A stretch of DNA of 64,000 bases from an uncultured Candidatus Saccharibacteria bacterium (lineage in GTDB: Bacteria; Patescibacteriota; Saccharimonadia; Saccharimonadales; Saccharimonadaceae): positions 8,312 through 72,311 of the forward strand of contig CAMNAK010000003.1 of assembly GCA_946530965.1 (NCBI GenBank). Direction: 5' to 3'. The notes under the pieces were generated by a model. That model saw only the letters and a program-made list of their open reading frames with translations, did not search any database and had not been told where the DNA came from. Position 1 is the first letter of the stretch; each line of letters begins with the position of its first letter. The position numbers and the translations under genes were made by a program. Shown here piece after piece: positions 1 to 64,000 of this stretch.

Positions 1-1
1 G

Positions 2-517
2 GATGAGGAAGTGGCAGACAAGATGCACGACTTCTTTGCCGAGAAGGGCTACAATGATGCTCAGATTGCCGGTATTGTTGGTAATGCAGAGGTCGAGAGT
101 GGCCTTGAGCCTTCTCGTGGCGTCCCCGGTGGTGGCTTTGGTTTGTTCCAGCTTATGGACTGCGAACAGCGCCGCGAGATGCTGACTGCCTTCGATGCCC
201 ATGGTGTTGGCAAATATGCCACATCAGACTACTGGGATTTCGAGGCAAGCGACTTCGATACGCGGGAGGATTTCGATATCTTTATGGACATAATGTTGGA
301 TTATACGATGAATCCGAATGATCCTACCTGGATGAACGAAATTGCCTGCACTGACAGTCCGGAGGAAGCGGCCGAGGTCTTCTTGATTTTCTATGAACGG
401 GCCGTTAATGGCAGTAGCCCGATCGAGTACTATGAGCCTTATTCTGGTTTGTATTATCAGGGTACTAGCAAGCGACGCGAAGCTGCCCGCCGTTGGTATG
501 AATACTATACGGCCTGA
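2..517 (+). CDS. C-terminal part of a larger protein (5' end outside window) with a phage-tail-lysozyme-like muralytic domain
   Basis: The frame is open from base 2 (DEEVADKMHDFF...), so the listed 11..517 ORF is only a GTG-started truncation. The motif IAGIVGNAEVESG...GGFGLFQL is typical of the Phage_lysozyme2-type family. A terminator hairpin follows at 552-575. Confidence 0.55.
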   Translation, partial: DEEVADKMHDFFAEKGYNDAQIAGIVGNAEVESGLEPSRGVPGGGFGLFQLMDCEQRREMLTAFDAHGVGKYATSDYWDFEASDFDTREDFDIFMDIMLDYTMNPNDPTWMNEIACTDSPEEAAEVFLIFYERAVNGSSPIEYYEPYSGLYYQGTSKRREAARRWYEYYTA

Positions 518-551
518 CGGTTACTAGAGAAAGCATGTTTTTCAATACTCC

Positions 552-575
552 GGCGCCCCAAAGGGGTGCCTTTTT
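552..575 (+). terminator. Intrinsic terminator
   Basis: GGCGCCCC-aaa-GGGGTGCC stem followed by TTTTT. Confidence 0.7.
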
Positions 576-581
576 CTTGGG

Positions 582-1391
582 CTATCTTATAACTCTATTT
601 GCAATCTTAAGAAACACAAGAACAAATAGATTTACAATAACAACCGTTGCACCAGTTGGCGTGCCAAGCGCATAGGAAACAATTAGTCCGGCCACGAAGT
701 TAATAACGGACAGAAGTGCACTAGCAATCGTGACGTTTTTGAAACTCTTGAAAATACTCTGGGCAGACAAAGTCGGGAAGATAATGAGACTAGAAATTAA
801 GAGTGCGCCGACCAAGCGCATGCCGAGCACGATTAAGACCGAGCAGAGAATTGCAAAAATTGCATTGTAAAGCTTGGTGTTTATTCCGATGGCACGGGCG
901 AACTTCTCGTCAAATGTGAGCGCAAAAATCTTGTTATGGAAGACTGCGAAGATTGAAATAATCGTAACGAGCAGGATTGATGCTAGGATTAAATCGCTGT
1001 TTCCGACCGACAAAATGCTACCGAAAAGATAGCTGTTAATATCGATATTTACACCTGCGAGTGACACGATAAAAGTTCCAATCGCGAGCGCGCTGGCGGA
1101 CATCAAGGCAATGGCTGAGTCGCCGTGAATCTTTGCATTGCTATCTATCTTCAAGACAAAGAAAGAAGCCAAAATAACTACTGGAATTGCAACCCAGAGC
1201 GGAGCAAGGTTCAGGACTAATGCGAGCGCAAAAGCTCCGAAAGCTACATGGGACAAACCGTCTCCGAGCATGGAATTCTTCTTGAGAACTAGCGGCGTGC
1301 CAATTAGTGCTGCAGAAAGCGAAATCAAGACGCCAACGACCAGCGCCCTAATCATAAAGTCATAAGAAAACATCTCGATTAAACTATTCAT
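582..1391 (-). CDS. znuB: Metal (zinc-type) ABC transporter permease, ABC-3 family
   Basis: Polytopic membrane protein with the LGDGLSHVAFGAFALAL motif. I place the start at MNSLIEMF (1391), overlapping the upstream ATPase stop by 8 nt. It sits in an operon with an ATPase, a binding protein and a Fur-family regulator. Confidence 0.8.
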   Translation of the reverse strand: MNSLIEMFSYDFMIRALVVGVLISLSAALIGTPLVLKKNSMLGDGLSHVAFGAFALALVLNLAPLWVAIPVVILASFFVLKIDSNAKIHGDSAIALMSASALAIGTFIVSLAGVNIDINSYLFGSILSVGNSDLILASILLVTIISIFAVFHNKIFALTFDEKFARAIGINTKLYNAIFAILCSVLIVLGMRLVGALLISSLIIFPTLSAQSIFKSFKNVTIASALLSVINFVAGLIVSYALGTPTGATVVIVNLFVLVFLKIANRVIR

Positions 1392-2055
1392 GGTGCACCT
1401 TTCTAACGTATTCTTCGGTCGTGCCAAAGAAGTAGTCCTTGTCGTGGAGTGACAAAATCTTTGTACCGATCAAGTTGCCGTGGTCGAGGTCATGCGTAAT
1501 CATAACAATCGTAATGCCTTGTTCTGCGTTCAGTTTCTGGACAATCTCGTAAAGCTCAGTCTTGGACTTCTTGTCTAGGTTATTAGATGGCTCGTCGAGG
1601 ATTAAAACCTTGTCGGTAGCCATCAGGGCGCGAGCGAGCAATACTTTTTGACGCTGACCGCCAGATAATTCGGCGAAGCAACGTTTTTCTAGCTTCTCGA
1701 TGCCGAGTAGCCTCAAGGTTTTTAGGGCGCGTTCCTTTGTTTCTTTGGAATAGAAGAATGGATTTTTGTTTAGCGCACCAGACAAAACAATTTCAAAAAC
1801 CGAGGCAGGGAAATTTGGATCGACGGTCGTCTCTTGTGGCATGTAGCCAATCTGGTTTCGATTGATATTAAACTGGATTTTGCCAGACATTAGCGGAAGT
1901 AGTTCAAGGATACCGCGAATCAAAGTTGTCTTACCAGAACCGTTTGGGCCGACGACGCAGATAAAATCTTTGTCTTGAATATCGAAACTCAGGCCGTCAA
2001 TAATGGCGGTATTGCCGTAGCCAATCTTGACTTTTTTAAGCGATATTAAGCTCAT
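1384..2055 (-). CDS. znuC: Metal ABC transporter ATP-binding protein
   Basis: Walker A GPNGSGKTT, signature LSGGQRQKV and Walker B LILDEP. Coupled to both flanking genes. Confidence 0.85.
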   Translation of the reverse strand: MSLISLKKVKIGYGNTAIIDGLSFDIQDKDFICVVGPNGSGKTTLIRGILELLPLMSGKIQFNINRNQIGYMPQETTVDPNFPASVFEIVLSGALNKNPFFYSKETKERALKTLRLLGIEKLEKRCFAELSGGQRQKVLLARALMATDKVLILDEPSNNLDKKSKTELYEIVQKLNAEQGITIVMITHDLDHGNLIGTKILSLHDKDYFFGTTEEYVRKVHHE

Positions 2056-2990
2056 TAGTTTAGTGCCTCCCTAATTACTTCGAGATTGCTCTCCATGATA
2101 TCGGCATAAGTTTTGCCGTTATCGAAATCTTCTGCCGAGATAGTGTGCGCAGAACTGAAAGTCAGATATTTGACTCCAGCCTCCTTTGCGATAGTTCTTG
2201 CAATAGTATCGCTACTCATTTCGATCTTTAAGATAACTGGGATTTTCTCGCTCTTTACCTTGTCTACGAGGAAGGCGATAGTTTGGTTGCTGGCTTCGGT
2301 CTGGTCAGAACAACCTGGGAAAGCAGCGTAGTAATCTAGGTCGTAATCTTCGACAAAATAGCGCAAAGGGAAGCGGTCGCCAAAGACGAGGGTTTTGCGC
2401 TTGGCTCCAGAAATAATCTCCTGGAAACTAGTATCGATATCGGCGAGCCTTTGGTTGTAGTTTTTGGCATTTTGCTCGAAGTAGGCTTTGTTTTCTGGCG
2501 AGATTTCGCTAAGAGTGCCTGTGAGGCTATTAATAATCTTCTGGGCATTCCTTAGGCTCGTCCAGATATGTTCGTCGTATTCCGCCTCTTCGGATTCTTC
2601 TTCGTCGCTCTCCATGCCCTCGACGGCTTCTTCTTCGACTAGCTCGACCGCGTCCATCATCTTGAAAACTTTTGCATTGCCAATCAAGTCATCTTCGATC
2701 CACTTGTCAGATTCGCCACCGTTAAAAATAAAAAGGTCGCTATTCTTGATATCTATAATGTCGCTTGGGCTTGGTTCGTAATTATGGAGCTCGGCGCCAG
2801 GTTTAATGAGCATCTTGATGTCTGCTTTGTCTCCTGCGACGGCACGTGCAAAATCATAAGCCGGGAAATTTGTCGTAACAATAGAAATCTTGTCGCTATG
2901 TTTGCGACTGCTGCCGAGCATTAATATTGCGCCAACCCCAACAAACAAAGTAGCGAAGAGCAAGATAAGGATTTTTAGATTTTTCTTCAT
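2055..2990 (-). CDS. znuA: Metal ABC transporter substrate-binding protein (ZnuA/TroA-like) with an acidic loop
   Basis: Signal/anchor segment KILILLFATLFVGVGAILML and an acidic loop VEGMESDEEESEEAEYDEH typical of ZnuA. Start chosen at MKKNLK (2990), which overlaps the zur stop by 4 nt. Confidence 0.8.
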   Translation of the reverse strand: MKKNLKILILLFATLFVGVGAILMLGSSRKHSDKISIVTTNFPAYDFARAVAGDKADIKMLIKPGAELHNYEPSPSDIIDIKNSDLFIFNGGESDKWIEDDLIGNAKVFKMMDAVELVEEEAVEGMESDEEESEEAEYDEHIWTSLRNAQKIINSLTGTLSEISPENKAYFEQNAKNYNQRLADIDTSFQEIISGAKRKTLVFGDRFPLRYFVEDYDLDYYAAFPGCSDQTEASNQTIAFLVDKVKSEKIPVILKIEMSSDTIARTIAKEAGVKYLTFSSAHTISAEDFDNGKTYADIMESNLEVIREALN

Positions 2991-3370
2991 TTGCAGCCTC
3001 CACAAAAGCCGTTGATAATAATATGTGTATCTGTCGGGAAGAAATGATGCTCGCCCGAAATGTGCGCCATTAATCCCTTAACTTCTTCGCAGTCAATATG
3101 TGTAAGCTTGCCGCATTTTTCGCACTTCAAATAGAAATGGTCGGCCTCATCGCAAGGTATAACATATTGGTACCTGGCAGAATTATTCTCTTGGGATACG
3201 CGAATAATCGTGCCTTCGTTCTCGAGAGTTTCGATAAAGCGGTAAATTGTCGTAAGTCCAATTTCATGATCGAGCTCTTCGTAAATATCTTTGGCGGCAA
3301 AATCCGCAGCCCGCTTCTTGATGGCGGCTAAGACTTTTTGCCTTGGTTTGGTATTATATGTCTCGCTCAT
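2987..3370 (-). CDS. zur: Fur-family transcriptional regulator, most likely Zur
   Basis: A winged-helix N-terminus (IGLTTIYRFIETLENEG) plus CxxC pairs (CEKCGK ... CGGCK). Start placed at MSETYN (3370). It is the first gene of the znu operon and lies directly behind a Zur-box palindrome. Confidence 0.8.
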   Translation of the reverse strand: MSETYNTKPRQKVLAAIKKRAADFAAKDIYEELDHEIGLTTIYRFIETLENEGTIIRVSQENNSARYQYVIPCDEADHFYLKCEKCGKLTHIDCEEVKGLMAHISGEHHFFPTDTHIIINGFCGGCK

Positions 3371-3393
3371 AAATTGAAAATGATTTTCAATTT
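3371..3393. promoter_or_regulatory. Zur/Fur-type operator, a perfect 23-bp palindrome
   Basis: AAATTGAAAAT-G-ATTTTCAATTT is a perfect inverted repeat abutting the zur start codon. The core TGAAAATGATTTTCA matches the actinobacterial-type Zur box as I recall it. Confidence 0.75.
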
Positions 3394-3397
3394 CTAG

Positions 3398-3406
3398 TTT
3401 ATAGCA
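3398..3406 (-). promoter_or_regulatory. Extended -10 promoter element of the zur-znuABC operon
   Basis: The minus strand reads TGcTATAAA. The predicted TSS falls inside the Zur box. Confidence 0.5.
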
Positions 3407-3450
3407 GGCCAAACAAAAATGCAATATAATAAAACTGAAAGGATTTCAAA

Positions 3451-4095
3451 ATGAGACAGATTTTACTTGCTACTACTAACCCAGGAAAAGTTATGACCTT
3501 CAAAAAGATTCTGGCTAAACTTGGCTATGAAGGCGTGTCTTTTGCTGATCTTGGTCTAAATCTAGAAGAACCAGACGAGACGAAACTTACTGCGGACGAA
3601 ATCGCAGCCGAGAAGGCGCTAGGATATGCAAAGCAATACAAAGATTTACCAGTGCTTGCGCGCGATGATACAAACGACCTAATCGGCGTTGCAGAAGAAG
3701 ATGATCCAAAGAACCACAACAAAGCCTTTGTGGTTGCTAGGAAGGGCAAATATACTGACGAACTTGGCGCTGAAACTTTTGCCGAGGTTGCTCATAAATA
3801 TGGTGGTGAAGTTGCCTGTAGATTCAACTGGGGCTATGGTCTAGCTTGGCATGATGGCGACGAAATTAAGGTTGTAAATACACTTGTCTCGACCAACCCA
3901 GAAGATATTAAAGTTGTAGATAAAATCTCTCCAAAGAAGGTTCCTGGCTTCTGTTTCTCGCCTGTCATGCAGGTTAATATTAACGGCGTCTGGAAATATG
4001 ATTCGGAGCTTGACGACGAGGATAGCTGGATTGCCTACTGGAGCTTGCAAGCGGAAGGCATCAAAAAGCTTCTCGATCAGCTTCCAGATTTTTAG
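3451..4095 (+). CDS. Divergent Ham1/RdgB-like non-canonical NTP pyrophosphatase
   Basis: The N-terminal ILLATTNPGKV resembles the RdgB VLATGNxGKV motif, and the downstream DET..T..E.A..KA pattern is also present. RBS GAAAGGA lies 7 nt upstream. Confidence 0.55.
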   Translation: MRQILLATTNPGKVMTFKKILAKLGYEGVSFADLGLNLEEPDETKLTADEIAAEKALGYAKQYKDLPVLARDDTNDLIGVAEEDDPKNHNKAFVVARKGKYTDELGAETFAEVAHKYGGEVACRFNWGYGLAWHDGDEIKVVNTLVSTNPEDIKVVDKISPKKVPGFCFSPVMQVNINGVWKYDSELDDEDSWIAYWSLQAEGIKKLLDQLPDF

Positions 4096-4775
4096 TCTAT
4101 AACTTCTTCGCCGAAGGCTTCATTAACTGCGCCTTTTACGATTCCTGGCACAATAATTCCGTCGACTTTGCATTCTTCGATAATCTTGCGCACGTTCGCA
4201 TTGGTAGGTGAAATGCCTTGCTTTTTCATCTTGCGACCGATTTCGCGCCCAATACCAGATTCTTCTTCCGAGAAAACGCAGCCACAATATTTTTGCATAT
4301 AAAGCCCAGCGGCGCGCGCTTCGTCTTGGCCCTCTTGCCAGCCTTTACGGAAATCTCGGTATAGAAACTCAACACCGTATTCTTCGGCATATTTGTCCAT
4401 GAGTTCGGCAATAAAATCATGTTTCTGGTAGATACTGTAAAGTAAAGTAGTAGAAATCGTATCGTAGCCGTTCTGCTTGGCGTATTCAAAAGCCTGGCGC
4501 AAGCGCTTTGGATAACAATATTCTTGGCAACGGGTCGTAATCTTGTCTACAACATTCTTGCAAAATTCATCTAGTCCGTAAGCATCCTCAAGAATAAGCT
4601 TGACGTCTTTTTGTTTGGCGTAATCTACGAGACAATCGCGGCGAGCCTTGTATTCGGCATAAGGGTGGATATTTGGGTTATACCAATACAGGGTCGGCTC
4701 GATATTCTCCTCGCGCAGAGACTTAATACAATAAACGCTGCATGGCGCGCAACAAGTGTGAAGTAAAAGTTTCAT
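4092..4775 (-). CDS. queH: Epoxyqueuosine reductase QueH (DUF208)
   Basis: N-terminal LLHTCCAPCS and a C-terminal CGCVFS cysteine motif are characteristic of QueH. About 45 extra residues sit at the C-terminus. Confidence 0.85.
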   Translation of the reverse strand: MKLLLHTCCAPCSVYCIKSLREENIEPTLYWYNPNIHPYAEYKARRDCLVDYAKQKDVKLILEDAYGLDEFCKNVVDKITTRCQEYCYPKRLRQAFEYAKQNGYDTISTTLLYSIYQKHDFIAELMDKYAEEYGVEFLYRDFRKGWQEGQDEARAAGLYMQKYCGCVFSEEESGIGREIGRKMKKQGISPTNANVRKIIEECKVDGIIVPGIVKGAVNEAFGEEVID

Positions 4776-4782
4776 TAAGGGT

Positions 4783-4791
4783 ATTATAGCA
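4783..4791 (-). promoter_or_regulatory. Extended -10 (TGcTATAAT) 7 nt upstream of the queH ATG (leaderless-type arrangement)
   Basis: The minus strand reads tTGcTATAAT-accctta-ATG. No SD sequence is present. Confidence 0.55.
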
Positions 4792-4792
4792 A

Positions 4793-4816
4793 CAAAAAAC
4801 TCCCCATTTCGGGGAG
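4793..4816 (-). terminator. Intrinsic terminator of rpmE2
   Basis: On the minus strand, CTCCCC-gaaat-GGGGAG is followed by TTTTTT. Confidence 0.75.
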
Positions 4817-4829
4817 ATTTTGTAAAAAC

Positions 4830-5159
4830 CTATTTGTCGGCTTTTGCTGCCTTCTTTTCGGCTTCCTTCTTCGCTTTGGTGACCTTGTTGCCGAGGGTAG
4901 AACGAAGAGCTGCTGCCTTCTGTGCGCGAGCCTTGAAGCGGTCGACGCGACCTTCGGTATCGATGATCTTTTCCTCGCCAGTGAAGAATGGGTGAGATGC
5001 GCTCGAAATCTGAATCTTTACGAGCGGATATTCTTTGCCATCCGTCCACTTGGTTGTCTCTTCCGACTTAGCGGTCGAGCGCGTTAGGAAAGAAAACTTT
5101 GCCTGTTCATCGGCAAAGACCACAAAACGATAGTCTTTTGGTTGGATTGCTTCTTTCAT
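4830..5159 (-). CDS. rpmE2: 50S ribosomal protein L31, type B (no zinc ribbon)
   Basis: MKEAIQPKDY...SSASHPFFTG motif with a lysine-rich tail. It lacks the CxxC pairs of type A. Confidence 0.85.
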   Translation of the reverse strand: MKEAIQPKDYRFVVFADEQAKFSFLTRSTAKSEETTKWTDGKEYPLVKIQISSASHPFFTGEEKIIDTEGRVDRFKARAQKAAALRSTLGNKVTKAKKEAEKKAAKADK

Positions 5160-5214
5160 AATTGCACCTTATTATATCAGATTTCTCAAACAGAGTAAAG
5201 CCCCTGATAGGAGA

Positions 5215-5577
5215 CTACTTCCAATCGTCGGTTGGGAAGAATTTTCTGGAGATTTCTTCGAGCTTTTGGCAGCCGTTTTCGAGTAAATAATAGTGGCGAA
5301 CGTACAAAACTTCGGTAACGGTTAGGGCTAGCGTGATGAACCCAAGGCAATAGTTCAAGATCGGGCTACCATTCACAAAAATCGCGCAGAATAGGAAAGC
5401 TAGGAAGAACAAAATCATATAAAATGCGAAAGCTAGCGTGACGTAAAGATGAATCTGGCGCTCGTGCTGGAAATGCTGGAGCATGGTCAGGTGGTATTCG
5501 CGCTTATCTTTGCTTGGCTTCTTGGCGAGATTTTCGGCTTCTTCGATATAAGCTTTAAGTTTCTTATCCATAAGCAT
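5215..5577 (-). CDS. Hypothetical small membrane protein (2 TM)
   Basis: Clean ORF with two hydrophobic segments. No recognisable family. Confidence 0.45.
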   Translation of the reverse strand: MLMDKKLKAYIEEAENLAKKPSKDKREYHLTMLQHFQHERQIHLYVTLAFAFYMILFFLAFLFCAIFVNGSPILNYCLGFITLALTVTEVLYVRHYYLLENGCQKLEEISRKFFPTDDWK

Positions 5578-5594
5578 ATTTTATCATATGAAAG

Positions 5595-5623
5595 AAAAAG
5601 CCCTCGACCGGTTGGTCGAGGGC
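5595..5623 (-). terminator. Intrinsic terminator
   Basis: GCCCTCGACC-aacc-GGTCGAGGGC followed by TTTTT on the minus strand. Confidence 0.8.
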
Positions 5624-5636
5624 GGCGCAGATGCTG

Positions 5637-5966
5637 TTATCCGAAGCTTCTGATTTCACGGGCAAGCGAGAGCACTTCCTCTTCTGTCAGATAGCCACGA
5701 ATATCATTCGTAATATCCGTGCCATAGAAAGGTTCACCATCCTTCATGACTGCAAGTTCCCAGGGGCAACCTTTTGTGCTACGCGACGTGTATTCGTCCA
5801 GGGTGGTGCATATGGCCTGGAGAATAGAAACGCCGTAGCCGTTAGGATAATCTGCTTGATAGAGAATCGAGACAAGGCCCGAATCGCGACTGACTTGCTT
5901 GACCGAACGAAGGGAGCCTTCGAAGATGGTGTGTTCTGCAAGTTTACTGAGATAACAGATTTTCAT
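5637..5966 (-). CDS. Hypothetical protein (about 109 aa)
   Basis: The minus-strand ORF has a protein-like composition. Start chosen at MKICYL, which has AGAAAGGG 7 nt upstream; the listed 6041 start lacks an RBS. The unit is monocistronic between a consensus promoter (6178-6206) and a terminator. Confidence 0.45.
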   Translation of the reverse strand: MKICYLSKLAEHTIFEGSLRSVKQVSRDSGLVSILYQADYPNGYGVSILQAICTTLDEYTSRSTKGCPWELAVMKDGEPFYGTDITNDIRGYLTEEEVLSLAREIRSFG

Positions 5967-6177
5967 AACAAAACCCTTTCTAACCGCGGTTTTCGCCATG
6001 TCCTGATTAGGAAATGGTTTATAGCCGTAACCGGTACCCATGTCTATTACATGGGCGGTACTTCTAGAGCCCTTTTGTAATTAAGTAGATTATGGGAATG
6101 CTAATGCTTGGGGTTTGATGTCTGCCGACATGATCAAGGTTTACTATTGAGAGCAATAATTGCTACAATCAACATAT

Positions 6178-6206
6178 ATTATACAATAAGTATTCAAAAA
6201 AGTCAA
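6178..6206 (-). promoter_or_regulatory. Sigma70-type promoter
   Basis: The minus strand reads TTGACT-17 nt-TATAAT. Confidence 0.65.
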
Positions 6207-6225
6207 TATAAAGACATAAAACAAG

Positions 6226-6250
6226 AAAAAAGCCCGTCATGACGGCGGGC
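6226..6250 (-). terminator. Intrinsic terminator
   Basis: GCCCG...CGGGC hairpin followed by TTTTTT on the minus strand. Confidence 0.6.
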
Positions 6251-6263
6251 GAAACGATATATA

Positions 6264-6632
6264 TCAGAGATCGGGAATATCTGCGAGCTCCGTAAAGAAG
6301 CCTTCATTGTGAGCGCGGATGTAGAGATCGAAGAGCTTTTCGTCTGTCGCTCTGACCTCTTCGGAAATTCTTCCTACGGCCTTGCGGATACTGTCGAGGC
6401 TACACCTCGAGCGCGCGAATACGATGGCGATTTTGTCTTTACCAGTTGCGAATTCTTTGCAAGTGAGCACGGCGCCGGGACGGATTCTTACTCCGCAAGC
6501 TTCGAAGATATCCTGGTATTGCAGCCCCAAATTATCGATAACGTCGATATAGGCGAAAGAGTTGCCTCTAAGGAGCTGGTCGAGTCTGCTTATGCCGAAA
6601 ATATGAATTGTCGGCTCGAATGACTTGGACAT
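6264..6632 (-). CDS. Hypothetical protein (122 aa)
   Basis: Strong RBS (GAAGGAGG, 8 nt spacer) before the ATG, with a terminator downstream. No family recognised. Confidence 0.55.
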   Translation of the reverse strand: MSKSFEPTIHIFGISRLDQLLRGNSFAYIDVIDNLGLQYQDIFEACGVRIRPGAVLTCKEFATGKDKIAIVFARSRCSLDSIRKAVGRISEEVRATDEKLFDLYIRAHNEGFFTELADIPDL

Positions 6633-6752
6633 AGATATTGCCTCCTTCTCGAAAAAGACTTAGGATATGAAACCCTACTACTTAGATTTCAACATAAAAT
6701 AACAGATATGTCAATATTAGTGCACTGGACCAGTATCTTTTGCCGTATAGCT

Positions 6753-6833
6753 ATTTACTTGCAAAATCCGCAAGTAATGTCAGGTGAGCCTATAACGCTC
6801 AGGTGTAATTACTTGCCAAAATCGCAAGTAAAT
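6753..6833 (-). repeat. ~80-bp nested-palindrome element, copy 1 (inverted relative to copies 2 and 3)
   Basis: TTACTTGC-N7-GCAAGTAA at 6755-6777 and again at 6809-6831 (centres 54 bp apart), flanking a conserved core. Its reverse complement aligns with 50041-50119. Confidence 0.7.
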
Positions 6834-6970
6834 CTATATAGTCAAAAAAGAAAATCCTCGCCGAAAACCGATAGCATGCTAGAATGAAATTAACGGGTTG
6901 TTTAGACTAGCGTTCTATACAAAACTGCCAAAATATGGCATAATAGAATAATCTTTTTTGAGAAATCGCC

Positions 6971-8002
6971 ATGGAGAAAATGAAGACCTTAAGGCCTAAG
7001 GGCTGTGTTGCTATTCTCTCGCCGTCAGCCGATACTGCCGGCTATTTTCCTCATGTCTACAAGCGTGGCGAAGCCGCCATTAAGGATCTTCTCGGTCTTG
7101 ATGCAAAGCTCTATCCTACTACTCTTTCTACGGATAATACTCCTGAAAAGCGCGCCAAAGATTTGAATGCTGCTTTCAAAGACAAAGACGTTGTTGCTAT
7201 TTTTACGACCATCGGTGGCGATGATGAAGTGCGTATTTTGAAATATCTGGACAAGGAAATAATCCGCAATAATCCAAAGCCATTCTTCGGCTACAGTGAT
7301 AATACCCATCTCAATCTATTTCTAAGTAGTCTTGGCGTGCCTTGCTATTACGGCGCTTCGATTATGACGCAGTTTGCGATGGCTGGCGGCATGGATGCTT
7401 ATACCGTTGCTTCGATTATGAACGCAATCAATCATGTCGGTGAAGTCGAAATCAAACAGCCGAGCTACTGCAAGGAGGCAGATTCTGACTGGTCTAGCGA
7501 AGAAGGCTTGAAAGTAGAAAAAGAGCGCGAAAAAGCTCTAAAAACGCAGTGGATCTCAAAACAAAAATCTGGCGAAGTTAAGGGTGAACTTTGGGGTGGC
7601 TGCCTTGAATGTATTTTCGAGTATCTTGCATCTGGCAACCCTCTAAAACTCGGCGATTCGGACAAAATTATCTTTATTGAAACTGCGGAAGATATGCCTA
7701 CGGCAGTACATGTTAAAAGTGCGCTTCAGGGTATGGGTGAGCGTGGGATTTTTAAGAATGCTAAGGCTCTACTTGTTGGTCGTCCAAAAACTCTTGCTTT
7801 CGATAAACAAATTGGCAAAAACGAGCGCATCGAATATCGCAAAGAGCAGCGAAAAATTATTAGAGACACTTTTCGTGAATATTCTGACGCGCCAATTATC
7901 TTTAATCTAAGCTTCGGCCATACCGATCCTCAGCTTGTCGTGCCATATGGTCACGAAGCTAGGATTAACCTAGAAACAAAGCAAATCTTCTTCGAATATT
8001 AA
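6971..8002 (+). CDS. S66-family LD-carboxypeptidase (LdcA/MccF-like)
   Basis: The motifs AIFTTIGGDD and the nucleophile-type FFGYSDNTHL match the S66 family, and a C-terminal His/Glu region is present. Confidence 0.75.
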   Translation: MEKMKTLRPKGCVAILSPSADTAGYFPHVYKRGEAAIKDLLGLDAKLYPTTLSTDNTPEKRAKDLNAAFKDKDVVAIFTTIGGDDEVRILKYLDKEIIRNNPKPFFGYSDNTHLNLFLSSLGVPCYYGASIMTQFAMAGGMDAYTVASIMNAINHVGEVEIKQPSYCKEADSDWSSEEGLKVEKEREKALKTQWISKQKSGEVKGELWGGCLECIFEYLASGNPLKLGDSDKIIFIETAEDMPTAVHVKSALQGMGERGIFKNAKALLVGRPKTLAFDKQIGKNERIEYRKEQRKIIRDTFREYSDAPIIFNLSFGHTDPQLVVPYGHEARINLETKQIFFEY

Positions 8003-8520
8003 GAGAAATCGCGGAAAGATTGTGAAGCTTGCGGTCCCTCGAGGCCGTTATATTTTCCGTCATACAATTTGTCGATATTGCCATACGGAACCCAAAAAGT
8101 CACCTGACCGATCGGCATGCCAGGGTAGATTTTTACTGGCTGCGTGGCGTTCAACATGAGGGTGTATTGGTTGATTGAGCCGATATCTATCAAATCAGCA
8201 GTAATATGGACAAACAATCCGAGCCTTCCTGTCGAAGATTTACCACGAATAATCGGGACGTATTCTTTTGAGCCGATACGTTCCAGAGTCGAACCAAGAT
8301 AAATCTTGCCTGGCTCCAAAACTATGCCGTCTTCTGGGATTTGAATCTCTTCGGTCTCATTGTCTTGGCGCGCATCCAAGGTGCGGTTTTTGTAACAGAG
8401 CAGGGTGTTTCCAAGATGAAAATCATAAGAATCGGTCGTAATGGAATCTGGATCAAAAGGCTCGATTACAATAATCCCATCTTTGTGACATTCGGCAATT
8501 TTGCTACCTGTCAAAATCAT
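7999..8520 (-). CDS. dCTP deaminase/dUTPase-fold protein, paralogue lacking the catalytic Glu
   Basis: GKSSTGRLGLFVH nucleotide-binding motif. The position aligned to the catalytic Glu reads YTLMLN, where the neighbouring paralogue has WTLEIR. A 4-nt overlap links it to the upstream gene. Confidence 0.75.
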   Translation of the reverse strand: MILTGSKIAECHKDGIIVIEPFDPDSITTDSYDFHLGNTLLCYKNRTLDARQDNETEEIQIPEDGIVLEPGKIYLGSTLERIGSKEYVPIIRGKSSTGRLGLFVHITADLIDIGSINQYTLMLNATQPVKIYPGMPIGQVTFWVPYGNIDKLYDGKYNGLEGPQASQSFRDFS

Positions 8521-9044
8521 GCTTTTCCTCCTGTAACTATGGCTTTGTTTTGATGTGGTGTATTGAAGCGAGTGTATCCTGCGGTATAGAGTTTGTCGAT
8601 ATCTCCGGCTGGCTTCCAGAAACTAACTTGCCCAATGCGCATACCGGCATAAACTCGCAGCGGTTGCACGACGCGAATTTCTAGTGTCCAACAATGTGCG
8701 CGGCCAAGCTGACCAAGGTCTGCCGTAATTTGTAGATACATTCCGAGCCTGCCGATCGAAGAGCGACCAATCAAACTCGTCACGAATTCTTCGCTCCCGA
8801 TCTTCTCGACCGTTGAACCAAGATATAGCTTATCTGGCTCCAAAATATAACCCTCTTCAGGGATAGTTACCTCTGTAAAATCCGCCTCTTGTCGCGGATC
8901 AATGATATCGTCCGTAACGATGCGTAGGGTTTTGCCGAGGCGATAGTTGTAGCTATTTGGATTCAATAAATTCTCAGTAAAGGGCTCAATTATTATCGAG
9001 CCCTTTTTGACCTGTTTCTGGATTTCCGAACCAGTCAGAATCAT
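8517..9044 (-). CDS. dcd: dCTP deaminase (Dcd family, catalytic Glu retained)
   Basis: MILTGSEI N-terminus, GRSSIGRLG motif, then WTLEIRVVQPLRVYAGMRIGQVSFW. Confidence 0.8.
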   Translation of the reverse strand: MILTGSEIQKQVKKGSIIIEPFTENLLNPNSYNYRLGKTLRIVTDDIIDPRQEADFTEVTIPEEGYILEPDKLYLGSTVEKIGSEEFVTSLIGRSSIGRLGMYLQITADLGQLGRAHCWTLEIRVVQPLRVYAGMRIGQVSFWKPAGDIDKLYTAGYTRFNTPHQNKAIVTGGKA

Positions 9045-9871
9045 TAGAATAATTCCGTATATCTTCCAGGGTAGATTCTGGAATCTTTTTTATGAACCAA
9101 TACGTTGTATCTCTGGTATGGACGGAGCTCATTAGACATCTGTTTAATCTCGAGTAGTCTATCGTGCATGACCTTGAGGGCTTCTTTGGAGTAGCCTGGA
9201 TTTTCCTTGTCGAACTTCTGAATCGAGGAGACAGTATAGTGTTCTAGCTCCTCGTCGGTTTCCATCTCGATAGTATTCCTATCTTCGTAGAGAAGAGTGA
9301 GGCCTTTGTAGACCTTCATCACCTCTTTGTAGTCTTGCTGGGTGACGGTCATATTAAAAATCTTCTTAGCCTTCTCGACGAGCGTCTTTGGAATCTTTTT
9401 CTCGACATAAAACTCGCAGCTAAGAAGTAGTCCATCATCTTCTAGTAAGTCATTTGTAATATGGTCGAGTGCTTTTTGTGGATCGCTGAAAAAACGGAGA
9501 GCTGCACCGACTAAAGCGTGGGTGTATTTCTCTCCGTTCGAGTAAGTATGTCCATCTGCGACAAGATATTTCAGGTTTGCCTCAGGCGCATACAGTTTGT
9601 GATTGTTTTCTGCGGCTTCGACAGATTTCTTAGAAATATCAATACCGGTTGCAGAACAACCGGTATTAAGAGCTAATTCACGAGAGGAAAAACCAGTCGT
9701 GCAAGCGATTTCAAGAAGTTTTGATTCTTTTGTGATGTTGCCGAAGACGCGCCATTTGTTAAGCGTCACGAAAGCCCCAGGAGGCACGTTCCACTGATTA
9801 ACAAAGCCAACGAAATCGGTGTAACTCATGTTCTTGATTTCGTCTACACTATAGAGTTCTTTGTTTCTCAT
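9044..9871 (-). CDS. Class I SAM-dependent methyltransferase
   Basis: Motif I-like LLEIACTTGFSS followed by an acidic residue at the end of beta2 (GIDIS). RBS AAGGA lies 6 nt upstream. The start overlaps the upstream gene by 23 nt. Confidence 0.7.
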   Translation of the reverse strand: MRNKELYSVDEIKNMSYTDFVGFVNQWNVPPGAFVTLNKWRVFGNITKESKLLEIACTTGFSSRELALNTGCSATGIDISKKSVEAAENNHKLYAPEANLKYLVADGHTYSNGEKYTHALVGAALRFFSDPQKALDHITNDLLEDDGLLLSCEFYVEKKIPKTLVEKAKKIFNMTVTQQDYKEVMKVYKGLTLLYEDRNTIEMETDEELEHYTVSSIQKFDKENPGYSKEALKVMHDRLLEIKQMSNELRPYQRYNVLVHKKDSRIYPGRYTELF

Positions 9872-10934
9872 GTCGTATCCTTGAAATTAAGTTCCTATCT
9901 AATTTTACAGCCTTTAATAATTTTTTGTCATCTAAGTCGCTTTCGGGCGGCAAAGACAAAAGATAATTAATTCTGCCAAGATAGAAAGAAATGCGATCAA
10001 GGATAGGGTAGTGGTTTCCGGCTTCTTTAAGGACGTCTATGGCGAGGCTAATAGCTTCCGAATACGAAAGCTCATTCACGACAAGTGCCTGGTAGGCAAA
10101 GCCACAACAATAGCTGCCCGCCATCTCGTTGACTCCGCCTTTACCCGGGGTAATCTTGTAAGCTGCAAAGTGACGCAGCGTCAGAATCGCATCGAGCATT
10201 TTGTGAGCCTTATTGTTGCCGTTGCTAAGCGTCAATGCTTCTGTTGGCAAATCTGCGAACTGAATCGGGCAATCTTCCGAGAGAATTGCGGTAAGCAATG
10301 TCTCGAGCCCAAAGCCCCATTCTACGGCTATCGGATAGTTGTTTCTTGAAATCTGAATTACGTTTCCGATATCGTATGGTTCTCCGGTGTCCTTGTTTCT
10401 GATAGCGAGCGTGAGCCCGAGGCCAGACAAATCTTCCTCCCCGTAAGTCCAACGGTAGTAGGAGGTTGTCTCGGTCTCGAGTAATATCTCGCGATCAGAT
10501 TCGAAAAGCTCCATCAGGTAACGATTTGCCTTGATGCAAATGCGCTCTTCAGCTACGCCAATCTCTTTAAGGAAAATTATAGCTGCATCAAGCATCTGCT
10601 GGAAATAATCTGCCGGAGCAATAGCACCTTCGGTTCTAAAACAGGAGCAAAAGCGCATGGCTTCGTCTGTGTAGAACAGGTGCATATTCTGCAAGCGGAT
10701 GCAGTTTTGCGGATTTGCAAAGTAGCCTAAGTCGTCAAGCTTTTCTTTCCACTGGTTAATCTGGGCGCCAACGAAATAAACCGTCGGGTCCGTCGATGGA
10801 TAGCTTGGCACTTCGTCTAAAATCGTAAAACCGCGACTTCTGAAACCGTCGAGAAAGACTTTTTCGATATAGTCTTTTACCTCGGCGATTAAGGCGCGCC
10901 ATCGGATGAATTCGAGTATAGCAATCTTGTTCAT
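9849..10934 (-). CDS. Stand-alone alanyl-tRNA-synthetase-like catalytic core (class II aaRS fold), 361 aa
   Basis: [44 protein letters not shown] and [11 protein letters not shown] align with the AlaRS N-terminal motifs FLDFF.SKGH...[23 protein letters not shown] and VDTGMGLER as I recall them. The tRNA-recognition, editing and C-Ala domains are absent. Confidence 0.6.
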   Translation of the reverse strand: [361 protein letters not shown]

Positions 10935-10946
10935 GTTATCCCCCCC

Positions 10947-11735
10947 CTAACTAAAGTTGATTGCTGTGTGAAACATCTCCCAATAATTCTTGTCAAAAAC
11001 AGTATCTGTCTCTGAAGGACGAATCGCAAGATGAAGTAAAACATTCTTGTGGTTCGGCGTAGCCCCGAGGCGTTTTCTTGCTGCCGGAGGCAAATCCTTG
11101 AAGCTTGTTACGCTCAAAATCTTGAGCTCTTCGAGATACTTAGCATCTTTGCCGAGCATTTTGATTACGTCCTGCAGGATTGCGTCTTGCTGATAGTCTT
11201 TCGGTACAAGATAAGAGAAATCTCTCGAGATTCGCTTCTGTTGTGCTACGGGTGTAAATTCGAGCAAATCATACATCTGACAAGCAATCTCTGGCTCGTT
11301 CGAAAACAGGTACGATATATGCGGAATCTTTTTGTAGGCAGCAAGCATAGAATCCAGTTTGACTGTGATAAGTTTCTCGCTAATGCAAACAAACTTATCT
11401 ACTGCTTCGCTATCGTCAGGAAATGCCTGATTGATCAAGCGATATAGTCTACCGCCAACGCTAGGATCAAGCGGAAGGTCTAACAGGATGTTATAAAGAC
11501 CTTTCTCTCGATCGACTCCGTCAAGACTAAGCGTGGTTCTTGAATCTAGGGATGATGTGTTGGTGTAGTTAACGATTTCTGTTGCCAGGATAGCTAAAGC
11601 GTGGCGCTCGTTAAAGAGCTCTCTGCCATTGTCTAGCTTCTTGGCATCGTACATGGCACCCCAAAGGATAGGGGTATCTCCGTCATAATAAGACAGCAAA
11701 ACAATCACGACCTTTCTTGAAATATCAATGTGCAA
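10947..11735 (-). CDS. Hypothetical protein, first gene of the five-gene operon
   Basis: ORF of 262 codons from a TTG. The start is uncertain (no good SD; alternative ATG at M28). It lies 12 nt upstream of the AlaRS-like gene. No recognisable motif. Confidence 0.45.
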   Translation of the reverse strand: MHIDISRKVVIVLLSYYDGDTPILWGAMYDAKKLDNGRELFNERHALAILATEIVNYTNTSSLDSRTTLSLDGVDREKGLYNILLDLPLDPSVGGRLYRLINQAFPDDSEAVDKFVCISEKLITVKLDSMLAAYKKIPHISYLFSNEPEIACQMYDLLEFTPVAQQKRISRDFSYLVPKDYQQDAILQDVIKMLGKDAKYLEELKILSVTSFKDLPPAARKRLGATPNHKNVLLHLAIRPSETDTVFDKNYWEMFHTAINFS

Positions 11736-11799
11736 AGTTGCAAAAACTTTGAATTATTATACTACTATATTTTTTACCTTAAATAAAGCGGTGAGTTGT

Positions 11800-11829
11800 T
11801 TGAAACATATAAGTAAATAATGGTATGAT
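11800..11829 (+). promoter_or_regulatory. serS promoter
   Basis: TTGAAA-18 nt-TATGAT with a TGg extension. The ATG lies 9 nt downstream of the -10. Confidence 0.6.
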
Positions 11830-11838
11830 AAAGGTATC

Positions 11839-13146
11839 ATGCTAGATATAAATTATATCCGGGCGAATCGTGGCAAGGTGGAGGATGCCATTCGCAATAA
11901 AGGCTACGAGGGCGAAATTAACCTCGAAGAGATTTTGAAGCTTGACGATGAGCGCAAAGAGCTCTCGGTCAAGATTGATGGCCTAAGGCGCGAACGCAAC
12001 ACCATCGCTGCTCAGATGAAAAATGGCAAGCCCGATGCTGCTCTTATTGAGCAGGGCAAGGCGCTCAAAAAGCAACTCGCCGAAGTTGAACCAAAATTAG
12101 CCGAAGTCGAAGAATCATTTATTAGCAAGCTAAAGACTGTTCCGAATATTCCAGAAGATGATGTTCCTGTAGGTCTATCAGAGGACGAAAACGTCGTTGC
12201 TGAAGTTTGTGGTGAACCAACAAAGTTTAGCTTTGAGCCACGCACTCACTATGATTTGGCGCAGAAACGCGGTTGGCTAGACAAGGAACGTGCTGCAAAG
12301 GTTACGGGTTCTCGTTTCGCATACATCAAGGGCGACATGGTAAAGCTCCAGATGGCAATCGTAAACTTTGTCATGAACTCTCTAAGTGACGAAAATGTCA
12401 TCAAAGAAATCATTGAAAAGAACAATCTCGAAGGTATCTCAACTAAGCCATTTACTCTTGTTTTGCCTCCACTAATGCTTCGTACGGATATGTATGATGC
12501 TATGGATCGCCTCGAGCCACGCGAAGATCGCTACAAGATCGAAGGTCAGGAACTCTGGCTACAAGGTAGCGCTGAGCATGTTCTTGGTTCTATGCACCAG
12601 GGCGAAATCTTTGACGAAAAAGAACTTCCAATCCGCTATCTAGGTTACGCAACAAGCTTCCGTGAAGAGGCTGGCACCTATGGCAAAGATATGGAAGGCA
12701 TTATTCGTATGCATCAGTTCGATAAGCTCGAAATGGAGAGCTTCTCTACGAAAGAAACCAGCCGCAAAGAGCACGAACTCTTTGTTGCCATTCAGCGCTG
12801 GCTAGTCGAACAGCTTGAGCTTCCATATCGTGTCATTCAGAAGTGTACCTACGACATCGGTAAACCGGATGCTCGTGGTATCGATATCGAGGTTTGGATG
12901 CCAGGCCAGAACAAGTATCGCGAAACGCATACCGCGGACTACATGACAGATTATCAGTCTCGCCGTTTGGCTACTCGTGTCCGCCGTGCAGATGGCGAAG
13001 TTGAGCTAGTTCACACCAATGACGCTACAGCATTCGCTCTTGGTCGCGCGATGGTTGCAGTTATCGAGAATTATCAGAACGAAGACTATTCGGTAACTGT
13101 TCCGGAAGTTCTACGCAAATATTTAGACGGAAAGGAGAAACTCTAA
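11839..13146 (+). CDS. serS: Seryl-tRNA synthetase
   Basis: N-terminal coiled-coil arm (MLDINYIRAN...) and class II motifs (FREEAGTYGKD, TNDATAFALGRAMVAVIEN). Confidence 0.95.
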   Translation: MLDINYIRANRGKVEDAIRNKGYEGEINLEEILKLDDERKELSVKIDGLRRERNTIAAQMKNGKPDAALIEQGKALKKQLAEVEPKLAEVEESFISKLKTVPNIPEDDVPVGLSEDENVVAEVCGEPTKFSFEPRTHYDLAQKRGWLDKERAAKVTGSRFAYIKGDMVKLQMAIVNFVMNSLSDENVIKEIIEKNNLEGISTKPFTLVLPPLMLRTDMYDAMDRLEPREDRYKIEGQELWLQGSAEHVLGSMHQGEIFDEKELPIRYLGYATSFREEAGTYGKDMEGIIRMHQFDKLEMESFSTKETSRKEHELFVAIQRWLVEQLELPYRVIQKCTYDIGKPDARGIDIEVWMPGQNKYRETHTADYMTDYQSRRLATRVRRADGEVELVHTNDATAFALGRAMVAVIENYQNEDYSVTVPEVLRKYLDGKEKL

Positions 13147-13503
13147 ATGATTGAAAATATTGAAGTTACTGGTTCGAACTACAAAGTCGAAGCTGGTCTA
13201 ACTAAGTATGTCGAAAAGCGTATTGGTAAGCTAGATCGCCATCTACCTCGCCAGAACCGCAAAGACGTAGTTGTAAAGATTGTTGTTACTCAGGTAAACC
13301 GCGAGCACGGCAACAAGTATGAGATCTCCGCATCTCTAGATATTCCTGGTGGCAAGGTTATCGCTGCAAAGGACGAAGCATCTAACGTATTCGCTGGCAT
13401 TGATCTTCTAGAAGCAAAGCTTGATGGTCAGATTCGCCGTTTCAAGACAGAAAAGACTAACCACGACAAGAAAGGAATCTTCGGTCGCTTGCTCAAGAAA
13501 TAA
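13147..13503 (+). CDS. hpf: Ribosome hibernation promoting factor (HPF/RaiA, short form)
   Basis: MIENIEVTGSNYKV...LTKYVEKRIGKLDRH pattern of the sigma54-modulation/S30EA family. Starts 1 nt after the serS stop. Confidence 0.8.
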   Translation: MIENIEVTGSNYKVEAGLTKYVEKRIGKLDRHLPRQNRKDVVVKIVVTQVNREHGNKYEISASLDIPGGKVIAAKDEASNVFAGIDLLEAKLDGQIRRFKTEKTNHDKKGIFGRLLKK

Positions 13504-13517
13504 TTTTAGTGGCGGCA

Positions 13518-13526
13518 TGATATACT
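13518..13526 (+). promoter_or_regulatory. Extended -10 (TGaTATACT) 6 nt upstream of the secA ATG
   Basis: cATGaTATACT-attaca-ATG with no SD. Confidence 0.45.
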
Positions 13527-13532
13527 ATTACA

Positions 13533-16502
13533 ATGGAAAAGAAGAGGTCAGAGCAACAAAGGGTGGCAGAAGTAGCAGAAAAAGCAGCAAAACAGTCTAA
13601 GAACACAAAAAATATCAAAAACGCTACTAAAACAAGCAAAAAAGCACGCAAAGAAAAGAAGCCTACGGATAAGCTAGCAGATAAGTCTGGTCTAACTATC
13701 TTTTTGCAGCATATTTTTGGTGATGCGCAGAAGAAAACTTTGCGCCGCATGGGCAAGCGCGTTGTCGCTATCAATGGCCTAGCAGACAAATATGCCAAGA
13801 TGTCTGACGAAGAACTTCAGAAGCAAACCGAGGTTCTTAGGAAGCGCATTCGCAAGATCTTGAAAGAAGACGAAGCGAAAAGCGCTCTTGCAAAGGCAAA
13901 GGCCGAGAAAGAATCTGTCAAAGAAGATTCCAAGTCCAGGAAAGACAAGAAGTCTAAAAAGGATAAGAAGACTAAAGAAATCGACCGCAGCGATAAGAAC
14001 TACGACGCAAAGGCTCTCGATGCTGTTCTAGAAGATGCATTCGCACTCGTTCGCGAGGCTAGCGATCGTGTTCTTGGCATGCGTCCATTCGATGTTCAGC
14101 TCATCGGTGGTATCGCCCTTCATGAAGGCAACGTTGCCGAGATGAAGACTGGTGAAGGTAAGACTCTTGTTGCTGTTGCGCCTGCATATCTTAACGCTTT
14201 GACTGGTCGTGGTGTTCATGTTGTTACGGTAAACGATTACCTAGCACAGCGTGACGCCGGCTGGAACGGTGAGCTCTATCACTTCTTGGGTCTTTCTACG
14301 GGTTGTATTATTAACGAAGCTAGCTTCATGTATGATCCTGAATACGAGAACGATGATCATGACGATCCTCGCATGAAGCACCTCAAGCCATGTACTCGTA
14401 AGGAAGCTTATAACTGTGATGTTACCTATGGTACAAACAACGAGTTTGGTTTCGATTATCTTCGCGATAACATGGTCAAGGATGCAAACTATCTACGTCA
14501 GCGCGAACTTAACTTCGCAATCGTAGATGAGGTCGACTCTATCTTGATCGATGAAGCTCGCACGCCTCTTATCATTTCTGCTCCAGCTGCAGATAACCCA
14601 GAGAGCTACTATCAGTTCGCAAAGGTTTGTGCTCAGCTATCAGACGAAGATTACATCGTTGACGAAAAACGCCGCACGGTTACTTTGACCGACGAAGGCG
14701 TTGACAAGGTCCAGAAGATCCTTGGTGTCGATACTCTTTACTCGACCGCAAATACCCGCCTTGTTTATCACCTAGAACAGGCTCTCCGTGCAGAAACTCT
14801 CTTTAAGCGTGATAAAGATTACGTTGTTACTAAGAGCGGTGAAGTTGTTATCGTTGATGAACATACTGGCCGTCTAATGAATGGTCGCCGCTATAACGAA
14901 GGTTTGCATCAGGCTATCGAGGCAAAGGAATCCGTTCAAGTTCGCCAGGAATCTATGACCCTTGCTACGATTTCCTTCCAGAACTTCTTCCGTTTGTATC
15001 GCAAGCTATCTGGTATGACCGGTACTGCCTTTACCGAAGCAGAAGAGTTCCAGCAGATTTACGCCCTCGACGTTGTCCAGATTCCACCGAACAAGCCAAT
15101 CATTCGTGTAGATAAGGACGATTTAATCTATCGCACGAGTGCTGCAAAGCTCAAGGCTATCGCAAAGGCTGTAAAACATTACCATGAGAAGGGTCAGCCA
15201 GTTCTAGTTGGTTCCGATTCTATCGAACACAACGAAAGAATTGCTGCTTACCTCGAAAAAGAAGGTATTCCATTCGAAATCTTGAACGCAAAGAACAACG
15301 AGCGTGAGGCTGCGATTGTTGCTAAGGCTGGCGAAAAGGGTGCTGTCACTCTAGCAACTAATATGGCAGGTCGTGGTACAGATATCAAGCTTGGTAAAGG
15401 CGTAAAGAAACTTGGCGGTCTTGTAGTTATTGGTACTGCTCGCCATGATTCCCGCCGTGTAGATAACCAGCTCCGTGGTCGTGGTGGCCGTCAGGGTGAT
15501 CCTGGTATTACTCAGTTCTTCGTATCTTGCGAAGACGACCTAATGCGTATCTTCCAGGGTGATCGTATCTCTATGCTTATGAAGCGCCTTGGTGTTGACG
15601 ATGACCAGCCAATCCGCAACTCTGCAGTAAGCAAGACTCTAGAACAGGCACAGAAACGTATCGAAGGTTTCAACTTTGATTCCCGCAAGAACGTCGTTCA
15701 GTACGATAACGTTATCTCTCGCCATCGTAAAGTTGTTTATACGATGCGCCGCCGTATTCTCGAAGGCGATAACATCCGCCCAGAGATTACTCGCTTGTAT
15801 AAAGATGAGATTGCTGAGCTTGTTCAGTTTAGCTCCCGTGTAAACAAAGATTTCGCAAAGAACTTCAAGGCTGTCTTTGATCTTGATGATGATCTAATTG
15901 ATACAATTGGTCGCATCCGCAAAGAGAAAGAACGTAACCGTCTAGCAACTATCGCTGTCGAAGAAATGTATCATGATAAAGAGCTAGAATTTGGTGAAGA
16001 CATCATGCGCAAGATCGAGCGTGAAGTTTATCTCCAGGTTCTCGATACTCTCTGGATGCAGCATCTTGAAAACATGCAGCACCTCCGCGAAGGTATCCAC
16101 TGGCGCTCTATCGGTCAGCGTGATCCGCTAGTAGAATATCGCTCCGAATCTCAGAGACTATTCGATGGCTTGCAGCGCAAGCTTCGCGAAGAAGTAATGC
16201 ATATCTTGCTAAGCATTCGCCGTCAGGAAGTTGCAGAAGTATCTGACGATAAGTATGATACCGAGCTTACTAAGATGTCTCAGAGCGCAACAGAGAAGGG
16301 CGTTAACGAAATCTCTGCTGGTCCAAAGAATATGGACGACGAGTTTAGTAAAGATGAACACGGTATTAGCACGAATGAAAACATTCATCGTGTCCACTCG
16401 GATAAGCCAACCGGCTCTAATACGCATCGCAATGCAGCTCGTAACGCAGCTCGCAAGAACAAGAAAAAAGCCCGCCAGAACAAAAAGAATGGCCGTCGCT
16501 AG
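13533..16502 (+). CDS. secA: Preprotein translocase ATPase SecA, with a Lys-rich N-terminal extension and an internal Lys-rich insert
   Basis: Canonical motifs are AEMKTGEGKT, DEVDSILIDEARTPLIIS and TNMAGRGTDIKLG. About 53 residues precede the usual ...IFG..QKKTLRR N-terminus. Confidence 0.95.
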   Translation: MEKKRSEQQRVAEVAEKAAKQSKNTKNIKNATKTSKKARKEKKPTDKLADKSGLTIFLQHIFGDAQKKTLRRMGKRVVAINGLADKYAKMSDEELQKQTEVLRKRIRKILKEDEAKSALAKAKAEKESVKEDSKSRKDKKSKKDKKTKEIDRSDKNYDAKALDAVLEDAFALVREASDRVLGMRPFDVQLIGGIALHEGNVAEMKTGEGKTLVAVAPAYLNALTGRGVHVVTVNDYLAQRDAGWNGELYHFLGLSTGCIINEASFMYDPEYENDDHDDPRMKHLKPCTRKEAYNCDVTYGTNNEFGFDYLRDNMVKDANYLRQRELNFAIVDEVDSILIDEARTPLIISAPAADNPESYYQFAKVCAQLSDEDYIVDEKRRTVTLTDEGVDKVQKILGVDTLYSTANTRLVYHLEQALRAETLFKRDKDYVVTKSGEVVIVDEHTGRLMNGRRYNEGLHQAIEAKESVQVRQESMTLATISFQNFFRLYRKLSGMTGTAFTEAEEFQQIYALDVVQIPPNKPIIRVDKDDLIYRTSAAKLKAIAKAVKHYHEKGQPVLVGSDSIEHNERIAAYLEKEGIPFEILNAKNNEREAAIVAKAGEKGAVTLATNMAGRGTDIKLGKGVKKLGGLVVIGTARHDSRRVDNQLRGRGGRQGDPGITQFFVSCEDDLMRIFQGDRISMLMKRLGVDDDQPIRNSAVSKTLEQAQKRIEGFNFDSRKNVVQYDNVISRHRKVVYTMRRRILEGDNIRPEITRLYKDEIAELVQFSSRVNKDFAKNFKAVFDLDDDLIDTIGRIRKEKERNRLATIAVEEMYHDKELEFGEDIMRKIEREVYLQVLDTLWMQHLENMQHLREGIHWRSIGQRDPLVEYRSESQRLFDGLQRKLREEVMHILLSIRRQEVAEVSDDKYDTELTKMSQSATEKGVNEISAGPKNMDDEFSKDEHGISTNENIHRVHSDKPTGSNTHRNAARNAARKNKKKARQNKKNGRR

Positions 16503-16513
16503 ATAAATAAAAA

Positions 16514-16536
16514 GACTCCGTTAAGGGGTCTTTTTT
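16514..16536 (+). terminator. Intrinsic terminator of secA
   Basis: GACTCC-gttaa-GGGGTC followed by TTTTTT. Confidence 0.75.
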
Positions 16537-16567
16537 AGGTTTCTTGAACCTTTATCTTTAACCTCCC

Positions 16568-16596
16568 TTGATAAAACCCACCTTAGTCTCTAAAAT
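16568..16596 (+). promoter_or_regulatory. Sigma70-type promoter
   Basis: TTGATA-17 nt-TAAAAT. Confidence 0.55.
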
Positions 16597-16639
16597 TAGA
16601 TAATAGGTATTTAAGTTGTATTACAGATATCGTCAGTAA

Positions 16640-17917
16640 ATGAAACATACTATTGAAGAAGTAAAACTAAAGTCTGGCGCGCGTGGTCTCCTCATCGATG
16701 TTCCTGGTGCGGGAGTGATGAATTTTCATGCTATTTTCCGTGCCGGAAACCGTTTTACGAAGTCTCCTGAGATCTACGAAGTTGCTCACTTGATGGAGCA
16801 TATGGCCTTTGGTGAAAATGCGGAATTTTCGGACGAGCAAGCTTACGAGAGCGAGTTTACAAAGAATGGCGCCTATCATAACGCTTGGACTTCAGATTAC
16901 TTTATTGCTTACGAAGCTGAATGTGCAGATTTTGAGTGGGAACGTGTCTTGCGCTTGCAGGAGCTCGCGATTGCGCGTCCAAAATTCAACGAAAAGGAAA
17001 TGTCTGCCGAGAAGGGCAATGTCCGCTCGGAACTTACTGGTTATCAGAACGATTACTGCCGTCTTATCTGGCCAAAGCTTCAGCAAGAGCTTGGCGAAAA
17101 GGCTCTAACTTATAGCGAACGCATCAAAACTCTTCGCAATATTACACTGGAAGATGTTCAGGAACACCATGACCGCACCCATACTGCAGAAAATATGCGC
17201 TTTATTGTCTGCGGTGGTCTTGAAGGCCGCAAAGACAAGATTATAGATATGCTCGAAGGCTGGCATCTTGCAAAAGGCGAACACTTGGAGATTCCAAAAA
17301 CAGATTACCATAGCACGAAGCCAATCCTAATCCGTCGCAAGGATGCAAGCAATCTAAGCTTTGGTTTTAGCTTTGTAATTAACCGAGATTTGTCGCAGAG
17401 AGAATATCAGGCGATGGCAATCTTGAATCACATCCTAAACGGTACGATGAGCAGCAAAATCTTTGGTACTGCCAGAAGTCGCGGTATTGTCTACGGCATG
17501 GGCTCAGATGTTGGCTGCGATAGCCTCGCAAGTAACTGGGACTTTGATGGCGAAGTGAATGCTGAAAATGCTTCGGAACTCTTCGACCTTATTGTTATTG
17601 AGCTCACGCGTGTTATGAACGGAGATATTTCTGAAGCGGATATTAATCAGGCAAAAACTTACGCCTTTGGTCGTTTGCAGATGCTTGCTCAGACCGCCGA
17701 TCAGATTTCTAATAGTTATCTTCAGGGCTATGCGCTCAGGGATAAATACGAGCTACTTGACGACCTTCCAAAAGCCATCGACTCAATAGATAAGAGTGCT
17801 ATTGTGAGCATCGTTCGTGAGTTCATTGAGTCTGGTGCTTCTGGCTTGTCTGTAGTTGGCAATATCAATAAAGCACTTGTTGATGAGCTTTGGAATAGAA
17901 TCCTACAAATTATCTAA
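16640..17917 (+). CDS. M16-family (pitrilysin/insulinase-like) zinc peptidase
   Basis: Inverted zinc motif HxxEH in VAHLMEHMAFG, with a length typical of the two-lobed M16 fold. Confidence 0.8.
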   Translation: MKHTIEEVKLKSGARGLLIDVPGAGVMNFHAIFRAGNRFTKSPEIYEVAHLMEHMAFGENAEFSDEQAYESEFTKNGAYHNAWTSDYFIAYEAECADFEWERVLRLQELAIARPKFNEKEMSAEKGNVRSELTGYQNDYCRLIWPKLQQELGEKALTYSERIKTLRNITLEDVQEHHDRTHTAENMRFIVCGGLEGRKDKIIDMLEGWHLAKGEHLEIPKTDYHSTKPILIRRKDASNLSFGFSFVINRDLSQREYQAMAILNHILNGTMSSKIFGTARSRGIVYGMGSDVGCDSLASNWDFDGEVNAENASELFDLIVIELTRVMNGDISEADINQAKTYAFGRLQMLAQTADQISNSYLQGYALRDKYELLDDLPKAIDSIDKSAIVSIVREFIESGASGLSVVGNINKALVDELWNRILQII

Positions 17918-17929
17918 AACATAAAAAGA

Positions 17930-17961
17930 GCCCCGCAAATCCTTGCGAGGCATTCTTTTTT
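17930..17961 (+). terminator. Intrinsic terminator
   Basis: GCCCCGCAA-atcc-TTGCGAGGC followed by a T-rich run. Confidence 0.7.
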
Positions 17962-18052
17962 GTTTCCGTTTCTGTCTTGATTTTGGTTTTCGTGTTGATC
18001 TTGGTATCTGTTTTCGTGTTTGTGCTTTGGAATGAGCTTCTTTGAAGAATAA

Positions 18053-18331
18053 TCAGCAAAGCTCTACGCTGCAATCCGTATGAACTCTTACTCGGAGTAG
18101 TTTCTTTGGTCTAAGCCAATACCAAGTTAAAGCGTTCTTGAGCTTTCTGCCAGGATTGTAGTATGTTGCTGTGGCTGAGATTGTATCCGCGGAAGTATAG
18201 ACGCAATCGAAGGTGGTGTTTATGAACACCCCATAGTTGTGTCTCAGGTTCCTGGAAGCTTCCAAGAACGCGCGTTGGCATAACGGGCCATCGAACTTCA
18301 TGCGGACTTTGATGTATTTTGGACTTTTCAT
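18053..18331 (-). CDS. Hypothetical small basic protein
   Basis: Start moved to MKSPKY, which has GGAGGTGGG 4 nt upstream. Putative promoter TTGCAA-17-TAGACT lies upstream. No family recognised. Confidence 0.45.
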   Translation of the reverse strand: MKSPKYIKVRMKFDGPLCQRAFLEASRNLRHNYGVFINTTFDCVYTSADTISATATYYNPGRKLKNALTWYWLRPKKLLRVRVHTDCSVELC

Positions 18332-18452
18332 AATTCCCACCTCCAGTCCAAGGATAAAGAACTTCGCCCTATGAAGGGCACAAACATCTTTAGTCTAAGA
18401 ATTTTTCGCGTCATTTGCAAGCTTAAGCGATTCCATATAAGGGGTAGACGGA

Positions 18453-18481
18453 TTGACATTTTAGCCAGAAACAGATATAAA
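18453..18481 (+). promoter_or_regulatory. Sigma70-type promoter
   Basis: TTGACA-17 nt-TATAAA. Confidence 0.65.
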
Positions 18482-18501
18482 TTAAATAATAAAGGAGAAA
18501 T

Positions 18502-19092
18502 ATGTCAAATAAAGAAAACGACTCAAATGTAAAGATTTTAGCGATTGTTGGTATGTGCGGTAGCGGTAAGTCTACAGCCATCGATTATTTGACAGAACGT
18601 GGCATTCCAAAAGTATACTTTGGCGGCATTATCTATAAAGCTATGGCTGAAGCTGGTGTTGAGCGCAGCGAAGATGGTGAAAGTGAAAAGAAATTCCGCG
18701 AAGAAATCCGCGCCAAGGAAGGCAAGGATTTTGTTGTAAAGCGTGCAATCAAGGAAGCAAAAGATTTGATTGCTGCTGGCCAGAAGCGCATCATTCTTGA
18801 CGGCGTATATAGCTGGACCGAATACAATATTCTTCGCAAGGAATGGCCAACCGAGATGACCGTTATTGCTATTGTTGTTCCAAAAGCTATTCGTCGCAAG
18901 CGTCTTGCCGAACGCCCAGATCGTCCATTCGATGCAAAGGCCGCCGCAGAACGCGACCGCTCCGAAATTGAGAATCTTGAGAAGGGTGGCCCAATCGCCA
19001 TTGCTGATTATTACCTAGACAACTCCGGTGATGTCAAAACTCTTCACGAAAACTTCGCAAAGCTTCTAAAAGAAATCGAGTTTTTGGACTAA
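18502..19092 (+). CDS. P-loop nucleoside/nucleotide kinase-like protein (dephospho-CoA-kinase/UPF0200-like)
   Basis: Walker A GMCGSGKST within the first 30 residues, about 195 aa long. RBS AAAGGAG. Confidence 0.55.
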   Translation: MSNKENDSNVKILAIVGMCGSGKSTAIDYLTERGIPKVYFGGIIYKAMAEAGVERSEDGESEKKFREEIRAKEGKDFVVKRAIKEAKDLIAAGQKRIILDGVYSWTEYNILRKEWPTEMTVIAIVVPKAIRRKRLAERPDRPFDAKAAAERDRSEIENLEKGGPIAIADYYLDNSGDVKTLHENFAKLLKEIEFLD

Positions 19093-19094
19093 TA

Positions 19095-19679
19095 ATGGCA
19101 AAAGACTTACAGATATCTGAGCACGAGCTTGCCTTCGTGCTAGAGGCACTAGCCGAAACCGAAAACATTCCAGGCGATGTCGTGGAATTTGGTTGCTATA
19201 CTGGTGATACTTCGGTTCGCCTTGCCGAGCAGATGAAGAACTGGCCAGAAAAATGGCTCTGGCTTTACGATTCTTTCGAAGGTCTTCCAGAAAAAAGTGC
19301 CGAAGATAAATCTGGTGATGGTTGGGCATTTAAGCCTGGCGAGCTAAAAGCGAGTATTGATTCTGTAAGTCATAAATTTAAGAAATACAAACTACCTGAG
19401 CCAGTTATCAAGAAGGCTTGGTTTAACGAGCTTGATCCTGATTCGGATTTGCCAAGCCAGATTTCTTTTGCGCTTCTTGATGGCGATTATTATGATTCGA
19501 TCAAAACCTCGTTCGAGCTAATCTTGCCAAAGCTTGCTCCGGGTGCGATTGTTGCTGTTCATGATTATCGCAACGCTGCTTTGCCGGGCAGTGCGAAAGC
19601 TGTAAATGAATTCCTCGATGCTAATCCAAATTTTGATTTAAAGATAGCGGGCACGCTTGCCATTCTAACGAATAAATAA
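19095..19679 (+). CDS. TylF/MycF-family (macrocin-O-methyltransferase-like) SAM methyltransferase
   Basis: VVEFGCYTGDTS (motif I) and the metal-binding-type LLDGDYYDS. Starts 2 nt after the preceding gene. Confidence 0.65.
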   Translation: MAKDLQISEHELAFVLEALAETENIPGDVVEFGCYTGDTSVRLAEQMKNWPEKWLWLYDSFEGLPEKSAEDKSGDGWAFKPGELKASIDSVSHKFKKYKLPEPVIKKAWFNELDPDSDLPSQISFALLDGDYYDSIKTSFELILPKLAPGAIVAVHDYRNAALPGSAKAVNEFLDANPNFDLKIAGTLAILTNK

Positions 19680-19692
19680 GTATCATAACAAT

Positions 19693-20277
19693 ATGAATAA
19701 AACACGTAAAATAGTTTTATTAACCTTTAAGATCTCTATCATAGTTATAGCGATTGTTTTCTTGTTCCGCTGCATTTTTGATCCAAACTATTCGAAGTGG
19801 GGCGGCGTAATTGCAGGTGTAATCTTGCCTTTCTTGCCAGAGATTTTTAGTAAGCTCTTCCGTATTAAAATCTCCTATCGCGTCGAGCTTATGTATTACG
19901 TCTTCCTTATTCTTGCTTTGAGCCTCGGCATTAGTGCGGATTTGTATAAGACAGTTCCTCTCTATGACAAGGCGGTCCATACGCTCTCTGGGGCTGGTAC
20001 GGCTTTGATTGGCTTCTATATGCTTCGTTATTTTAAAGCCGAGAAAACTCCAGCCGTCTTCAGGGGTATGTTCATGATCTTCTTCTCGATTTCTGTTGCT
20101 GTGGCTTGGGAATTTTTCGAATTCTTCTGTGATAAATGTCTTGGTCAGCATATGCAGCAGCTTGTTACTACTGGCGTGGACGACACGATGCTAGATATGC
20201 TCGTTGCGACAATCGGCGCAATTATTGGTGGTGTTTTGATGGCAAATAAAAAGGTCCAGAACTTCCTCGAGAAATAA
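19693..20277 (+). CDS. Hypothetical polytopic membrane protein (possibly YjdF/DUF2238-like)
   Basis: Five or six hydrophobic helices. The DKAVHTLSG and WEFFEFF motifs only weakly recall that family. Confidence 0.45.
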   Translation: MNKTRKIVLLTFKISIIVIAIVFLFRCIFDPNYSKWGGVIAGVILPFLPEIFSKLFRIKISYRVELMYYVFLILALSLGISADLYKTVPLYDKAVHTLSGAGTALIGFYMLRYFKAEKTPAVFRGMFMIFFSISVAVAWEFFEFFCDKCLGQHMQQLVTTGVDDTMLDMLVATIGAIIGGVLMANKKVQNFLEK

Positions 20278-20278
20278 G

Positions 20279-21514
20279 ATGAAAACTAACCGAAACTATC
20301 CAAAAGTAATTATCTCTAAACGTGCTTACGAGCGACAGAAAAATACTCAGCATCCTTGGGTTTACGATAACGAAATCGTTCAGACTGAGGGTAAGTATGA
20401 GAATGGCGATATCGTAGATGTTTTTGCTGAGAAAGGCGCATATATTGGCTCTGGTTTTGTGAATGATAATTCCAAGATTCGTGTTCGTATTATTTCTCGC
20501 AACGCCAATGACGTATTTGATGAAGCTTTTTGGGAGCGCCGCGTCCGCTACGCTTTTGCTTACCGCGAAACGGTTTTGCCTCTTGATGAGAATAACAACT
20601 GCCGTCGCTTGATTCATGGTGAATCGGATGGCTTCTCTGGCTTGACGCTCGATCAATACGGAACGGTTTTAGTCTCTCAGGTTTTGTCTCTTGGCATCGA
20701 GAAGAGAAAAACGGATATCTATAACGCTATCTTGAAGGTGCTTCATGAAGGCTCCGAATCCGGAGACAAATACCATATTTTTGAGCGTAATGACGTTGCT
20801 ATCCGAGATTTGGAAGGTATGGAGCAGAGCAAGGGCTGGTATCTTGGCGAAGGTCAAACTCAGCCAGAAAGCACCGAGATTCAGATTATCGAAAACGGCA
20901 TTAAATATCTTGTAGATTTCGAGAATGGTCAAAAGACTGGTTTCTTTGTTGATCAAAAGATGAATCGCCGCGCAATTAGTAATATCGCAAAAGGCAAAAC
21001 TGTCCTAGATTGCTTTACGCATACTGGCTCCTTTGGCCTTAATGCTGCAAAAGGTGGCGCAAAGAAAGTAGTCTCTTTGGATATTTCTGAGCGCGCTATT
21101 GAACAAGCCAAGAAGAATGTTGCCTTGAATTTTGATAATTCCCAAATCGAGTTTGCTGTGGCTGACGCCTTTGATTATCTTGAAACAATCAAGAAAAATG
21201 ATTTTGACTTTATTATCCTTGATCCGCCAGCCTTTACGAAATCTCGCAAAACTATCCACAATGCTTACGATGGCTATAAGAGAATCAATTATCTTGCCAT
21301 GAAAGCTTTGCCGCGTGGTGGTTATCTTGCGACCTGTTCTTGCTCGCATTTTATGAGCCACGAGAACTTCAAAAAGATGCTTCTTGATGCCTCGCGCGAA
21401 GCTGGCGTTGAGCTAAAACAGATTGAAGAGCGCCAACAAGGCCCAGATCATCCAATTCTACTAAACGTTCCAGAAACGGATTATCTAAAATTCTTCATTT
21501 TCCAAGTTTGTTAA
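20279..21514 (+). CDS. rlmI: 23S rRNA m5C methyltransferase RlmI-like (PUA + class I MTase)
   Basis: N-terminal HPWVYDNEI and GDIVDV (PUA-like), VLDCFTHTGSFGL (motif I), and ILDPPAF (motif IV). Confidence 0.8.
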   Translation: MKTNRNYPKVIISKRAYERQKNTQHPWVYDNEIVQTEGKYENGDIVDVFAEKGAYIGSGFVNDNSKIRVRIISRNANDVFDEAFWERRVRYAFAYRETVLPLDENNNCRRLIHGESDGFSGLTLDQYGTVLVSQVLSLGIEKRKTDIYNAILKVLHEGSESGDKYHIFERNDVAIRDLEGMEQSKGWYLGEGQTQPESTEIQIIENGIKYLVDFENGQKTGFFVDQKMNRRAISNIAKGKTVLDCFTHTGSFGLNAAKGGAKKVVSLDISERAIEQAKKNVALNFDNSQIEFAVADAFDYLETIKKNDFDFIILDPPAFTKSRKTIHNAYDGYKRINYLAMKALPRGGYLATCSCSHFMSHENFKKMLLDASREAGVELKQIEERQQGPDHPILLNVPETDYLKFFIFQVC

Positions 21515-21549
21515 TAAAAACAAAAGCAAAATGTCGGTATAATTAAAGT

Positions 21550-22854
21550 ATGTTCAAGAAATTCGTCCGCAAACGCTTAGAAAAATATACTCGAAAATAC
21601 TTTAGAAAATATGAACCGACGCTTGTAGTTGTAGTAGGCTCTGTCGGTAAGACGACTACGAAAGCTGCGATTGCTACCGTGCTTCGCGCTTGTGATAAAA
21701 CAGTGCGTGTATCAAACAAGAACTACAATGCAGATATGTCTGTGCCGCTTGCGCTGCTTGGTGTAGAGTATCCAGAAGATTCTGTCCGCTCTATCAAGGC
21801 CTGGTTCAAGGTCTTTAAAGAGATGAAGAAACGCATCAAAGAAGACGACGTTCCGGATGTAATTGTTCAGGAGCTTGGCACGGATCATCCTGGCGAGATT
21901 CCTCATTTTGGTGAATATTTACACGCTGATATTGCTGTCGTGACGGCTATTTCTCAAGAGCACATGGAATATTTCAAGACTTTAGACAATGTGGCTAGGG
22001 AAGAACTATCGGTTGCAGATTTTGCGGATACAACCATTGTGAACGAAGAGGATATTCCTGCAGATTATCTTGAAAACCGCTTCGTAATGTATGGTTACGA
22101 TAAATACTCGGACTTCCGTTTCATTGAAACCAAGAGAACTCCGCTTGCGGGCTATGAGGGTGAATTGTCTTCGAAAGATTTTGGTAGGCTTATGGTTAAG
22201 ATTCCAGCTCTCAGCGAGCCAGCCCTAAAAGCTATGCTTGCTGCTACGGCAGTCGCAACAAAGCTTGGCATCCATATTAAGACTCTTGAGCCAGCTCTAA
22301 GCAAGATTCCTTCCGTTCCTGGTCGTATGCAGTGTCTTGATGGCAAGAACGAGACGATTCTTATCGACGATACATATAATGCCTCGCCTCTCGCCGTTAA
22401 GGCTGCGCTGGGTATGCTTTACGAGATTGATTCTCCTCAGCGCATTGCGGTGCTCGGTAGTATGAATGAGCTTGGCGATACTTCTGCCGATGCTCACAAA
22501 GAGGTTGGTGAATATTGTGACCCAGAAAAACTCGACCTGGTTATTACGATTGGCGAGGAAGCCAGGATTCATCTTGCTCCAGCCGCCAAGAAGAACGGCT
22601 GTAATATTAAGACCTTCAGACATCCGAAGCATGCTGGCGAATTTGTTGAAGAAAAGGCAAAGAAGGGTGCAGCAATCCTGTTTAAAGGTAGCCAGAACGG
22701 CGTCTATGCGGAAGAGGCTCTAAAAGTTATGCTAAAGAATCCAGAAGATTCGAAGAAGCTTGTTCGCCAAGACAAGCTCTGGATGAAGAAAAAACACGAA
22801 TGCTTCAAGAAACATAAAGACGAGAAGAAAAAAGAAGAGAAAAAGAAAGACTAG
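21550..22854 (+). CDS. murF: UDP-N-acetylmuramoyl-tripeptide--D-alanyl-D-alanine ligase (Mur ligase family)
   Basis: VVVGSVGKTTTK P-loop and DDTYNASP motif, with a Lys-rich C-terminal tail. Confidence 0.75.
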   Translation: MFKKFVRKRLEKYTRKYFRKYEPTLVVVVGSVGKTTTKAAIATVLRACDKTVRVSNKNYNADMSVPLALLGVEYPEDSVRSIKAWFKVFKEMKKRIKEDDVPDVIVQELGTDHPGEIPHFGEYLHADIAVVTAISQEHMEYFKTLDNVAREELSVADFADTTIVNEEDIPADYLENRFVMYGYDKYSDFRFIETKRTPLAGYEGELSSKDFGRLMVKIPALSEPALKAMLAATAVATKLGIHIKTLEPALSKIPSVPGRMQCLDGKNETILIDDTYNASPLAVKAALGMLYEIDSPQRIAVLGSMNELGDTSADAHKEVGEYCDPEKLDLVITIGEEARIHLAPAAKKNGCNIKTFRHPKHAGEFVEEKAKKGAAILFKGSQNGVYAEEALKVMLKNPEDSKKLVRQDKLWMKKKHECFKKHKDEKKKEEKKKD

Positions 22855-22883
22855 CAAAAAGACCGTCCTTCGGGGCGGTCTTT
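22855..22883. terminator. Bidirectional terminator hairpin between convergent genes
   Basis: GACCGTCC-ttcg-GGGGCGGTC, flanked by an A-run and a T-run. Confidence 0.7.
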
Positions 22884-22896
22884 GCGTTGTCGGTGA

Positions 22897-23364
22897 TTAG
22901 CCATAGCGTCTTGCGATGGCCTTAATGCAATCCTCGAAGCTGCCACAAACGATTTCTGTGGCTGCTTCGGCGATCATGAGGTTTACGGGCTTATTGAAAT
23001 CTTCTACGAAATTACCTTCGGCATCTACGGCGCCTAATCTTTCGATAAGGCTTCTATTATCGTTGGTATAGCAGAAGATGGGCTTTTTGGTGGCGTATGC
23101 GTATCCGATTTCCCATGCAGTACCATCGTCCATGGTGTCTCCGCGGAAGCTATTGATATTAGCCGCCACGATATCCGCCTGGTCGATTCGGGTTTTGTTA
23201 CCCTTGAAAATCTCTTTGCTACCAAAATTGTTCTCATTATCGAGCGGATAAAGTCCCAAGAAATCGTATTTACGACAGATTTTCTTGTACTCCTCGCCAA
23301 TCTTGACTGCGTTTGGTAAAAAGACGTCGGGGCCTGCAATATAGATTCTACCTTTTATGCTCAT
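22897..23364 (-). CDS. Nucleoside 2-deoxyribosyltransferase family protein
   Basis: IYIAGPDVF N-terminal motif and the DDGTAWEIGYA catalytic-Glu region. Confidence 0.75.
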   Translation of the reverse strand: MSIKGRIYIAGPDVFLPNAVKIGEEYKKICRKYDFLGLYPLDNENNFGSKEIFKGNKTRIDQADIVAANINSFRGDTMDDGTAWEIGYAYATKKPIFCYTNDNRSLIERLGAVDAEGNFVEDFNKPVNLMIAEAATEIVCGSFEDCIKAIARRYG

Positions 23365-23445
23365 ATTATCACCTCCTGAAAGAGCTAGGGTGAAACCTGT
23401 ATCTCTATTCTAAAGATAGAGATAGAAAATAGCAAGAAAAACCAT

Positions 23446-23472
23446 TTAGCACTCTTGACATCGTTCTGCTAA
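23446..23472. promoter_or_regulatory. Degenerate CIRCE-like half operator overlapping the dnaK -35
   Basis: TTAGCACTC-N9-TTCTGCTAA. The left arm is perfect and the right arm matches 6 of 9 positions. Confidence 0.45.
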
Positions 23473-23483
23473 ACGCATATAAT
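23455..23483 (+). promoter_or_regulatory. dnaK promoter
   Basis: TTGACA-17 nt-TATAAT (perfect consensus). Confidence 0.75.
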
Positions 23484-23493
23484 GAGAACAAAT

Positions 23494-23520
23494 TTAGCAC
23501 TCATAGTGAAAGAGTGCTAA
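23494..23520. promoter_or_regulatory. CIRCE operator (HrcA binding site)
   Basis: TTAGCACTC-atagtgaaa-GAGTGCTAA is a perfect match to the CIRCE consensus. It lies between the promoter and the dnaK RBS. Confidence 0.85.
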
Positions 23521-23562
23521 ACATAAGCAGATAAGCAAAGATTTTTCTAAGGAGGAAAAATA

Positions 23563-25443
23563 ATGGGTAAAATTATTGGTATCGATCTCGGTACAACAAA
23601 CTCTGCATTCGCATACATGGTCGCTGGTAAGCCAGAAGTTATTACAAACAGCGAAGGCGATCGCACGACTCCATCTGTAGTTGCAGTTACAAAGAAGGGC
23701 GAGCGCCTTGTTGGTAAGGTTGCACAGCGCCAGCGCGTCACAAACCCAGAGAATACCATCTATGGCATCAAACGCCTTATCGGTCGCAAATATAGCGATG
23801 AAGAAGTCAAGCGTGATAAGGACGTTGTTCCGTTCAAGATTGTCGAAAAGGGTAATGGTGTTGCCGTTACTCTAGGTGGCAAAGATCAGACTCCAGAAGA
23901 AGTATCTGCTATGATTCTTAGCAAGATTAAGGCTGACGCAGAAGCTTTCCTTGGCGAGCCTGTAACAGAAGCTATTATTACTGTTCCTGCATACTTCGAC
24001 GATTCTCAGCGCCAGGCAACGAAAGATGCTGGTAAAATCGCTGGTCTCGAAGTTCGCCGCATTATCAACGAGCCTACCGCAGCTGCTCTAGCTTATGGCC
24101 TAGAAAAGAAAGACGACCAGAAGATCGTAGTCTTCGACCTTGGTGGTGGTACATTCGATGTTTCCGTCCTCGAGCTTGGCGATGGTGTCTTTGAAGTTAA
24201 GTCTACCAACGGTGATACTCACCTAGGCGGTGAAGACTTCGATAACATTATTGTTAACTACATCCTCGAAAACTTCGAGAAAGAAAACGGTATCGACCTA
24301 CGCAAAGATCCTACTGCTATGCAGCGCATCAAGGATGAAGCTGAGAAGGCAAAGAAGGAACTTTCTTCCGCAAACGAAACCGAAATCAACCTTCCATACA
24401 TTACTGCTGATGCCGATGGTCCTAAGCACCTTGAGCTAACTCTTTCCCGCGCAAAGCTCGAAGAGCTAGTTGCTGGTCTTCTTGATCGCCTAAACGGCCC
24501 AGTCGAAAAGGCTTTGAAGGACGCTCAGCTTGATGCAAAGGATATCGACGAAATCGTTATGGTTGGTGGTATGACCCGTATGCCAGCTGTCGTCGAACGC
24601 GTAAAGAAGTTCTTCGGCAAGGATCCAATGCAGGGTGTTAACCCGGACGAGGTCGTTGCTGTTGGTGCTGCAATCCAGGGCGGCGTTCTTGCTGGTGATG
24701 TTAAGGATGTTCTTCTTCTTGACGTTACTCCACTCACTCTTGGTATTACCACCATGGGTGGCGTACGCACTCCACTTATCGAACGCAACACTACAATTCC
24801 TACCAGCAAGTCCGAGGTCTTTAGTACCGCTTCAGATAACCAGCCACAGGTAGAAATCGAGGTTTTGCAGGGTGAACGCGAATTTGCTAAGGATAACAAG
24901 GTTCTTGGTCGCTTTATCCTTGATGGTATCGCACCGGCTCCACGCGGTGTTCCTCAGATTGAGGTTACCTTCAGCCTAGACGCTAACGGTATCTTGAATG
25001 TTAGTGCAAAGGATAAGGGTACTGGTAAAGAGCAGAGCATTACAATTCAGAACTCTGGTAACATGGACAAAGCAGATATTGAACGCGCACAGCGCGAGGC
25101 CGAAGAACATGCTGCAGAAGATAAGAAGCGCCGCGAGGCTATCGATGCAAAGAATCAGCTCGAACAGCAGATCTACAATGCGGAAAAGATGCCGACTGAG
25201 TACAAAGACAAGATTTCTGACGAAGATAAGAAGACTATCGAAGAAGCTGTTAAGGCTGCCAAGGAAGTCCTCGAAAAGAACGAAGACGACAAGGAAAAGC
25301 TTGAAGCTGCAGCTAAAGAGCTTGGCGACAAGATTATGCCAATCGGTGCAAAGATGTACCAGCAGGCAAGCTCCGACAAAAAGTCTGAAGATAAGAAATC
25401 CGATGACGGCGACGCTGTCGAAGGCGAAGTTGTAGATAAATAA
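23563..25443 (+). CDS. dnaK: Molecular chaperone DnaK (Hsp70)
   Basis: [19 protein letters not shown] and VGGMTRMP motifs. RBS AAGGAGG. Confidence 0.97.
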
Positions 25444-25461
25444 TCTAGCCTAATAAAAATG

Positions 25462-25489
25462 CCACTCCAAAACGGGGTGGTATTTTTTT
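25462..25489 (+). terminator. Intrinsic terminator of dnaK
   Basis: CCACTCC-aaaac-GGGGTGG followed by T7. Confidence 0.8.
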
Positions 25490-25494
25490 GAGCC

Positions 25495-25525
25495 AAAGAA
25501 AAGGCCCGCAGATAAAACTGCGGGC
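25495..25525 (-). terminator. Intrinsic terminator of the lysozyme gene
   Basis: GCCCGCAG-N6-CTGCGGGC followed by a T-rich run on the minus strand. Confidence 0.7.
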
Positions 25526-25532
25526 TTCCTGT

Positions 25533-26375
25533 TCAATCGACTGAAAGTCTCATCGCAAGAGCAGTGGGTGCGCAAGCACTTTCCCAATCTTCGGCTGTCA
25601 GCTTACTCCAGCTGCGGTCTACGCCATCACCGGTGTATTGCCACATAATTGTTTTCCAACCATGCTTAGATACATCATAGCTAATAACGTGATTGCCGCC
25701 GTCGTCTGTGGTATAGTCTGCAACCCAAAGCGGGAAGTTCTTAGCCACAGAGTAATCGTCGCCGCTCCAGTCGTAGTGAGGGTCTGCTGCCACTGAGGAA
25801 GACATATAGATAACGGGCTTAACGCCTGTCATGGAATACACTTCCCAGAGCCAGCTTGCGGCCCAGTCGGTCTGGTCAACGGTTCCAGGCTGTTCCCAAT
25901 CAAGAACAATCATAATCTTACCGAGGTAAGGCTTGATTGTCTGGACGAAGTTTACAGCATCGTCGTGAGCTGAATTTGTGTCGGGTCTTGCCCAATGGTA
26001 AGCGCCAACGTATTTTCCGTTCTCGATAGCTGCCTCGATGTTGCGAACAAACTGGGGATCTTCGTAGCCGACACCTTCCGATGCCTTGCAGATGACGAAG
26101 TCATCGCTGGTTTCGAGATCCTCGATGTTGTTCCACTTGGAAACGTCGATTCCGCAGAGATACTGCGGAGCGGGGTCTTCGGAAATCGGACTTTCGAGCT
26201 TTGTCTCTACAGTACTCTCATAGACGATTTCCGATGCGGTGTCGGTGGGTTCCGTTGCGCTGTGGGCAATCATGGCTTTGATTCCGAAGAATATTCCGCC
26301 CAGAATTGCTACTGTAACTGCGATGCGGTCCCAACGAACCTTTCTGTGTGTTCTGTTCTTTCTGATCTCTTTCAT
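25533..26375 (-). CDS. Membrane-anchored GH25-family lysozyme (muramidase)
   Basis: The CGIDVSKWN...KASEG pattern matches GH25, and an N-terminal TM anchor is present. Start moved to MKEIRKN, which has AAGGAGG 8 nt upstream. Confidence 0.75.
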   Translation of the reverse strand: MKEIRKNRTHRKVRWDRIAVTVAILGGIFFGIKAMIAHSATEPTDTASEIVYESTVETKLESPISEDPAPQYLCGIDVSKWNNIEDLETSDDFVICKASEGVGYEDPQFVRNIEAAIENGKYVGAYHWARPDTNSAHDDAVNFVQTIKPYLGKIMIVLDWEQPGTVDQTDWAASWLWEVYSMTGVKPVIYMSSSVAADPHYDWSGDDYSVAKNFPLWVADYTTDDGGNHVISYDVSKHGWKTIMWQYTGDGVDRSWSKLTAEDWESACAPTALAMRLSVD

Positions 26376-26540
26376 TTTTGTTGCCTCCTTAAGCAAACAT
26401 ATTTTTATTTTCCCGAGGAGACAAATGTCTCACTTCGGTTGTAGCCAGCTACGGTGGGCGTTGTAACTAGCTAGAACCGAAGTAAGACTCCGAATGAACA
26501 TATAAAGGTGCCGTTATTAGACTAGGCTAACAACATATAT

Positions 26541-26569
26541 ATTATAGCATAAGCGCGTAAAATAGTCAA
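26541..26569 (-). promoter_or_regulatory. Sigma70-type promoter about 160 nt upstream of the lysozyme start
   Basis: The minus strand reads TTGACT-17 nt-TATAAT with a TGc extension. Confidence 0.65.
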
Positions 26570-26609
26570 TAATATAACCATAAGCATAAAGAAAATCAAC
26601 ATACGAAAT

Positions 26610-26638
26610 TTGGCTAAAAATCAACTTAGTTTTATAAT
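26610..26638 (+). promoter_or_regulatory. rmuC promoter
   Basis: TTGGCT-17 nt-TATAAT. The -10 abuts the first ATG, so the true (leaderless) start is probably the ATG at 26645. Confidence 0.5.
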
Positions 26639-27733
26639 ATGCTTATGGATATTTTGCTAATAATTATTCTAATAGTTGCCGTAGTTGCAATGATGTTGTA
26701 TTTTGGTTTTCAATTCTCCCGTTTAACAGATAGCTTGAACCGAAAAATTGACGACGAAAACTACCGCACTCAGGCCAAAATTGACCAGATGAGCAATGTC
26801 CTAGATAAGCGTATTGATGAGAATAATGCTCGCGTCCAGGACTCCATTACGAAGCAGCTCAGCGAATCTAGCAAGCAACTTAGTGAATCGAACAAGGTTG
26901 TGGCGGATATCTCTAGAAGAATCGCCTCAATAACAGAGACGAACAAGCATGTTGTGTCTGTGGCGGACGAACTAAAGACTTTGCAGGCGGTCTTGCAGAA
27001 CCCAAAGCAGCGAGGTGTTTTTGGCGAGTATTATCTAGATTCCGTGCTCGGTAATGTTTTGCCACCTGGATCATATGCGTTGCAATACAAGTTTAAAGAT
27101 GGTGAGATTGTGGATGCGGCTGTTTTCTTGGATAAGGGCAAGATTTTGCCGGTAGACTCGAAGTTCTCGCTTGAGAATTATAACCGCATGATTTCGGCTA
27201 AGGATAAGAATACGCGCGAGATTTACGCCAGGAAAGTCCGCGACGACCTGAAAGGTAGGATTGACGAGACGGCAAAATATATCCGCCCAGGCGAAAAGAC
27301 GATGGAATTTGCCTTCATGTTTATCCCGTCCGAATCGCTGTATTATGACCTCTTGATTAACAAGGTCGGCACGCTTGGTAGTGAGCGTGATTTGATCGAG
27401 TATGCCTTTAGGGATAAGAAGGTTATTATTACGAGCCCAACTAGCTTTATGGCGTATCTTCAGACGATATTGCAAGGTCTCCGCAGTTTGCAGATCGAGA
27501 AGGATGCGCAGGAGATTCAGAAGCGCGTCGCAAAGCTCGGCACGCATATTACGGCCTTTGATGGCTATATGAATAAGCTTGGCAACTCGCTCGGCACGAC
27601 CGTGAACCACTATAACACGGCCTATAAGTCGCTTAGTATGATAGACAAAGACGTGGTGAAAATCACGGGCGAAGCCGAGGATGAGACAAAGCGGATTGAA
27701 GCAAAACAGCTAAGTAAGCCAGAAACAATATAA
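26639..27733 (+). CDS. rmuC: DNA recombination protein RmuC
   Basis: N-terminal TM segment, a long coiled coil, then QRGVFGEYYLDSVL and the FMFIPSESLY nuclease-like core. An alternative start lies at 26645. Confidence 0.8.
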   Translation: MLMDILLIIILIVAVVAMMLYFGFQFSRLTDSLNRKIDDENYRTQAKIDQMSNVLDKRIDENNARVQDSITKQLSESSKQLSESNKVVADISRRIASITETNKHVVSVADELKTLQAVLQNPKQRGVFGEYYLDSVLGNVLPPGSYALQYKFKDGEIVDAAVFLDKGKILPVDSKFSLENYNRMISAKDKNTREIYARKVRDDLKGRIDETAKYIRPGEKTMEFAFMFIPSESLYYDLLINKVGTLGSERDLIEYAFRDKKVIITSPTSFMAYLQTILQGLRSLQIEKDAQEIQKRVAKLGTHITAFDGYMNKLGNSLGTTVNHYNTAYKSLSMIDKDVVKITGEAEDETKRIEAKQLSKPETI

Positions 27734-27789
27734 CTAAAAAATAATTACACTTAAGACAAAGAACAGTCTTATGTGTAATTATTTTTTAG
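27734..27789 (+). terminator. Long AT-rich hairpin downstream of rmuC (24-bp stem, loop AAAGAACA)
   Basis: Bases 27734-27757 pair with 27766-27789 with a single mismatch. The hairpin starts 1 nt after the stop codon. Confidence 0.6.
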
Positions 27790-27882
27790 TAACATGTATC
27801 TTTTTAACTTACCTAGTTGATATCTTCGAATTCGTTTGTAAGCTTTTGGGTATTAAATAAAATTCTGAACGGCTATAAAAAG

Positions 27883-27935
27883 CTAAGCTTAGTAGGTTTT
27901 TAAACTGTTCTTTGTTTAAAAACTACTAAGCTTAG
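27883..27935 (-). terminator. Long hairpin downstream of lepB (22-bp stem, same loop AAAGAACA on its own strand)
   Basis: Bases 27883-27905 pair with 27914-27935 with one bulged G. The minus-strand loop reads AAAGAACA. Confidence 0.6.
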
Positions 27936-27938
27936 TTA

Positions 27939-28589
27939 TTAAAACGTTCGGATTTTATTCAATGGCCAAATCCTAATCGTTGCCGGCCCAATAATTCGGC
28001 AGAACGGAATCGTTCCCAAACCGCTTCTTGAGTCTAGTGAGTTGCTGCCTTCGCGGTTGTCGCCGCTTACGAACAATTCGCCCTCTGGAACAATCATATT
28101 TACGCTGCCAGACGTGTAGCTCTTTGGGCCATCTGTGTCGGATTTTCTGGTGTCGTCGTCTGGGTGGAAGCCTTCTGGATGTTGGTCGTTATAGACGGTC
28201 AAAACGCCATCCTCGACTGTTACGCGCTCGCCAGGGAAGGCAATCACGCGCTTCACGATGTACTGATCTGCAATGCCTGCCTGGGCTTCACAGCTCTTAG
28301 TGCCAGTGTTGCCGCCGTTTGCAAAGATAATAATATCGCCACGATTTGGGATATATTCCTGTCCAAGGAAGTGCGACATAGTAACAGCGAAGCGGTTCAC
28401 GATGACGCGCTCGCCAGAATGGAGAGTATTTTCCATACTGCCGCCAACGACGTTGTAGCTACGAAAAACAAAACTATTCAAGATAAAGGTGCCCAAAACG
28501 ACTGCGCCGACGAAACTTAGGAAGTTTAATATATCCTTTAAGGCCGGATATTTTTGCGCGAAGCTAGCCTTTTTCTCCTCGAAATTCAT
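27939..28589 (-). CDS. lepB: Signal peptidase I
   Basis: GGSMENTLHSGERV (catalytic Ser box), VKRVIAFPGE (Lys box) and GDNREGSNSLDSR boxes. Confidence 0.85.
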   Translation of the reverse strand: MNFEEKKASFAQKYPALKDILNFLSFVGAVVLGTFILNSFVFRSYNVVGGSMENTLHSGERVIVNRFAVTMSHFLGQEYIPNRGDIIIFANGGNTGTKSCEAQAGIADQYIVKRVIAFPGERVTVEDGVLTVYNDQHPEGFHPDDDTRKSDTDGPKSYTSGSVNMIVPEGELFVSGDNREGSNSLDSRSGLGTIPFCRIIGPATIRIWPLNKIRTF

Positions 28590-28596
28590 ACATATT

Positions 28597-28605
28597 ATTT
28601 TAGCA
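28597..28605 (-). promoter_or_regulatory. Extended -10 (TGcTAAAAT) 7 nt upstream of the lepB ATG
   Basis: The minus strand reads TGcTAAAAT-aatatgt-ATG with no SD. Confidence 0.5.
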
Positions 28606-28673
28606 TAAGTAGAGCTGGCTTAAAAACGCGCCAGTGGCAACAAAACTCGCCTTATGCTAAAATGATAAAAGTT

Positions 28674-29462
28674 ATGGCTGATTTCATAATGCTTCGCAAG
28701 GGGCGAAATGTCTTGAGTTCTATAGTTCACGTTGGGCTAAATATTGCCTTGGCGGTTGTTTCTACTGCGCTTACCGTAATTAGCGGTAACTGTGTTTTTG
28801 CTATCCTTCTTGTGATTCTATCTAAGTGGCGCGTTATTGCAGTCCGCCCACGTTACTGGTGGATTAATATCAAATCCAACCTCGTAGACTTTATCGTTGG
28901 CGTAAGTCTTGCGCTTCTAGTTTCTGTCGCTGGCTCGAATGGCCTCAATATGTGGCACGTAATTCTAACCATTATCTATGCCATCTGGCTCGTTGCGATT
29001 AAGCCACAGAGCTCCATCGTTTTTGCTCAGGTTCAATCTTTGATGGCCATCTTCTTCGGTACCTTCGCGGTTGCCACGGTTGCTGCGCATGCTGATCCGT
29101 TCTTGGGCTGTCTCGTTAGCTTTATCATTGGCTATGGCGCAAGCCGCCACGTTCTTGTTCAAGGTGACGACGTAGACTTTACGCTCACGACCTTCCTATC
29201 TGGCTTGATTCTTGCAGAGCTTACCTGGGTCTTCTATCACTGGTCTATCGTTTATGTAATTGGAACCGAAACGGTTTACGCAGTCCCTCAGCTTCCAATT
29301 GTTGCAAGTCTTATCTTCTTTACTTTTGCTAGGGGCTATACTTCCGCTCTCAAGCACGACGGCAAGATTCGTATGGACGATATCTTGTTGCCAGCGATAT
29401 TTTCAGTTTCGCTTATACTTGTCATGATATTCTGTTTCTCGAAAGCAAACTTCGACGTTTAA
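28674..29462 (+). CDS. Hypothetical polytopic membrane protein
   Basis: Seven or more hydrophobic helices. Start trimmed to MADFIM because a TGcTAAAAT -10 element sits at 28651-28659, inside the listed ORF. The start remains uncertain (28689 is also possible). Confidence 0.45.
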   Translation: MADFIMLRKGRNVLSSIVHVGLNIALAVVSTALTVISGNCVFAILLVILSKWRVIAVRPRYWWINIKSNLVDFIVGVSLALLVSVAGSNGLNMWHVILTIIYAIWLVAIKPQSSIVFAQVQSLMAIFFGTFAVATVAAHADPFLGCLVSFIIGYGASRHVLVQGDDVDFTLTTFLSGLILAELTWVFYHWSIVYVIGTETVYAVPQLPIVASLIFFTFARGYTSALKHDGKIRMDDILLPAIFSVSLILVMIFCFSKANFDV

Positions 29463-29491
29463 TACTAGACAAACAATAAGAAAGGAGAATT

Positions 29492-30793
29492 ATGGATAGT
29501 GGGAATACTCCTGGATCCAAAACGCAGCCTGTAGTGACGACTGGCCATCCTGTGGCGAAGTCACCAGTTCAAAATAGTCATCAGTTAGTTACTCCGGTTG
29601 TTCCGCCGAAGCCAAAGGAAAAAAAGAGAGGTAACGGTGCTGCTTCGGCCGCTGTTGTTATCGCTATCTTTGCATTGCTAATCGCAGTAGGCGGTGTCGG
29701 CTTCGGTATCTGGGCCTACATGAACAGGAATACTCCAAGAGTAGTTCAGGGCGGCAGTAGTGACGGCTACTATAATGGCAATACTGTAGAATTCGAAGAA
29801 ACTTCTATTGCTGGCATTGTCTCCAAGGTTACCCCTGCGGTCGTCTCTATTATCGTAGAGGCTGAGTCTCAGCCTTCTGGTGTCTATGGCTATCTATACG
29901 GTCAGGCTGAAGTCGTCCAGGCTGCTGGTACTGGTATGATTGTTACCTCTGATGGCTACATCATTACCAACAAGCACGTTGTAAATGGTGCAAGAAAAAT
30001 CCAGATTATCATGGATAACGGCGATACTTACGAAGACGTAAAGATTGCTGGTCTTGATCCGCTCAATGACGTTGCTTATCTAAAGATTAACAATGTTAGC
30101 GATTTACCAACGGTAACTCTTGGCGATTCTAAGACCCTCTCGGTTGGTCAGCCTGTTCTTGCTATTGGTAACGCTCTTGGCGCCTTCCAGAACTCTGTCA
30201 CTGAAGGCATTGTCAGCGGTCTAGGTCGCACGATTACCGCCTATGACGACGAAGATGATGACGAGGGCGAAACATTGTCTGACCTTATTCAGACCGATGC
30301 GGCAATTAACCATGGTAACTCTGGCGGCCCACTTGTAAACGCGGCTGGTGAGGTTATCGGCATTAACTCTGCAACGTCAGAAACTGCAAATGGCTTAGGC
30401 TTCGCAATTCCGATTTCTGCAACCAAGGGCATGCTAAATAGTATTATCGAGAACAACAAGGCAAAGCGTGCGGTTATGGGTGTCTCATATATTACTGTTA
30501 CCCCAGAAGTTACTAAGGCTTATGATCTTCCAGTAAACTACGGCGCATATCTCTATTCTCAGGATTCCCGTGGTCGCGAAAGAGACTCTGTTGTCTCTGG
30601 TGGTGCAGCAGACAGGGCTGGCATCAAGAATGGGGATATCATCACCAAGATTAACGGCGTAACCATCGGCGCGGCCGGCACTCTAAGTACTCTAGTTGGC
30701 GAATATAAGGTTGGCGATACGATCGAAGTTGAGTTTGTTCGTGACGACAAAACCATGTCGACAAACGTCACACTCGAAGCTTACGAAGAGTAA
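29492..30793 (+). CDS. htrA: HtrA/DegP-family serine protease with a PDZ domain, membrane anchored
   Basis: TNKHVV (His), the DVAYLKI region (Asp), GNSGGPLVN (Ser) and a C-terminal PDZ-like GDIITKINGV. Confidence 0.85.
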   Translation: MDSGNTPGSKTQPVVTTGHPVAKSPVQNSHQLVTPVVPPKPKEKKRGNGAASAAVVIAIFALLIAVGGVGFGIWAYMNRNTPRVVQGGSSDGYYNGNTVEFEETSIAGIVSKVTPAVVSIIVEAESQPSGVYGYLYGQAEVVQAAGTGMIVTSDGYIITNKHVVNGARKIQIIMDNGDTYEDVKIAGLDPLNDVAYLKINNVSDLPTVTLGDSKTLSVGQPVLAIGNALGAFQNSVTEGIVSGLGRTITAYDDEDDDEGETLSDLIQTDAAINHGNSGGPLVNAAGEVIGINSATSETANGLGFAIPISATKGMLNSIIENNKAKRAVMGVSYITVTPEVTKAYDLPVNYGAYLYSQDSRGRERDSVVSGGAADRAGIKNGDIITKINGVTIGAAGTLSTLVGEYKVGDTIEVEFVRDDKTMSTNVTLEAYEE

Positions 30794-30804
30794 AAGCTAA
30801 AAAC

Positions 30805-30838
30805 AAGAAAAGTCCTATCTGTTTAGGGCTTTTCTTTT
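30805..30838 (+). terminator. Intrinsic terminator
   Basis: AAGAAAAGTCCT-N8-AGGGCTTTTCTT followed by TTT. Confidence 0.7.
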
Positions 30839-30931
30839 GTTCTAAAACATGGTATAATTTCGAGGTAATAATATTTAACGAAACAGTCTAGGATTGCAAA
30901 GACATCCCCTAGACAAAGGAGAAGGTAGAAG

Positions 30932-31633
30932 ATGCCTGTACAAGCAGATATCAAGGAGCTCTTGGCTACTGGTGCGCATTTTGGTCATAAGACTAGCCGC
31001 TGGCACCCAAAGATGGCTCCATACATCCACAGCAAGCGCAATGGCGCTCACATTATTAACCTTGAAAAGACTGTCGACGCTCTCGACGCAGCTCTTCCAG
31101 AGCTAACCAAGCTCGCAGCTAAGGGCAAGAAAGTTCTTTTCGTTGGTACCAAGAAGCAGCTTAAAGACGCTGTCAAAGAAGTTGCTGAATCTATCGACAT
31201 GCCATACGTAACTGTACGTTGGGTCGGCGGTATGCTTACAAACGTCGATACTGTTAACAAACAGATCCGCAAGCTAAAAGATCTTGAAAAGCGCATGGCA
31301 AGTGGCGAACTTGAAAAGCGCTACAGCAAGCTTGAAGTTCAGCGCTTCCAGGAAGAAATCGATATGCTCAACGAGCGTTACGGTGGTATCAAGAATATGA
31401 CCGAACAGCCAGTTGCAGTTATCGTTACTGATATGATTCAGGACAAGAACGCAATCAAGGAAGCTAAGACTCTTAACATTCCTGTATTCGCAATCGCTGA
31501 TACAAACACTGATCCTACAACTGTAGATTATCCAATTCCTGCTAACGATGATGCTATCAAGGCAGTTCAGCTAATCTTGAACTACTTTGCAGAAGCTATC
31601 AAAGAAGGCAAGGCAAAGATTGCTAAGAACTAA
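30932..31633 (+). CDS. rpsB: 30S ribosomal protein S2
   Basis: LLATGAHFGHKTSRWHPKM motif. RBS GGAGAAGG. Confidence 0.95.
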   Translation: MPVQADIKELLATGAHFGHKTSRWHPKMAPYIHSKRNGAHIINLEKTVDALDAALPELTKLAAKGKKVLFVGTKKQLKDAVKEVAESIDMPYVTVRWVGGMLTNVDTVNKQIRKLKDLEKRMASGELEKRYSKLEVQRFQEEIDMLNERYGGIKNMTEQPVAVIVTDMIQDKNAIKEAKTLNIPVFAIADTNTDPTTVDYPIPANDDAIKAVQLILNYFAEAIKEGKAKIAKN

Positions 31634-31702
31634 TTAACAAGCTTAGTTCCGAATCCGCGAAGGATTCTAAACATTGGAAAATAAAATTCCTAAGGAGGAA
31701 AA

Positions 31703-32335
31703 ATGGCAGATAAAACCGTAAAAGAAGTTGCTGGTGAAGCAAAAGCTATCAGCATTGAGCTTATCAAGAAGCTAAAAGAACTTTCCGGTGTTGGCCTAAC
31801 CGATGCTAAGAAAGCTCTCGTCGAAGCTAAAGGTGATTTCGACAAAGCTCTTTCTGAAATGCGCAAGAAGGGTATGACAAAGGCTGAAAAGCGTGGCGAT
31901 CGCGAAACTCGCGAAGGTCTCGTTGATGCCTACATCCATGATGGTCGCATTGGTGCTATCGTTGAAGTTAACTGCGAAACATCTTTCGTTGCTAAGACCG
32001 ATGAATTCAAAGATCTTACACACAAGATTGCAATGCAGGTTGCTTCTATGAACCCACTTTATGTCACTGAAGATCAGATCCCAGAAGAGAAGCGCGCAGA
32101 AGCTATCAAAGAAGCTGAAGCATCTCTAACTGGTAAAGAGCCAGAAGACAAGAAGCAGGAGATTCTTGCAAAGAAAGTTTCCAAAGCTTTCTCCGATCGC
32201 GTTCTTATGAACCAGCCATACATCTTTGATGATAAGAAAACTGTTGAACAGTTCATCAAGGAAGCTAACGCAAAGCTTGGCGAAAACATTGTCGTTAAGC
32301 AGTTCAAGCGCATCGAGCTTGGTGTTACTGAGTAA
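31703..32335 (+). CDS. tsf: Elongation factor Ts (short form)
   Basis: N-terminal UBA-like LIKKLKELSGVGLTDAKKAL and the VEVNCETSFVAKTDEF core. It follows rpsB, as is usual. Confidence 0.9.
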   Translation: MADKTVKEVAGEAKAISIELIKKLKELSGVGLTDAKKALVEAKGDFDKALSEMRKKGMTKAEKRGDRETREGLVDAYIHDGRIGAIVEVNCETSFVAKTDEFKDLTHKIAMQVASMNPLYVTEDQIPEEKRAEAIKEAEASLTGKEPEDKKQEILAKKVSKAFSDRVLMNQPYIFDDKKTVEQFIKEANAKLGENIVVKQFKRIELGVTE

Positions 32336-32354
32336 TTAGAGTAACAAACATAGG

Positions 32355-32377
32355 TCCCCTCGAAAGAGGGGATTTTT
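32355..32377 (+). terminator. Intrinsic terminator of rpsB-tsf
   Basis: TCCCCTC-gaaa-GAGGGGA followed by TTTTT. Confidence 0.85.
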
Positions 32378-32413
32378 GTTTGCCTTGAAAAACATAAAGT
32401 AGGGCTTATGTAA

Positions 32414-32446
32414 AACAAAAAACCACCGCTTATATGTGCGGTGGTT
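32414..32446 (-). terminator. Intrinsic terminator of the surface-protein gene
   Basis: AACCACCGC-N8-GCGGTGGTT followed by T-runs on the minus strand. Confidence 0.75.
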
Positions 32447-32454
32447 TATGAGGC

Positions 32455-35310
32455 TTATCTCTTGATAGCTCTATTTACTAGGAAGAATGATGCTGCGATG
32501 AAGCTAACGCTTCCGAGACCAATCATCCAGATATTATGGCTTGCTGTGTCTGGGTTATCTGGAACTTTCTTCTTGTAAATGAAGATTACTGTTTCGTTCT
32601 TAGTCATATTATCCGTAGAAGTTTCGGAACTTGTGCTATGAACGCCAACATATTCGTAACCCTTGCTAGAGAAGTCTTTCTCGGTTTCGCTATAGCTACC
32701 GCCATCTGGAATCCATACGCGATCCTTGCTTTCGAATTCGGTGTAGGTATCGTTCTCGCCTTCCTCGGCATAGATTACGTCGAGAGAGTGCATCTTGTAG
32801 ATAAACTGAATACGGATATTGCGGTCGCTGAATGTACCAGAAGCTGCATCGTAGGCTTGGTCTAGGACGATTTCGCCAGGATAGTTTAGAGCGGTACCGT
32901 GGAAGCTTACGCTTCTTGTTCCGGCTTCGTCCCAGGTATCGCCAGCTAGTTTGCCAGTTTCGCTCTTTGTTGGAGCTGCTTCGCTGCCGTCTTCCCAAAC
33001 ATAGGTGACGGTCAAATTGTAGTGCTTAACCTTGTCATAAAGGAAGATTACGGTTGCGTTTGCCTTCATGTTAGTCTTGGTGTTTGGGTCGCTCGTGCTA
33101 TGCATACCATAGTATTCGTAATCCTGCGCAGTAAGGTCGATTGGGAATTCGGCATAGTTGCCGCCATCAGGAATATACTGCGTATCTTTGTGTGAGATTT
33201 CGGTGTAGGTATCGTTCTCGCCTCTTTCAGCATAGATTACGTCGAGAGAGTGCATCTTGTAGATGAACTGAATGCGAATGTTGCTATCGTCGAATGTGCC
33301 AGAGGCTGCGTCGTAAGCTGGGTCTAGGACGATTTCGCCAGGATAGTTTAGAGCGGCGCCGTGGAAGTTTACGCTTCTTGTGCCTGTCTCATCCCAGGTG
33401 TCATTTTTATGGAAGCCTTCTTGATATTTTTGTGTTGCGGCTTCGCTGCCATCTTCCCAAACATAAGTAACCGTGAGGGTGTAGGACTTCTTTCTGTAGA
33501 TGAAGATTACAGTTGCGCTGTTCTTCATGTTGGTTGCCGAGACTGGTGAGCTCGTGCTGTGAACACTGACATATTCGTAACCGCCGCTAGTTAGATCGGC
33601 TGGCTCTTCGGCATAGTTGCCACCATCAGGGATATACTGCGTATCTTTGTGTGAGATTTCGGTGTAGGTATCGTTCTCGCCTTCCTCGGCATAGATTACA
33701 TCGAGTGGATGCATCTTGTAGATGTATTGTATGTGGATATCATGATCGCTAAATGTACCAGAAGCTACGTCGTAAGCTGGGTCTAGGACGATTTCGCCAG
33801 GATAGTTTAGAGCGGTACCGTGGAAGCTTACACTTCTTACTCCAGTTTCTTCCCAGGTATCTCCGGCTAGTTTGCCAGTTTCGCTCTTTGTTGGAGCAGC
33901 TTCACTGCCGTCTTCCCAAACATAATTAACCGTGAGGGTATATTCTGGGTCAGGCTCTGGCGTTAATGGCGTTGTGTCGTTTAGGGAAAGAAAGTATGAA
34001 TCGCCTTTTAGATTAATGTTGTTAGCGATAATTATACCCTGTAGGCCGTCTACGGCTACTTCTACGTCAGCGCCAGGAGCAATGATTGTTGAGCTCGAGT
34101 GGTTTTGAGTGATGATTTTTCCGGTATATACACCGTCGGGCTTGCTAGAATCGAATAGGTTAAGGATGATGTGGTTTGGATACTGGTAGTCTGTCACCTT
34201 ATAGCGCAAGCAGCTGATCTGATCTTCAGTATGTTTTAGCTGAGCTTCGTGAGATACATGCCAATCGTCCATTAGATCATCGCCAGAATCAGGGTCAAAA
34301 TGATTATTGGCTGAATCGAAATAATCTGGATTAGTCTTTCCTTCGTCGTAGCAAATCCTAAAACCGCTTCTTAGCTCAAATTCTTGTTGGTAATCCTTTA
34401 AATCTACGTTTACTACTAGGGAAGAAGGCTTGTTTTGATCGAAGCCTACAACTTCGATTTCTGTAGTCGGGTCTAGCAAATCGTAAGCATTAACAGTTAC
34501 GTAGTTAGCGCCTTCGTCATCGGTAATGCGAAGGTACTTAAGGTTCATTTCTTGATCGGTGCGTGCGATTGTGCCATCAACCGTATCAGTATCAGGTGTA
34601 TTTCTAATTAGCTGGTTTTGTTCAATTGCGTCAGCTTTTACAGCAGCTAAATCCAAGAATTCAGGTCCATTAGCAACTTCTTTCCAGAGGTTGTCGTAGT
34701 AATTAACAGAGTTTTCGCCCTCTTTGCGCTTTGGACCATTTATGTCTGCCCCATTGAAGATCCAAAGCTCGCCAAAACCATCCGTAGCATTCTGCGAAGG
34801 TTTACCGCTTGCGTCAACGTCGCTACCTACAATAAGGACACTTGAATTTGCATGGTCGTCGCCAGTATAGTAGCCGCGAAGACTAACTTCATCGTCTGCG
34901 GATTTAATATAGTTTGCAGTTGGAACATCGAAGTGTGCAATATTATTGCCATTACCAGTAAGGTAGTTTACTGCAATATTGCCATAAGCCTGCTGTGTCT
35001 GGTTGAAGCTATTGAAAGAAATAACATGAAAATTGCCGAGTGCGCCAGTAGAACCGAAGTTGCCGCCATAAATATGGGCAACTTGAGCATTAGCGAATGT
35101 TCTGTCGCTCGTGAGTTTGGAAGTACCATCGGTAGCGCTAACAGTTGGCGTGCCTACGTCGGTTCTCTGTGGAACCAAGTCTGTCACGGCAGCGTGGGCA
35201 TTATTTTTTATTATCGTGCTGGCAATCACGCCTATTCCTAGTACGAGCGTTATTGCGGATAGAGTGGACGCTATCCTACTTGCTCGAAAATTGCGCAAAT
35301 TTAGACGCAT
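32455..35310 (-). CDS. Large secreted, C-terminally membrane-anchored surface protein (putative adhesin) with three ~153-aa tandem repeats
   Basis: Signal/anchor segment at the N-terminus. The segment LGNFHVISFNSFNQTQQAYGNIAV resembles choice-of-anchor-A domains. Three repeats follow, starting Y(T/N)LTV(N/T)YVWEDGSEAA. A C-terminal TM helix is followed by RAIKR, and no LPXTG motif is present. Confidence 0.7.
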   Translation of the reverse strand: MRLNLRNFRASRIASTLSAITLVLGIGVIASTIIKNNAHAAVTDLVPQRTDVGTPTVSATDGTSKLTSDRTFANAQVAHIYGGNFGSTGALGNFHVISFNSFNQTQQAYGNIAVNYLTGNGNNIAHFDVPTANYIKSADDEVSLRGYYTGDDHANSSVLIVGSDVDASGKPSQNATDGFGELWIFNGADINGPKRKEGENSVNYYDNLWKEVANGPEFLDLAAVKADAIEQNQLIRNTPDTDTVDGTIARTDQEMNLKYLRITDDEGANYVTVNAYDLLDPTTEIEVVGFDQNKPSSLVVNVDLKDYQQEFELRSGFRICYDEGKTNPDYFDSANNHFDPDSGDDLMDDWHVSHEAQLKHTEDQISCLRYKVTDYQYPNHIILNLFDSSKPDGVYTGKIITQNHSSSTIIAPGADVEVAVDGLQGIIIANNINLKGDSYFLSLNDTTPLTPEPDPEYTLTVNYVWEDGSEAAPTKSETGKLAGDTWEETGVRSVSFHGTALNYPGEIVLDPAYDVASGTFSDHDIHIQYIYKMHPLDVIYAEEGENDTYTEISHKDTQYIPDGGNYAEEPADLTSGGYEYVSVHSTSSPVSATNMKNSATVIFIYRKKSYTLTVTYVWEDGSEAATQKYQEGFHKNDTWDETGTRSVNFHGAALNYPGEIVLDPAYDAASGTFDDSNIRIQFIYKMHSLDVIYAERGENDTYTEISHKDTQYIPDGGNYAEFPIDLTAQDYEYYGMHSTSDPNTKTNMKANATVIFLYDKVKHYNLTVTYVWEDGSEAAPTKSETGKLAGDTWDEAGTRSVSFHGTALNYPGEIVLDQAYDAASGTFSDRNIRIQFIYKMHSLDVIYAEEGENDTYTEFESKDRVWIPDGGSYSETEKDFSSKGYEYVGVHSTSSETSTDNMTKNETVIFIYKKKVPDNPDTASHNIWMIGLGSVSFIAASFFLVNRAIKR
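32563..33942 (-). repeat. Three in-frame tandem DNA repeats of about 460 bp inside the surface-protein gene
   Basis: Repeat boundaries fall at 33942/33483/33021, each at the Tyr codon of YxLTV. Long stretches are identical at the DNA level between units, e.g. ggatagtttagagcggtaccgtggaagcttac. Confidence 0.85.
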
Positions 35311-35416
35311 TTTCTTACACCTCTCTGTTTATAAATGTTTATTTTGACCTATTTGAGAATATATTAACATAAGTATTTTACACTTGCAAGAGTTTTTTCT
35401 AAAAAAGTTCTACAAC

Positions 35417-35445
35417 TTGAAAAATATTGCAAAATATGATATAAT
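35417..35445 (+). promoter_or_regulatory. Sigma70-type promoter
   Basis: TTGAAA-17 nt-TATAAT with a TGa extension. Confidence 0.65.
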
Positions 35446-35520
35446 AAAGCTATTCGTTCCTGAGAACTTCGGACACCAAAAGGGACGTACATTACTATTC
35501 TAGAAAGGGGATAGAGCTTC

Positions 35521-35880
35521 ATGAAAGTCTATCGAAACAACAATGACCCCAGAAAAATCGGCCTCAAGTTCGACAACCTTGCGAGCACCCAGATGCTGCT
35601 GGCTGCCTCCGGTTCTCTGGAGGACGAAGTCAAAGTTAGCATCAGCTACCGCAACCGCGATCTCGACGGCGACTTCAATGCCGATCCTGACTACATCAAG
35701 AACTACGATGCGGATTCGTCCTGGGTGGTCAAGACTCTGCTTGATGCCTGTGATCGTGATTGTGAGAGCAAATTCAAAGTTCACTTCGTTTCGGATGATG
35801 GCGGCACCAAGGTCGTCAGTGTTCGAAGGAGCGACACCGGAATGACCTTCCAGGCTCTGATCGATAGCCTTATTGGCTAA
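35521..35880 (+). CDS. Hypothetical protein (119 aa)
   Basis: Bracketed by its own promoter, RBS (AAAGGGGA) and terminator on the plus strand. This is why I prefer it to the overlapping minus-strand ORF 35500..35937. Confidence 0.55.
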   Translation: MKVYRNNNDPRKIGLKFDNLASTQMLLAASGSLEDEVKVSISYRNRDLDGDFNADPDYIKNYDADSSWVVKTLLDACDRDCESKFKVHFVSDDGGTKVVSVRRSDTGMTFQALIDSLIG

Positions 35881-35901
35881 ACATTTCTTCTTTCGTTTAC
35901 T

Positions 35902-35929
35902 CCCGCTCGATGCGAGCGGGATATTTTTT
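35902..35929 (+). terminator. Intrinsic terminator
   Basis: CCCGCTCG-atg-CGAGCGGG followed by atATTTTTT. Confidence 0.8.
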
Positions 35930-35931
35930 GC

Positions 35932-35970
35932 CCACAAAAAACTCCCCTTATTAAAAGGGGAGCTTTTGTT
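35932..35970. terminator. Bidirectional hairpin serving the aquaporin gene
   Basis: CTCCCCTT-attaa-AAGGGGAG, flanked by A6 and T-rich runs. Confidence 0.7.
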
Positions 35971-35979
35971 GCAATCGAA

Positions 35980-37455
35980 TTATTCTTCGACGTTATCTTT
36001 TAGATCTTTGCCTTCCATAAGGTTAGCGAAGTCGGATAGATAGAAGCCTAGAACACCGCCAAATACTGGGAAGATTACATAGGTAACTAGCATTGGCATC
36101 AAAGCATTCATTAGGGAATCTACGCCTTCAGCGCTTGCTGGGAAGATGCCATACATCATACCAACAGCTGGGTTTAGTACGAAGGTGTTGGATTGCTGAC
36201 CAAAGAAGTTGCTATTGATAACAACTGCAAGAAGCATAGCGACGAATACGCCAGCGGATACAGTGATAGCAAATGCGACTTTGTTTTCTTTGACGCGCTG
36301 TGCACGAGCAAAGAAGAAAGCAATGATGATAGCACCAATGAATTCTACCATTGTGACAGCCCAGAAGAAGCTGTAATCTGTGTTTGCTGCAAGTAGATCG
36401 CTAGTTGCGGTTAGGGTTGGCAAAACAGATGTTGCGGCTTCGATGTTGCCGGAGTTGATACCAGCCTGGTAGAAACCATTAATTACTAGGAAACCTAGCC
36501 ATGAACCAAGTACCTGAGAAATGATGTAGATAATACCACGAACTGCGGAAACGCGGCGGCTTGCCATCATACCTGCGGTAACGATTGGGTTTAGGTGTGC
36601 GCCGGATAGCTTGACAATAGCAAGTGTGATACCGACGTAAGCAAGGATCATGTAAAGTGGGTTAAATAGACCAAGGGTAAGAGCAATCATAGTAATGATA
36701 GCTGTACCGAAGATCTCACCAACGATAGCGCCAATGATTCTTGTATCTTTAAAGATGGTAAGAATGTTTTCGTTCTCGTCGCCCTTGCGAGCAAAGAAGG
36801 TCTTTACTGCGCTTGGCTTTGCCTTGGAGCTAATGATCTTGGTTGTAACCTTTGCAGATTTATTCTTCTTTACGTTGTTCTTGAACTCAACCTTAGCTTT
36901 CTTGGAAGCTTTCTTTGAAGATTTCTTTGCGATAACGACCTTTGGCTCTTCTTCCTCTTCGTCGTCCTCGTCCTCTTCCTCTTCGTCGTCTTCCTCAGAC
37001 TCTTCTTCTTCGGACTCGTCGTCTAGATCGTCGTCATCATCTTCCTCGTCGTCTTCGTCCTCATCTTCATCCTCGTCCTCATCGTCCTCGGATTCGTCTT
37101 CGTCTTCGGATTCCTCGTCTTCGTCTTCGAATTCGTTATCCTCTTCTTCAGACTCGTCATCATCTTCCTCGTCGTCTTCGTCGTCCTCGTCCTCTTCCTC
37201 TTCGTCGTCTTCCTCAGACTCTTCTTCTTCGGACTCGTCGTCTTCTTCGGCGTCGATGTCTTCATCTTCTTCGGACTCGTCTTCTTCGTCGACTTCCTCA
37301 TCCTCGATTTCTTCGTCTTCGACAACGTTCTCGAGTTCTTCGTCGTCTACAATTTCCTCACCCTTTTTGGCAGCTTTGGCTTCTTCAGCTTCTACGGAAT
37401 TGTGCTTAGCGGCATTTTTGGCGCGCTTAGCATTCTTGGCCTTTGACTTTGCCAT
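35980..37455 (-). CDS. MIP-family channel (aquaporin/glycerol-facilitator-like) with a ~200-aa N-terminal extension dominated by a poly-Asp/Glu tract
   Basis: The C-terminal ~270 aa have six TM helices plus SGAHLNPIVTAG (an NPI variant of the first NPA box) and VLNPAVGMM (second NPA box). The N-terminal region reads KAK...(D/E-rich)...KKSSKKASKK. Confidence 0.8.
   Translation of the reverse strand: MAKSKAKNAKRAKNAAKHNSVEAEEAKAAKKGEEIVDDEELENVVEDEEIEDEEVDEEDESEEDEDIDAEEDDESEEEESEEDDEEEEDEDDEDDEEDDDESEEEDNEFEDEDEESEDEDESEDDEDEDEDEDEDDEEDDDDDLDDESEEEESEEDDEEEEDEDDEEEEEPKVVIAKKSSKKASKKAKVEFKNNVKKNKSAKVTTKIISSKAKPSAVKTFFARKGDENENILTIFKDTRIIGAIVGEIFGTAIITMIALTLGLFNPLYMILAYVGITLAIVKLSGAHLNPIVTAGMMASRRVSAVRGIIYIISQVLGSWLGFLVINGFYQAGINSGNIEAATSVLPTLTATSDLLAANTDYSFFWAVTMVEFIGAIIIAFFFARAQRVKENKVAFAITVSAGVFVAMLLAVVINSNFFGQQSNTFVLNPAVGMMYGIFPASAEGVDSLMNALMPMLVTYVIFPVFGGVLGFYLSDFANLMEGKDLKDNVEE
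36950..37330 (-). repeat. Low-complexity GA(A/C/G)-codon tract with an internal duplication (encodes the poly-D/E tract)
   Basis: The peptide block SEEEESEEDDEEEEDEDDE occurs twice. The opposite strand gives spurious poly-Ser/poly-Arg ORFs. Confidence 0.8.
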
Positions 37456-37542
37456 CTGTACCTCCTCTTAAACTAGTATATAAACTCAATATAACACAAA
37501 TCTGCTACAATGGTATAAAACAGATATCAAAAAAGGAGTTCC

Positions 37543-37773
37543 GTGGGAATTTTAGTTCAAAAAGACGAAGATACTAGTGAGTTACAGAGGCGCATTTCTG
37601 GCGACCTTAGAAGAAAGGATCGCGAGAATTCACATGATGAAGATGACGGCGATTATGTAGAAAATTCTAGCTTCGTCGAGGGTACACGTAAGTCCTCAAA
37701 ATCTGTACTTTTCTGGGGAACATTGGTTGTTCTCGCAGGTCTTTCCTTGGTTGTGATTTTTGCTCTAAAGTAG
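37543..37773 (+). CDS. Hypothetical small tail-anchored membrane protein
   Basis: GTG start with AAGGAG 4 nt upstream. Charged N-terminus and a single C-terminal TM helix. Confidence 0.4.
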   Translation: MGILVQKDEDTSELQRRISGDLRRKDRENSHDEDDGDYVENSSFVEGTRKSSKSVLFWGTLVVLAGLSLVVIFALK

Positions 37774-37789
37774 TAAAATCTAAGGTATT

Positions 37790-38767
37790 ATGCCAAGTGT
37801 TGTGGAGAATAAAATCGCCGAGTTGAAGGCGCAACTCAAGGCGTTAAATCAAGAATATGCCAAAATCAAAGATATTCCCGCTGAAGAGCGCGGTGATTTT
37901 GGTCGCAAACTAAACGAAAAGAAACAGAAGCTTAATGCTGAGATTGCTGCAGCTGAGGCTGAAGCACTCGAAGTTTCTGTCGAGCCACTAGATATTACAG
38001 CGCCTTGTGATATCAATGGCGAAATGCCAAAGTTTTTGACGGCAGATAACGGTAGCAAGCATCCACTAATGACGGAGCTTGACCGTGTTATATCTATTTA
38101 TCAGTCAATGGGCTTTGATATTGTTGAGTCTCAGCAGCTAGACGATGAATATCATATGTTCGATAGCCTTAACTTTGCCAAAGAGCATCCAGCACGCGAC
38201 AACTTTGATACTTTCCGCACCGAAGAAGGCTTTATTCCACCTGCACATACCAGTACGATGCAGAATCGTATTTTGCGTGCATACAAATACAAGCTAGACG
38301 AAGGCAAGAATATTGCCGTCGCTGTTCCTGGCCGTGTTTATCGTAACGAGGATCAGGATGCAACTCACGAACATACTTTCTATCAGTGCGAAGGTGTTTA
38401 TGTCTCCAAAACTTGTACACTTGGCAACATGCTTGGTATCTTGCGTGAATTCTTTGAAAAATATTACAACCAAAAACTCAACATCCGCACACAGCCTGGC
38501 TTCTTCCCATTTACGGAGCCATCTCTTGAATTTATGATCGAAAAACCAGCCTCTCTTGTTGGTAAATCCGGTGAATATCTTGAAATGCTCGGTTGTGGCA
38601 TGATTCATCCAAACGTTCTAAAAGAAGCTGGTATTAACCCAGACGAATATTGTGGCTTTGCTTGGGGCGGTGGTATTGACCGCCTAGTCATGCTAAAGCG
38701 CAAGCTAACCGATGTTCGCTATTTTGAATCCGCAAAACTTGATTTCTTGAAGGAGTTATCATGCTAA
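37790..38767 (+). CDS. pheS: Phenylalanyl-tRNA synthetase alpha subunit
   Basis: HPLMTELDRV and FRTEEGFIPPAHTSTMQ motifs, with class II motif 3 GFAWGGGIDRLVM. Confidence 0.95.
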   Translation: MPSVVENKIAELKAQLKALNQEYAKIKDIPAEERGDFGRKLNEKKQKLNAEIAAAEAEALEVSVEPLDITAPCDINGEMPKFLTADNGSKHPLMTELDRVISIYQSMGFDIVESQQLDDEYHMFDSLNFAKEHPARDNFDTFRTEEGFIPPAHTSTMQNRILRAYKYKLDEGKNIAVAVPGRVYRNEDQDATHEHTFYQCEGVYVSKTCTLGNMLGILREFFEKYYNQKLNIRTQPGFFPFTEPSLEFMIEKPASLVGKSGEYLEMLGCGMIHPNVLKEAGINPDEYCGFAWGGGIDRLVMLKRKLTDVRYFESAKLDFLKELSC

Positions 38768-41193
38768 TTTCTTTGAACTGGCTCAAAAAATACGTAGACA
38801 TCGATGTCTCCGACGACGAACTTGTTCGCCTTATTGGCTCTCGCTTGGTTGAGGTCGAAGGTGTTATTGATGAAACTCACAAATACGACAAAATCTATGC
38901 CGTAAAGGTTGTTAGTGCCGAGAAAATTCCTGATACGCACCTATCTCTATGCGCTATCGACGATGGCGGCCGCGAAACAGATATTATCCGCGATAAAGAT
39001 GGTAATATTCAGGTTATGTGCGGTGCGCCAAACGTTCATGCTGGCATGATGGCTGCATGGGTCGCTCCAGGCGCTATTGTTCCTGCTAGTGTTCATGATG
39101 ACGCGCCATTTGTAATCGGTATGCGCAAGATGCTAAAGAAGTACGACTCTTATGGCATGCTTGCTGGTGCTGACGAGCTAGATTTTGGCGGCGATCACCT
39201 TGGCATTGCCGAGCTCGATCCAAAGGTTGCTAAGCCTGGTATGCCACTAGCAGATATTTATGAGCTTAACGATATTATTCTAGACATCGAAAACAAGTCT
39301 TTGACTCATCGCCCAGATACCTTTGGCGTAATTGGCTTTGCGCGTGAAGTTGCTGGCATTCTTGGCAAAGAATTCAAGACTCCAGAATGGCTATTCGAAA
39401 CCAAGCCAAGCTTTAAGAATGAAGATGTTGAGCTAGACATCGAGATTGCAGACAAGAAACTTTGCCCACGCTATACTGCGCTAGTTATGATGCCTCATGG
39501 CGAATTTGAAGACAAGTATCTTACTTTGGAACGTACTTATCTTTGCAAGTCTGGCATGCGCCCAGTCAGCCCAATCGTAGATCTAACGAACTACTTGATG
39601 CTTCTATCTGGCCAGCCAACACATGCTTTCGACTACGATAAGTTCCTAGCTGTCGGCAAGGCAAAGATGCCAAAGATTCTTGTTCGTGCTGCAAAAGATG
39701 GCGAAAAGTTGACTCTTCTCGATGACAGAGAAGTGGAGCTAAATTCTAACGATATCGTTATTACGAGTAGCGACGTTCCTGTTGCGCTCGCTGGTGCAAT
39801 GGGTGGCAAGAATACTGAGATCGACGAAAATACCAAGCGTATTATCCTTGAGTCTGCAACTTTCAGCCTATTCAACCTTCGTAAGACTCAGATGAACCAT
39901 GGTATCTTCTCTGAAGCTATTACTAGGTTCACAAAGGGTCAGCCAGCTGGCCAGACTCTTCCTGTTGCTTTGAAGTTTGCAGAGGAAGCCAAGGCTTTGA
40001 AACCGGTTGCTCTCTTTGATAGTCAGAAGAAAGCTCCAGAATCAATCGTCGTTACAATTTCTCTAGAAAAGATGGTTGGACTCCTTGGCAAGAAGTTTAC
40101 TGCCGAAGAAACCAAGACAATCCTCGAGAATGTAAACTTTGACGTTGCTATTGATGGTGACAAGATTAGCTGCACGGTTCCATACTGGCGCACAGATATT
40201 CATATTGCAGAAGATATCTATGAAGAAATCGGCCGCCTCAGTGGCTTCGATAACATCGACCCAATTTTGCCACTTCACGGGACTTCCGAATCTAGCCCAC
40301 GCTTTGTTTTAAAGAGTCGCATCCGCGAATTCTTGAGCGCACGTGGCGCAAATGAGGTTCTTACTTATTCATTTGTAAACGGCGAGCTTCTAAACAAGGT
40401 AAAGCAGGACGAGAAGAATTCTTACAAGATTGTAAACTCTATCTCTCCAGATCTTCAGTATATCCGCCAGAGCATCGCTCCATCTTTGCTCAACAAAGCA
40501 TATATGAACATCCGCGCAGGCTATAAGCAGTTCGCAATGTTCGAATTTAATCAGGTCTACCGCAAGAGCTTTGGTCTTGACGAACAGAAAGTTCCAAACG
40601 GTCGTCATGAGCTATCTATCTTGTTTATTAACAGTGATAGCAAGTGCGAATACTACCAGGCAAAGCATTATCTTGAAGCATTACTTCAGAACCTAAATAT
40701 CGACTTCGAGATCCGCAAGTTCGAATCCGAAGCAGACAAATCCAATGCATATTACGAGCCAAAGCGCTCCGCCGCTGTTTATGCTGGCGACAAGCTAATT
40801 GGTTATCTTGGCGAAGTAAAGAATTCTATCTTGCAGGGTTTCAAGCTTCCTCAGGGTACGGCATGCTTCGAACTAGCTTTGGATTGCTTGGTTGAACTTC
40901 AGAGTGATACTCCTGCAAAGAGGCCTCGCTTTAGTCAGTATCCATCTGTAGAAAGAGATATTACTCTCACGGTTGCTGGCAAGCAGGATTACCAGGCAGT
41001 AGAGAAGGCTCTAAAGGATGTTCTCGAGGCTAAGGATTTGATTTATAGTGTAAAACCAGTCTCGATTTACCAGGCCGAAGGTCAGGATACGAAGAACTTG
41101 AGCTTCCGTGTCAGCTTCGCCGATGCAAACAAAACTCTCGCCAAAGAGGCAATTCAAGCTATAATGAAAGAATTGGAAACTGTTAAATTTTAA
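38761..41193 (+). CDS. pheT: Phenylalanyl-tRNA synthetase beta subunit
   Basis: MLISLNWLKKYV N-terminus with B3/4, B5 and anticodon-binding-like regions. It overlaps pheS by 7 nt. Confidence 0.95.
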   Translation: MLISLNWLKKYVDIDVSDDELVRLIGSRLVEVEGVIDETHKYDKIYAVKVVSAEKIPDTHLSLCAIDDGGRETDIIRDKDGNIQVMCGAPNVHAGMMAAWVAPGAIVPASVHDDAPFVIGMRKMLKKYDSYGMLAGADELDFGGDHLGIAELDPKVAKPGMPLADIYELNDIILDIENKSLTHRPDTFGVIGFAREVAGILGKEFKTPEWLFETKPSFKNEDVELDIEIADKKLCPRYTALVMMPHGEFEDKYLTLERTYLCKSGMRPVSPIVDLTNYLMLLSGQPTHAFDYDKFLAVGKAKMPKILVRAAKDGEKLTLLDDREVELNSNDIVITSSDVPVALAGAMGGKNTEIDENTKRIILESATFSLFNLRKTQMNHGIFSEAITRFTKGQPAGQTLPVALKFAEEAKALKPVALFDSQKKAPESIVVTISLEKMVGLLGKKFTAEETKTILENVNFDVAIDGDKISCTVPYWRTDIHIAEDIYEEIGRLSGFDNIDPILPLHGTSESSPRFVLKSRIREFLSARGANEVLTYSFVNGELLNKVKQDEKNSYKIVNSISPDLQYIRQSIAPSLLNKAYMNIRAGYKQFAMFEFNQVYRKSFGLDEQKVPNGRHELSILFINSDSKCEYYQAKHYLEALLQNLNIDFEIRKFESEADKSNAYYEPKRSAAVYAGDKLIGYLGEVKNSILQGFKLPQGTACFELALDCLVELQSDTPAKRPRFSQYPSVERDITLTVAGKQDYQAVEKALKDVLEAKDLIYSVKPVSIYQAEGQDTKNLSFRVSFADANKTLAKEAIQAIMKELETVKF

Positions 41194-41220
41194 TTAATCG
41201 GTGGGCGACGGAGGTAATAC

Positions 41221-41943
41221 ATGATTAAGAATGACGATAAAAAGACATCGCCAAAACAGCGTATTGTGATCTGCGCGATTGCGGTCTTTATGCTTGCGGC
41301 AACTTTTATGCTTTATCTTGGCATGGTCTTGAACTATCAGAACGGCGAGAAAAAGCAGCAGACTCAGACAGAGAAGCAACAGAGACTAACCGAGCTTATG
41401 CAGGAGCATAGCGCAGAAGTTAATCAGTTGGCACAGGGTCTTTCCGAGAAATACTTTAACGATTTCGTCGGATACAAAGATCGCGTAAAGAGCTTCAATG
41501 CTGCTGATGTTACTTCGCTTGATACTAAGGATTTGAAGGTTGGTGACGGTGCAACTATCGAAGATGGCAACGAAGATACAGATTACTCTGCTTATTATAT
41601 CGGTTGGTTGTCTGACGGTACTATCTTTGATTCTTCCTTCGATAGCAAGACTAGCCCAACATCTCTAAAGTTCCCACTAGAAGGTTCCACTGGCATGATT
41701 CAGGGTTGGCTAGATGGCATCTCTGGCATGAAGATTGGCGGCGTTCGTGAGCTAACAATCCCGTCTGTCTTGGCTTATGGTGAAACAGATAACGGAACGA
41801 TTCCTGCAAACAGCCCACTAAAGTTTGTCGTGATGCTTATTCCAAAGCAGGTTGAGCCAGATTATCCAGAAGAATTCTATAAGCTATATTATGGCGATGC
41901 TTATACGACCATGATGCAGCAGGGCGAAAGCTCGGAAGAGTAA
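41221..41943 (+). CDS. Membrane-anchored FKBP-type peptidyl-prolyl cis-trans isomerase
   Basis: The C-terminal segment FDSSFD...MIQGWLDGISGMKIGGVRELTIPSVLAYG matches the FKBP signature, and an N-terminal TM helix is present. RBS GGAGG. Confidence 0.85.
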   Translation: MIKNDDKKTSPKQRIVICAIAVFMLAATFMLYLGMVLNYQNGEKKQQTQTEKQQRLTELMQEHSAEVNQLAQGLSEKYFNDFVGYKDRVKSFNAADVTSLDTKDLKVGDGATIEDGNEDTDYSAYYIGWLSDGTIFDSSFDSKTSPTSLKFPLEGSTGMIQGWLDGISGMKIGGVRELTIPSVLAYGETDNGTIPANSPLKFVVMLIPKQVEPDYPEEFYKLYYGDAYTTMMQQGESSEE

Positions 41944-41955
41944 AAGCTCCAGAAA

Positions 41956-41985
41956 GAATCCCATCGAAAAGGTGGGGTTCTTTTT
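41956..41985 (+). terminator. Intrinsic terminator
   Basis: GAATCCCA-N9-TGGGGTTC followed by TTTTT. Confidence 0.7.
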
Positions 41986-41991
41986 GTATGA

Positions 41992-42019
41992 TTGACAAAA
42001 CCGCAAAATATGTTACTAT
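41992..42019 (+). promoter_or_regulatory. Sigma70-type promoter
   Basis: TTGACA-16 nt-TACTAT with a TGt extension. Confidence 0.6.
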
Positions 42020-42060
42020 ATAAACACATACGCAATCCGTAAAGTTCTTTAGAAAGAGAG

Positions 42061-43083
42061 GTGTTATTATTGCCAATACGCAAAACACATTCAGACGAAG
42101 AAATTTTTGCGAGCCTTCGCAGAGTAGTAAAAATCCTTGGCAGACGCCCGCTACGGCGAGAATATGAAAAGCATCGCTATGACTCCGAACCGACCGCGGA
42201 TACTATCACTAGACGTTTTGGTAGTTGGAAGGAGGCTCTAGCGGCTGCAGGAATCGACCCGAAGGATCCGGGGCAAAACCCAAATTTTCTCACGGACGGG
42301 GAGATATTGGGGCATCTGCGAGAAATTGCTCGTGTCGTAGGGCATACACCAAGCGTTCCAGAATATAATGCTTTGCGTCGCCCGCATATGGCTTGCTCGA
42401 CTACGGTTTCTGAGCGCTTTGGTGGCAGGTGGGAATATGCTATAGAAGCCGCAGGGCTACCTGAGCGTAATTCGAACAAGATTGAACGCGAGCGAATCAT
42501 AAAAGCTCTGCAAGAAATCGCGAGAAAACTTGGCCATCCTCCAACCAGAAGCGAGTACAAAGCGAATAGGGCAAAAGACATGCCTAGCGAAAAAACAATA
42601 TCGCGTAACTTCGACCCTTGGGCAGATGCTCTGAAGGCTGCCAGTCTCGAACCCTGCAAGTGTAGCCATACGGGGTGCAGGTATTCGGACGAAGAAGTGG
42701 CTAAGAGTTTGCGCGTCATGGCAGAAAAACTCGGTCATACTCCATCGCTCAAGGAATATGTCAAGTATCATGAGCCTGGTATGCCGAACGATAAAACGCT
42801 GCGCATAAGGTATGGTTCTTGGCCGCTGGCTCTAAAAGCGGCAGGCTTTGAAGATTACGATGCGAAGTCCAAGGACCACCGAGTAGTGTTCGAAGAAAAG
42901 TATTCTGACGAAGAAATTCGGGAAGCTCTGGTGGCCGTGGCCGATAAGGTCGGACATGCACCCTCGCGAAATGAGTACAGGCGACTTCGCCCTGGCGACT
43001 CGCCCAGTCCGAGTACGGTCCTCTACAGGTATAAAACCTGGATGGAGGCACTGAAGCAGAATGGGTTGCTAGAAGGCGAGTAA
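42061..43083 (+). CDS. Protein made only of five homing-endonuclease-associated (HNH_repeat-type) repeats
   Basis: Five ~65-aa units follow the pattern sDEEi..aLr.va.klGh.Ps..EY......mps..ti..rfGsW..AlkaAG. The true start is probably the TTG at 42070 (GAGAGGTG 6 nt upstream). No nuclease domain lies in the ORF. Confidence 0.6.
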   Translation: MLLLPIRKTHSDEEIFASLRRVVKILGRRPLRREYEKHRYDSEPTADTITRRFGSWKEALAAAGIDPKDPGQNPNFLTDGEILGHLREIARVVGHTPSVPEYNALRRPHMACSTTVSERFGGRWEYAIEAAGLPERNSNKIERERIIKALQEIARKLGHPPTRSEYKANRAKDMPSEKTISRNFDPWADALKAASLEPCKCSHTGCRYSDEEVAKSLRVMAEKLGHTPSLKEYVKYHEPGMPNDKTLRIRYGSWPLALKAAGFEDYDAKSKDHRVVFEEKYSDEEIREALVAVADKVGHAPSRNEYRRLRPGDSPSPSTVLYRYKTWMEALKQNGLLEGE

Positions 43084-43100
43084 TAACTCGGACTCGATCA

Positions 43101-43130
43101 ATCTCCTGCTAAAAGCGGGAGATTTTTCTT
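43101..43130 (+). terminator. Intrinsic terminator
   Basis: ATCTCCTGCT-aaa-AGCGGGAGAT followed by TTTTT. Confidence 0.8.
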
Positions 43131-43185
43131 TGTCTAAAACATGATTGTCAAACCATGGTAAATTTGGACGTTCTCTCTTATCTTA

Positions 43186-43214
43186 TTGACATTTTACACC
43201 CCTTATGGTATAAT
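43186..43214 (+). promoter_or_regulatory. Sigma70-type promoter (perfect consensus)
   Basis: TTGACA-17 nt-TATAAT. It lies inside the listed ORF 43155..44066, so that ORF's N-terminus is not real. Confidence 0.7.
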
Positions 43215-43316
43215 CTATATACTGTTTTTGGTCTTCTTTGGGAGAAGTGTGAAGCCAAAATGTTCATTAATTTGTCCAATGGAGTCCTAGTGGCTCCAAA
43301 CAAAAGAAAGGAAGTG

Positions 43317-44066
43317 ATGGGATTGAATACCAATCCTTATTACCACGAGTTTTCGGCCTCACTGGATAGCGAGGTCATCATCGGAACCGCCATTCTGCTT
43401 GCTACGATCCTCATTATTGTCGCAAGAATCACACGTATCGGCAGCACGAAATCCAGAAAGAACGTGATCGTCAGAGCTCGCAAGGCAAGAGCCCTCTGCG
43501 AGATACTCGACAGAGATTACGCTCCGTCTGGAAGATCTCTCGTGTTGCCTTCGGCCAGCGCAGATTATTCTCTGGCCCTTGTCTTTGGCGGTCTCGAGGC
43601 TTTTCTTCTTTACCGTTTCTGCCATGCCGGTCTCACTCAGCTGATGCTAAACGTCTTTGGCGAGTGGGTTGGCTACTGCATGGTGCTGTTTGCCGATATC
43701 GTCGGAATCGTGGCCTGCGTCACCGCAATGTGGGTTTATGCGCGTTTTGTTCAGTTAGTAGTGGTTGCCGCAAAGCTCCACTACAACGACAGTCATGCGA
43801 ACAAGCTCAAGGTGTCTCAGCGCTGTGGTATTAGCGACGTTGCGTTCTCTCTCACGAAGAGAGGTCGCAGATACGCCGCCACTATTGCAGCACAGAAGGC
43901 TCAGCAGAAACAGGAAAGAGAACGTAACGAGCGTGCCGAGAGGTACTATCGCTACGAAACTCTGCAGGCGGAGCTTGCTCAGCACGAAATCGACAAGATC
44001 GACAAGATCCGCGGCAGAAGAATCAGCATGACGACAAACAGAGAAAGAATGCGTCGTGCAAAATAA
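43317..44066 (+). CDS. Hypothetical membrane protein with a basic coiled-coil C-terminus
   Basis: Start trimmed to lie downstream of the promoter: MGLNT at 43317, with AAAGGAAG just upstream. MFINL at 43260 is an alternative. It has three or four TM helices and then a QKAQQKQERERNERAERYYR tail. Confidence 0.45.
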   Translation: MGLNTNPYYHEFSASLDSEVIIGTAILLATILIIVARITRIGSTKSRKNVIVRARKARALCEILDRDYAPSGRSLVLPSASADYSLALVFGGLEAFLLYRFCHAGLTQLMLNVFGEWVGYCMVLFADIVGIVACVTAMWVYARFVQLVVVAAKLHYNDSHANKLKVSQRCGISDVAFSLTKRGRRYAATIAAQKAQQKQERERNERAERYYRYETLQAELAQHEIDKIDKIRGRRISMTTNRERMRRAK

Positions 44067-44100
44067 GTAATAGTCTCACTTGCTTCAAACTTCTCCATGT

Positions 44101-44127
44101 GGGGTCGGCAGCAGCCGGCCCCTTTTT
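44101..44127 (+). terminator. Intrinsic terminator
   Basis: GGGGTCGGC-agca-GCCGGCCCC followed by TTTTT. Confidence 0.85.
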
Positions 44128-44150
44128 ATTGCTCGTGATATAGTAGAGAT

Positions 44151-45506
44151 ATGGAACAGACTTTTTTCTTTTACGACCTTGAGACTTCTGGACTAAATCC
44201 CCGAGAAGACCGAATTATGCAGTTTGCCGGCCAAAGAACCAATATGGACCTCGAGCCAATTGGCGACCCCGTAAACCTCCTCGTAAAACTCTGTAACGAC
44301 ACCTTGCCAAGTCCCCAGGCTATCATGGTAACCAAGATTACCCCTCAGTCTACTCAGCTTGACGGCCTAACCGAGGCAGAATTCTGTAAATATGTCAGCG
44401 AAGAAATCTTTACCGAGGGTACAATCGCTACCGGATACAACTCTGTTCGCTTTGATGACGAATTTATGCGCGCAACTTTCTGGCGTAACTTTTATGACCC
44501 CTACGAGTTTGAGTGGCGTGACGGCCGCAGTCGTTGGGATTTACTCGACGTTGTCCGTCTTACGCGCGCTCTCCGTCCAGAAGGTATTAACTGGCCAGTA
44601 ACTCCAGAAGGCAAGGCAACCAACCGTCTCGAGCTTATTACGAAGCTTAATGGCATCTCGCACGAGGCCGCCCACGATGCTTTGTCTGATGTGAACGCTC
44701 TTATTGACGTAACCCGCCTTATCAAGGAAAAGCAGCCTCAGCTCTACGAGTATCTTTTCAAGATGCGAGACAAACGAGAAATTCAAAACCTTGTAAACCT
44801 TGAGCGTCCACAACCTTTTGTCTATTCCTGTGGTCGCTATTCTAGCGAGTTTAATAAAACTACAGTCGCATTCCCAATCGCTCCAACCAAGAACAGTGGT
44901 GTTTTGGTTTTTGATCTTAGGTACAATCTTGACGAGCTGTTAGCAGATTCCGATCGCAAGAGCTTCTATCCTATCGTAAAAGAGATGAAATATAATCGCT
45001 GCCCAGCAGTCTCGCCGCTTGGCGTCTTAACTCAGGCTGATGGCTGGAGCAAGATTAAACTAACTCAGGAAACTATCGAGAAGAACAAGGCAAGTCTCCT
45101 TGCGCACCCAGATTTTATCGAGCGCATGCGCACCGAGAACGAAGAGCGTCCGGAATTCCCACCTGCTATCGATAGCGAATCGGCTCTCTATGATGGCTTC
45201 CTGAACGATCGTGACCGTCGAACTTGTATTGCGACCCGTCGCGCTACTAAGGCCGACCTTCGCAACTTTCATCCAGATTTTGATGACGAGCGTCTGCCCG
45301 AACTTCTTATTCATTACAAAGCTCGCAACTTCGAAGATATTCTTGATGAAACCGAGCATAAGAAGTGGGAAGAATACCGCATGTCTCGTATTAAGGCTCG
45401 TCAGAACGACTATATCAAGGCGATTCAACAGCTTGCCAAAGAGGGGAAAGACAGCTTCTTGCTTGAAGAATTGCAGCTCTGGTATCAGTCTTTGCTGCCA
45501 TACTAG
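44151..45506 (+). CDS. sbcB: Exodeoxyribonuclease I
   Basis: FFFYDLETSGLNPREDRIMQFAG (Exo I motif), YNSVRFDDEF and HDALSDV (DEDDh), plus the SbcB C-terminal domain length. Confidence 0.9.
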   Translation: MEQTFFFYDLETSGLNPREDRIMQFAGQRTNMDLEPIGDPVNLLVKLCNDTLPSPQAIMVTKITPQSTQLDGLTEAEFCKYVSEEIFTEGTIATGYNSVRFDDEFMRATFWRNFYDPYEFEWRDGRSRWDLLDVVRLTRALRPEGINWPVTPEGKATNRLELITKLNGISHEAAHDALSDVNALIDVTRLIKEKQPQLYEYLFKMRDKREIQNLVNLERPQPFVYSCGRYSSEFNKTTVAFPIAPTKNSGVLVFDLRYNLDELLADSDRKSFYPIVKEMKYNRCPAVSPLGVLTQADGWSKIKLTQETIEKNKASLLAHPDFIERMRTENEERPEFPPAIDSESALYDGFLNDRDRRTCIATRRATKADLRNFHPDFDDERLPELLIHYKARNFEDILDETEHKKWEEYRMSRIKARQNDYIKAIQQLAKEGKDSFLLEELQLWYQSLLPY

Positions 45507-45549
45507 ATAACTCTAGCTTAAAACAGATTAAAACTCGTATAATAAAACT

Positions 45550-47316
45550 ATGCAGTGGATAGTTGGGTTAAACATGCTTCGGTTTTTCGCGATTATCCTA
45601 ATCGTGATTTATCACTTTTTTCGAAGCTTCATGCCAGGCGGCTTTCTTGCAATCGAAATCTTTTTTGCGTTGTCTGGATATCTGCTCGGAACTAAACTCC
45701 TGTCCAAAACTTACCAGGAGAAGCAAAAATCTCCACTGAGCTTTATTAAAAAGCGCTTCATGAAACTCTGGCCGCCGCTACTAGCCTCTGTTTTGATTAG
45801 CCTGAGCTTCGCGCTCTTTTCGCCAAAAGAATTGCTGGTTGGCCTTCAAAAAGATACGCTTGCTGCGCTAACGTTCTTGACTAACATCTTCGAGCTAGTC
45901 TCTGGCGCTTCGTATGAAGAAACTATTTCACCGAATCTCTTCGAACATACCTGGTTCTTGGCGCTAGAGTTCCAGCTCTGCCTAATCTTGCCGTTCTTTA
46001 TCTATCTTACAATGCGTAAAGTTAGCCGCAAGAATGGCCTCCGTCTCTGTTTGGCCTATTCTACGGCGCTCTCGCTTCTGTCTGCTGGGCTTATGTATGC
46101 TTACGGAACGATTTTCGAGATGCGCGACAGGGCATACTTTGCCCCAGATACGCAGGCTTTTGCCTTCTTTGGCGGTGTGGCTTTGGCTGCTTGGCGCCAG
46201 CTCCATCCTATATCCATAAGGCATCGCCGCCGACCGGCACTTTTGTCTCTCATTGTCTCCTCGGCCGCGCTGATTCTGCTCTCGTTCTCGGTGACTTACG
46301 AGCAGGCAACTGCCGGCTTTTTGCAACTGACGGCAATTCTAAGCTTGAGTCTAATTGACTCTATTCTGTATCTCCAGAAGACCAGGACGAGCACACTCAA
46401 AATAATGCGCCCGCTAGAGCTCCTGGGCAAGTATGCCTTCGGTATCTATCTATACCACTGGCCACTGATGCTGCTACTCCCGAGAATCTTCGGTATCAAT
46501 CAGGCGACTAACTTTATCGCGACCCTTATCTTGAGTTTGAGTCTATCTGTTTTGACGGGCTTTATTCTAAACCGCAATATCAAGACAAGGCTTGCGGCTC
46601 TGCCTATGCCTGCGTTACTAAGCGCGATTGCTCTCATTTTGACCCCGCTCAGTTCCAATATTATGAATGAAATTAGAGAGGCAAAAAGTGACGAGTCGTT
46701 AACGGTTTCCGTAAACTACTTCCAAACCCCAAGACTAGATAAGATAACTACCGAGATGGAAGCTCTCGCAAAGACCGCCAAAGAGTCTGTCGCTCCGGAT
46801 GAGTCGATTAGTCTCGCCTCAGTTAGTCCGAATGATGCAAGTGTGTTGGTTATTGGTGATTCTGTTACTCTTGGCGCCAAAGCTGCTCTGGAATCCAAGA
46901 TCATAGATGTTTATGTTGACGCTGAAGAATCGCGCGGTATAGAGAAGGCGCATACTATTCTTGATGCAGTGGCCGCCAGTGGTGACGTTCCGCCAATTGT
47001 TGTTGTGAGCCTAACTACTAACGAGCGCACCTTTACGGACGAAATTATGCAAGAGATTGTAGATGCTGCCCGTGGCTCGCGTGTAATCTTTGTGACTGGC
47101 TACGCTAGCGAACTACAGCCGCGCGAAACCCAAAACGCCGCCATCAAGGATTTTGCCAACTCTCACGATAATGTCTACTATGCTGACTGGTGGGAAGTCG
47201 CAATCAATGACATGAGCTTGCTTTATGATGATCATATTCATCTGAATCCCGAAGGTCGCGAAGCCTACGCAAATCTAATCTATAACTCAATCGAGCAGAC
47301 CGGAGGCATGCTATGA
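45550..47316 (+). CDS. Acyltransferase-3 family membrane protein with a C-terminal SGNH/GDSL-like domain (OatA/OafA-like O-acetyltransferase)
   Basis: LRFFAIILIVIYHF N-terminal motif, about 10 TM helices, then VLVIGDSVTLG and a DHIHLNPEG-type catalytic block. Confidence 0.8.
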   Translation: MQWIVGLNMLRFFAIILIVIYHFFRSFMPGGFLAIEIFFALSGYLLGTKLLSKTYQEKQKSPLSFIKKRFMKLWPPLLASVLISLSFALFSPKELLVGLQKDTLAALTFLTNIFELVSGASYEETISPNLFEHTWFLALEFQLCLILPFFIYLTMRKVSRKNGLRLCLAYSTALSLLSAGLMYAYGTIFEMRDRAYFAPDTQAFAFFGGVALAAWRQLHPISIRHRRRPALLSLIVSSAALILLSFSVTYEQATAGFLQLTAILSLSLIDSILYLQKTRTSTLKIMRPLELLGKYAFGIYLYHWPLMLLLPRIFGINQATNFIATLILSLSLSVLTGFILNRNIKTRLAALPMPALLSAIALILTPLSSNIMNEIREAKSDESLTVSVNYFQTPRLDKITTEMEALAKTAKESVAPDESISLASVSPNDASVLVIGDSVTLGAKAALESKIIDVYVDAEESRGIEKAHTILDAVAASGDVPPIVVVSLTTNERTFTDEIMQEIVDAARGSRVIFVTGYASELQPRETQNAAIKDFANSHDNVYYADWWEVAINDMSLLYDDHIHLNPEGREAYANLIYNSIEQTGGML

Positions 47317-47951
47317 GAAAGATAATATGCGCTATTCTTATCTTTGCCTTCGCCGCCCTAGAAATTCTTGGTCTAAACGCCGCCAAGGGCAACTACTTCG
47401 CTCGAAAGGCGCAGGAATCCGCCGAGAATCTATACAGTATCATTGTGAATCAAAGCGCAGAGATCCGCTCTGGGAATATAGACAATGCGCTCGCCTCCGA
47501 GGCAAAGCTAAAAGACGAAATCGCGAAGTTTAAAAAGTATTCCGGCAATAACGATATGGCTGCAAAACTTGAAAAGTATTACGACTTCATTCAGTCTGCA
47601 AGAGCTATGGAAATCGCAGAGTTTAATAAGATCATAAAAGATCTGAATCCAACCTTAACGAGCGACGGAGATTTTAAAGAAAAATACCGAAGTTTGTCGG
47701 ATATCGCCGAGAACTTAAATCTAGAATCATGCGAAGAATTAAAAGGTGCAATGAAGAAGCTCTCTAGCGTCATGCGTAGTGCTAGCCATTGCAAAGACCG
47801 CTGCGGCCCAGGAGAATTTGCCAAACTTCAGCAAGAATATACCGAAGCAAAAGACAACTTACTGGCGCTCGTCGAACAGATGAATAATAATATACTAAAC
47901 GACACGCAAACGAACTCGCTAATCGAAGAGTTAAAGAAATTGGAGAAATAA
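47313..47951 (+). CDS. Hypothetical secreted, helical protein
   Basis: Signal-like N-terminus MRKIICAILIFAFAAL. A 4-nt overlap (ATGA) links it to the upstream gene. Confidence 0.5.
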   Translation: MRKIICAILIFAFAALEILGLNAAKGNYFARKAQESAENLYSIIVNQSAEIRSGNIDNALASEAKLKDEIAKFKKYSGNNDMAAKLEKYYDFIQSARAMEIAEFNKIIKDLNPTLTSDGDFKEKYRSLSDIAENLNLESCEELKGAMKKLSSVMRSASHCKDRCGPGEFAKLQQEYTEAKDNLLALVEQMNNNILNDTQTNSLIEELKKLEK

Positions 47952-48712
47952 TGAAGAAGATACTATTCCCAGAAGCAGACAATGAATTCGTAATAGAAGC
48001 CGCTTCGGAATTAACCGATATTGAGGCGATCCTCGAAAAGCAATCCCTAGAAGAAGCTTTTGATAAGCTCGCTAGCGGCGAAGTTGATGGTATTGTTGCT
48101 GGCATAGATTATTCTTCTCGTGATGTTATTTTGGCAGGGAAAGACAAGCTTGGCCTCGTAAAACCAGAAGTAAAACTGTTTACAAGTTTGTTCTATGCTG
48201 AGCTTCCAGATGGTAGGAAATTTATCATTTCTGATGGTGCGACCTGCAAACATCCAACTCTCGAGCAAATGTGTCGCATTATTGAGCTGGTTCATGAAGC
48301 GTCCGAAAAACTCCTAGATGAAGAGCCTCGTCTTGCGATGCTTAGCTTTTCTACCTTCGGTTCTGGCGGAAAAGACGATACGATGGATTTGATGCAGGAA
48401 GCAATTGCAAAGACTCGCGAAACTCATCCAGAGATTAAGATTGATGGCGAAATGCAGCTTGATGCGGCCGTTAATCCTCGTATCGGCGCCAAGAAAGCTC
48501 CAAACTCCGATGTGGCGGGCAGAGCAAACGTCCTTATTGTCCCAGATATTAATGCTGGCAACATCCTGTATAAGTCACTTGAGCAGTTTGCTGGAGCTAA
48601 GGTCGCTGGCCCAATCCTGCTCGGCTTTACAAAACCAGTCTCGGATTTGTCTCGTGGTTCAACTGCGGAAGATATTGTTTTGACGGCTCGCTGTCTAGAG
48701 CGCCTCATCTAG
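47951..48712 (+). CDS. pta: Phosphate acyltransferase of the PTA_PTB family (short phosphotransacetylase-like)
   Basis: ILFPEADNE N-terminus and the LSFSTFGSGG, ANVLIVPDINAGNILYK and PVSDLSRG motifs. Confidence 0.75.
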   Translation: MKKILFPEADNEFVIEAASELTDIEAILEKQSLEEAFDKLASGEVDGIVAGIDYSSRDVILAGKDKLGLVKPEVKLFTSLFYAELPDGRKFIISDGATCKHPTLEQMCRIIELVHEASEKLLDEEPRLAMLSFSTFGSGGKDDTMDLMQEAIAKTRETHPEIKIDGEMQLDAAVNPRIGAKKAPNSDVAGRANVLIVPDINAGNILYKSLEQFAGAKVAGPILLGFTKPVSDLSRGSTAEDIVLTARCLERLI

Positions 48713-48719
48713 AGCTACA

Positions 48720-48748
48720 TTGACTAAAACGCTATTTTGTGGTATAAT
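48720..48748 (+). promoter_or_regulatory. Sigma70-type promoter
   Basis: TTGACT-17 nt-TATAAT with a TGg extension. It lies about 140 nt upstream of the next CDS. Confidence 0.7.
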
Positions 48749-48895
48749 AGACCAATATTTTTTGCACCTTTACTGTTTGGGAGTTCGCATAGTCGGATTT
48801 CGAGCACTTGAGCCTTCGAGTGTTCAAAATTCGGCTATGCAAAGGGCAAGCCGGAAATCTTTTCATCTCGGTTTTACAACCGAAGGAGGTCTATT

Positions 48896-49810
48896 ATGAG
48901 CAATTCATTTATTGGTATGAAAATCCAGGAGACAAACGTATTTCCTTCAAGGGATACTTTGCTCAAACTTACCGCTCTGACTCTGCCTATGAGCAGCTGC
49001 TTGGCAGTCGGCACTACCCGCAAGGGCAGCCTTATGACTAACGAAGGCAACTTCGAGCTGGATATCCACTACAATCTCTACAAAGAGTCTGTAGATGGTT
49101 TCGCTGGTCAGAGACAGAATCTGCTGAATCTCATGAGTGCTTACGATGTTGAATGTTTCGTTAGTGCTGCACTCTTCCACGGCACATCAGATGTTGTCTA
49201 CGCAAACAAGAACGGTCTCCGTATTCTTGGCGCAGGCACCGGCAAGGCAGCCTACAAGAAGGTAAACTACAACCGCTTCTCCAGAGAAAACCAGCTCCAT
49301 GCCGACGGTATTATCTGCGAGCCTGGTTCTGGCATCGTGCCAGTGACTTACAGTGCAGACTGCGTTACTGGTGTCATGAGCGCTGCTAACGGCGCTTACG
49401 GTGTATTCCATAGCATGGCCAGAAAACTTTGCAATGAGGGCGACAATATTATCCTGTCCATGGTTCGTGCTTTCGGTGGTCTCTGGGGAGTTAAGCCTGA
49501 GGATATTCAGATTGCATTCTATCCTAGTGCCAGCCCTTCCATCTACGAGGTCGACCAGGAGTTTGCTGATGCATTTCCTGCGCGCTATGTTATGCATGAG
49601 TCTGGTAAGAAACCTCGCCTCATGCTCGAGGACCTGGCTATCTCTCTGGCACGCAGATATGGCGTAACTCAGATTGCTGTATCTGATCACGCTACCGCCT
49701 GGGGTGGACTCGAGAGCCTTCGTGGCACCGAGCATAGCCTTCTGGCAAGCGGTACACGGGTTGGCAATTCCAACGGCCAGAACATTGTCTTCGCCGTTCC
49801 TTGTCTCTAA
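48896..49810 (+). CDS. YfiH/PgeF-like (DUF152, laccase-domain) protein
   Basis: A candidate His-Cys-His triad is preserved (FHGTSD, YSADCVTG, FHSMARK), as is the SIYEVDQEF block. The sequence is divergent, so confidence is moderate. RBS GAAGGAGG. Confidence 0.55.
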   Translation: MSNSFIGMKIQETNVFPSRDTLLKLTALTLPMSSCLAVGTTRKGSLMTNEGNFELDIHYNLYKESVDGFAGQRQNLLNLMSAYDVECFVSAALFHGTSDVVYANKNGLRILGAGTGKAAYKKVNYNRFSRENQLHADGIICEPGSGIVPVTYSADCVTGVMSAANGAYGVFHSMARKLCNEGDNIILSMVRAFGGLWGVKPEDIQIAFYPSASPSIYEVDQEFADAFPARYVMHESGKKPRLMLEDLAISLARRYGVTQIAVSDHATAWGGLESLRGTEHSLLASGTRVGNSNGQNIVFAVPCL

Positions 49811-49835
49811 TCAGGATGCTTCCAAACAGAATTAT

Positions 49836-49863
49836 TCCGCGTCTTTCGGGGCGCGGATTTTTC
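49836..49863 (+). terminator. Intrinsic terminator
   Basis: TCCGCGTC-N6-GGCGCGGA followed by TTTTT. Confidence 0.75.
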
Positions 49864-49896
49864 TTGGTTGACCTGGCTATCCTCTAAAAACGTATG

Positions 49897-49979
49897 CTTT
49901 AGCTTGCCATTTTGGAAAGCTAATACATCTTAGCATTATTGGCTTATCTGTTAAAACTTTCCATTTTGGCAAGCTAAAG
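49897..49979 (+). repeat. ~80-bp nested-palindrome element, copy 2
   Basis: CTTTAGCTTGCC (49897-49908) is the exact complement of GGCAAGCTAAAG (49968-49979), and GGAAAG/CTTTCC form inner arms. The layout and central core match copies 1 and 3. Confidence 0.65.
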
Positions 49980-50040
49980 ACTATATAATTGCTATGCAGG
50001 CGTGTTTTTTTGAGATGGCACACTTTTCTTAACATATGGA

Positions 50041-50119
50041 TTAGCTTGCGATTTTCGCAAGTAATTACACCTTAGCGGAAATGGCTCATCTGACATTACT
50101 TGCAGATTTTGCAAGCAAA
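50041..50119 (+). repeat. ~80-bp nested-palindrome element, copy 3
   Basis: Arms are GCTTGC...GCAAGTAAT...ATTACTTGC...GCAAGC. It aligns nearly base for base with the reverse complement of 6753-6833. Confidence 0.7.
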
Positions 50120-50165
50120 CGCGCATATAACAAATAAATGGCGCGACGCCAGAACATGCTTAAAT

Positions 50166-50193
50166 TTGTAAAATACCAAAAGTATGATATGAT
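50166..50193 (+). promoter_or_regulatory. Putative promoter
   Basis: TTGTAA-16 nt-TATGAT, where TATGAT is tandemly duplicated. Confidence 0.4.
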
Positions 50194-50243
50194 ATCACCT
50201 ATGGACAGAAATGTCCAAATCTTTTTCAAAAGGGGTGCACCTT

Positions 50244-50915
50244 ATGGAACTTACTATATCTAAGCAATATCCTTTTAATTTCGTGGCGCTTGCGCTCGAA
50301 ACTATGGGGATTTTCTTCGATGAGCGGAGCCTGGCGAAGTTCGATGCGTACGAGGTAGATGTCTTTCTGAAAGACCGCTGCGAACGTAGCTCGAGCGAGA
50401 AAGAAGCAATCGAATGGTTTACGGGCAACAAAGCAACTCCTCCCAAGGAGAGCTACAAAGAAAGTCTCGTTGCGACCATTTCGGCCTTCTCGCATAAATA
50501 CTACAATGGCCAATTTGGTCTGGTTTCGCTCGCCGATTTCGATAACCTGGCGATGAGCTGGGTGCAGGTCAAGAAGCTTGTCGCAAAGATTGATTCTCTC
50601 AAAGATGATACTCGTGCGCTTCCGCTTCTGTTCTCGGTTCGTGAGGAAATGGGGGTATTTCTGGCAAATACGGGATACTATGTCGCAAATCATTGTAGGC
50701 TTGAGGACGAGAATACCGAAAATCATCCGATCAACTACACTCGTCTGGATAGTTGCGGCTGTCAGATTCTTGCCGAACATGGCATTAATACAGTCGGCGA
50801 TTTAACCCGCGTGACGGCGGACTATCTCCTGAATATCAAGGGTTTCGGGAAAAGACGTCTTGAACGTGTGCGTGATAGCTTGAAAGAACTGAAAGTTCAT
50901 CTGCTCGGCGAATAA
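50244..50915 (+). CDS. Hypothetical protein with a C-terminal RNA-polymerase alpha-CTD-like helix-hairpin-helix domain
   Basis: The C-terminal ILAEHGINTVGDLTRVTADYLLNIKGFGKRRLERVRDSLKEL matches the RpoA CTD pattern ([13 protein letters not shown]....ELL...NLGKKSL.EI...L). Start moved to MELTIS, which has AAAGGGGTG 6 nt upstream. Confidence 0.55.
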   Translation: MELTISKQYPFNFVALALETMGIFFDERSLAKFDAYEVDVFLKDRCERSSSEKEAIEWFTGNKATPPKESYKESLVATISAFSHKYYNGQFGLVSLADFDNLAMSWVQVKKLVAKIDSLKDDTRALPLLFSVREEMGVFLANTGYYVANHCRLEDENTENHPINYTRLDSCGCQILAEHGINTVGDLTRVTADYLLNIKGFGKRRLERVRDSLKELKVHLLGE

Positions 50916-50940
50916 TAGGGGTATTGTCTAGGGGTAAGCA

Positions 50941-50968
50941 AAAAGGCGGCTATAAAAGGCCGCCTTTT
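50941..50968 (+). terminator. Intrinsic terminator
   Basis: AAAAGGCGGC-N8-GGCCGCCTTTT. Confidence 0.75.
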
Positions 50969-50993
50969 CTTATGATTTCAAAGACAAGTGAAA

Positions 50994-51015
50994 GGCCCCG
51001 ACGATTGCCGGGGCC
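50994..51015. terminator. Second GC hairpin, possibly the terminator of a minus-strand transcript from 51.36 kb
   Basis: GGCCCCG-N8-CGGGGCC. Confidence 0.4.
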
Positions 51016-51402
51016 ATAAATTGTGTAGCTATTCTGGGTGGGGACATTATCGATAGATACGATTGGAATCGGGATCTACGACGAGATTTGCCACTGGCGC
51101 GCGAAATACAGGATAGAAACTCCATCCACGAACAAACACGTGGTATTCACTGCAGCTGGCGGCTACGGCCGAGTGCCGTAGGTATTGAACTTCGGACGAG
51201 AGCGCGAGAAGTGGCGCGGTCGCAGCAGTCTCGATAGCGAGGTGTTTTGCTGTCCATGAACAAAAAGTGGTCGTTTATATCACAGGTCTCCTGTGAAAAA
51301 GAATAGTTGCGAATAGCTACATGAGGCTTAATGTCCAGACGTACCGAATTATGCGTCACGAATATAAATATATAGATAATACGGTAAAAATGCAAGCATG
51401 AG

Positions 51403-51432
51403 CAAAAACAGAGCTTCTAACGGCTCTGTTTT
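51403..51432 (-). terminator. Intrinsic terminator of the GT-GH57 operon
   Basis: ACAGAGC-N8-GCTCTGT followed by TTTTT on the minus strand. Confidence 0.75.
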
Positions 51433-51438
51433 ATTAAC

Positions 51439-52683
51439 TTAATTATCTGTTTCTACTTCTTTTGAAGTGGCTTTCTTCTTCTCGGCGATTTCGTCTAGGC
51501 GTTCCCTCATGTCGCGAAGCGCGTTCATGTAGTATAGGAATGCGTCATAAGGCGAATCGTATGGCGAGAAGTAGGCGTGAACGTCACCATCGTTGAAGTA
51601 CTTCGTGCACATGTAGTATGGATGATCGCTTGTCTGTAAGCGGCGCCAATCTTCTAGCATATGCGCGTCTTCGGATTCTAGAACGTCTTGCTTCATTCCG
51701 TAAACGGCCTGCATTGCTTCGTGCTGCATCGAGTTGCCTAGCCATGCAGAAAGGTCGCGTTCGGTATCTGCCCAAGTAACGGTCCAAGGCATAGATAGTT
51801 CAGCTTTTGGCTCGTCGCTATCGCAAGCTTCGCTAACGGTTAGGAAATTGTTATTCTCGTCCTTTAGCCAGCTATAAACTAGATGTTCGAAGAACTTAAA
51901 GATGCCAGTATCTTCCCAAATGTTTTCACCAAAGGTCTCAAAGTCCATGAATAAGTTAATGAGTGGACCATTGAGCGTTGCGGCTTCAAGCCAGCTCTGG
52001 TATTTTTCGACGGTTAGTGGCCATTCTTTCCAGTGCTTGTCCGAGAAGCGGAATGCAATATCGTCGGATAGGCGGTAATTCTTGAGAAGTAATCTGGTAT
52101 TCTTGCAGCCAGCTGGGCGGTATACAAAGTTTGGACTACGCCATTCCAGAACCTTATCCCAACCTTCTGCAAGAAGGCCCTTCATGCCAAAATCATCTGC
52201 CCACTTGGCAAGATCGTCATTGTAGGAAAGCTCGGTGTTGCGGAAAACCTGCGTGTCAACGCCAAAGAGTTCTTTGATGATCTTCTGGTGCTTTACGACT
52301 TGTTCTTCAAACTCTTGCTTATCAAAGAAGAAAGCGAGAGAGTGGTAATAAGTCTCGGCAACGATTTCAACGCGACCGGTTTTACAGATTCTCTGCAAAG
52401 TTTCGATTACGTCAGGTGCCCAAAATTGAGCCTGTTCGATAAAGGTACCAGTAATAGATAGGGAAACTTTAAAACCAGGATAATTATTCAAACATTTCTC
52501 GAGGATAGCGAGCATTGGGCGATAGGATTTGTCTGCGACCTTCTTGAAAATGCGCTCGTTATTTGTACCTGCGTACCAATCTTTTTCTGTCCAATAATCA
52601 TGGTCATGACCAACAGAAAAAATACTATAATGCTTTAGCCTGTATGGCTGGTGCATATGTAGATATAGTACGATTGATCGCAT
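51439..52683 (-). CDS. Glycoside hydrolase family 57 protein (alpha-glucan-active)
   Basis: N-terminal LYLHMHQPYR and ETYYHS (EISxxxYYHP-like) motifs are typical of GH57. Confidence 0.75.
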   Translation of the reverse strand: MRSIVLYLHMHQPYRLKHYSIFSVGHDHDYWTEKDWYAGTNNERIFKKVADKSYRPMLAILEKCLNNYPGFKVSLSITGTFIEQAQFWAPDVIETLQRICKTGRVEIVAETYYHSLAFFFDKQEFEEQVVKHQKIIKELFGVDTQVFRNTELSYNDDLAKWADDFGMKGLLAEGWDKVLEWRSPNFVYRPAGCKNTRLLLKNYRLSDDIAFRFSDKHWKEWPLTVEKYQSWLEAATLNGPLINLFMDFETFGENIWEDTGIFKFFEHLVYSWLKDENNNFLTVSEACDSDEPKAELSMPWTVTWADTERDLSAWLGNSMQHEAMQAVYGMKQDVLESEDAHMLEDWRRLQTSDHPYYMCTKYFNDGDVHAYFSPYDSPYDAFLYYMNALRDMRERLDEIAEKKKATSKEVETDN

Positions 52684-52695
52684 TAAGTATTACCT

Positions 52696-53916
52696 CTAAA
52701 ACCTGTTTCTTTTATGTTTGTTAACTTCATCATACACGCTGATACACTTTTTAGCAACGTCGTCCCAAGAGATACGGCCGTACTCGCGCTTGATGCCATC
52801 ACGCAAAGTATTGATTAGCGCAGGGCTTTCAGCAATGTTTACAAGTGCGCCTGCAAGCTTGTCTTCGTCCCAGAAATCATACTGAACAATCGAACGTAGA
52901 ACTTCGCCAACACCAGATTGCTTTGTAATAACAAGAGCGTTGCCGTGGTGTGCTGCTTCGAGTGCGGTAAGACCAAATGGTTCGGACACGGAGCTCATGA
53001 CGAAAACGTCAGAAATGCTATAAATATCACGAAGCTGCTTGCCGCGAATGAAGCCAGTAAAGATAACGTTTCTAGAGATACCGAGATCGGCGGACATGCG
53101 CATCAAATCTTCTTTTTGCTCGCCATCGCCTGCAAAGAGGAAGATCATCTTTGGGTGAAGCTTAATGGCGCGAGCAGCTGCACGCATGAAGTGGAAAAGA
53201 CCTTTCTGGAGTGTGAAGCGACCAACGGTGGAAACAACCGTATAACCTTTCTTCTTGAGAGATTCAAGGTATTGGTAGCTAGAGCTGTCGTACTTGTATA
53301 GATCCTGTGGTGCTTCGAAACCGTTGTAAACGACATCAATCTTGTCGGCTGGAATGCCATATTTCTCAACAATAATATTCTTTGTGGCCTGGCTGACGGC
53401 AAGAATCTTATCTGCGGTAATTAGACCCTGGTACTCGATTTCGTGAATGAGTGGGTTGCCGCCGTTAGCACCACCGCGGTCGAACTCTGTAGCGTGAACG
53501 TGAGCAACAAGCGGAACGCCAAAGTTCTTCTTCGCAAGAATACCTGCCTCATAGGTTAGCCAGTCGTGTGCATGAACAAGGTCTGGCTTAAATTCCATCA
53601 AATAGCGCTCAACAAATTCACAATAAGTGTGCTGAACGTCACGGATAGACATTAATTCTTTGGTTTTGACATTCTTAAAGCGCTTTTCCTCGATAAGTTT
53701 GCTTTCGTAAGCGCTGCCGCCGTAGCGGAAAAGTGGGTCAATGTGCAATGCTGAAAGCACATTAACACCTTTAAGATGATGCTCGGCTTCATAAGGGACA
53801 ACAAAATCAATGTCGGCGCCATATTTGGCGAGCGACTCTGACAGGTGTAAGCAAGCTACTCCTAATCCGCCGCTGTTATGGGGAGGGAGTTCCCATCCGA
53901 GCATCAAAATTTTCAT
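52696..53916 (-). CDS. Glycosyltransferase, glycogen/starch-synthase-like (GT-B fold)
   Basis: MKILMLGWELPPHNSGGLGVA N-terminus (KxGGL-like) and a C-terminal E..FGLT.LEA motif (SEPFGLTALEAA). Confidence 0.8.
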   Translation of the reverse strand: MKILMLGWELPPHNSGGLGVACLHLSESLAKYGADIDFVVPYEAEHHLKGVNVLSALHIDPLFRYGGSAYESKLIEEKRFKNVKTKELMSIRDVQHTYCEFVERYLMEFKPDLVHAHDWLTYEAGILAKKNFGVPLVAHVHATEFDRGGANGGNPLIHEIEYQGLITADKILAVSQATKNIIVEKYGIPADKIDVVYNGFEAPQDLYKYDSSSYQYLESLKKKGYTVVSTVGRFTLQKGLFHFMRAAARAIKLHPKMIFLFAGDGEQKEDLMRMSADLGISRNVIFTGFIRGKQLRDIYSISDVFVMSSVSEPFGLTALEAAHHGNALVITKQSGVGEVLRSIVQYDFWDEDKLAGALVNIAESPALINTLRDGIKREYGRISWDDVAKKCISVYDEVNKHKRNRF

Positions 53917-54029
53917 CTACTTATTAGTATAGCACTATTTTTGAAAGCACAAGCGAAAAGCGCGCACGACTTTTCACGAAAATGTTTATCTTATCTGGTA
54001 TATAATAATCTTAGCAAAAGGAGGAAGTT

Positions 54030-54542
54030 ATGTCGGAAAAATCCCAGAAAAATACAAAGAAAAAGACCGAGAAAAAAGCCGAAAAAGTTGAAATTATTGA
54101 TGTCGTAAGAGCCGCCGAAGAACCAGAAGAATCGGAGTTTAGCTTCCGCTGGTACCACTTCGTAGCATTAGGTGCGGTTGCTATTTTGATGGTTGTTGCT
54201 GGCTCAGTACTACTTCATCGCTATGATCCTTCGCTAATTGGTAGTAGCCGCATGCTTCGCATTTCTTATGGCTGCACGGAAGGTGATGTTAAGGATTCTT
54301 TCCGTTATTTTGGTATCAATGATGGGGATTTGTTTATGGCAAATTCCAAGGATATCAAGCGCGTATATAATGCCGACGAGGCGGTTTTGGAGCTCGTTCG
54401 CATTGATGGCAAGCCAAGCATTAAGATAAAACAAGACGGTGAATGGGTGGATGACCAGATAGAATTTGGTGAAGATGGAACTTATGTTCTGGATTCAAAT
54501 GCCGAGTGCAAGCCCGGAATTAAAATTCAATTAAGTATCTAA
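54030..54542 (+). CDS. Hypothetical membrane-anchored protein
   Basis: RBS AAAGGAGGAAG. Lys-rich N-terminus, one TM helix and a ~100-aa extracytoplasmic domain. Confidence 0.5.
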   Translation: MSEKSQKNTKKKTEKKAEKVEIIDVVRAAEEPEESEFSFRWYHFVALGAVAILMVVAGSVLLHRYDPSLIGSSRMLRISYGCTEGDVKDSFRYFGINDGDLFMANSKDIKRVYNADEAVLELVRIDGKPSIKIKQDGEWVDDQIEFGEDGTYVLDSNAECKPGIKIQLSI

Positions 54543-54547
54543 AATAA

Positions 54548-54571
54548 AGCTCCTGGGTTCCAGGGGCTTTT
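54548..54571 (+). terminator. Intrinsic terminator
   Basis: AGCTCCTGG-gtt-CCAGGGGCT followed by TTTT. Confidence 0.75.
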
Positions 54572-54675
54572 AAAATCTCTGCGGGTTTTGGGTTGGGCTA
54601 GTTCGTGGGTTCGCGGGTTTGACAGGTTAACTTGTCAAACTTGTCAAACCTGCGCAAAAATAAAAATTATATGCT

Positions 54676-54721
54676 CTCAGCAAAAAGTGTAAAAGTTAAC
54701 CTAGTTAACTATTACACTTTT
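54676..54721 (-). terminator. Long hairpin terminator of the ABC exporter operon
   Basis: AAAAGTGTAA...TTACACTTTT with an inner AGTTAAC/GTTAACT stem. Confidence 0.65.
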
Positions 54722-54734
54722 CGAAAAATGAATC

Positions 54735-56531
54735 CTACAAAGCAAACTGCGAATTATATAGATCTGTATAGAACCCGTTTTGCTCCATGAGCTGTTTGTG
54801 ATTACCAGATTCAACAATATCGCCGTCGCGCATTACAAGAATCAAGTCAGCGTTCTTAATCGTCGACAATCTATGTGCGATCACGAAGCTGGTTCGGCCT
54901 TGCATAAGCTTGTCCATGGCTTTCTGGACGAGTTCCTCGGTGCGCGTATCGACGTTACTTGTCGCCTCGTCAAGAATCAAAAGTGGAGAATTCTCGACCA
55001 TACCACGCGCGATTGTAATAAGCTGCTTCTGGCCAGCGGAAATCGAATCACTTTCGGAAATTTGTGAATCTAGACCATCTGGCAAGGTGCTAATAAAATG
55101 CGTGAGTCCAACCGTGTCGCAAATCTCCATAATAGTCTTGTCTGAAACATTCTTGCGATTGTAAGCGATATTGTCGCGCAGAGTCCCCTCAAACATCCAA
55201 GTATCCTGAAGAACCATTGTAAACAACGAGTGGATATCATGGCGTGGAATCTCTTTGATCGAATGGCAATCAATCAGGATATCGCCATCATCGATATCGT
55301 AGAACTTCATGAGTAAATTCACAAGTGTTGTCTTGCCGGCGCCAGTTGGACCAACAATAGCAATCTTTTGCCCAGGCTTTGCGATAGCGGAGAAGTCCTT
55401 AATGACTGGCTTCTTTTTGTCGTAACTAAACTTAACGTTCTTAAACTCGATCGTACCATTAACAGAATCCTTGGCGAGTTTTTCTTTGAAGACTTTGTCC
55501 GTAATCATTTCTTTGGCATCCAAGAATTCAAAGACGCGTTCGCTCGCAGCGGCGGCAGATTGTAAACTTGTAAACGACTGCGCAATGTTTGAAAGCGGGG
55601 AAGTAAAGAGGCGGACATAGGTAATAAAGGCCACAATCGTGCCGATGCCAATAACATTTTGCTGTGCCAAGATAGCACCCGTGATACAAACTGCAACATA
55701 GCCAAGGTTACCAACGAAGTTCATGATTGGATGCATGAGGCCGCCAAGGAAGCGACTCTTTTGGTTGGCGATATAAACGCTCTTGTTGTATTTATCAAAC
55801 AAAACATCGCTATCGTTCTTGCCGTTGTAAGCCTTTACAACGATAAGGCCAGAATAAATCTGCTCGATATGCGAGTTTAGTTTGCCGAGTTCGACCTGGC
55901 GCATCTCGAAATACTTCTGAGATTTCTTTAGAATCGCGCCCATGAACATAAAACCAATAATACTTGCGACAATTGCAACGCCTGCCATCTGGATATTTGT
56001 AATAATCATGGCGGCAGCTGCGCCAACAAGCAAAATCGATTCGCTAATCAGGGTAGAAAGTGACTGATTCAAACTCTGTGCAATCATGTCGACATCGTTC
56101 GTAACGCGAGACAAAGTATCGCCTGTCTGGTGCTTATCAAAATAGCTGAGAGGCAAGATGTTAATCTTCTTGGAGATGCGCTGGCGAAGTCTCTGGGCGA
56201 AGCGGTTAGAGGCGTTTGCCATGAGCCATGCCTCAGCAAGCTGTAATAGAGCGCCACTGACATACATAATGCCAAGGCCAAGCACAATCGCCTTTACGGC
56301 GCCAAAATTAATTCCTAAAGGCGTGAGGCCTTTTGCGATTTCGTTCGTAAGATCCTTTACAATGTTTGGCGCAAAAATCATCAGGACCGAGCCGCCAACT
56401 GCAAAGAAAACGCCAAGGAAAACAATAATACGAAGATTGCCTAGCTCTCTAAAGAGCCTCTTTAGTGTGGCGGAGAAATTCTTGCTTTTTTCTGGCTTGC
56501 CGCCATGCATGCCTCGTGGACCTGGTCCCAT
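54735..56531 (-). CDS. ABC exporter, fused permease-ATPase (half transporter, second subunit)
   Basis: Six TM helices plus Walker A GPTGAGKTT, signature SAGQKQL and Walker B LILDEATS. Confidence 0.9.
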   Translation of the reverse strand: MGPGPRGMHGGKPEKSKNFSATLKRLFRELGNLRIIVFLGVFFAVGGSVLMIFAPNIVKDLTNEIAKGLTPLGINFGAVKAIVLGLGIMYVSGALLQLAEAWLMANASNRFAQRLRQRISKKINILPLSYFDKHQTGDTLSRVTNDVDMIAQSLNQSLSTLISESILLVGAAAAMIITNIQMAGVAIVASIIGFMFMGAILKKSQKYFEMRQVELGKLNSHIEQIYSGLIVVKAYNGKNDSDVLFDKYNKSVYIANQKSRFLGGLMHPIMNFVGNLGYVAVCITGAILAQQNVIGIGTIVAFITYVRLFTSPLSNIAQSFTSLQSAAAASERVFEFLDAKEMITDKVFKEKLAKDSVNGTIEFKNVKFSYDKKKPVIKDFSAIAKPGQKIAIVGPTGAGKTTLVNLLMKFYDIDDGDILIDCHSIKEIPRHDIHSLFTMVLQDTWMFEGTLRDNIAYNRKNVSDKTIMEICDTVGLTHFISTLPDGLDSQISESDSISAGQKQLITIARGMVENSPLLILDEATSNVDTRTEELVQKAMDKLMQGRTSFVIAHRLSTIKNADLILVMRDGDIVESGNHKQLMEQNGFYTDLYNSQFAL

Positions 56532-58289
56532 CTATGCCTCCAATTCCTGCTTAGTTAACTGAGAGAGCGCAATTTGTTTGTAAACTGGACAATTCTTCAT
56601 GAGCTCTTTGTGTGTGCCTTTGCCGACGCATTTGCCATCGTCGAGCACGAGAATCTGATCTGCGTGCATGATGGTACCGATGCGCTGTGCGACGATAAGG
56701 CTAGTCGAATCTTTAGTATATTCTTTGAGGGCTTGGCGAAGCTTTGCATCTGTCTTGAAATCTAGTGCAGAGAAAGAATCGTCAAAGATGTAGATTTCTG
56801 GATCGCGAGCAATAGCGCGTGCGATAGCAAGGCGCTGCCTTTGGCCGCCAGAGACGTTGGTGCCACCCTGAGCGATATGGGATTTGTATTTCTTTGCCAT
56901 CTTTTCGACGAAATCTTTACCCTGAGCTACTTCGAGCGCCTTCTTTACGACATTCTCGTCGGCTTTTTCGCGACCATTGTCGCCGTAGGAAACGTTTTCT
57001 AAAACGCTTGCATCAAACATAACGGCCTTTTGTGGAACGTAGCCAATGCGGTTACGAAGCGCGGATTGTTTGTAATCCTTAACATTTACGCCATCTACAA
57101 TAACCTCGCCGTCAGTAGCGTCGTAAAAACGCTCAATCAGGTTAACAAGAGTGGTCTTGCCTGAACCAGTCGAACCAACGATTGCGACTGTCTCGCCTTG
57201 CTTGGCCTTGAAGGAGATATTCTTTAGCATATAATCCTGTGAATCTGGATATTTGAAGCTAACGTTTTTGAATTCGATTGTGCCAACAAGGCCAGTCCCT
57301 GGCTCCTTAATAGTTCCGTTCTTGATTGTAATTTCGGTATCAAGAACCTCGTTAATACGCTTTGCGGAAACCTGGGCGCGTGGCAAGATGATAAAAATAC
57401 CAGACAAAACCAAGAAAGAGATAATAATCTGCATCGCATAAGTAGAGAAGACGATCATATCACTAAAGATATCCAGTTTGTCTGTCGTAGCTCCGTCTAC
57501 TAGAAATGCACCAATGAAATAAATTGCAAGAGAAACACCTTGCATAATTAGATACATCATCGGGGAGAGAAGGGACATGACGCGCTGCGTAAAGAGCTGA
57601 GTCTCAGTCAAATCGCTGTTGGCCTGAGTGAATTTCTGCTCCTGGTAACTCTCGGCATTAAAAGCGTGGACGACACGAATACCAGTAAGGTTCTCGCGCG
57701 TAACGCCATTGAGGCGGTCAGTAAGCTTTTGCATCTTCTTGAAGCGTGGCAAAACAATCGTAATGGATGTCGCAATGAAGGAAAGAAGTATTACGACGGC
57801 AATCGCGGTAGTCGTGCTCCATTGCCAGCTCTTGCCAACAATCTTTGTAATTGCGACCGTAACGGTGATTGGCGCGCGAAGAAGCATCATGGTGCCCATG
57901 CCAATAACCATCTGAAGCTGGGTAATATCGTTTGTGGTGCGGGTAATAAGGCTGCTGGTAGAGAACTTATTGGCCTGATCCAAATCTAGCTCTTCAACCT
58001 TATCAAAAAGCGCCTTGCGAACGACGAGCGAGAAGGTTGCAGCGAGGTTTGAAAGGATGTAGCTTACAAGAACTGCCAAGATAAGGCTTCCTGCCGCGCA
58101 GGCTAGCATCATGCCGCCATTCCATAGGATTTCGGACATCTGGCTGCCTTCCGTCTGAACGAGTTTGGTGATGTTTGCCATATAGTCTGGCATCAAAAGC
58201 TCGATCCATACCGAGGCAAAAATCAAGAGTGCTACCGCGACAAAAAGTAGCCAATCTTTTGGTTTGTAATATCTGAATAGTCTAAGCAT
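56532..58289 (-). CDS. ABC exporter, fused permease-ATPase (half transporter, first subunit)
   Basis: Six TM helices plus Walker A GSTGSGKTT, signature SGGQRQR and Walker B IFDDSFS. This degenerate site arrangement is typical of heterodimeric exporters of the BmrCD/LmrCD type. Confidence 0.9.
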   Translation of the reverse strand: MLRLFRYYKPKDWLLFVAVALLIFASVWIELLMPDYMANITKLVQTEGSQMSEILWNGGMMLACAAGSLILAVLVSYILSNLAATFSLVVRKALFDKVEELDLDQANKFSTSSLITRTTNDITQLQMVIGMGTMMLLRAPITVTVAITKIVGKSWQWSTTTAIAVVILLSFIATSITIVLPRFKKMQKLTDRLNGVTRENLTGIRVVHAFNAESYQEQKFTQANSDLTETQLFTQRVMSLLSPMMYLIMQGVSLAIYFIGAFLVDGATTDKLDIFSDMIVFSTYAMQIIISFLVLSGIFIILPRAQVSAKRINEVLDTEITIKNGTIKEPGTGLVGTIEFKNVSFKYPDSQDYMLKNISFKAKQGETVAIVGSTGSGKTTLVNLIERFYDATDGEVIVDGVNVKDYKQSALRNRIGYVPQKAVMFDASVLENVSYGDNGREKADENVVKKALEVAQGKDFVEKMAKKYKSHIAQGGTNVSGGQRQRLAIARAIARDPEIYIFDDSFSALDFKTDAKLRQALKEYTKDSTSLIVAQRIGTIMHADQILVLDDGKCVGKGTHKELMKNCPVYKQIALSQLTKQELEA

Positions 58290-58332
58290 TAAAGTAAAAT
58301 TTATCCCTTCAAAAATGAGTACTTAAGACCAT

Positions 58333-58341
58333 ATTATACCA
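58333..58341 (-). promoter_or_regulatory. Extended -10 (TGgTATAAT) proximal promoter of the ABC exporter operon
   Basis: Minus-strand TGGTATAAT about 44 nt upstream of the start codon, just downstream of a terminator-like hairpin. Confidence 0.5.
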
Positions 58342-58357
58342 TCTTCTCGCGAGGCAT

Positions 58358-58639
58358 TAAAATACCCCCGTCATGAAGGCGGGGGTTTGGGTGAGGTGCG
58401 CGCGCTGGGCCTCGGAGGTACGAGTTGTGGTTCTGTCAGAGGCTTATTGGAAATATTCCAAATTTTTTCGATCGTGCCTGCAAAACAGGAACACACAACT
58501 TAAATTTTGCGGTGTGAGAGCGGCACACCACGCATATATAATTACTACTTCGGAGGTCTTGGCCCCGATTGCGCGCTTACCACGGTATGAACTATCTCCA
58601 AAACAGGAGCGGATCATAAAGTCCAATGCCATGGCAATT
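58358..58639 (-). ncRNA. Candidate structured RNA or regulatory leader (~280 nt) bounded by its own promoter and terminator-like hairpin
   Basis: A promoter (TTGACA-17-TATTAT) sits at 58646-58674. A terminator-like hairpin (CCCCCG-N9-CGGGGG plus a U-rich tail) sits at 58365-58385. Long-range complementary arms (GCGCGC..GGGGCC / GGCCC..GCGCGC) enclose several local hairpins. No convincing ORF is present. Confidence 0.35.
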
Positions 58640-58645
58640 GGATAT

Positions 58646-58674
58646 ATAATACATTAATTTATAGAAAATGTCAA
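58646..58674 (-). promoter_or_regulatory. Sigma70-type promoter
   Basis: The minus strand reads TTGACA-17 nt-TATTAT. Confidence 0.6.
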
Positions 58675-58705
58675 GCATTTTAGCATAAAAATAGCTAAAA
58701 AACGG

Positions 58706-60028
58706 CTAAAAATCGCTATATTCTTCGATATAATACGGCTCGCCCGTGATTTTACTATAAAAATCAAGCACTTCGGGTGAGCTTTTGAGTGCTCTAGGAT
58801 AAGCCGCGCGCATGAGGCTAAGCCCCTCGATGCTCTCGCAGCGGGATAATGCAACGTATAACTGGCCGATATCAAAGCAGGCTGGATCGACGACGGTGCG
58901 AGAATAAGTCTGGCCTTGGCTTTTGTGAATCGTGATGGCGTAGGCAAGGCGCAAAGGCAGCTGCCTAAAAGTGCCCACGATCTCGTGTTTGATGACCTCG
59001 CCATCCCATTCTGGGCGCATAATGTTCCAGTCGTAAGCCTCGACAATAGATTTACGGCCATTATCCCAGGTGACTTTTACGGCATCTTCGCCAATCTCGC
59101 GAACGGTGCCAAGCTGGCCATTCTTGTATTCAAGGTTATTGCAGAGCGCAATCACACGTGCGCCAGGTTTCAGAATCAGGCTATCCTCGGCGGCCTTATC
59201 GCTCGCAGTAATTGAACCCTTAACGACGGCATGAAAAATCTTCGGCTCGCCAACAAGAGCATTAAGCTTCTTGCTGTTAATGGCGCTAGCCTTGGCATTG
59301 GTTGGAACGAGGCAAATCGCGCCGTCATCGAACTCTTCGCTTACTCTCTGGTTAAAATACGGCAAGCAACTACCGTCACCACGACGTGCCTTCTCGAGCA
59401 TCTCGACATATTCGTCTTCTTCTTGGCGCACAATCTCGGTTAAAACGAATGGCTTAAAATGAAAGCGCTCCCAGTTCTTGCCAGAAAAACAAAAGCCAGC
59501 CTGAATCTCTGGGTATTTGTAACTTAGCACCTCGCGTTCTTCGCGGCGCAAAACTGGCGGCAGCTGGAAGAAATCCCCAACCACAATTACTTGCTTCTTG
59601 TGCTGGGTTTGTTTCTCGGCCTCAAAAATAATCTCGGAAATATAATCAAAAAGATCAACGCGACACATCGAAATCTCGTCAATAATAATGACGTCGGCGT
59701 TCAGGATCTCTTCGTTTGGATGTTTGTGCTTGTGAGAATCGTAAGCTTGTAGGAAAGGCAGGCGAAAAGCGCGGTGAATCGTACAGCCGTTTTGGAGCCG
59801 GAGCGCGGCAATCCCGGTCGGCGCGCAAGCAATAATATGCTTCTTGTGGCGCATCTTCTTCAAAAATTCGCTTAGTACATAAGATTTACCAGTTCCCGCA
59901 TCGCCCGTCAGAAAAACGTTTTCACCCATCAGCATTGCGTCGAGGGCTTGTTCCTGTCCTTCGGTAAGGCCATTGTCGCTAAGGTTGGAAATCAGATTTT
60001 TGAGATGGAGACTCGGAAAACTGGACAT
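58706..60028 (-). CDS. SF1B helicase of the Pif1/RecD family
   Basis: Walker A GDAGTGKS, then IIIDEISM, GDFFQLPPV, AITIHKSQG and YVALSR motifs. Confidence 0.85.
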   Translation of the reverse strand: MSSFPSLHLKNLISNLSDNGLTEGQEQALDAMLMGENVFLTGDAGTGKSYVLSEFLKKMRHKKHIIACAPTGIAALRLQNGCTIHRAFRLPFLQAYDSHKHKHPNEEILNADVIIIDEISMCRVDLFDYISEIIFEAEKQTQHKKQVIVVGDFFQLPPVLRREEREVLSYKYPEIQAGFCFSGKNWERFHFKPFVLTEIVRQEEDEYVEMLEKARRGDGSCLPYFNQRVSEEFDDGAICLVPTNAKASAINSKKLNALVGEPKIFHAVVKGSITASDKAAEDSLILKPGARVIALCNNLEYKNGQLGTVREIGEDAVKVTWDNGRKSIVEAYDWNIMRPEWDGEVIKHEIVGTFRQLPLRLAYAITIHKSQGQTYSRTVVDPACFDIGQLYVALSRCESIEGLSLMRAAYPRALKSSPEVLDFYSKITGEPYYIEEYSDF

Positions 60029-60034
60029 ATATTC

Positions 60035-60040
60035 ATTATA
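60035..60040 (-). promoter_or_regulatory. -10 hexamer (TATAAT) 6 nt upstream of the helicase ATG (leaderless-type arrangement)
   Basis: The minus strand reads TATAAT-gaatat-ATG. There is no SD and only a weak -35. Confidence 0.4.
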
Positions 60041-60051
60041 AACGTTTTGGG

Positions 60052-60085
60052 CAAAAAGAAACCCCCGGTCGAAGATGACCGAGGG
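60052..60085 (-). terminator. Intrinsic terminator
   Basis: CCCTCGGTC-N6-GACCGGGGG followed by TTTCTTTTT on the minus strand. Confidence 0.75.
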
Positions 60086-60094
60086 TATTGTAGT

Positions 60095-61117
60095 TTAGGA
60101 GGTTGCGATTGCGGCGACAGCGGCTGCGAACATCGGAAACAGAGGCTTGCGCTTGTTGGCCTTGAAATCCTCGCTATAAGCACAGAGCTCGCTGGCGGGA
60201 ATATCGTAATGCTTGCAGCTCACGGGCTTGTATTTTCTGAGGTCTGTAATCACCATGTCGGCAAGATTAATCAGACCTTCGTATCTAGCACGATTTTCCA
60301 TTCCGTGAAGTTCCTTGGAGATGATTCTGCAACGGTCGATAACGAAGCTTGTAGTTGGAGTGGACATGATTCTTACGTTGACGTCGATAGCGGAAGAGAG
60401 GGCGTTTTCGCTGAGTGCCTGAAGGAATTCCAGGACGCCTCTTGCGTATTCGTCGTGGCTCCACTCTTCGCAAGGAAGGGCAATGATGTTGTCCATGATC
60501 TCGTTATAGTAAGCCATGTTTTCTGCGGACTTGGGCTCGAGCTGCTGCCAGTAAACGTAGATAATGCTTGCGGGCACATGACCTGCCAGGCGGCTAATCA
60601 GAAGCGCCTGGACCTGCAGATATCTGAGCTCAGTCTCGCTGTTAGTACTATTGAGACTATTCTTGATCTCGTGTGCAGCCTTAATCTCGGGGATAAATCT
60701 GCTAATGCGACGAGGGTCGTTTTCGTCCTCAGGGCATTCATCGAGAGAGGGGATAATCCACTTGAGTTCCTCGTTGAGTACCTTATTTTCATCAGTCAGA
60801 AGAGAGGGTTCGATGCCGGAAAGAAGTCTATATGCAACTTCGCCTCTCTGTCTGAGATACTCAGACTCCTGGTTGAGGCGGTAGTCGAGGAGACTATTCT
60901 TATAGTCAGGATTGAGCTTCTCACTGATAGTCTTGCGAGTATCGATGAGCATGTCCATGTATGTGGGGTTATTCTCGTCACAGAGGCGAAGAGCAACCAT
61001 TTCGAGTCTGTCGTGAAGGGCATGGTACGCACTTGCTACGCCTACAGGTAAGGCGCTAACAAGGTTGTGCAGCACCTCAATTACACGGATTTCTTCCTTG
61101 TTGATGATGTTGTCCAT
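60095..61117 (-). CDS. Hypothetical protein (340 aa)
   Basis: RBS AAGGAGG 8 nt upstream, a long clean ORF and its own terminator. No family recognised. Confidence 0.55.
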   Translation of the reverse strand: MDNIINKEEIRVIEVLHNLVSALPVGVASAYHALHDRLEMVALRLCDENNPTYMDMLIDTRKTISEKLNPDYKNSLLDYRLNQESEYLRQRGEVAYRLLSGIEPSLLTDENKVLNEELKWIIPSLDECPEDENDPRRISRFIPEIKAAHEIKNSLNSTNSETELRYLQVQALLISRLAGHVPASIIYVYWQQLEPKSAENMAYYNEIMDNIIALPCEEWSHDEYARGVLEFLQALSENALSSAIDVNVRIMSTPTTSFVIDRCRIISKELHGMENRARYEGLINLADMVITDLRKYKPVSCKHYDIPASELCAYSEDFKANKRKPLFPMFAAAVAAIATS

Positions 61118-61150
61118 ACTTCAGGACCTCCTTTTGATAATGTAATGAAC

Positions 61151-61174
61151 GCAAAACACCGAGCGGACTCGGTG
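61151..61174 (-). terminator. Terminator-like hairpin inside the leader of the 340-aa gene (possible attenuator)
   Basis: CACCGAG-tccg-CTCGGTG followed by TTTTG, between a TATACT -10 (61188-61193) and the RBS. Confidence 0.4.
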
Positions 61175-61244
61175 AACTGGTGCGTATAGTATAACCTAAA
61201 AGTAAAGAAAACACAAGAGCAATGTTGGCTTATGGGGTAGGCAA

Positions 61245-61273
61245 GAAAAATCCCCGACTTTTTTGGGTCGGGG
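61245..61273 (-). terminator. Intrinsic terminator (cassette type)
   Basis: CCCCGAC-loop-GTCGGGG followed by ATTTTTCTTGCC. Confidence 0.8.
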
Positions 61274-61299
61274 TAGAGGATTGTAAACGCGTGACGATC

Positions 61300-61755
61300 T
61301 CATGCTACATCGCAAGCCGCTGATGCTGCAGCCATTTCCGACTCGAGAACATTCATTAGCCGGATGATTGTGGCTTTGGAAGGCAAGGAGATGCAAGGAT
61401 ACTCTGTGAGTCCTGCGAATTTTGCACGGAGCAGCTCTTCGAGATTGAGCGTGTATCTCTTCTCGATTTTGTCGCAAGCTTCTGCGACACTCGCTGCTGC
61501 GTTGCTGATTACCTTGAGCTCGTTGGCTTGTGTGCTGCTAGCTCTGAGGTATTCTTCGCAAAGACCATGAGCAAAGCCGCTTACATTATACTTGAGCTCT
61601 TCCAGGGGATGCATGTCTGCCAAGCGGTGCGAAGTTGTCCAGCTGATATGGATCTCTTCTGGAAAACAAGCCTTAGACGATAGCGCCAAGAGTCGTGTCA
61701 GTGCGTCCATCAGTTTCTTTGTCTGCTTGTAGGTTTCGAGTTCGTAGCCGTACAT
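61300..61755 (-). CDS. Hypothetical protein (151 aa)
   Basis: Start moved to MYGYEL, which has GAGGTG 6 nt upstream. The C-terminal ...RLMNVLESE... weakly resembles the paralogue family upstream. Confidence 0.5.
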   Translation of the reverse strand: MYGYELETYKQTKKLMDALTRLLALSSKACFPEEIHISWTTSHRLADMHPLEELKYNVSGFAHGLCEEYLRASSTQANELKVISNAAASVAEACDKIEKRYTLNLEELLRAKFAGLTEYPCISLPSKATIIRLMNVLESEMAAASAACDVA

Positions 61756-61815
61756 TACAAACACCTCGTTTTTCTTGTACTCCACCTTATGCTATGCATA
61801 ATGGTAGGCTATTAT

Positions 61816-61844
61816 ATTATAGCATAAGCACCATAAAATGTCAA
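61816..61844 (-). promoter_or_regulatory. Sigma70-type promoter (cassette type)
   Basis: The minus strand reads TTGACA-17 nt-TATAAT with a TGc extension. Confidence 0.7.
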
Positions 61845-61870
61845 TATATAACAGGGGTGGGCACAGGCAA

Positions 61871-61900
61871 GAAAAATCCCCGACCATTTTGGGTCGGGGG
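61871..61900 (-). terminator. Intrinsic terminator (cassette type)
   Basis: CCCCGACC-loop-GGGTCGGGG followed by ATTTTTCTTGCC. Confidence 0.8.
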
Positions 61901-61911
61901 ATAAGGTGAAA

Positions 61912-62562
61912 TTATTCGCCTTCTTCTTCGTCTTCTTCGTCTTCTGTGCTTGCTTCGAGGAACTTCAGCATAGATTCGACACAGTTGAGACCTGCAGAAT
62001 TGGGGCAAGATTCAAGTTTCTGGATAAACTCTGCATACTTGAGAATCTTGCTGTGGCTATCGAAGAGGTTGAGCATGGCGTCGCCGATTGCAAACCTGAT
62101 TGCGCTCAGTATTATGTCGACACTGTCGCCGTCGCCGAGGCAGATTTCGTGGTTTGTGCCAAGCATTCCGTAAAGCATCCTGTCGAAATCGAAGGAAGAG
62201 TAATCCTTGATTTTACCGAAGGCTTTGTTTACTTCGATAGCGCTGTCCTTGATAGCTTCCAGTACATAGTCGGGGCAGCACTTTTCCTTGGATCTAGACT
62301 CGCATTCCTTATCGAGAATGCAGACAAGATCGCGGAAAGCGCGCTTGAGCTCGAAATTAGCGTCAAGCCATGTTCCGTTGACTTTCCAAGTCAGCTTGTC
62401 GAAGGGAATGCCAGCAAGATCGCTCGGGATAAAGCCCTGTTCGCCAAACATCTCTTCTTCCTCGGTAGGGTAGTTAGCCCTGGGGAGACGGGCGCAGTAG
62501 CTGTGGAGTGCTTCATAGAAATTCAGGAGCTGGCGGATAGCCGAAATTGTATTCTTTTTCAT
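61912..62562 (-). CDS. Acidic helical protein, paralogue family member 1
   Basis: RBS GAGGTG. It shares LLNFY.AL.SY...LPR.N.P, CLG.GD.VD and KILKYA..I.KLES.P.S.GLN with the next gene. The C-terminal tail is acidic. Confidence 0.6.
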   Translation of the reverse strand: MKKNTISAIRQLLNFYEALHSYCARLPRANYPTEEEEMFGEQGFIPSDLAGIPFDKLTWKVNGTWLDANFELKRAFRDLVCILDKECESRSKEKCCPDYVLEAIKDSAIEVNKAFGKIKDYSSFDFDRMLYGMLGTNHEICLGDGDSVDIILSAIRFAIGDAMLNLFDSHSKILKYAEFIQKLESCPNSAGLNCVESMLKFLEASTEDEEDEEEGE

Positions 62563-62624
62563 GGTATCACCTCATATAAGTACTCCATCTTATGCTTCTC
62601 AAGAGCATAATGATAGGCTCTTAT

Positions 62625-62653
62625 ATTATAGCATAAACGCAATAAAATGTCAA
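62625..62653 (-). promoter_or_regulatory. Sigma70-type promoter (cassette type)
   Basis: The minus strand reads TTGACA-17 nt-TATAAT. Confidence 0.7.
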
Positions 62654-62679
62654 TAAGTAACAGGGGTGGGTGCAGCCAA

Positions 62680-62708
62680 GAAAAATCCCCGACCTTTTTG
62701 GGTCGGGG
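62680..62708 (-). terminator. Intrinsic terminator (cassette type)
   Basis: CCCCGACC-loop-GGTCGGGG followed by ATTTTTCTTGGC. Confidence 0.8.
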
Positions 62709-62720
62709 CAAATAAGATGA

Positions 62721-63353
62721 TTATTCGTCTTTTTCCGTCCTTGCGTCTGCTTCGAGGGACTCCATCATGGATTCGATATAATTGAGGCCCAAGGAATCGG
62801 GATAAGATTCAAGTTTCTCGATACACTGAGCGTACTTAAGAATTTTGTCGGGTTCATCGAAGAGTTCGGTCAGAACGAAGCCAATAACGAACATGAATGC
62901 TTCAAGTATAGCATCGACGTCGTCTCCAAGACCTAAGCAGAGCTTCTTGCGGAAAGAGAGATGCTCGGAGAGTATGCTGCTTAAAGCGTAGCAGGAAAAA
63001 TCCTTGATTTCGCCATAAGTCTTAACAACATCGAGAGCTGCTCTTTTGACAGGCTCCAGTACGTAATCGTAGTGGCCGCTATTCATAATTCTAGACTTGC
63101 ATTCTTCTTCGAGAACGGAAGCGAGATTACCGAGAGCGCGCTCGAGCGTGTAGTAAACCTCTATAGCGCAACCAGTTTCCCAGACAAACTTGTCCAGAGG
63201 AATACCACAAAGATTGTCCGGAAAAGAATGCTCTTCGACGTCATTTACTAATCCTATGGAAGGGTGGTTAACCCTAGGGAGATAGGCGCTGTAGCTGCTG
63301 AGTGCTTTGTAGAAATTCAGAAGCTGGCTAAGCGCCGGGATGTTGCTTCGCAT
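62721..63353 (-). CDS. Acidic helical protein, paralogue family member 2
   Basis: RBS GAGGTGAT. Clear full-length similarity to 61912..62562. Confidence 0.6.
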   Translation of the reverse strand: MRSNIPALSQLLNFYKALSSYSAYLPRVNHPSIGLVNDVEEHSFPDNLCGIPLDKFVWETGCAIEVYYTLERALGNLASVLEEECKSRIMNSGHYDYVLEPVKRAALDVVKTYGEIKDFSCYALSSILSEHLSFRKKLCLGLGDDVDAILEAFMFVIGFVLTELFDEPDKILKYAQCIEKLESYPDSLGLNYIESMMESLEADARTEKDE

Positions 63354-63417
63354 ATACTAATCACCTCACGTAAGTACTCCATCTTATGCTTCTAAAAGCG
63401 TAAAGATAGGCAGTTAT

Positions 63418-63445
63418 ATTTTAACATAAATGGGGAGAAAGTCAA
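63418..63445 (-). promoter_or_regulatory. Sigma70-type promoter (degenerate cassette)
   Basis: The minus strand reads TTGACT-16 nt-TAAAAT. Confidence 0.55.
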
Positions 63446-63468
63446 TGAACGGCAGTAAGCGCGGGCAA

Positions 63469-63497
63469 GAAAAAGCCCCGACCGTGTTGGTCGAGGC
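63469..63497 (-). terminator. Intrinsic terminator (cassette type, one mismatch)
   Basis: GCCCCGACC-loop-GGTCGAGGC followed by TTTTTCTTGCC. Confidence 0.7.
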
Positions 63498-63517
63498 AGA
63501 TAGATTAAATGAAGTGA

Positions 63518-64000
63518 TTAAACTTGCGCGCCCAGAAATTCCGAATGAGCTCTCGCGAACTCGATGCCAGAAGAATCGGGGCAAGACTCCAGCACACTAA
63601 TAAGCTTTGCGTACTCGAGACTGTTTGCGGGATCATTGAATAGGTCAAGCAGGGCCTTTCCCATGGCGAGTTTTACCAGGTCGATAACCTTCTCGATGTC
63701 TTCTCTGCAGCCAAGGCAGATGTGATGTTCTCTGTTCAGGAACTCATTGTAGAGGGCATTTCCGATGATAGGATCGGGGTTTAAGCGTCTGCAAGTCTTA
63801 TAGGCCTTGCGGAACTTAGCTGCGGTGCTCTTCACGCCTCTAGTGGATGTTACTTTCTCTTTTCTGTAATCGCACATTGCGTCGTAGAGAGAAGCGATGC
63901 GTTTGAAGCCAGATTCGAGAGTCCAGAAGGAACCTTCGGGGTCATCGGGCCAGAACTGCTCGCAGAGTTCGCTGAGATAAATGCCTTTAAGGGTATTGGA
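63518..64000 (-). CDS. Paralogue family member 3, 5' end outside the window
   Basis: The frame stays open upstream of the listed Met to base 64000 (SNTLKGIYLSELCEQFWPDDPEGSFWTLESGFKR...). The C-terminal HHICLGCREDIEK...LEYAKLISVLESCPDSSGIEF matches the family. Confidence 0.55.
   Translation of the reverse strand, partial: SNTLKGIYLSELCEQFWPDDPEGSFWTLESGFKRIASLYDAMCDYRKEKVTSTRGVKSTAAKFRKAYKTCRRLNPDPIIGNALYNEFLNREHHICLGCREDIEKVIDLVKLAMGKALLDLFNDPANSLEYAKLISVLESCPDSSGIEFARAHSEFLGAQV

Follow-up and report, generated by a model that had tools for sequence, protein, structure and literature searches.

AlaL, a protein of 361 amino acids derived from alanyl-tRNA synthetase (AlaRS), is encoded on the minus strand at positions 9849..10934 of the window, that is, of the whole 64-kb stretch of DNA that was analyzed. 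The open reading frame given by an earlier sequence-only reading was confirmed exactly, with an ATG start. A Shine-Dalgarno-like G-rich run read from the sequence (10940..10946, minus strand) lies 5 nt before the AlaL ATG and directly adjoins the stop codon of the gene upstream, which encodes a remnant, at most 262 amino acids long, of the PheS-related ligase SrmL (10947..11735, minus strand). On the other side, the gene for a homolog of MccD, a class I SAM-dependent transferase (9044..9871, minus strand), shares 23 nt with the end of AlaL and is followed by the genes for two proteins of the dCTP-deaminase fold, DCDa (8517..9044, minus strand) and DCDb (7999..8520, minus strand). An MccF-type S66 serine peptidase gene (6971..8002, plus strand) is convergent with this operon, and its 3' end and the end of DCDb have 4 nt in common; the cassette genes in the window thus overlap or abut. 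The genomic context of AlaL, which comprises the MccD homolog, the MccF-type peptidase, the two dCTP-deaminase paralogs, and the PheS-like remnant, had been overlooked earlier, and it is the main clue to AlaL function.

AlaL is a genuine AlaRS homolog, well beyond chance. A tblastn search of the window with E. coli AlaRS returned the AlaL reading frame as the sole match (E 1.4e-9), and AlaRS was likewise the sole match in a PDB search with the AlaL family profile (E 2e-7). When the 90-sequence family profile was aligned by hhalign with E. coli AlaRS 1-461, the probability was 99.1% (E 5.8e-19), with AlaL residues 21-288 corresponding to E. coli residues 6-325. The AF2 model of AlaL (pLDDT 84.8) had AlaRS catalytic fragments as all of its best 19 Foldseek matches, with alignments that covered about 410-437 columns of fragments 441-450 residues long; the best was the E. 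coli fragment (E 2e-11, TM 0.67). The significant match to AlaRS profile models that had been anticipated was found by E-value but not by score, because AlaL misses both curated AlaRS cut-offs: 27.7 bits against the gathering cut-off of 30.3 for Pfam PF01411 (E 1.3e-6), and 26.1 bits against 457 for TIGR00344 (E 2.4e-6).

The sequence-only reading was partly borne out by these alignments. Its quoted target strings all occur in the AlaL reading frame, the E. coli strings that it quoted all match the real E. coli K-12 AlaS, and its block-by-block alignment was reproduced by hhalign (R80 = R69, N191 = N212, E205-W206 = D235-T236), so that a paralog limited to the N-terminal part of AlaRS is supported by both homology and alignment. 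The distance from the block aligned with VDTGMGLERIA to the end of the protein, put at about 110 residues, is actually 147. The editing (HxxxH/CxxxH) and C-Ala domains are indeed missing, with the alignment stopping at E. coli residue 325, but the tRNA-recognition domain, also described as missing, is partly kept: the alignment enters the helical domain through the ADHxR / PSNxxRG region (E. coli residues 250-325).

The AlaL family is a large, unnamed family of CPR/Patescibacteria, with 612 representatives of about 320-440 amino acids from CPR bacteria, to which NCBI attaches merely the label "alanine--tRNA ligase-related protein". Related loci were searched for with a profile built from a 23-sequence subset of the 90-sequence alignment; searching the protein collection with a profile of all 90 sequences added almost no further members. 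The gene is accessory in distribution, in that a pattern scan across the GTDB species representatives yielded no more than three confirmed loci, each of them 96-97% identical.

Residue conservation was counted over the 90 family sequences, whose mean identity is 20%. By hhalign, AlaL residues R80, F99, W162, D188, and N191 correspond to R69, F90, W170, E209, and N212 of E. coli AlaRS, and E205, W206, G207, and T212 to D235, T236, G237, and R242. The contacts to the nucleotide monophosphate and the amino acid are retained in AlaL (the motif-2 Arg, the stacking Phe, and the W170, N212, and G237 equivalents): the motif-2 Arg (R80) and the base-stacking Phe (F99) were kept in 90/90 sequences and the N212 equivalent in 84/90. 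Q76, R80, F99, G165, G171, and G209 were invariant. Other positions have changed throughout. The equivalent of D235, which binds the amino group of alanine, was Glu in 82/90 sequences and Gln in 8/90, and never Asp. The motif-3 Arg was found in none of the 90 sequences and was replaced by Thr in 67, Ser in 5, Phe in 5, Val in 4, and other residues in the rest, so that GLER of AlaRS motif 3 reads GLET in AlaL (T212), and the motif-2 loop GGKHND has become T/L-Q-N-x in the family. In class II synthetases, the motif-3 Arg and the motif-2 loop bind the ATP triphosphate. As judged from the alignment, the replacement of the motif-3 Arg by Thr, which the sequence-only reading did not pick up, is the most diagnostic change in AlaL. 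The column equivalent to N303, the Asn involved in reading G3:U70, varies among Ala, Lys, Arg, Gly, and Ser, and the D400 region is unalignable. AlaL is very unlikely, on its residue pattern, to charge tRNA-Ala for translation. The altered amino-acid and adenylate pocket proposed by the sequence-only reading is supported by E205 in place of D235 and T212 in place of the motif-3 Arg, and an acceptor other than tRNA-Ala is still the most reasonable reading; its description of an ATP-dependent amino-acid-activating enzyme is unsupported as it was worded, given the loss of the motif-3 Arg and the replaced GGKHND loop.

Compared with the canonical AlaRS fragment (E. coli AlaRS 1-441, PDB 3hxu), AlaL has a common fold (TM 0.67) and the same motif-2 Arg, F90, W170, N212, G237, and ADHxR Asp, whereas it is only about 17% identical, is about 80 residues shorter, and differs in its motif-3 Thr, its Glu at D235, its motif-2 loop, a shorter N212-D235 beta-hairpin, and the lack of editing and C-Ala domains. 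Another likeness is offered, by its published description, by AcmF, an enzyme of the ascamycin pathway in Streptomyces sp. 80H647 (Zheng et al. 2024, ACS Catal 14:3533, via review PMC12945691). AcmF is a truncated AlaRS-like protein with aminoacylation and tRNA-recognition domains only; it lacks the residues for ATP and alanine activation, carries D232E, and lacks the Asn/Asp pair that recognizes G3:U70 (PMC12945691). It does not activate alanine; biochemical work has shown that it moves Ala from Ala-tRNA onto a nucleoside 5'-sulfamate bound at the adenylate site, with Glu232, the equivalent of AlaL E205, being catalytically essential (PMC12945691). AcmF and AlaL are alike in their truncation, in the change of Asp to Glu at the position for the alanine amino group, and in the loss of activation and ATP residues with retention of the motif-2 Arg and an aromatic stacking residue. 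The G3:U70-reading Asn, which AcmF lacks, is not conserved in the AlaL family. The spacing between the two pocket residues is also similar: 14 residues in AlaL (N191-E205) and 13 in AcmF (Q219-E232), as against 23 in E. coli AlaRS (N212-D235). The N219Q change of AcmF is absent from AlaL, which keeps Asn at the N212 equivalent. AcmF acts in an actinomycete, in a pathway that makes an aminoacyl-adenylate mimic, as the AlaL pathway may do, and relies there on a full-length AlaRS of its own, AcmD, and on a sulfamate-nucleoside pathway; AlaL, unlike AcmF, has MccD-like, MccF-like, and DCD genes as neighbors in CPR bacteria. No dedicated full-length AlaRS analogous to AcmD and no tRNA gene was found inside AlaL cassettes, no tRNA gene or Rfam match within the window, and no tRNA consistently near the cassettes.

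The sole match of the MccD homolog in a PDB search was MccD itself (5fcd, E 4.9e-29, full length), and its best plasmid matches were mccD genes in E. coli mccBCDE-F operons (32% identity, 91% coverage). MccD acts in microcin C biosynthesis as a 3-amino-3-carboxypropyl transferase. The group transferred by the homolog is predicted to be either 3-amino-3-carboxypropyl (acp) or methyl. The window holds no decarboxylase. DCDa (Pfam DCD E 8e-36; its PDB matches are dCTP deaminases) and DCDb are 45% identical to each other. DCDa keeps the catalytic Glu (E138 equivalent) and has Gln at the H121 and D128 equivalents, and scored 81 bits against TIGR02274 (cut-off 92.8). DCDb keeps H121 and D128 and scored 96.4 bits, over the same cut-off, yet its catalytic Glu is Met. 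Such complementary losses were found in 9/9 cassettes examined, and because the two patterns complement each other, a hetero-oligomer is likely.

For the S66 peptidase, the best PDB matches were MccF-like proteins of B. anthracis (E 4e-48) and MccF, with LdcA the weakest among the matches listed, and it scored 69.7 bits against E. coli MccF as compared with 42 bits against E. coli LdcA. It has the extra loop specific to MccF, the base-stacking Trp (W186 equivalent), and the S118/E243/H311 triad. A role of the gene as a cell-wall LdcA was rejected, since all S66 proteins of the cassettes were nearer to MccF and had the MccF loop and Trp.

SrmL, the "PheS-related mystery ligase" (NF051887), is the family of the gene upstream of AlaL in Saccharibacteria, and consists of a PheS catalytic core with an FDX-ACB (ferredoxin-like anticodon-binding) domain, as in mitochondrial PheRS. 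SrmL of the related locus L001 scored 302.8 bits against the NF051887 cut-off of 300, whereas the window copy scored 92.5 bits, over model positions 212-327 only, and is 31% identical to that bona fide SrmL over the C-terminal 116 amino acids only. The copy has kept just the FDX-ACB part: class II motif 2 is absent, motif 3 is degenerate, with GxGxGxDR aligned to LITVKLDS, and its AF2 model is confident only at residues ~125-245, with human mitochondrial PheRS as the best Foldseek match. Judged by these losses, the window's sole partner ligase is a dead remnant. Most AlaL cassettes have no SrmL, and SrmL occurs by itself in loci L010 and L011; a literature search for "SrmL" or "mystery ligase" found nothing relevant.

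AlaL, the MccD homolog, and the MccF-type peptidase are the conserved core of the cassette. Across about 18 distinct lineages, with identities of 25-97%, no locus whose flanking sequence was long enough lacked any of the three genes, and the trio was maintained through several gene orders and orientations; the MccD homolog was present in all surveyed AlaL loci, and the MccF-like gene adjoined AlaL wherever flanking sequence sufficed. The DCDa/DCDb pair occurs in most lineages and is absent from L024-L026 and L029. Other partners vary: L013 and L026 have MccE-N-like PLP decarboxylases beside the cassette, AlaL of L026 carries a fused GNAT, L028 has a GNAT close to its cassette, ATP-grasp and GCS2 neighbors occur among related loci, and some cassettes have a second ligase (SrmL or AsnA-like), the class IIa partner in L029 having an anticodon-binding domain as SrmL does. 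Two other settings for the cassette were considered and rejected. PADLOC gave no match to anti-phage defense systems for 5/6 cassette proteins or for the full-length L001 SrmL, the only match being to the generic methyltransferase mad2, and tblastn against plasmids and phages, bearing on a mobile-element, phage, or plasmid origin, gave only ordinary alaS genes.

The microcin C operon of E. coli encodes MccA, MccB, MccC, MccD, MccE, and MccF (PMC8323819; locus L027), and the AlaL cassette appears, from its gene content, to resemble the tailoring and immunity half of this operon. The likeness lies in the MccD homolog with 32% identity, in the MccF homolog with its triad, loop, and stacking Trp, in the homologs of the MccE decarboxylase domain and the GNAT of related loci, and in the convergent orientation of the mccF-type gene, which is seen likewise in E. 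coli. The cassette differs in having no MccA, ThiF-like MccB, or MccC exporter, in an AlaRS-derived protein that replaces the bond-forming enzyme, in the added dCTP-deaminase-fold pair, and in its CPR host. MccB gave no tblastn match and MccC no homolog in the window or any locus; no MccA precursor was recognized, the 7-aa peptide itself being unsearchable; and MccE (PLP decarboxylase plus GNAT) is absent from the window, with MccE-like parts only in L013, L026, and L028. No exporter and no obvious enzyme for forming a phosphoramidate or sulfamate acceptor is encoded. The top-ranked papers from a literature search on microcin C in CPR bacteria made no mention of microcin C.

From the homologies, residue patterns, and gene linkage, we infer the donor, acceptor, product, and biological role of the pathway as follows. 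The reading that we favor, tentatively and with somewhat less than even confidence, is that AlaL is an aminoacyl transferase of the AcmF kind, which makes an aminoacyl-nucleotide in a microcin-C-like pathway independent of MccB. AlaL would hold a nucleotide-type acceptor in the former ATP/AMP site, which retains the motif-2 Arg and the stacking Phe but has lost the triphosphate-binding elements, and, like AcmF, would use aminoacyl-tRNA as the donor of a small aminoacyl group, the size of Ala, Gly, or Ser, and join it to this acceptor to give the aminoacyl-nucleotide. A DCDa/DCDb hetero-oligomer might supply or modify the (deoxy)pyrimidine nucleotide moiety, a role that is a guess. The MccD homolog may then add a SAM-derived 3-amino-3-carboxypropyl or methyl group to the product, and the MccF-type peptidase may cut the aminoacyl-nucleotide bond for self-protection or turnover. 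Points that count against this reading are the retained Asn at the N212 equivalent together with most Ala-AMP contacts, the unconserved G3:U70-reading Asn, the absence of a tRNA gene or an AcmD-like AlaRS from the cassettes, the lack of an exporter and of an evident acceptor-forming enzyme, the dead SrmL remnant as sole partner ligase in the window, and the cassettes that have no DCD pair.

A more specific and rather doubtful version of this scheme is that CPR/Patescibacteria make microcin-C-type aminoacyl-nucleotide "warheads" without a ribosomal peptide or MccB. AlaL would run the second synthetase half-reaction backwards, from aminoacyl-tRNA to a modified (deoxy)pyrimidine nucleotide prepared by the heteromeric dCTP-deaminase/diphosphatase pair. 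The nucleotide might be a nucleoside phosphoramidate made with the ammonia from deamination; MccD-type decoration would follow, and the MccF-type enzyme would confer self-immunity. Such compounds could serve as weapons or host-manipulation factors of epibiotic bacteria.

Among the alternatives to an AcmF-like transferase, the one that survives best, although we consider it unlikely, is that AlaL is an ATP- or NTP-dependent activating ligase that forms an aminoacyl-nucleotide and hands the amino acid on to an acceptor other than tRNA, or releases a stabilized aminoacyl-nucleotide. The Ala-AMP contacts are largely conserved (R69, F90, W170, E209-to-D, N212, G237), and hence NTP-dependent chemistry may remain. 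Because no MccB or MccC homolog was found in the window or any locus, the aminoacyl-nucleotide bond must come from another enzyme, a point in favor of the AcmF-like reading as well, and an activating ligase would let minimal cassettes do without a tRNA or aaRS partner. However, none of the 90 sequences has the motif-3 Arg, the motif-2 loop has been exchanged, a product that is truly an acyl-phosphate would be labile and ill suited to MccD-type decoration, and no activation of alanine is carried out by AcmF, the only characterized enzyme for which a comparable pattern is described (PMC12945691).

We give little weight to a non-catalytic AlaL, acting either as a decoy that sequesters an aminoacyl-nucleotide toxin or as a presenter of substrate to the MccD-like and MccF-like enzymes. 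HisZ is an aaRS-derived regulatory subunit and offers a comparison. The loss of key catalytic residues with retention of ligand-binding ones, the pairing with an immunity-type MccF enzyme wherever flanks suffice, and the fusion to an immunity-type GNAT in L026 would fit such a protein, but strong conservation of the whole active-site constellation at 20% mean identity is rather what an enzyme would show, a decoy made in stoichiometric amounts would be costly for a genome of ~1 Mb, and the residue equivalent to E205 is catalytically essential in AcmF (PMC12945691).

It is less probable still that the cassette targets tRNA, with AlaL (at the acceptor stem) and the FDX-ACB domain of SrmL (at the anticodon) recruiting a tRNA that the MccD homolog modifies by acp or methyl transfer or the S66 enzyme deacylates. 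The part of the helical tRNA-recognition domain retained in AlaL and the anticodon-binding domains of SrmL and of the L029 partner are consistent with this, and acp transfer to tRNA is known, though from other enzyme families (PMC7026641, PMC6895100). Against it, the S66 protein is like MccF in its nucleotide-binding loop and Trp, the DCD-fold proteins are homologous to enzymes that act on free dNTPs, the MccE-like decarboxylase, GNAT, ATP-grasp, and GCS2 neighbors indicate small-molecule chemistry, and SrmL is absent from most cassettes and degenerate in the window.

A coincidental neighborhood, in which AlaL is an orphan paralog, the S66 protein a cell-wall LD-carboxypeptidase, and the DCD genes a housekeeping dCTP deaminase and dUTPase, is highly improbable. 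CPR genomes are compact, with unrelated genes packed together, muramoyltetrapeptide carboxypeptidase comes first among the NCBIfam matches to the S66 protein (46 bits, far under the cut-off of 378), and the score of DCDb is high enough for a dCTP deaminase; nevertheless, the S66 protein is MccF-type, the active-site losses of the DCD paralogs are complementary in every cassette examined, and the trio persists down to ~25% AlaL identity and through several rearrangements, so that the present sample points to linkage above the synteny background.

A minimal or split housekeeping AlaRS of the Nanoarchaeum kind, with its other half elsewhere, fits the lack of a full-length alaS within the 64-kb window but was rejected as extremely improbable, because the equivalents of the motif-3 Arg and D235 are altered in all 90 members, AlaL is accessory and embedded in an mcc-like cassette, its relatives are annotated by NCBI only as AlaRS-related, and tblastn found no second reading frame for an editing or C-Ala fragment within the window.

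These data point away from a housekeeping synthetase and toward the AlaL cassette as a way of making amino-acid–nucleotide compounds that has not been described before. If the AcmF-like reading is true, the AlaL family, with its hundreds of representatives, would represent a second, MccB-independent route to aminoacyl-nucleotide natural products, and AcmF, the single characterized AlaRS-like transferase, would be extended to a broad enzyme class. Such clusters would escape genome mining in which MccB serves as the query (PMC12250964). A testable function would also be provided for the SrmL "mystery ligase" and for the "alanine--tRNA ligase-related proteins". Even if the product is different, the linkage of an aaRS-like protein with MccD-like and MccF-type enzymes gives a clear experimental handle. 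CPR bacteria are described as having reduced genomes without many typically essential pathways and as growing on host bacteria (PMC11665869); the AcmF-like reading, if true, would reveal specialized chemistry in these ultra-small bacteria.

AlaL, the protein derived from alanyl-tRNA synthetase (AlaRS), is encoded at 9849..10934 on the minus strand by an ORF of 361 aa with an ATG start, as the sequence-only reading had claimed, and a G-rich ribosome-binding run lies 5 nt upstream of the ATG. All target strings quoted in that reading were found in the ORF, and the E. coli strings all agree with the actual E. coli K-12 AlaS. Homology to AlaRS was borne out, far above chance, by profile, structure and tblastn matches. 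AlaL matched Pfam PF01411 with an E-value of 1.3e-6 (27.7 bits, below the gathering score of 30.3) and TIGR00344 with an E-value of 2.4e-6, and AlaRS was the sole match of the AlaL family profile among all PDB sequences (E 2e-7). By hhalign, a 90-sequence AlaL profile was aligned with E. coli AlaRS 1-461 over 275 columns (probability 99.1%, E 5.8e-19), with AlaL residues 21-288 corresponding to E. coli residues 6-325. The AlphaFold2 model (pLDDT 84.8, pTM 0.85) retrieved AlaRS catalytic fragments as its best 19 Foldseek matches (top 3hxu, E 2e-11, TM 0.67), with GlyRS-alpha and other class II enzymes ranking below. The tail after the motif-3 block had been put at about 110 residues, but measures 147. 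AlaL has neither an editing nor a C-Ala domain, as proposed; the tRNA-recognition domain had also been considered missing, but the residues after motif 3 align and superpose with the first part of the AlaRS helical tRNA-recognition domain (the ADHxR, PSNxxRG region), and this domain is therefore reduced, not lost.

Active-site residues were mapped through the hhalign alignment and counted over 90 relatives (mean column identity 20%); E. coli AlaRS residues carry their literature numbers, which omit the initial Met. Q76 (E. coli Q65), the motif-2 arginine R80 (R69) and the adenine-stacking F99 (F90) are invariant. N191 (N212) is kept in 84/90, W162 (W170) is Trp in 68 and His in 22, and G207 (G237) is Gly in 66 and Ala in 23. 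The contacts for an amino acid and a nucleoside monophosphate are retained. E205 replaces D235, which binds the alanine amino group (Glu in 82, Gln in 8, Asp in 0/90), and T212 replaces the motif-3 arginine R242 of the AlaRS GLER (Thr in 67, then Ser, Phe and Val). A T/L-Q-N-x segment stands in place of the AlaRS signature loop GGKHND after the motif-2 arginine. The elements lost in AlaL are those that grip the ATP triphosphate in class II synthetases. The earlier description of the pocket, an Asp changed to Glu-Trp, was correct but overlooked the motif-3 arginine, which occurs in 0/90 relatives. Nothing else speaks as strongly against ATP-dependent activation as this loss. The original view that AlaL is an NTP-dependent ligase is unlikely. 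That AlaL serves as a non-catalytic binding or decoy subunit seems less likely still.

The only characterised truncated AlaRS-like enzyme that we could find in the literature is AcmF, an aminoacyl transferase of ascamycin biosynthesis. AcmF consists of aminoacylation and tRNA-recognition domains only; its ATP and activation residues are gone, it carries D232E with Glu232 essential, and it is without the G3:U70-reading pair (PMC12945691). With Ala-tRNA as donor, it was demonstrated to attach Ala to the sulfamate nitrogen of a nucleoside bound in the adenylate site (PMC12945691). Judged by this published description, AcmF shares a feature pattern with AlaL, which shows most of the features, not all: AcmF has Gln where AlaL keeps Asn. 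The Asn-to-Glu spacing of 14 residues in AlaL is near the 13 of AcmF, versus 23 in E. coli AlaRS.

AlaL is followed on the minus strand by a methyltransferase-fold protein, MT (9044..9871), and two dCTP-deaminase-fold paralogues, DCDa (8517..9044) and DCDb (7999..8520), and preceded by a PheS-like gene (10947..11735). These genes abut or overlap each other, and a convergent plus-strand S66 serine peptidase gene (6971..8002) shares 4 nt with the end of DCDb. MT had a single PDB match, MccD (5fcd), over its full length (E 4.9e-29), and its best plasmid matches were mccD of E. coli mccBCDE-F operons (32% identity, 91% coverage). With SAM as donor, MccD attaches a 3-amino-3-carboxypropyl group to the microcin C phosphoramidate, and MccE then decarboxylates that group (PMC8323819). 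The S66 peptidase of the window matched B. anthracis MccF-like proteins (E 4e-48) and MccF, LdcA being the weakest among the matches listed, and E. coli MccF outscored E. coli LdcA for every cassette S66. The S118/E243/H311 triad is retained, and a loop of roughly 35 residues, absent from LdcA, is present in all cassette S66 proteins. In MccF, W186 forms a stack with the adenine of processed microcin C (PMC8323819), and the equivalent Trp is kept in most cassette S66 proteins, including the window copy (SDW).

Related loci were drawn from exact protein look-up, a genome collection and metagenomes, and were annotated by iterated HMM searches. AlaL, MT and S66 occur together in every locus with enough flank, in about 18 distinct lineages with AlaL identity down to about 25%, and through several gene orders (e.g., S66 > AlaL > MT > DCD > DCD; S66 > MT > DCD > DCD > AlaL; AsnA-like > MT > AlaL > S66). 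PLP decarboxylases similar to the MccE N-terminal domain adjoin the cassettes in loci L013 and L026, and an Acetyltransf_3 GNAT lies near that of L028. In L026, a 520-aa AlaL relative (549..2111) carries a fused N-terminal GNAT acetyltransferase domain; downstream are an AsnA-like protein and an S66 peptidase, with ATP-grasp, MccD-like and PLP decarboxylase genes nearby. The DCD pair is found in most lineages and is absent from L024-L026 and L029. The second ligase differs by lineage. In Saccharibacteria it is SrmL ("PheS-related mystery ligase", NCBIfam NF051887), whereas L024-L026 and L029 have an archaeal-type asparagine-synthetase-A/AsnRS-core protein. L029 also encodes a class IIa aaRS-like protein bearing an anticodon-binding domain, L026 an ATP-grasp enzyme, and L028 a GCS2 ligase with an AstE/AspA-type deacylase. 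Two ORFs (314..2782) directly upstream of the L028 cassette, in a 1.1-Mb CPR genome, may indicate modified-pyrimidine nucleotide metabolism: one is thymidylate-synthase-like (weak PF00303), the other a 571-aa Ham1-methyltransferase-Ham1 fusion.

DCDa and DCDb are 45% identical. In all nine cassettes aligned (window, L001, L009, L013, L016, L018, L021, L023 and L028), the catalytic Glu138 equivalent is retained in DCDa but is Met, once Gln, in DCDb; conversely, the H121 and D128 equivalents are intact in DCDb and both Gln in DCDa. Because these changes are complementary, the pair may form an obligate hetero-oligomer with composite active sites; its role in the cassette is conjecture.

A degenerate SrmL gene lies upstream of AlaL. 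Its L001 orthologue reaches 302.8 bits on NF051887 (cut-off 300), with an FDX-ACB domain and class II motifs 2 and 3 in canonical form, whereas the window copy, of at most 262 aa, scores 92.5 bits, is without motif 2 and has a dead motif 3, LITVKLDS. Its model is confident solely in the C-terminal ferredoxin-like anticodon-binding domain, with mitochondrial PheRS as the best structural matches; housekeeping PheS and PheT are encoded elsewhere in the window. The decayed gene is still intact as an ORF in four genomes (96-97% identical). Full-length SrmL without the AlaL cassette occurs in L010 (8001..9119) and L011 (5199..6317), beside hisS and guaB/guaA, and the function of SrmL is therefore not tied to AlaL. 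Our literature search on SrmL found nothing.

From the homologies, residue patterns and gene linkage observed, we infer a donor, acceptor, product and biological role for the pathway. Because of the AcmF-like pattern and the MccD-like and MccF-type partners, we tentatively favor, with rather less than even confidence, an MccB-independent microcin-C-like pathway. AlaL would place an amino acid on a nucleotide-type acceptor, most likely from an aminoacyl-tRNA. Decoration of the product would fall to the MccD homologue, and its cleavage, for self-protection or turnover, to the MccF-type enzyme; the DCD pair would supply a (deoxy)pyrimidine nucleotide moiety. A tRNA-directed modification system, in keeping with the residual tRNA-recognition segment and set against partners of the microcin C type, is very unlikely. 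Even less probable is a coincidental synteny of cell-wall and nucleotide housekeeping genes, given a trio kept through rearrangement. A split housekeeping AlaRS is scarcely credible: no second half was found in the window, where the AlaL ORF was the sole tblastn match of E. coli AlaRS, and AlaL departs from canonical AlaRS in family scores, motif-3 Arg, D235, and editing and C-Ala domains.

In the wider surroundings, the stretch upstream of the cassette (582..4775) encodes metal uptake by a ZnuABC-type operon, together with a Ham1-like NTP pyrophosphatase and the epoxyqueuosine reductase QueH. Three tandem paralogous plus-strand ORFs of about 195 aa each lie at 18502..20277, the first with P-loop kinase-like AAA_18/AAA_17 matches. 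A 951-aa ORF (32455..35310), with only weak MucBP/Muc_B2 matches and no NCBIfam family, probably serves this epibiotic bacterium as a surface adhesin. The 491-aa ORF at 35980..37455 joins an unassigned N-terminal part of about 270 residues to a MIP/aquaporin channel (C-terminal ~200 residues).

For AlaL, a word-indexed protein search gave only 7 close clusters, one of which is a Candidatus Saccharibacteria MAG protein with 96% identity, and a scan with one genome per GTDB species gave 3 loci, all 96-97% identical; these belong to Nanosyncoccaceae/Saccharibacteria, and one was from sheep rectum. When 1.84 billion representatives were searched exhaustively with an HMM, 612 proteins had E <= 1e-3, of which 347 had E <= 1e-10 and 78 E <= 1e-30; almost all are 320-440 aa in length. 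None of the NCBIfam models names the family, whose members match alaS weakly. NCBI labels two members, from Ca. Dojkabacteria and Ca. Saccharimonadales, "alanine--tRNA ligase-related protein"; the taxonomic spread is based on a handful of named records. Being without MccA and MccB, the cassette does not qualify by definition as an mcc cluster, and neither MccB nor MccC homologues were found in the window or any comparison locus; MccD, MccF and sometimes MccE-like parts are nevertheless reused. McC-type cluster mining starts from MccB (PMC12250964), and AlaL loci would therefore be missed. The top-ranked literature for microcin C and CPR made no mention of microcin C. We regard AlaL as a putative aaRS-derived enzyme of aminoacyl-nucleotide chemistry.

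Follow-up and report, generated by a model that had tools for sequence, protein, structure and literature searches.

The arrays described so far that most resemble the locus reported here are those of orphan immunity genes. In Staphylococcus aureus and other firmicutes, esaG arrays are found downstream of the gene for the T7SS toxin EsaD, and these tandem immunity paralogues evolve by recombination (PMC9484751). The acquired interbacterial defence clusters of Bacteroidales (rAID-1) also include orphan immunity arrays, with repetitive intergenic sequences (10.1101/471110). Saccharibacteria are attacked by host Actinobacteria with Esx-secreted effectors, and the authors of that work expected counter-measures in the epibiont (PMC13622651). 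In Patescibacteria, genes of a type IV secretion system (T4SS) are widespread; they occur without a relaxase, and epibiotic growth depends on them (PMC12102498).

Here we describe a strain-variable tandem array with strong expression signals that encodes a fast-evolving protein family without known relatives. It is probably used in conflict with hosts or rivals, and this is its candidate role. The array lies at the end of the window, the whole stretch of 64,000 nucleotides that was analysed, in a block (58706-64000) that proved to be a composite of three parts side by side and not one accessory unit. Its anatomy is near certain: a backbone Pif1 helicase, a lineage-restricted orphan module of a protein termed Y and a family termed X, and the arrangement of X in tandem cassettes.

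Organization of the locus

All open reading frames of the block are on the minus strand and were found where the preliminary description had placed them. The orphan module, with Y (340 aa) and X proteins of 209, 210 and 216 aa, sits between a tRNA-Trp gene and the helicase gene. The array had been thought to continue past the window edge, but extension of the contig revealed exactly three X paralogues: the array stops 147 bp beyond the edge and tRNA-Trp follows. On the other side of tRNA-Trp is a restriction-modification hot spot with a different cargo in each strain. The rest of the window is housekeeping, and its GC content is about that of the block. Neither an integrase nor a repeat of the tRNA 3' end was found at the locus, and searches of viral contigs (2.9 million), phage records (50,697) and plasmid records (72,556) gave no relative. 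The proposed search for a cognate toxin gave no such gene nearby, and effector and secretion genes were likewise absent within about 10 kb of the array. In one related locus (L018) the neighbours include a CPBP-family protein and a weakly papain-fold-toxin-like protein.

The Pif1 helicase

The helicase gene (58706..60028, minus strand) encodes a Pif1-family SF1B protein of 440 aa. It matched Pfam PIF1 with 100.7 bits (1.2e-28; curated cut-off 25.9 bits), phrog_325 'Dda-like helicase' at 2.4e-76, and the bacterial Pif1 structures 5FTB/5FHD over its full length (about 1e-58). Judged by these matches it is a genuine compact stand-alone bacterial Pif1, like the solved enzymes. It also partly matched helicase domains of PADLOC systems, e.g. 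PDC-S68 and RecD-like, with matches that span the generic SF1 ATPase core only and never whole proteins.

Between strains the helicase had a dN/dS of 0.01-0.02 versus 0.02-0.07 for the neighbouring ABC transporter, the strongest purifying selection in the region. Its synteny with tRNA-Trp and the ABC transporter genes is kept in species at 62-82% identity, also in those without any orphan genes. At 62% identity (L021) X and Y are both missing and 52 nt separate tRNA-Trp from the helicase gene downstream, and at 68% (L023) the gene order is tRNA-Trp, Y, helicase. Because of the low dN/dS and the synteny in species lacking X and Y, the helicase, which had been assigned to an accessory or defence module, instead belongs to the conserved chromosomal backbone of this Saccharibacteria family, outside the variable module. 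In the ancestral state it was the first gene downstream of tRNA-Trp, and the orphan module was inserted between the two, with X upstream of Y.

The preliminary description had given every gene its own promoter and terminator. This was borne out for Y, the 151-aa gene and the paralogue units but not for the helicase, for which the scan found no -35/-10 pair and no strong terminator of its own. Its start region reads TATAAT-GAATAT-ATG (60026..60040, minus strand), with the -10 box 6 nt upstream of the start codon, and has no Shine-Dalgarno sequence. The arrangement of TATAAT, 6-8 nt and ATG is conserved in six loci at five species levels. Together, the short spacing and the missing Shine-Dalgarno sequence suggest a putative leaderless transcript.

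Family X and the 151-aa gene

The three X paralogues, all on the minus strand, are X216 (61912..62562; 216 aa, pI 4.6), X210 (62721..63353; 210 aa, pI 4.6) and X209 (63518..64000), which crosses the window edge and is the first gene after tRNA-Trp. The start codon of X209 would be at window position 64147, and the same contig in ENA (L001) gave a full length of 209 aa. The exact X210 protein was found on 4 public contigs. The shared motifs noted earlier are real, and the proteins are homologous (45% and 28-30% identity). The acidic C-termini ascribed to all three occur in the X216 type, which ends in EDEEDEEEGE, and in the X210 type, whereas X209 (pI 5.2) ends in LGAQV without an acidic tail. 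Glutamate-rich tails are also present in the distant members P0100 and P0101. The net charges of the three proteins, each of about 210 residues, are -17, -16 and -6, which corresponds to about -0.03 to -0.08 per residue.

The AF2 model of X216 was confident (pLDDT 80.6, pTM 0.78) and all-helical, with no fold match in PDB or BFVD. The observation that the paralogues carry no assignable motif was confirmed with Pfam, PHROG, NCBIfam and PADLOC profiles, none of which matched X; PADLOC, used as the recommended defence-system finder, matched neither X nor Y. Sequence inspection showed no signal peptide or membrane segment in X. The family forms 7 clusters among 5.8 billion proteins, and 5 when 1.84 billion representatives were searched exhaustively with a profile. 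Among sequences clustered at 90% identity, 20% of X216 sites and 3.6% of helicase sites are polymorphic; in X216 these positions lie at residues 3-9, 31-45 and 80-135 and spare the conserved motifs.

The 151-aa gene (61300..61755, minus strand; ATG start, 161 aa if an upstream GTG is used) had been called an orphan. Comparison of the X and 151-aa profiles by hhalign gave a probability of 55% and an E of 1.2e-4, collinear over 135 columns. The region upstream of the gene is 89% identical to that of X216, and its terminator (61252..61273, minus strand) belongs to the same sequence family as the X terminators. The gene is probably a C-terminally truncated, decaying and diverged X derivative in the same cassette framework. 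Its dN/dS was 1.25 for the single pair available; in strain L005 an in-frame stop at codon 39 makes it a pseudogene, and it is absent from the L003, L006 and L011 types.

Tandem cassettes and expression signals

The X units form a true tandem repeat with a period of about 800 nt, each with the order terminator, consensus extended -10 promoter, conserved 5' hairpin, strong ribosome-binding site and open reading frame. The minus-strand junction before the 151-aa gene (61756..61911) holds the X216 terminator (61899-61878), a consensus promoter (61844-61816), a leader hairpin (61809-61779) and the ribosome-binding site GAGGTG (61767-61762). The junction before X216 (62563..62720, minus strand) has the X210 terminator (62708-62687), a perfect TTGACA-17-TATAAT (62653-62625), a leader hairpin (62618-62582) and a ribosome-binding site (62573-62568), and the one before X210 (63354..63517, minus strand) has the X209 terminator (63497-63475), a promoter (63445-63418), a leader hairpin (63411-63376) and a ribosome-binding site (63367-63362). 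The perfect TTGACA-17-TATAAT with an extended -10 is found upstream of both X216 and the 151-aa gene, and the X210 promoter matches the consensus at 10/12 positions.

Terminator-like hairpins with T-tracts numbered 12, versus 6.0 +/- 2.7 in shuffles, and lie after Y, the 151-aa gene and each X paralogue; the cassette terminator motif has three copies in 64 kb versus 0 expected. The junctions are 89% identical and the proteins only 45%. In L012 and L013 the layout of promoter, hairpin and ribosome-binding site is kept although X is only about 30% identical. The leader hairpin shows compensatory changes at its base (CUAUC/GAUGG, CUACC/GGUGG, CUACU/AGUGG) and at its apex (AUGCU/AGCAU, AUACC/GGUAU). 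Each cassette is a self-contained unit, and its signals predict strong expression.

The protein Y

Y (60095..61117, minus strand) is an all-helical orphan of 340 aa that lies immediately upstream of the helicase wherever the lineage has it. It had no match in Pfam, NCBIfam or PADLOC, a single weak match in PHROG (phrog_7366, unknown function, E 3.5e-4) and only 4 clusters among 5.8 billion proteins; its AF2 model was poor (pLDDT 53). In L018, L019 and L023 a Y-like gene lies upstream of the helicase; in L012 and L013 one lies downstream of X. Y has only 32% identity in a comparison in which the helicase has 82%, and its dN/dS is 0.09-0.23. The Y control region (61127..61219, minus strand) is almost invariant across strains and contains a non-consensus promoter TTGTGT-17-TATACT (about 61216-61187), a leader hairpin with a U-tract that is a possible attenuator (61174-61157), and the ribosome-binding site AAAGGAGG (61134-61127). 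An intrinsic terminator (60061..60086, minus strand) with a 10-bp stem, 7 GC pairs and a T-tract follows the gene.

Distribution and evolutionary rate

All named sources of X and Y were Saccharibacteria or Nanosyncoccaceae from sheep and cattle, and the module is limited to a few ruminant-gut Saccharibacteria (Nanosyncoccaceae). The comparison of strains was built on metagenome assemblies, where tandem repeats can collapse, and gave one to three X copies per strain with or without the 151-aa gene. The architectures were 209-210-216-151, 209-210-151, 209 with the 151-aa pseudogene, the 209 type alone and 216 alone, and distinct ones recur on independent contigs. At least one X and at least one Y are kept in every strain, while some related species lack X and others both. 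Unequal homologous recombination between the conserved junctions would be expected to give such copy-number patterns. The dN/dS of X was 0.23-0.52 and that of the flanks 0.01-0.07; the genes next to them evolve 5-25 times more slowly than X and Y.

The paralogues are thus not a single-copy core family, they show no homology to a housekeeping protein, and the synteny of the region is not invariant. As for the immunity or defence island of the preliminary description, its genes are indeed lineage-restricted, fast-evolving, strain-variable and placed beside a restriction-modification hot spot, but nothing places the paralogues in an immunity, anti-defence or defence family.

Possible functions

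We tentatively propose that X proteins neutralise other proteins in the manner of immunity or counter-defence factors, with Y as partner, a reading that is possible but well short of probable. The X proteins would be abundant, cytoplasmic, acidic, all-helical binding proteins, with a predicted conserved scaffold and hypervariable segments. They would act against proteins that the host bacterium or rivals deliver, with duplication and divergence broadening the set of targets, and Y, as the constant partner of X, would act in the same process. We infer this from the architecture and evolutionary rate, and favour it because of the restricted distribution, strain variation, fast rate, expression framework and conflict setting. 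The Esx-secreted effectors of host Actinobacteria make it biologically plausible, and the esaG and rAID-1 arrays are precedents for such an architecture. Against it count that neither X nor Y resembles a known immunity family in sequence or fold and that toxin, effector and secretion genes are absent within about 10 kb. Immunity genes are usually co-transcribed with a toxin gene or placed downstream of one. The terminators that insulate each array gene also count against an immunity role.

The dN/dS values of X and Y are below 1, and their rates could reflect relaxed constraint in a symbiont of small population size, with no arms race. They might then be lineage-specific proteins with an ordinary internal role (structural, regulatory or chaperone-like) that drift fast under weak selection in a reduced genome, the copy-number variation being neutral tandem duplication and loss. 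The decay of the 151-aa unit (dN/dS 1.25, pseudogene in L005), the retention of at least one X and one Y in each strain and the lack of a conflict-system partner near the array agree with such a role. We nevertheless consider it rather unlikely: the flanking genes of the same genomes are strongly constrained (0.01-0.07), so weak selection is not genome-wide, and the control regions stayed tightly conserved while the proteins diverged to 30% identity. Moreover, the role cannot be essential, given that X, or X together with Y, is missing from related species, and the locus is in a hot spot for conflict genes. It is unlikely, too, that X and perhaps Y are effectors sent into the host bacterium, e.g. 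by the Patescibacterial T4SS, with fast evolution and copy-number variation due to differing host targets. Lineage-restricted, fast-evolving paralogues of variable copy number with strong predicted expression would suit that role, as would the lack of a signal peptide or membrane segment, which is expected for T4SS substrates. The glutamate-rich C-terminal tails of the 216 and 210 types, P0100 and P0101 recall the C-terminal signals of some T4SS substrates. The secretion system itself is widespread and essential for epibiotic growth (PMC12102498), but the 209 type has no acidic tail, no T4SS genes occur among the scanned window ORFs or flanks, and the X model gives no hint of a catalytic domain.

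An anti-phage or anti-plasmid system in which Y, with or without X, acts as sensor and the helicase as motor appears very improbable. Y, where present, is always directly upstream of the helicase, PADLOC helicase domains (PDC-S68, RecD-like) were partly matched and the restriction-modification hot spot adjoins. However, in L021 the helicase occupies this position with Y missing, each gene is closed off from its neighbour by a terminator, and PADLOC matched neither X nor Y and, in the helicase, just the generic SF1 core. Like the bacterial Pif1 enzymes of solved structure, the helicase is compact and stands alone, and no gene of the region is under stronger purifying selection. Least probable of all is that X is a DNA-mimic anti-restriction or anti-defence protein (ArdA or Ocr type) or that the block is a mobile-element remnant at tRNA-Trp. 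The acidity of X (pI 4.6-5.2), the strong individual promoters and the position immediately downstream of a tRNA gene, next to restriction-modification systems, prompt the idea, but the net charge of X (-17, -16 and -6 over about 210 residues) is modest; classical DNA mimics have a net charge per residue well above it. This reading is further disfavoured by the missing integrase and tRNA 3' end repeat, the lack of relatives among the viral contigs, phage and plasmid records searched, and a GC content as elsewhere in the window.

Comparison with known systems

The helicase matches Bacteroides Pif1 (5FHD, 5FTB) and other bacterial 'PIF1 helicase' entries (the 6S3E series) over its full length (residues 19-427 of 440, about 1e-57 to 1e-59), and all are of one size class (430-450 aa). 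Nothing notable sets it apart from bacterial Pif1; it is an ordinary family member, core to the lineage rather than accessory.

Like the expanded effector paralogue families known from host-associated bacteria with type IV secretion, X is lineage-restricted and fast-evolving, lacks a signal peptide and has acidic C-termini in some members, and this phylum shares with users of such effectors a T4SS, here essential for epibiotic growth (PMC12102498). It differs in having no adjacent secretion gene and no universal acidic tail, and export of X is only putative. With integron cassettes the array shares unrelated or diverged reading frames split by a repeated conserved junction and a strain-dependent content. 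It has, however, no integrase or attC-like recombination site, and nearly all of its units are paralogues. Most integron cassettes lack a promoter, whereas the junctions of the array include both promoters and terminators.

The esaG and rAID-1 arrays remain the closest in architecture. The X array differs from them by the absence of a toxin gene and of a recombinase nearby, by a terminator and promoter for each unit instead of an operon, and by proteins without homology to EsaG (DUF600), SUKH, Imm or any other immunity family. Unlike the esaG and rAID-1 hosts, its organism lives as an obligate epibiont, and its genome is about 1 Mb in size. Common to all three are strings of non-identical paralogues that encode small cytoplasmic proteins, a strain-dependent copy number and rapid evolution. 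With rAID-1 the X array further shares repetitive intergenic sequences (10.1101/471110), and with esaG a conserved inter-unit sequence that can drive recombination (PMC9484751).

Gene content and strain variation of the block

From 58.7 kb to the window edge the block comprises six genes, all on the minus strand: a 440-aa helicase gene (58706-60028), the 340-aa orphan Y (60095-61117), a 151-aa gene (61300-61755) and three members of the paralogous family X, named by length, X216 (61912-62562), X210 (62721-63353) and X209, the last clipped by the window edge (63518->64000). According to the preliminary description the array continues beyond the window. The window's own contig in ENA (L001, 93 kb), recovered by exact-protein look-up, showed that it ends just past the edge: the third paralogue has 209 aa in full and is the final array member, and a tRNA-Trp gene sits upstream of it without further paralogues. 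Elsewhere the window carries housekeeping genes, among them those for SecA, DnaK, HtrA and several tRNA synthetases. It also encodes a 340-aa protein built from five Pfam HNH_repeat ('homing endonuclease associated repeat') units (E 1.2e-68; 42061-43083, plus strand) and a 951-aa protein that, with its MucBP and Muc_B2 domains, resembles a surface adhesin (32455-35310, minus strand).

In pairwise comparison the X paralogues show identities of 45% and 28-30%; they have pI values of 4.6, 4.6 and 5.2, and none has a hydrophobic segment. They have in common an N-terminal QLLNFYxAL helix, a CLGxGDDVD block and a KILKYAxxIxKLESCPxSxG block. The genes, motifs, promoters and terminators described earlier were confirmed with small corrections, such as the restriction of the acidic tail to the 216 and 210 types.

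Variation in copy number and presence among close strains, as the preliminary description had envisaged, was indeed observed, with five architectures among strains having 98-100% identical helicases. The order 209-210-216-151 occurs in the window, in L001 and in the related contig L002, and 209-210-151 in L010. In L005 the 209 gene is followed by a 151-aa gene whose codon 39 is an in-frame stop, L003 and L004 carry a 209-type gene alone, and 216 alone (L006-L009 and L011) is the commonest form among the contigs read. X genes had dN/dS ratios of 0.23-0.52 and Y of 0.09-0.23; the single pair of 151-aa genes gave 1.25. Within 90%-identity clusters 20% of the X216 sites were polymorphic versus 3.6% for the helicase, and the variable sites of X216 lay mostly outside the three conserved motifs. 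The 151-aa protein aligned with X in a profile-profile comparison (55% probability, E 1.2e-4), collinear with X residues 5-160; because of this match and the shared cassette framework we regard its gene as a probable truncated, decaying X copy. Between L001 and L006 the dS values were mosaic (helicase 0.25, ABC transporter gene 0.14, Y 0.12, X216 0.07), which suggests that the array was recently exchanged between strains by recombination.

Expression cassettes

The X genes are arranged as tandem units of about 800 nt each. Scanning revealed a G+C-rich hairpin followed by a T-tract after Y, the 151-aa gene and every X gene, a 12/12 match to TTGACA-17-TATAAT with an extended -10 element upstream of the 216-aa and 151-aa genes, and a 10/12 match upstream of the 210-aa gene. 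Junctions between units are 68-90% identical over 40 nt and 89% identical over 104 nt, the proteins 28-45%. The signals of the separate units are not independent inventions. The terminator motif occurs three times in the 64 kb, with none expected, and the leader motif is confined to the array.

Every X leader examined (14/14 units, two distant lineages included) forms a 5'-terminal hairpin of 10-13 bp. Compensatory changes were found both at the base of the stem (CUAUC/GAUGG, CUACC/GGUGG, CUACU/AGUGG) and at its apex (AUGCU/AGCAU, AUACC/GGUAU). The hairpin, which may stabilize the transcript, is followed by a GAGGTG ribosome-binding site. With a terminator, promoter, hairpin and GAGGTG in each unit, every unit is therefore an insulated cassette with signals predicting high expression, and the X genes are probably highly expressed. 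A short upstream ORF starting from the ATG of 'GATGGAGTAC' in the X leaders was dismissed: neither its length nor its reading frame is conserved, and the change from ATG to GTG is a compensatory one inside the hairpin.

Y has its own, weaker promoter and a leader hairpin with a U-tract. This terminator-like hairpin (61157-61174, minus strand) lies between promoter and ribosome-binding site, is near-invariant among strains and may act as a transcription attenuator. An Rfam search gave no known RNA family in the region or the related loci. Elsewhere in the window, the same near-consensus extended -10 promoter type as in the X cassettes (26539-26569) drives a 287-aa gene (25533-26396, minus strand). 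Its product has an N-terminal membrane anchor, resembles a GH25-type muramidase by eye and could have a bearing on how host cell walls are attacked.

The Pif1 helicase and its downstream spacer

The helicase matched PF05970 (PIF1) with 100.7 bits versus a curated cut-off of 25.9 (E 1.2e-28), and the solved Pif1 structures 5FTB, 5FHD, 6S3E and 7OAR matched residues 19-427 of 440 (1e-57 to 1e-59). The full-length similarity covers both RecA-like domains and the 2B region, and the protein is a genuine compact bacterial Pif1-family SF1B enzyme. Between strains its dN/dS was 0.01-0.02, compared with 0.02-0.07 for the adjacent ABC transporter. Orthologues form a graded series from 98% down to 57% identity, and in every species examined the helicase gene lies upstream of two ABC transporter genes, a glycogen synthase gene and a GH57 enzyme gene. 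In the most distant species (L021, 62%) a tRNA-Trp gene is located 52 nt upstream of the helicase gene, with neither X nor Y present. Because of this low dN/dS, the graded orthologues, the kept synteny and the X/Y-free locus, the helicase is not accessory. The preliminary description had placed it in a candidate host-interaction, immunity or defence island; the orphan genes do behave as an accessory, conflict-type locus, and the helicase lies outside that locus. A GTDB genome scan with the helicase recovered three close relatives only, since the search patterns were specific to close relatives.

In all species examined (window 60026-60040, minus strand; L003, L006, L018, L019, L021) a TATAAT sequence precedes the helicase ATG by 6-8 nt and a Shine-Dalgarno sequence is absent, which suggests a leaderless mRNA. 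The 416-nt spacer between the helicase and ABC transporter genes holds an independent transcription unit (58356-58639, minus strand) with a TTGACA-17-TATTAT promoter (58674-58646) and a terminator-like hairpin (58380-58364). Its G+C-rich sequence of about 284 nt folds far better than shuffled versions (z = -3.7; 0/200 shuffles as good). Species with helicase identities as low as 62% also have a promoter and terminator-like unit at this position, with poorly conserved sequence. The unit matched no Rfam family and is a candidate novel non-coding RNA; gene callers sometimes place a spurious ORF of about 93 aa in this spacer.

Surroundings, distribution and origin

Beyond the window, on the far side of tRNA-Trp, a DUF3800 gene is followed by cargo of defence type, which varies from strain to strain. 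The window strain has a split type IIG restriction-modification enzyme and a 1074-aa RecQ/DpdF-like helicase, L003 has an EcoRI-type methylase together with GmrSD/HNH and Mrr proteins, and L006 has an Eco57I-type set. This swap hot spot for restriction-modification and defence genes covers L001 1-8830 (past the window end), L003 4658-9625, L006 1306-9611 and L023 118-5084. Two DUF3800 paralogues, about 50% identical, bracket the cargo in L003 and L006, and DUF3800 may mark or mediate its exchange. The nearby cognate toxin sought on the basis of the preliminary description did not turn up, as no toxin domain was detected in the window's large ORFs or in the surrounding 10 kb or so. In a sister species (L018 177-1451, minus strand; helicase 82% identical) two other genes occupy the position upstream of Y. 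One encodes a CPBP/Rce1-like membrane protease. The product of the other (185 aa) has a full-length but weak match to Pfam Gln_amidase 'Papain fold toxin 1', scoring 20.1 bits (E 1.4e-3) against a cut-off of 24.1 bits. This is a hint that genes of toxin and immunity type gather at this locus.

X proteins are exceedingly scarce: among 5.8 billion proteins a profile search found 7 clusters, and an exhaustive HMM search of 1.84 billion representatives returned 5, adding two members at about 30% identity. For Y 4 clusters were found. Exact or near-exact copies of the block proteins carry the name Candidatus Saccharibacteria in NCBI. In GTDB the representatives comprise a MAG assigned to Nanosyncoccaceae, one from sheep rectum and a third Saccharibacteria MAG, and one additional contig came from a bovine metagenome. 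A JGI metagenome scan with the Y profile gave a single, identical locus.

Species were ranked by helicase identity to the window. At 62% (L021) only tRNA-Trp and the helicase are present; at 68% (L023) type III restriction-modification genes, tRNA-Trp and a Y-like gene (396 aa) precede the helicase; at 73% (L019) a Y-like gene (327 aa) precedes it, and at 82% (L018) the CPBP-family and weakly papain-fold-toxin-like genes are followed by a Y-like gene (346 aa) and then the helicase. The window species (98-100%) has tRNA-Trp, one to three X genes, the 151-aa gene in some strains, Y and the helicase. An X-like gene followed by a Y-like gene occurs on two short contigs of other lineages. From this ladder and these contigs we conclude that Y inserted downstream of tRNA-Trp, and that X joined in some lineages and was amplified in the window species. 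Y identity is just 32% where helicase identity is 82%. An integrative element at the tRNA gene was rejected, as there is no integrase and no direct repeat of the tRNA 3' end (att); a search of 20.6 kb for the 24-nt 3' end of tRNA-Trp found a single copy, even with 3 mismatches allowed.

Homology and structure searches

Searches of Pfam, PHROGs, PADLOC and NCBIfam, with single sequences and every alignment member, returned no significant match to X, Y or the 151-aa protein; weak profile matches to WAP, WXG100_2, DUF6959 and EspC were unsupported and judged to be due to chance. Sequence profiles gave no significant match of X or Y to solved structures in the PDB, and homology between X and Y was rejected (hhalign probability <1%). 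Modeling of X216 with AlphaFold2 from an 8-sequence alignment gave a confident, all-helical structure (pLDDT 80.6, pTM 0.78). With Foldseek the best hit of the X model in PDB and BFVD had an E value of 2.9, with TM-scores on the query of at most 0.24. Since a confident predicted fold had no match in these collections, the X fold may be structurally new. The Y model was poor (pLDDT 53).

Possible function and comparison with known systems

The locus anatomy is secure, and X is a genuine family, not described before, whose genes are arranged in unusual cassettes within a narrow uncultivated lineage. Patescibacteria account for a large share of bacterial diversity and live as parasites of other bacteria. 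To our knowledge, almost nothing is known about epibiont-side genes that mediate conflict with host bacteria. Pressure on gene content is to be expected in a genome of about 1 Mb, and the retention of up to four insulated copies of an orphan family, all carrying signals for strong expression, therefore suggests a function that matters. Strain variation and fast evolution point to interaction with a changing partner. Several features fit binders of a changing conflict partner: insulated cassettes with high-expression signals, a conserved scaffold with hypervariable segments, a dN/dS raised relative to constrained neighbors, copies gained and lost among strains, dispensability in sister species and a position in a conflict-gene hot spot. 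Host Actinobacteria attack Saccharibacteria via Esx-secreted effectors, and counter-measures by the epibiont have been predicted (PMC13622651). These features, the array precedents and the Esx attack lead us to favor, tentatively and at clearly less than even odds, the reading that X proteins are neutralizing binders of the immunity or counter-defence type.

We weighed this reading against others. A lineage-specific internal role of X and Y under relaxed constraint is somewhat less likely. That the X proteins are translocated effectors we hold to be unlikely. No secretion gene, toxin, integrase or att repeat was found at the locus or its flanks. A defence system built around the helicase is improbable. 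PADLOC did match the helicase, to the ATPase core of much larger proteins (e.g. residues 26-159 with PDC-S68 690-824 of 1273); X and Y had no match and the 151-aa protein one chance-level match (Cas10_Id, E 0.029). The components did not all match the model of one system, so a known anti-phage defence system was rejected. Slightly less probable still is a DNA mimic or mobile-element remnant. ArdA/Ocr mimics combine very high negative charge density with a link to mobile elements; X carries a net charge of -6 to -17 per ~210 aa and matched no such Pfam or PHROG family. The block had no DNA match in phage and plasmid collections, and X and Y had no protein relatives in a viral-contig collection; a phage or plasmid origin was rejected on these grounds.

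A further reading, which we regard as speculative and rather unlikely in its entirety, is that the X/Y module represents the epibiont side of an arms race between Saccharibacteria and their Actinobacterial hosts: a new family with a new fold would either neutralize host Esx (type VII) effectors within the epibiont or itself be injected into the host, and would be diversified via a recombining array of self-contained expression cassettes. If true, this would for the first time make the predicted but not yet identified counter-defence (PMC13622651) accessible to genetics. The junction of terminator, consensus promoter, 5' hairpin and ribosome-binding site may also serve as a natural expression module for engineering bacteria that are hard to manipulate.

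A type II toxin-antitoxin pair with X as antitoxin and Y as toxin was rejected because Y is cut off from X (or from the 151-aa gene) by a terminator and has a promoter of its own; family matches in Pfam and NCBIfam were also absent. Like the immunity gene arrays of polymorphic-toxin systems, the X array consists of small, predicted cytoplasmic, tandem non-identical paralogues (three at 28-45% identity and a truncated fourth), and copy number and content vary between close strains. It differs in having no adjacent toxin gene and no homology to a known immunity family, as neither single X proteins nor all members together matched the Pfam and NCBIfam immunity families; no homology places the genes in a known immunity or defence family. 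For these reasons we state that the X/Y array may work like an immunity array, not that it is a member of that class. The rAID-1 clusters are headed by a XerD-family tyrosine recombinase, whereas the X array has no recombinase in the 10 kb to either side. In architecture the X array comes closest to orphan immunity arrays, namely the esaG arrays (PMC9484751) and the rAID-1 clusters, in which repetitive intergenic sequences separate the genes as they do the X ORFs (10.1101/471110).
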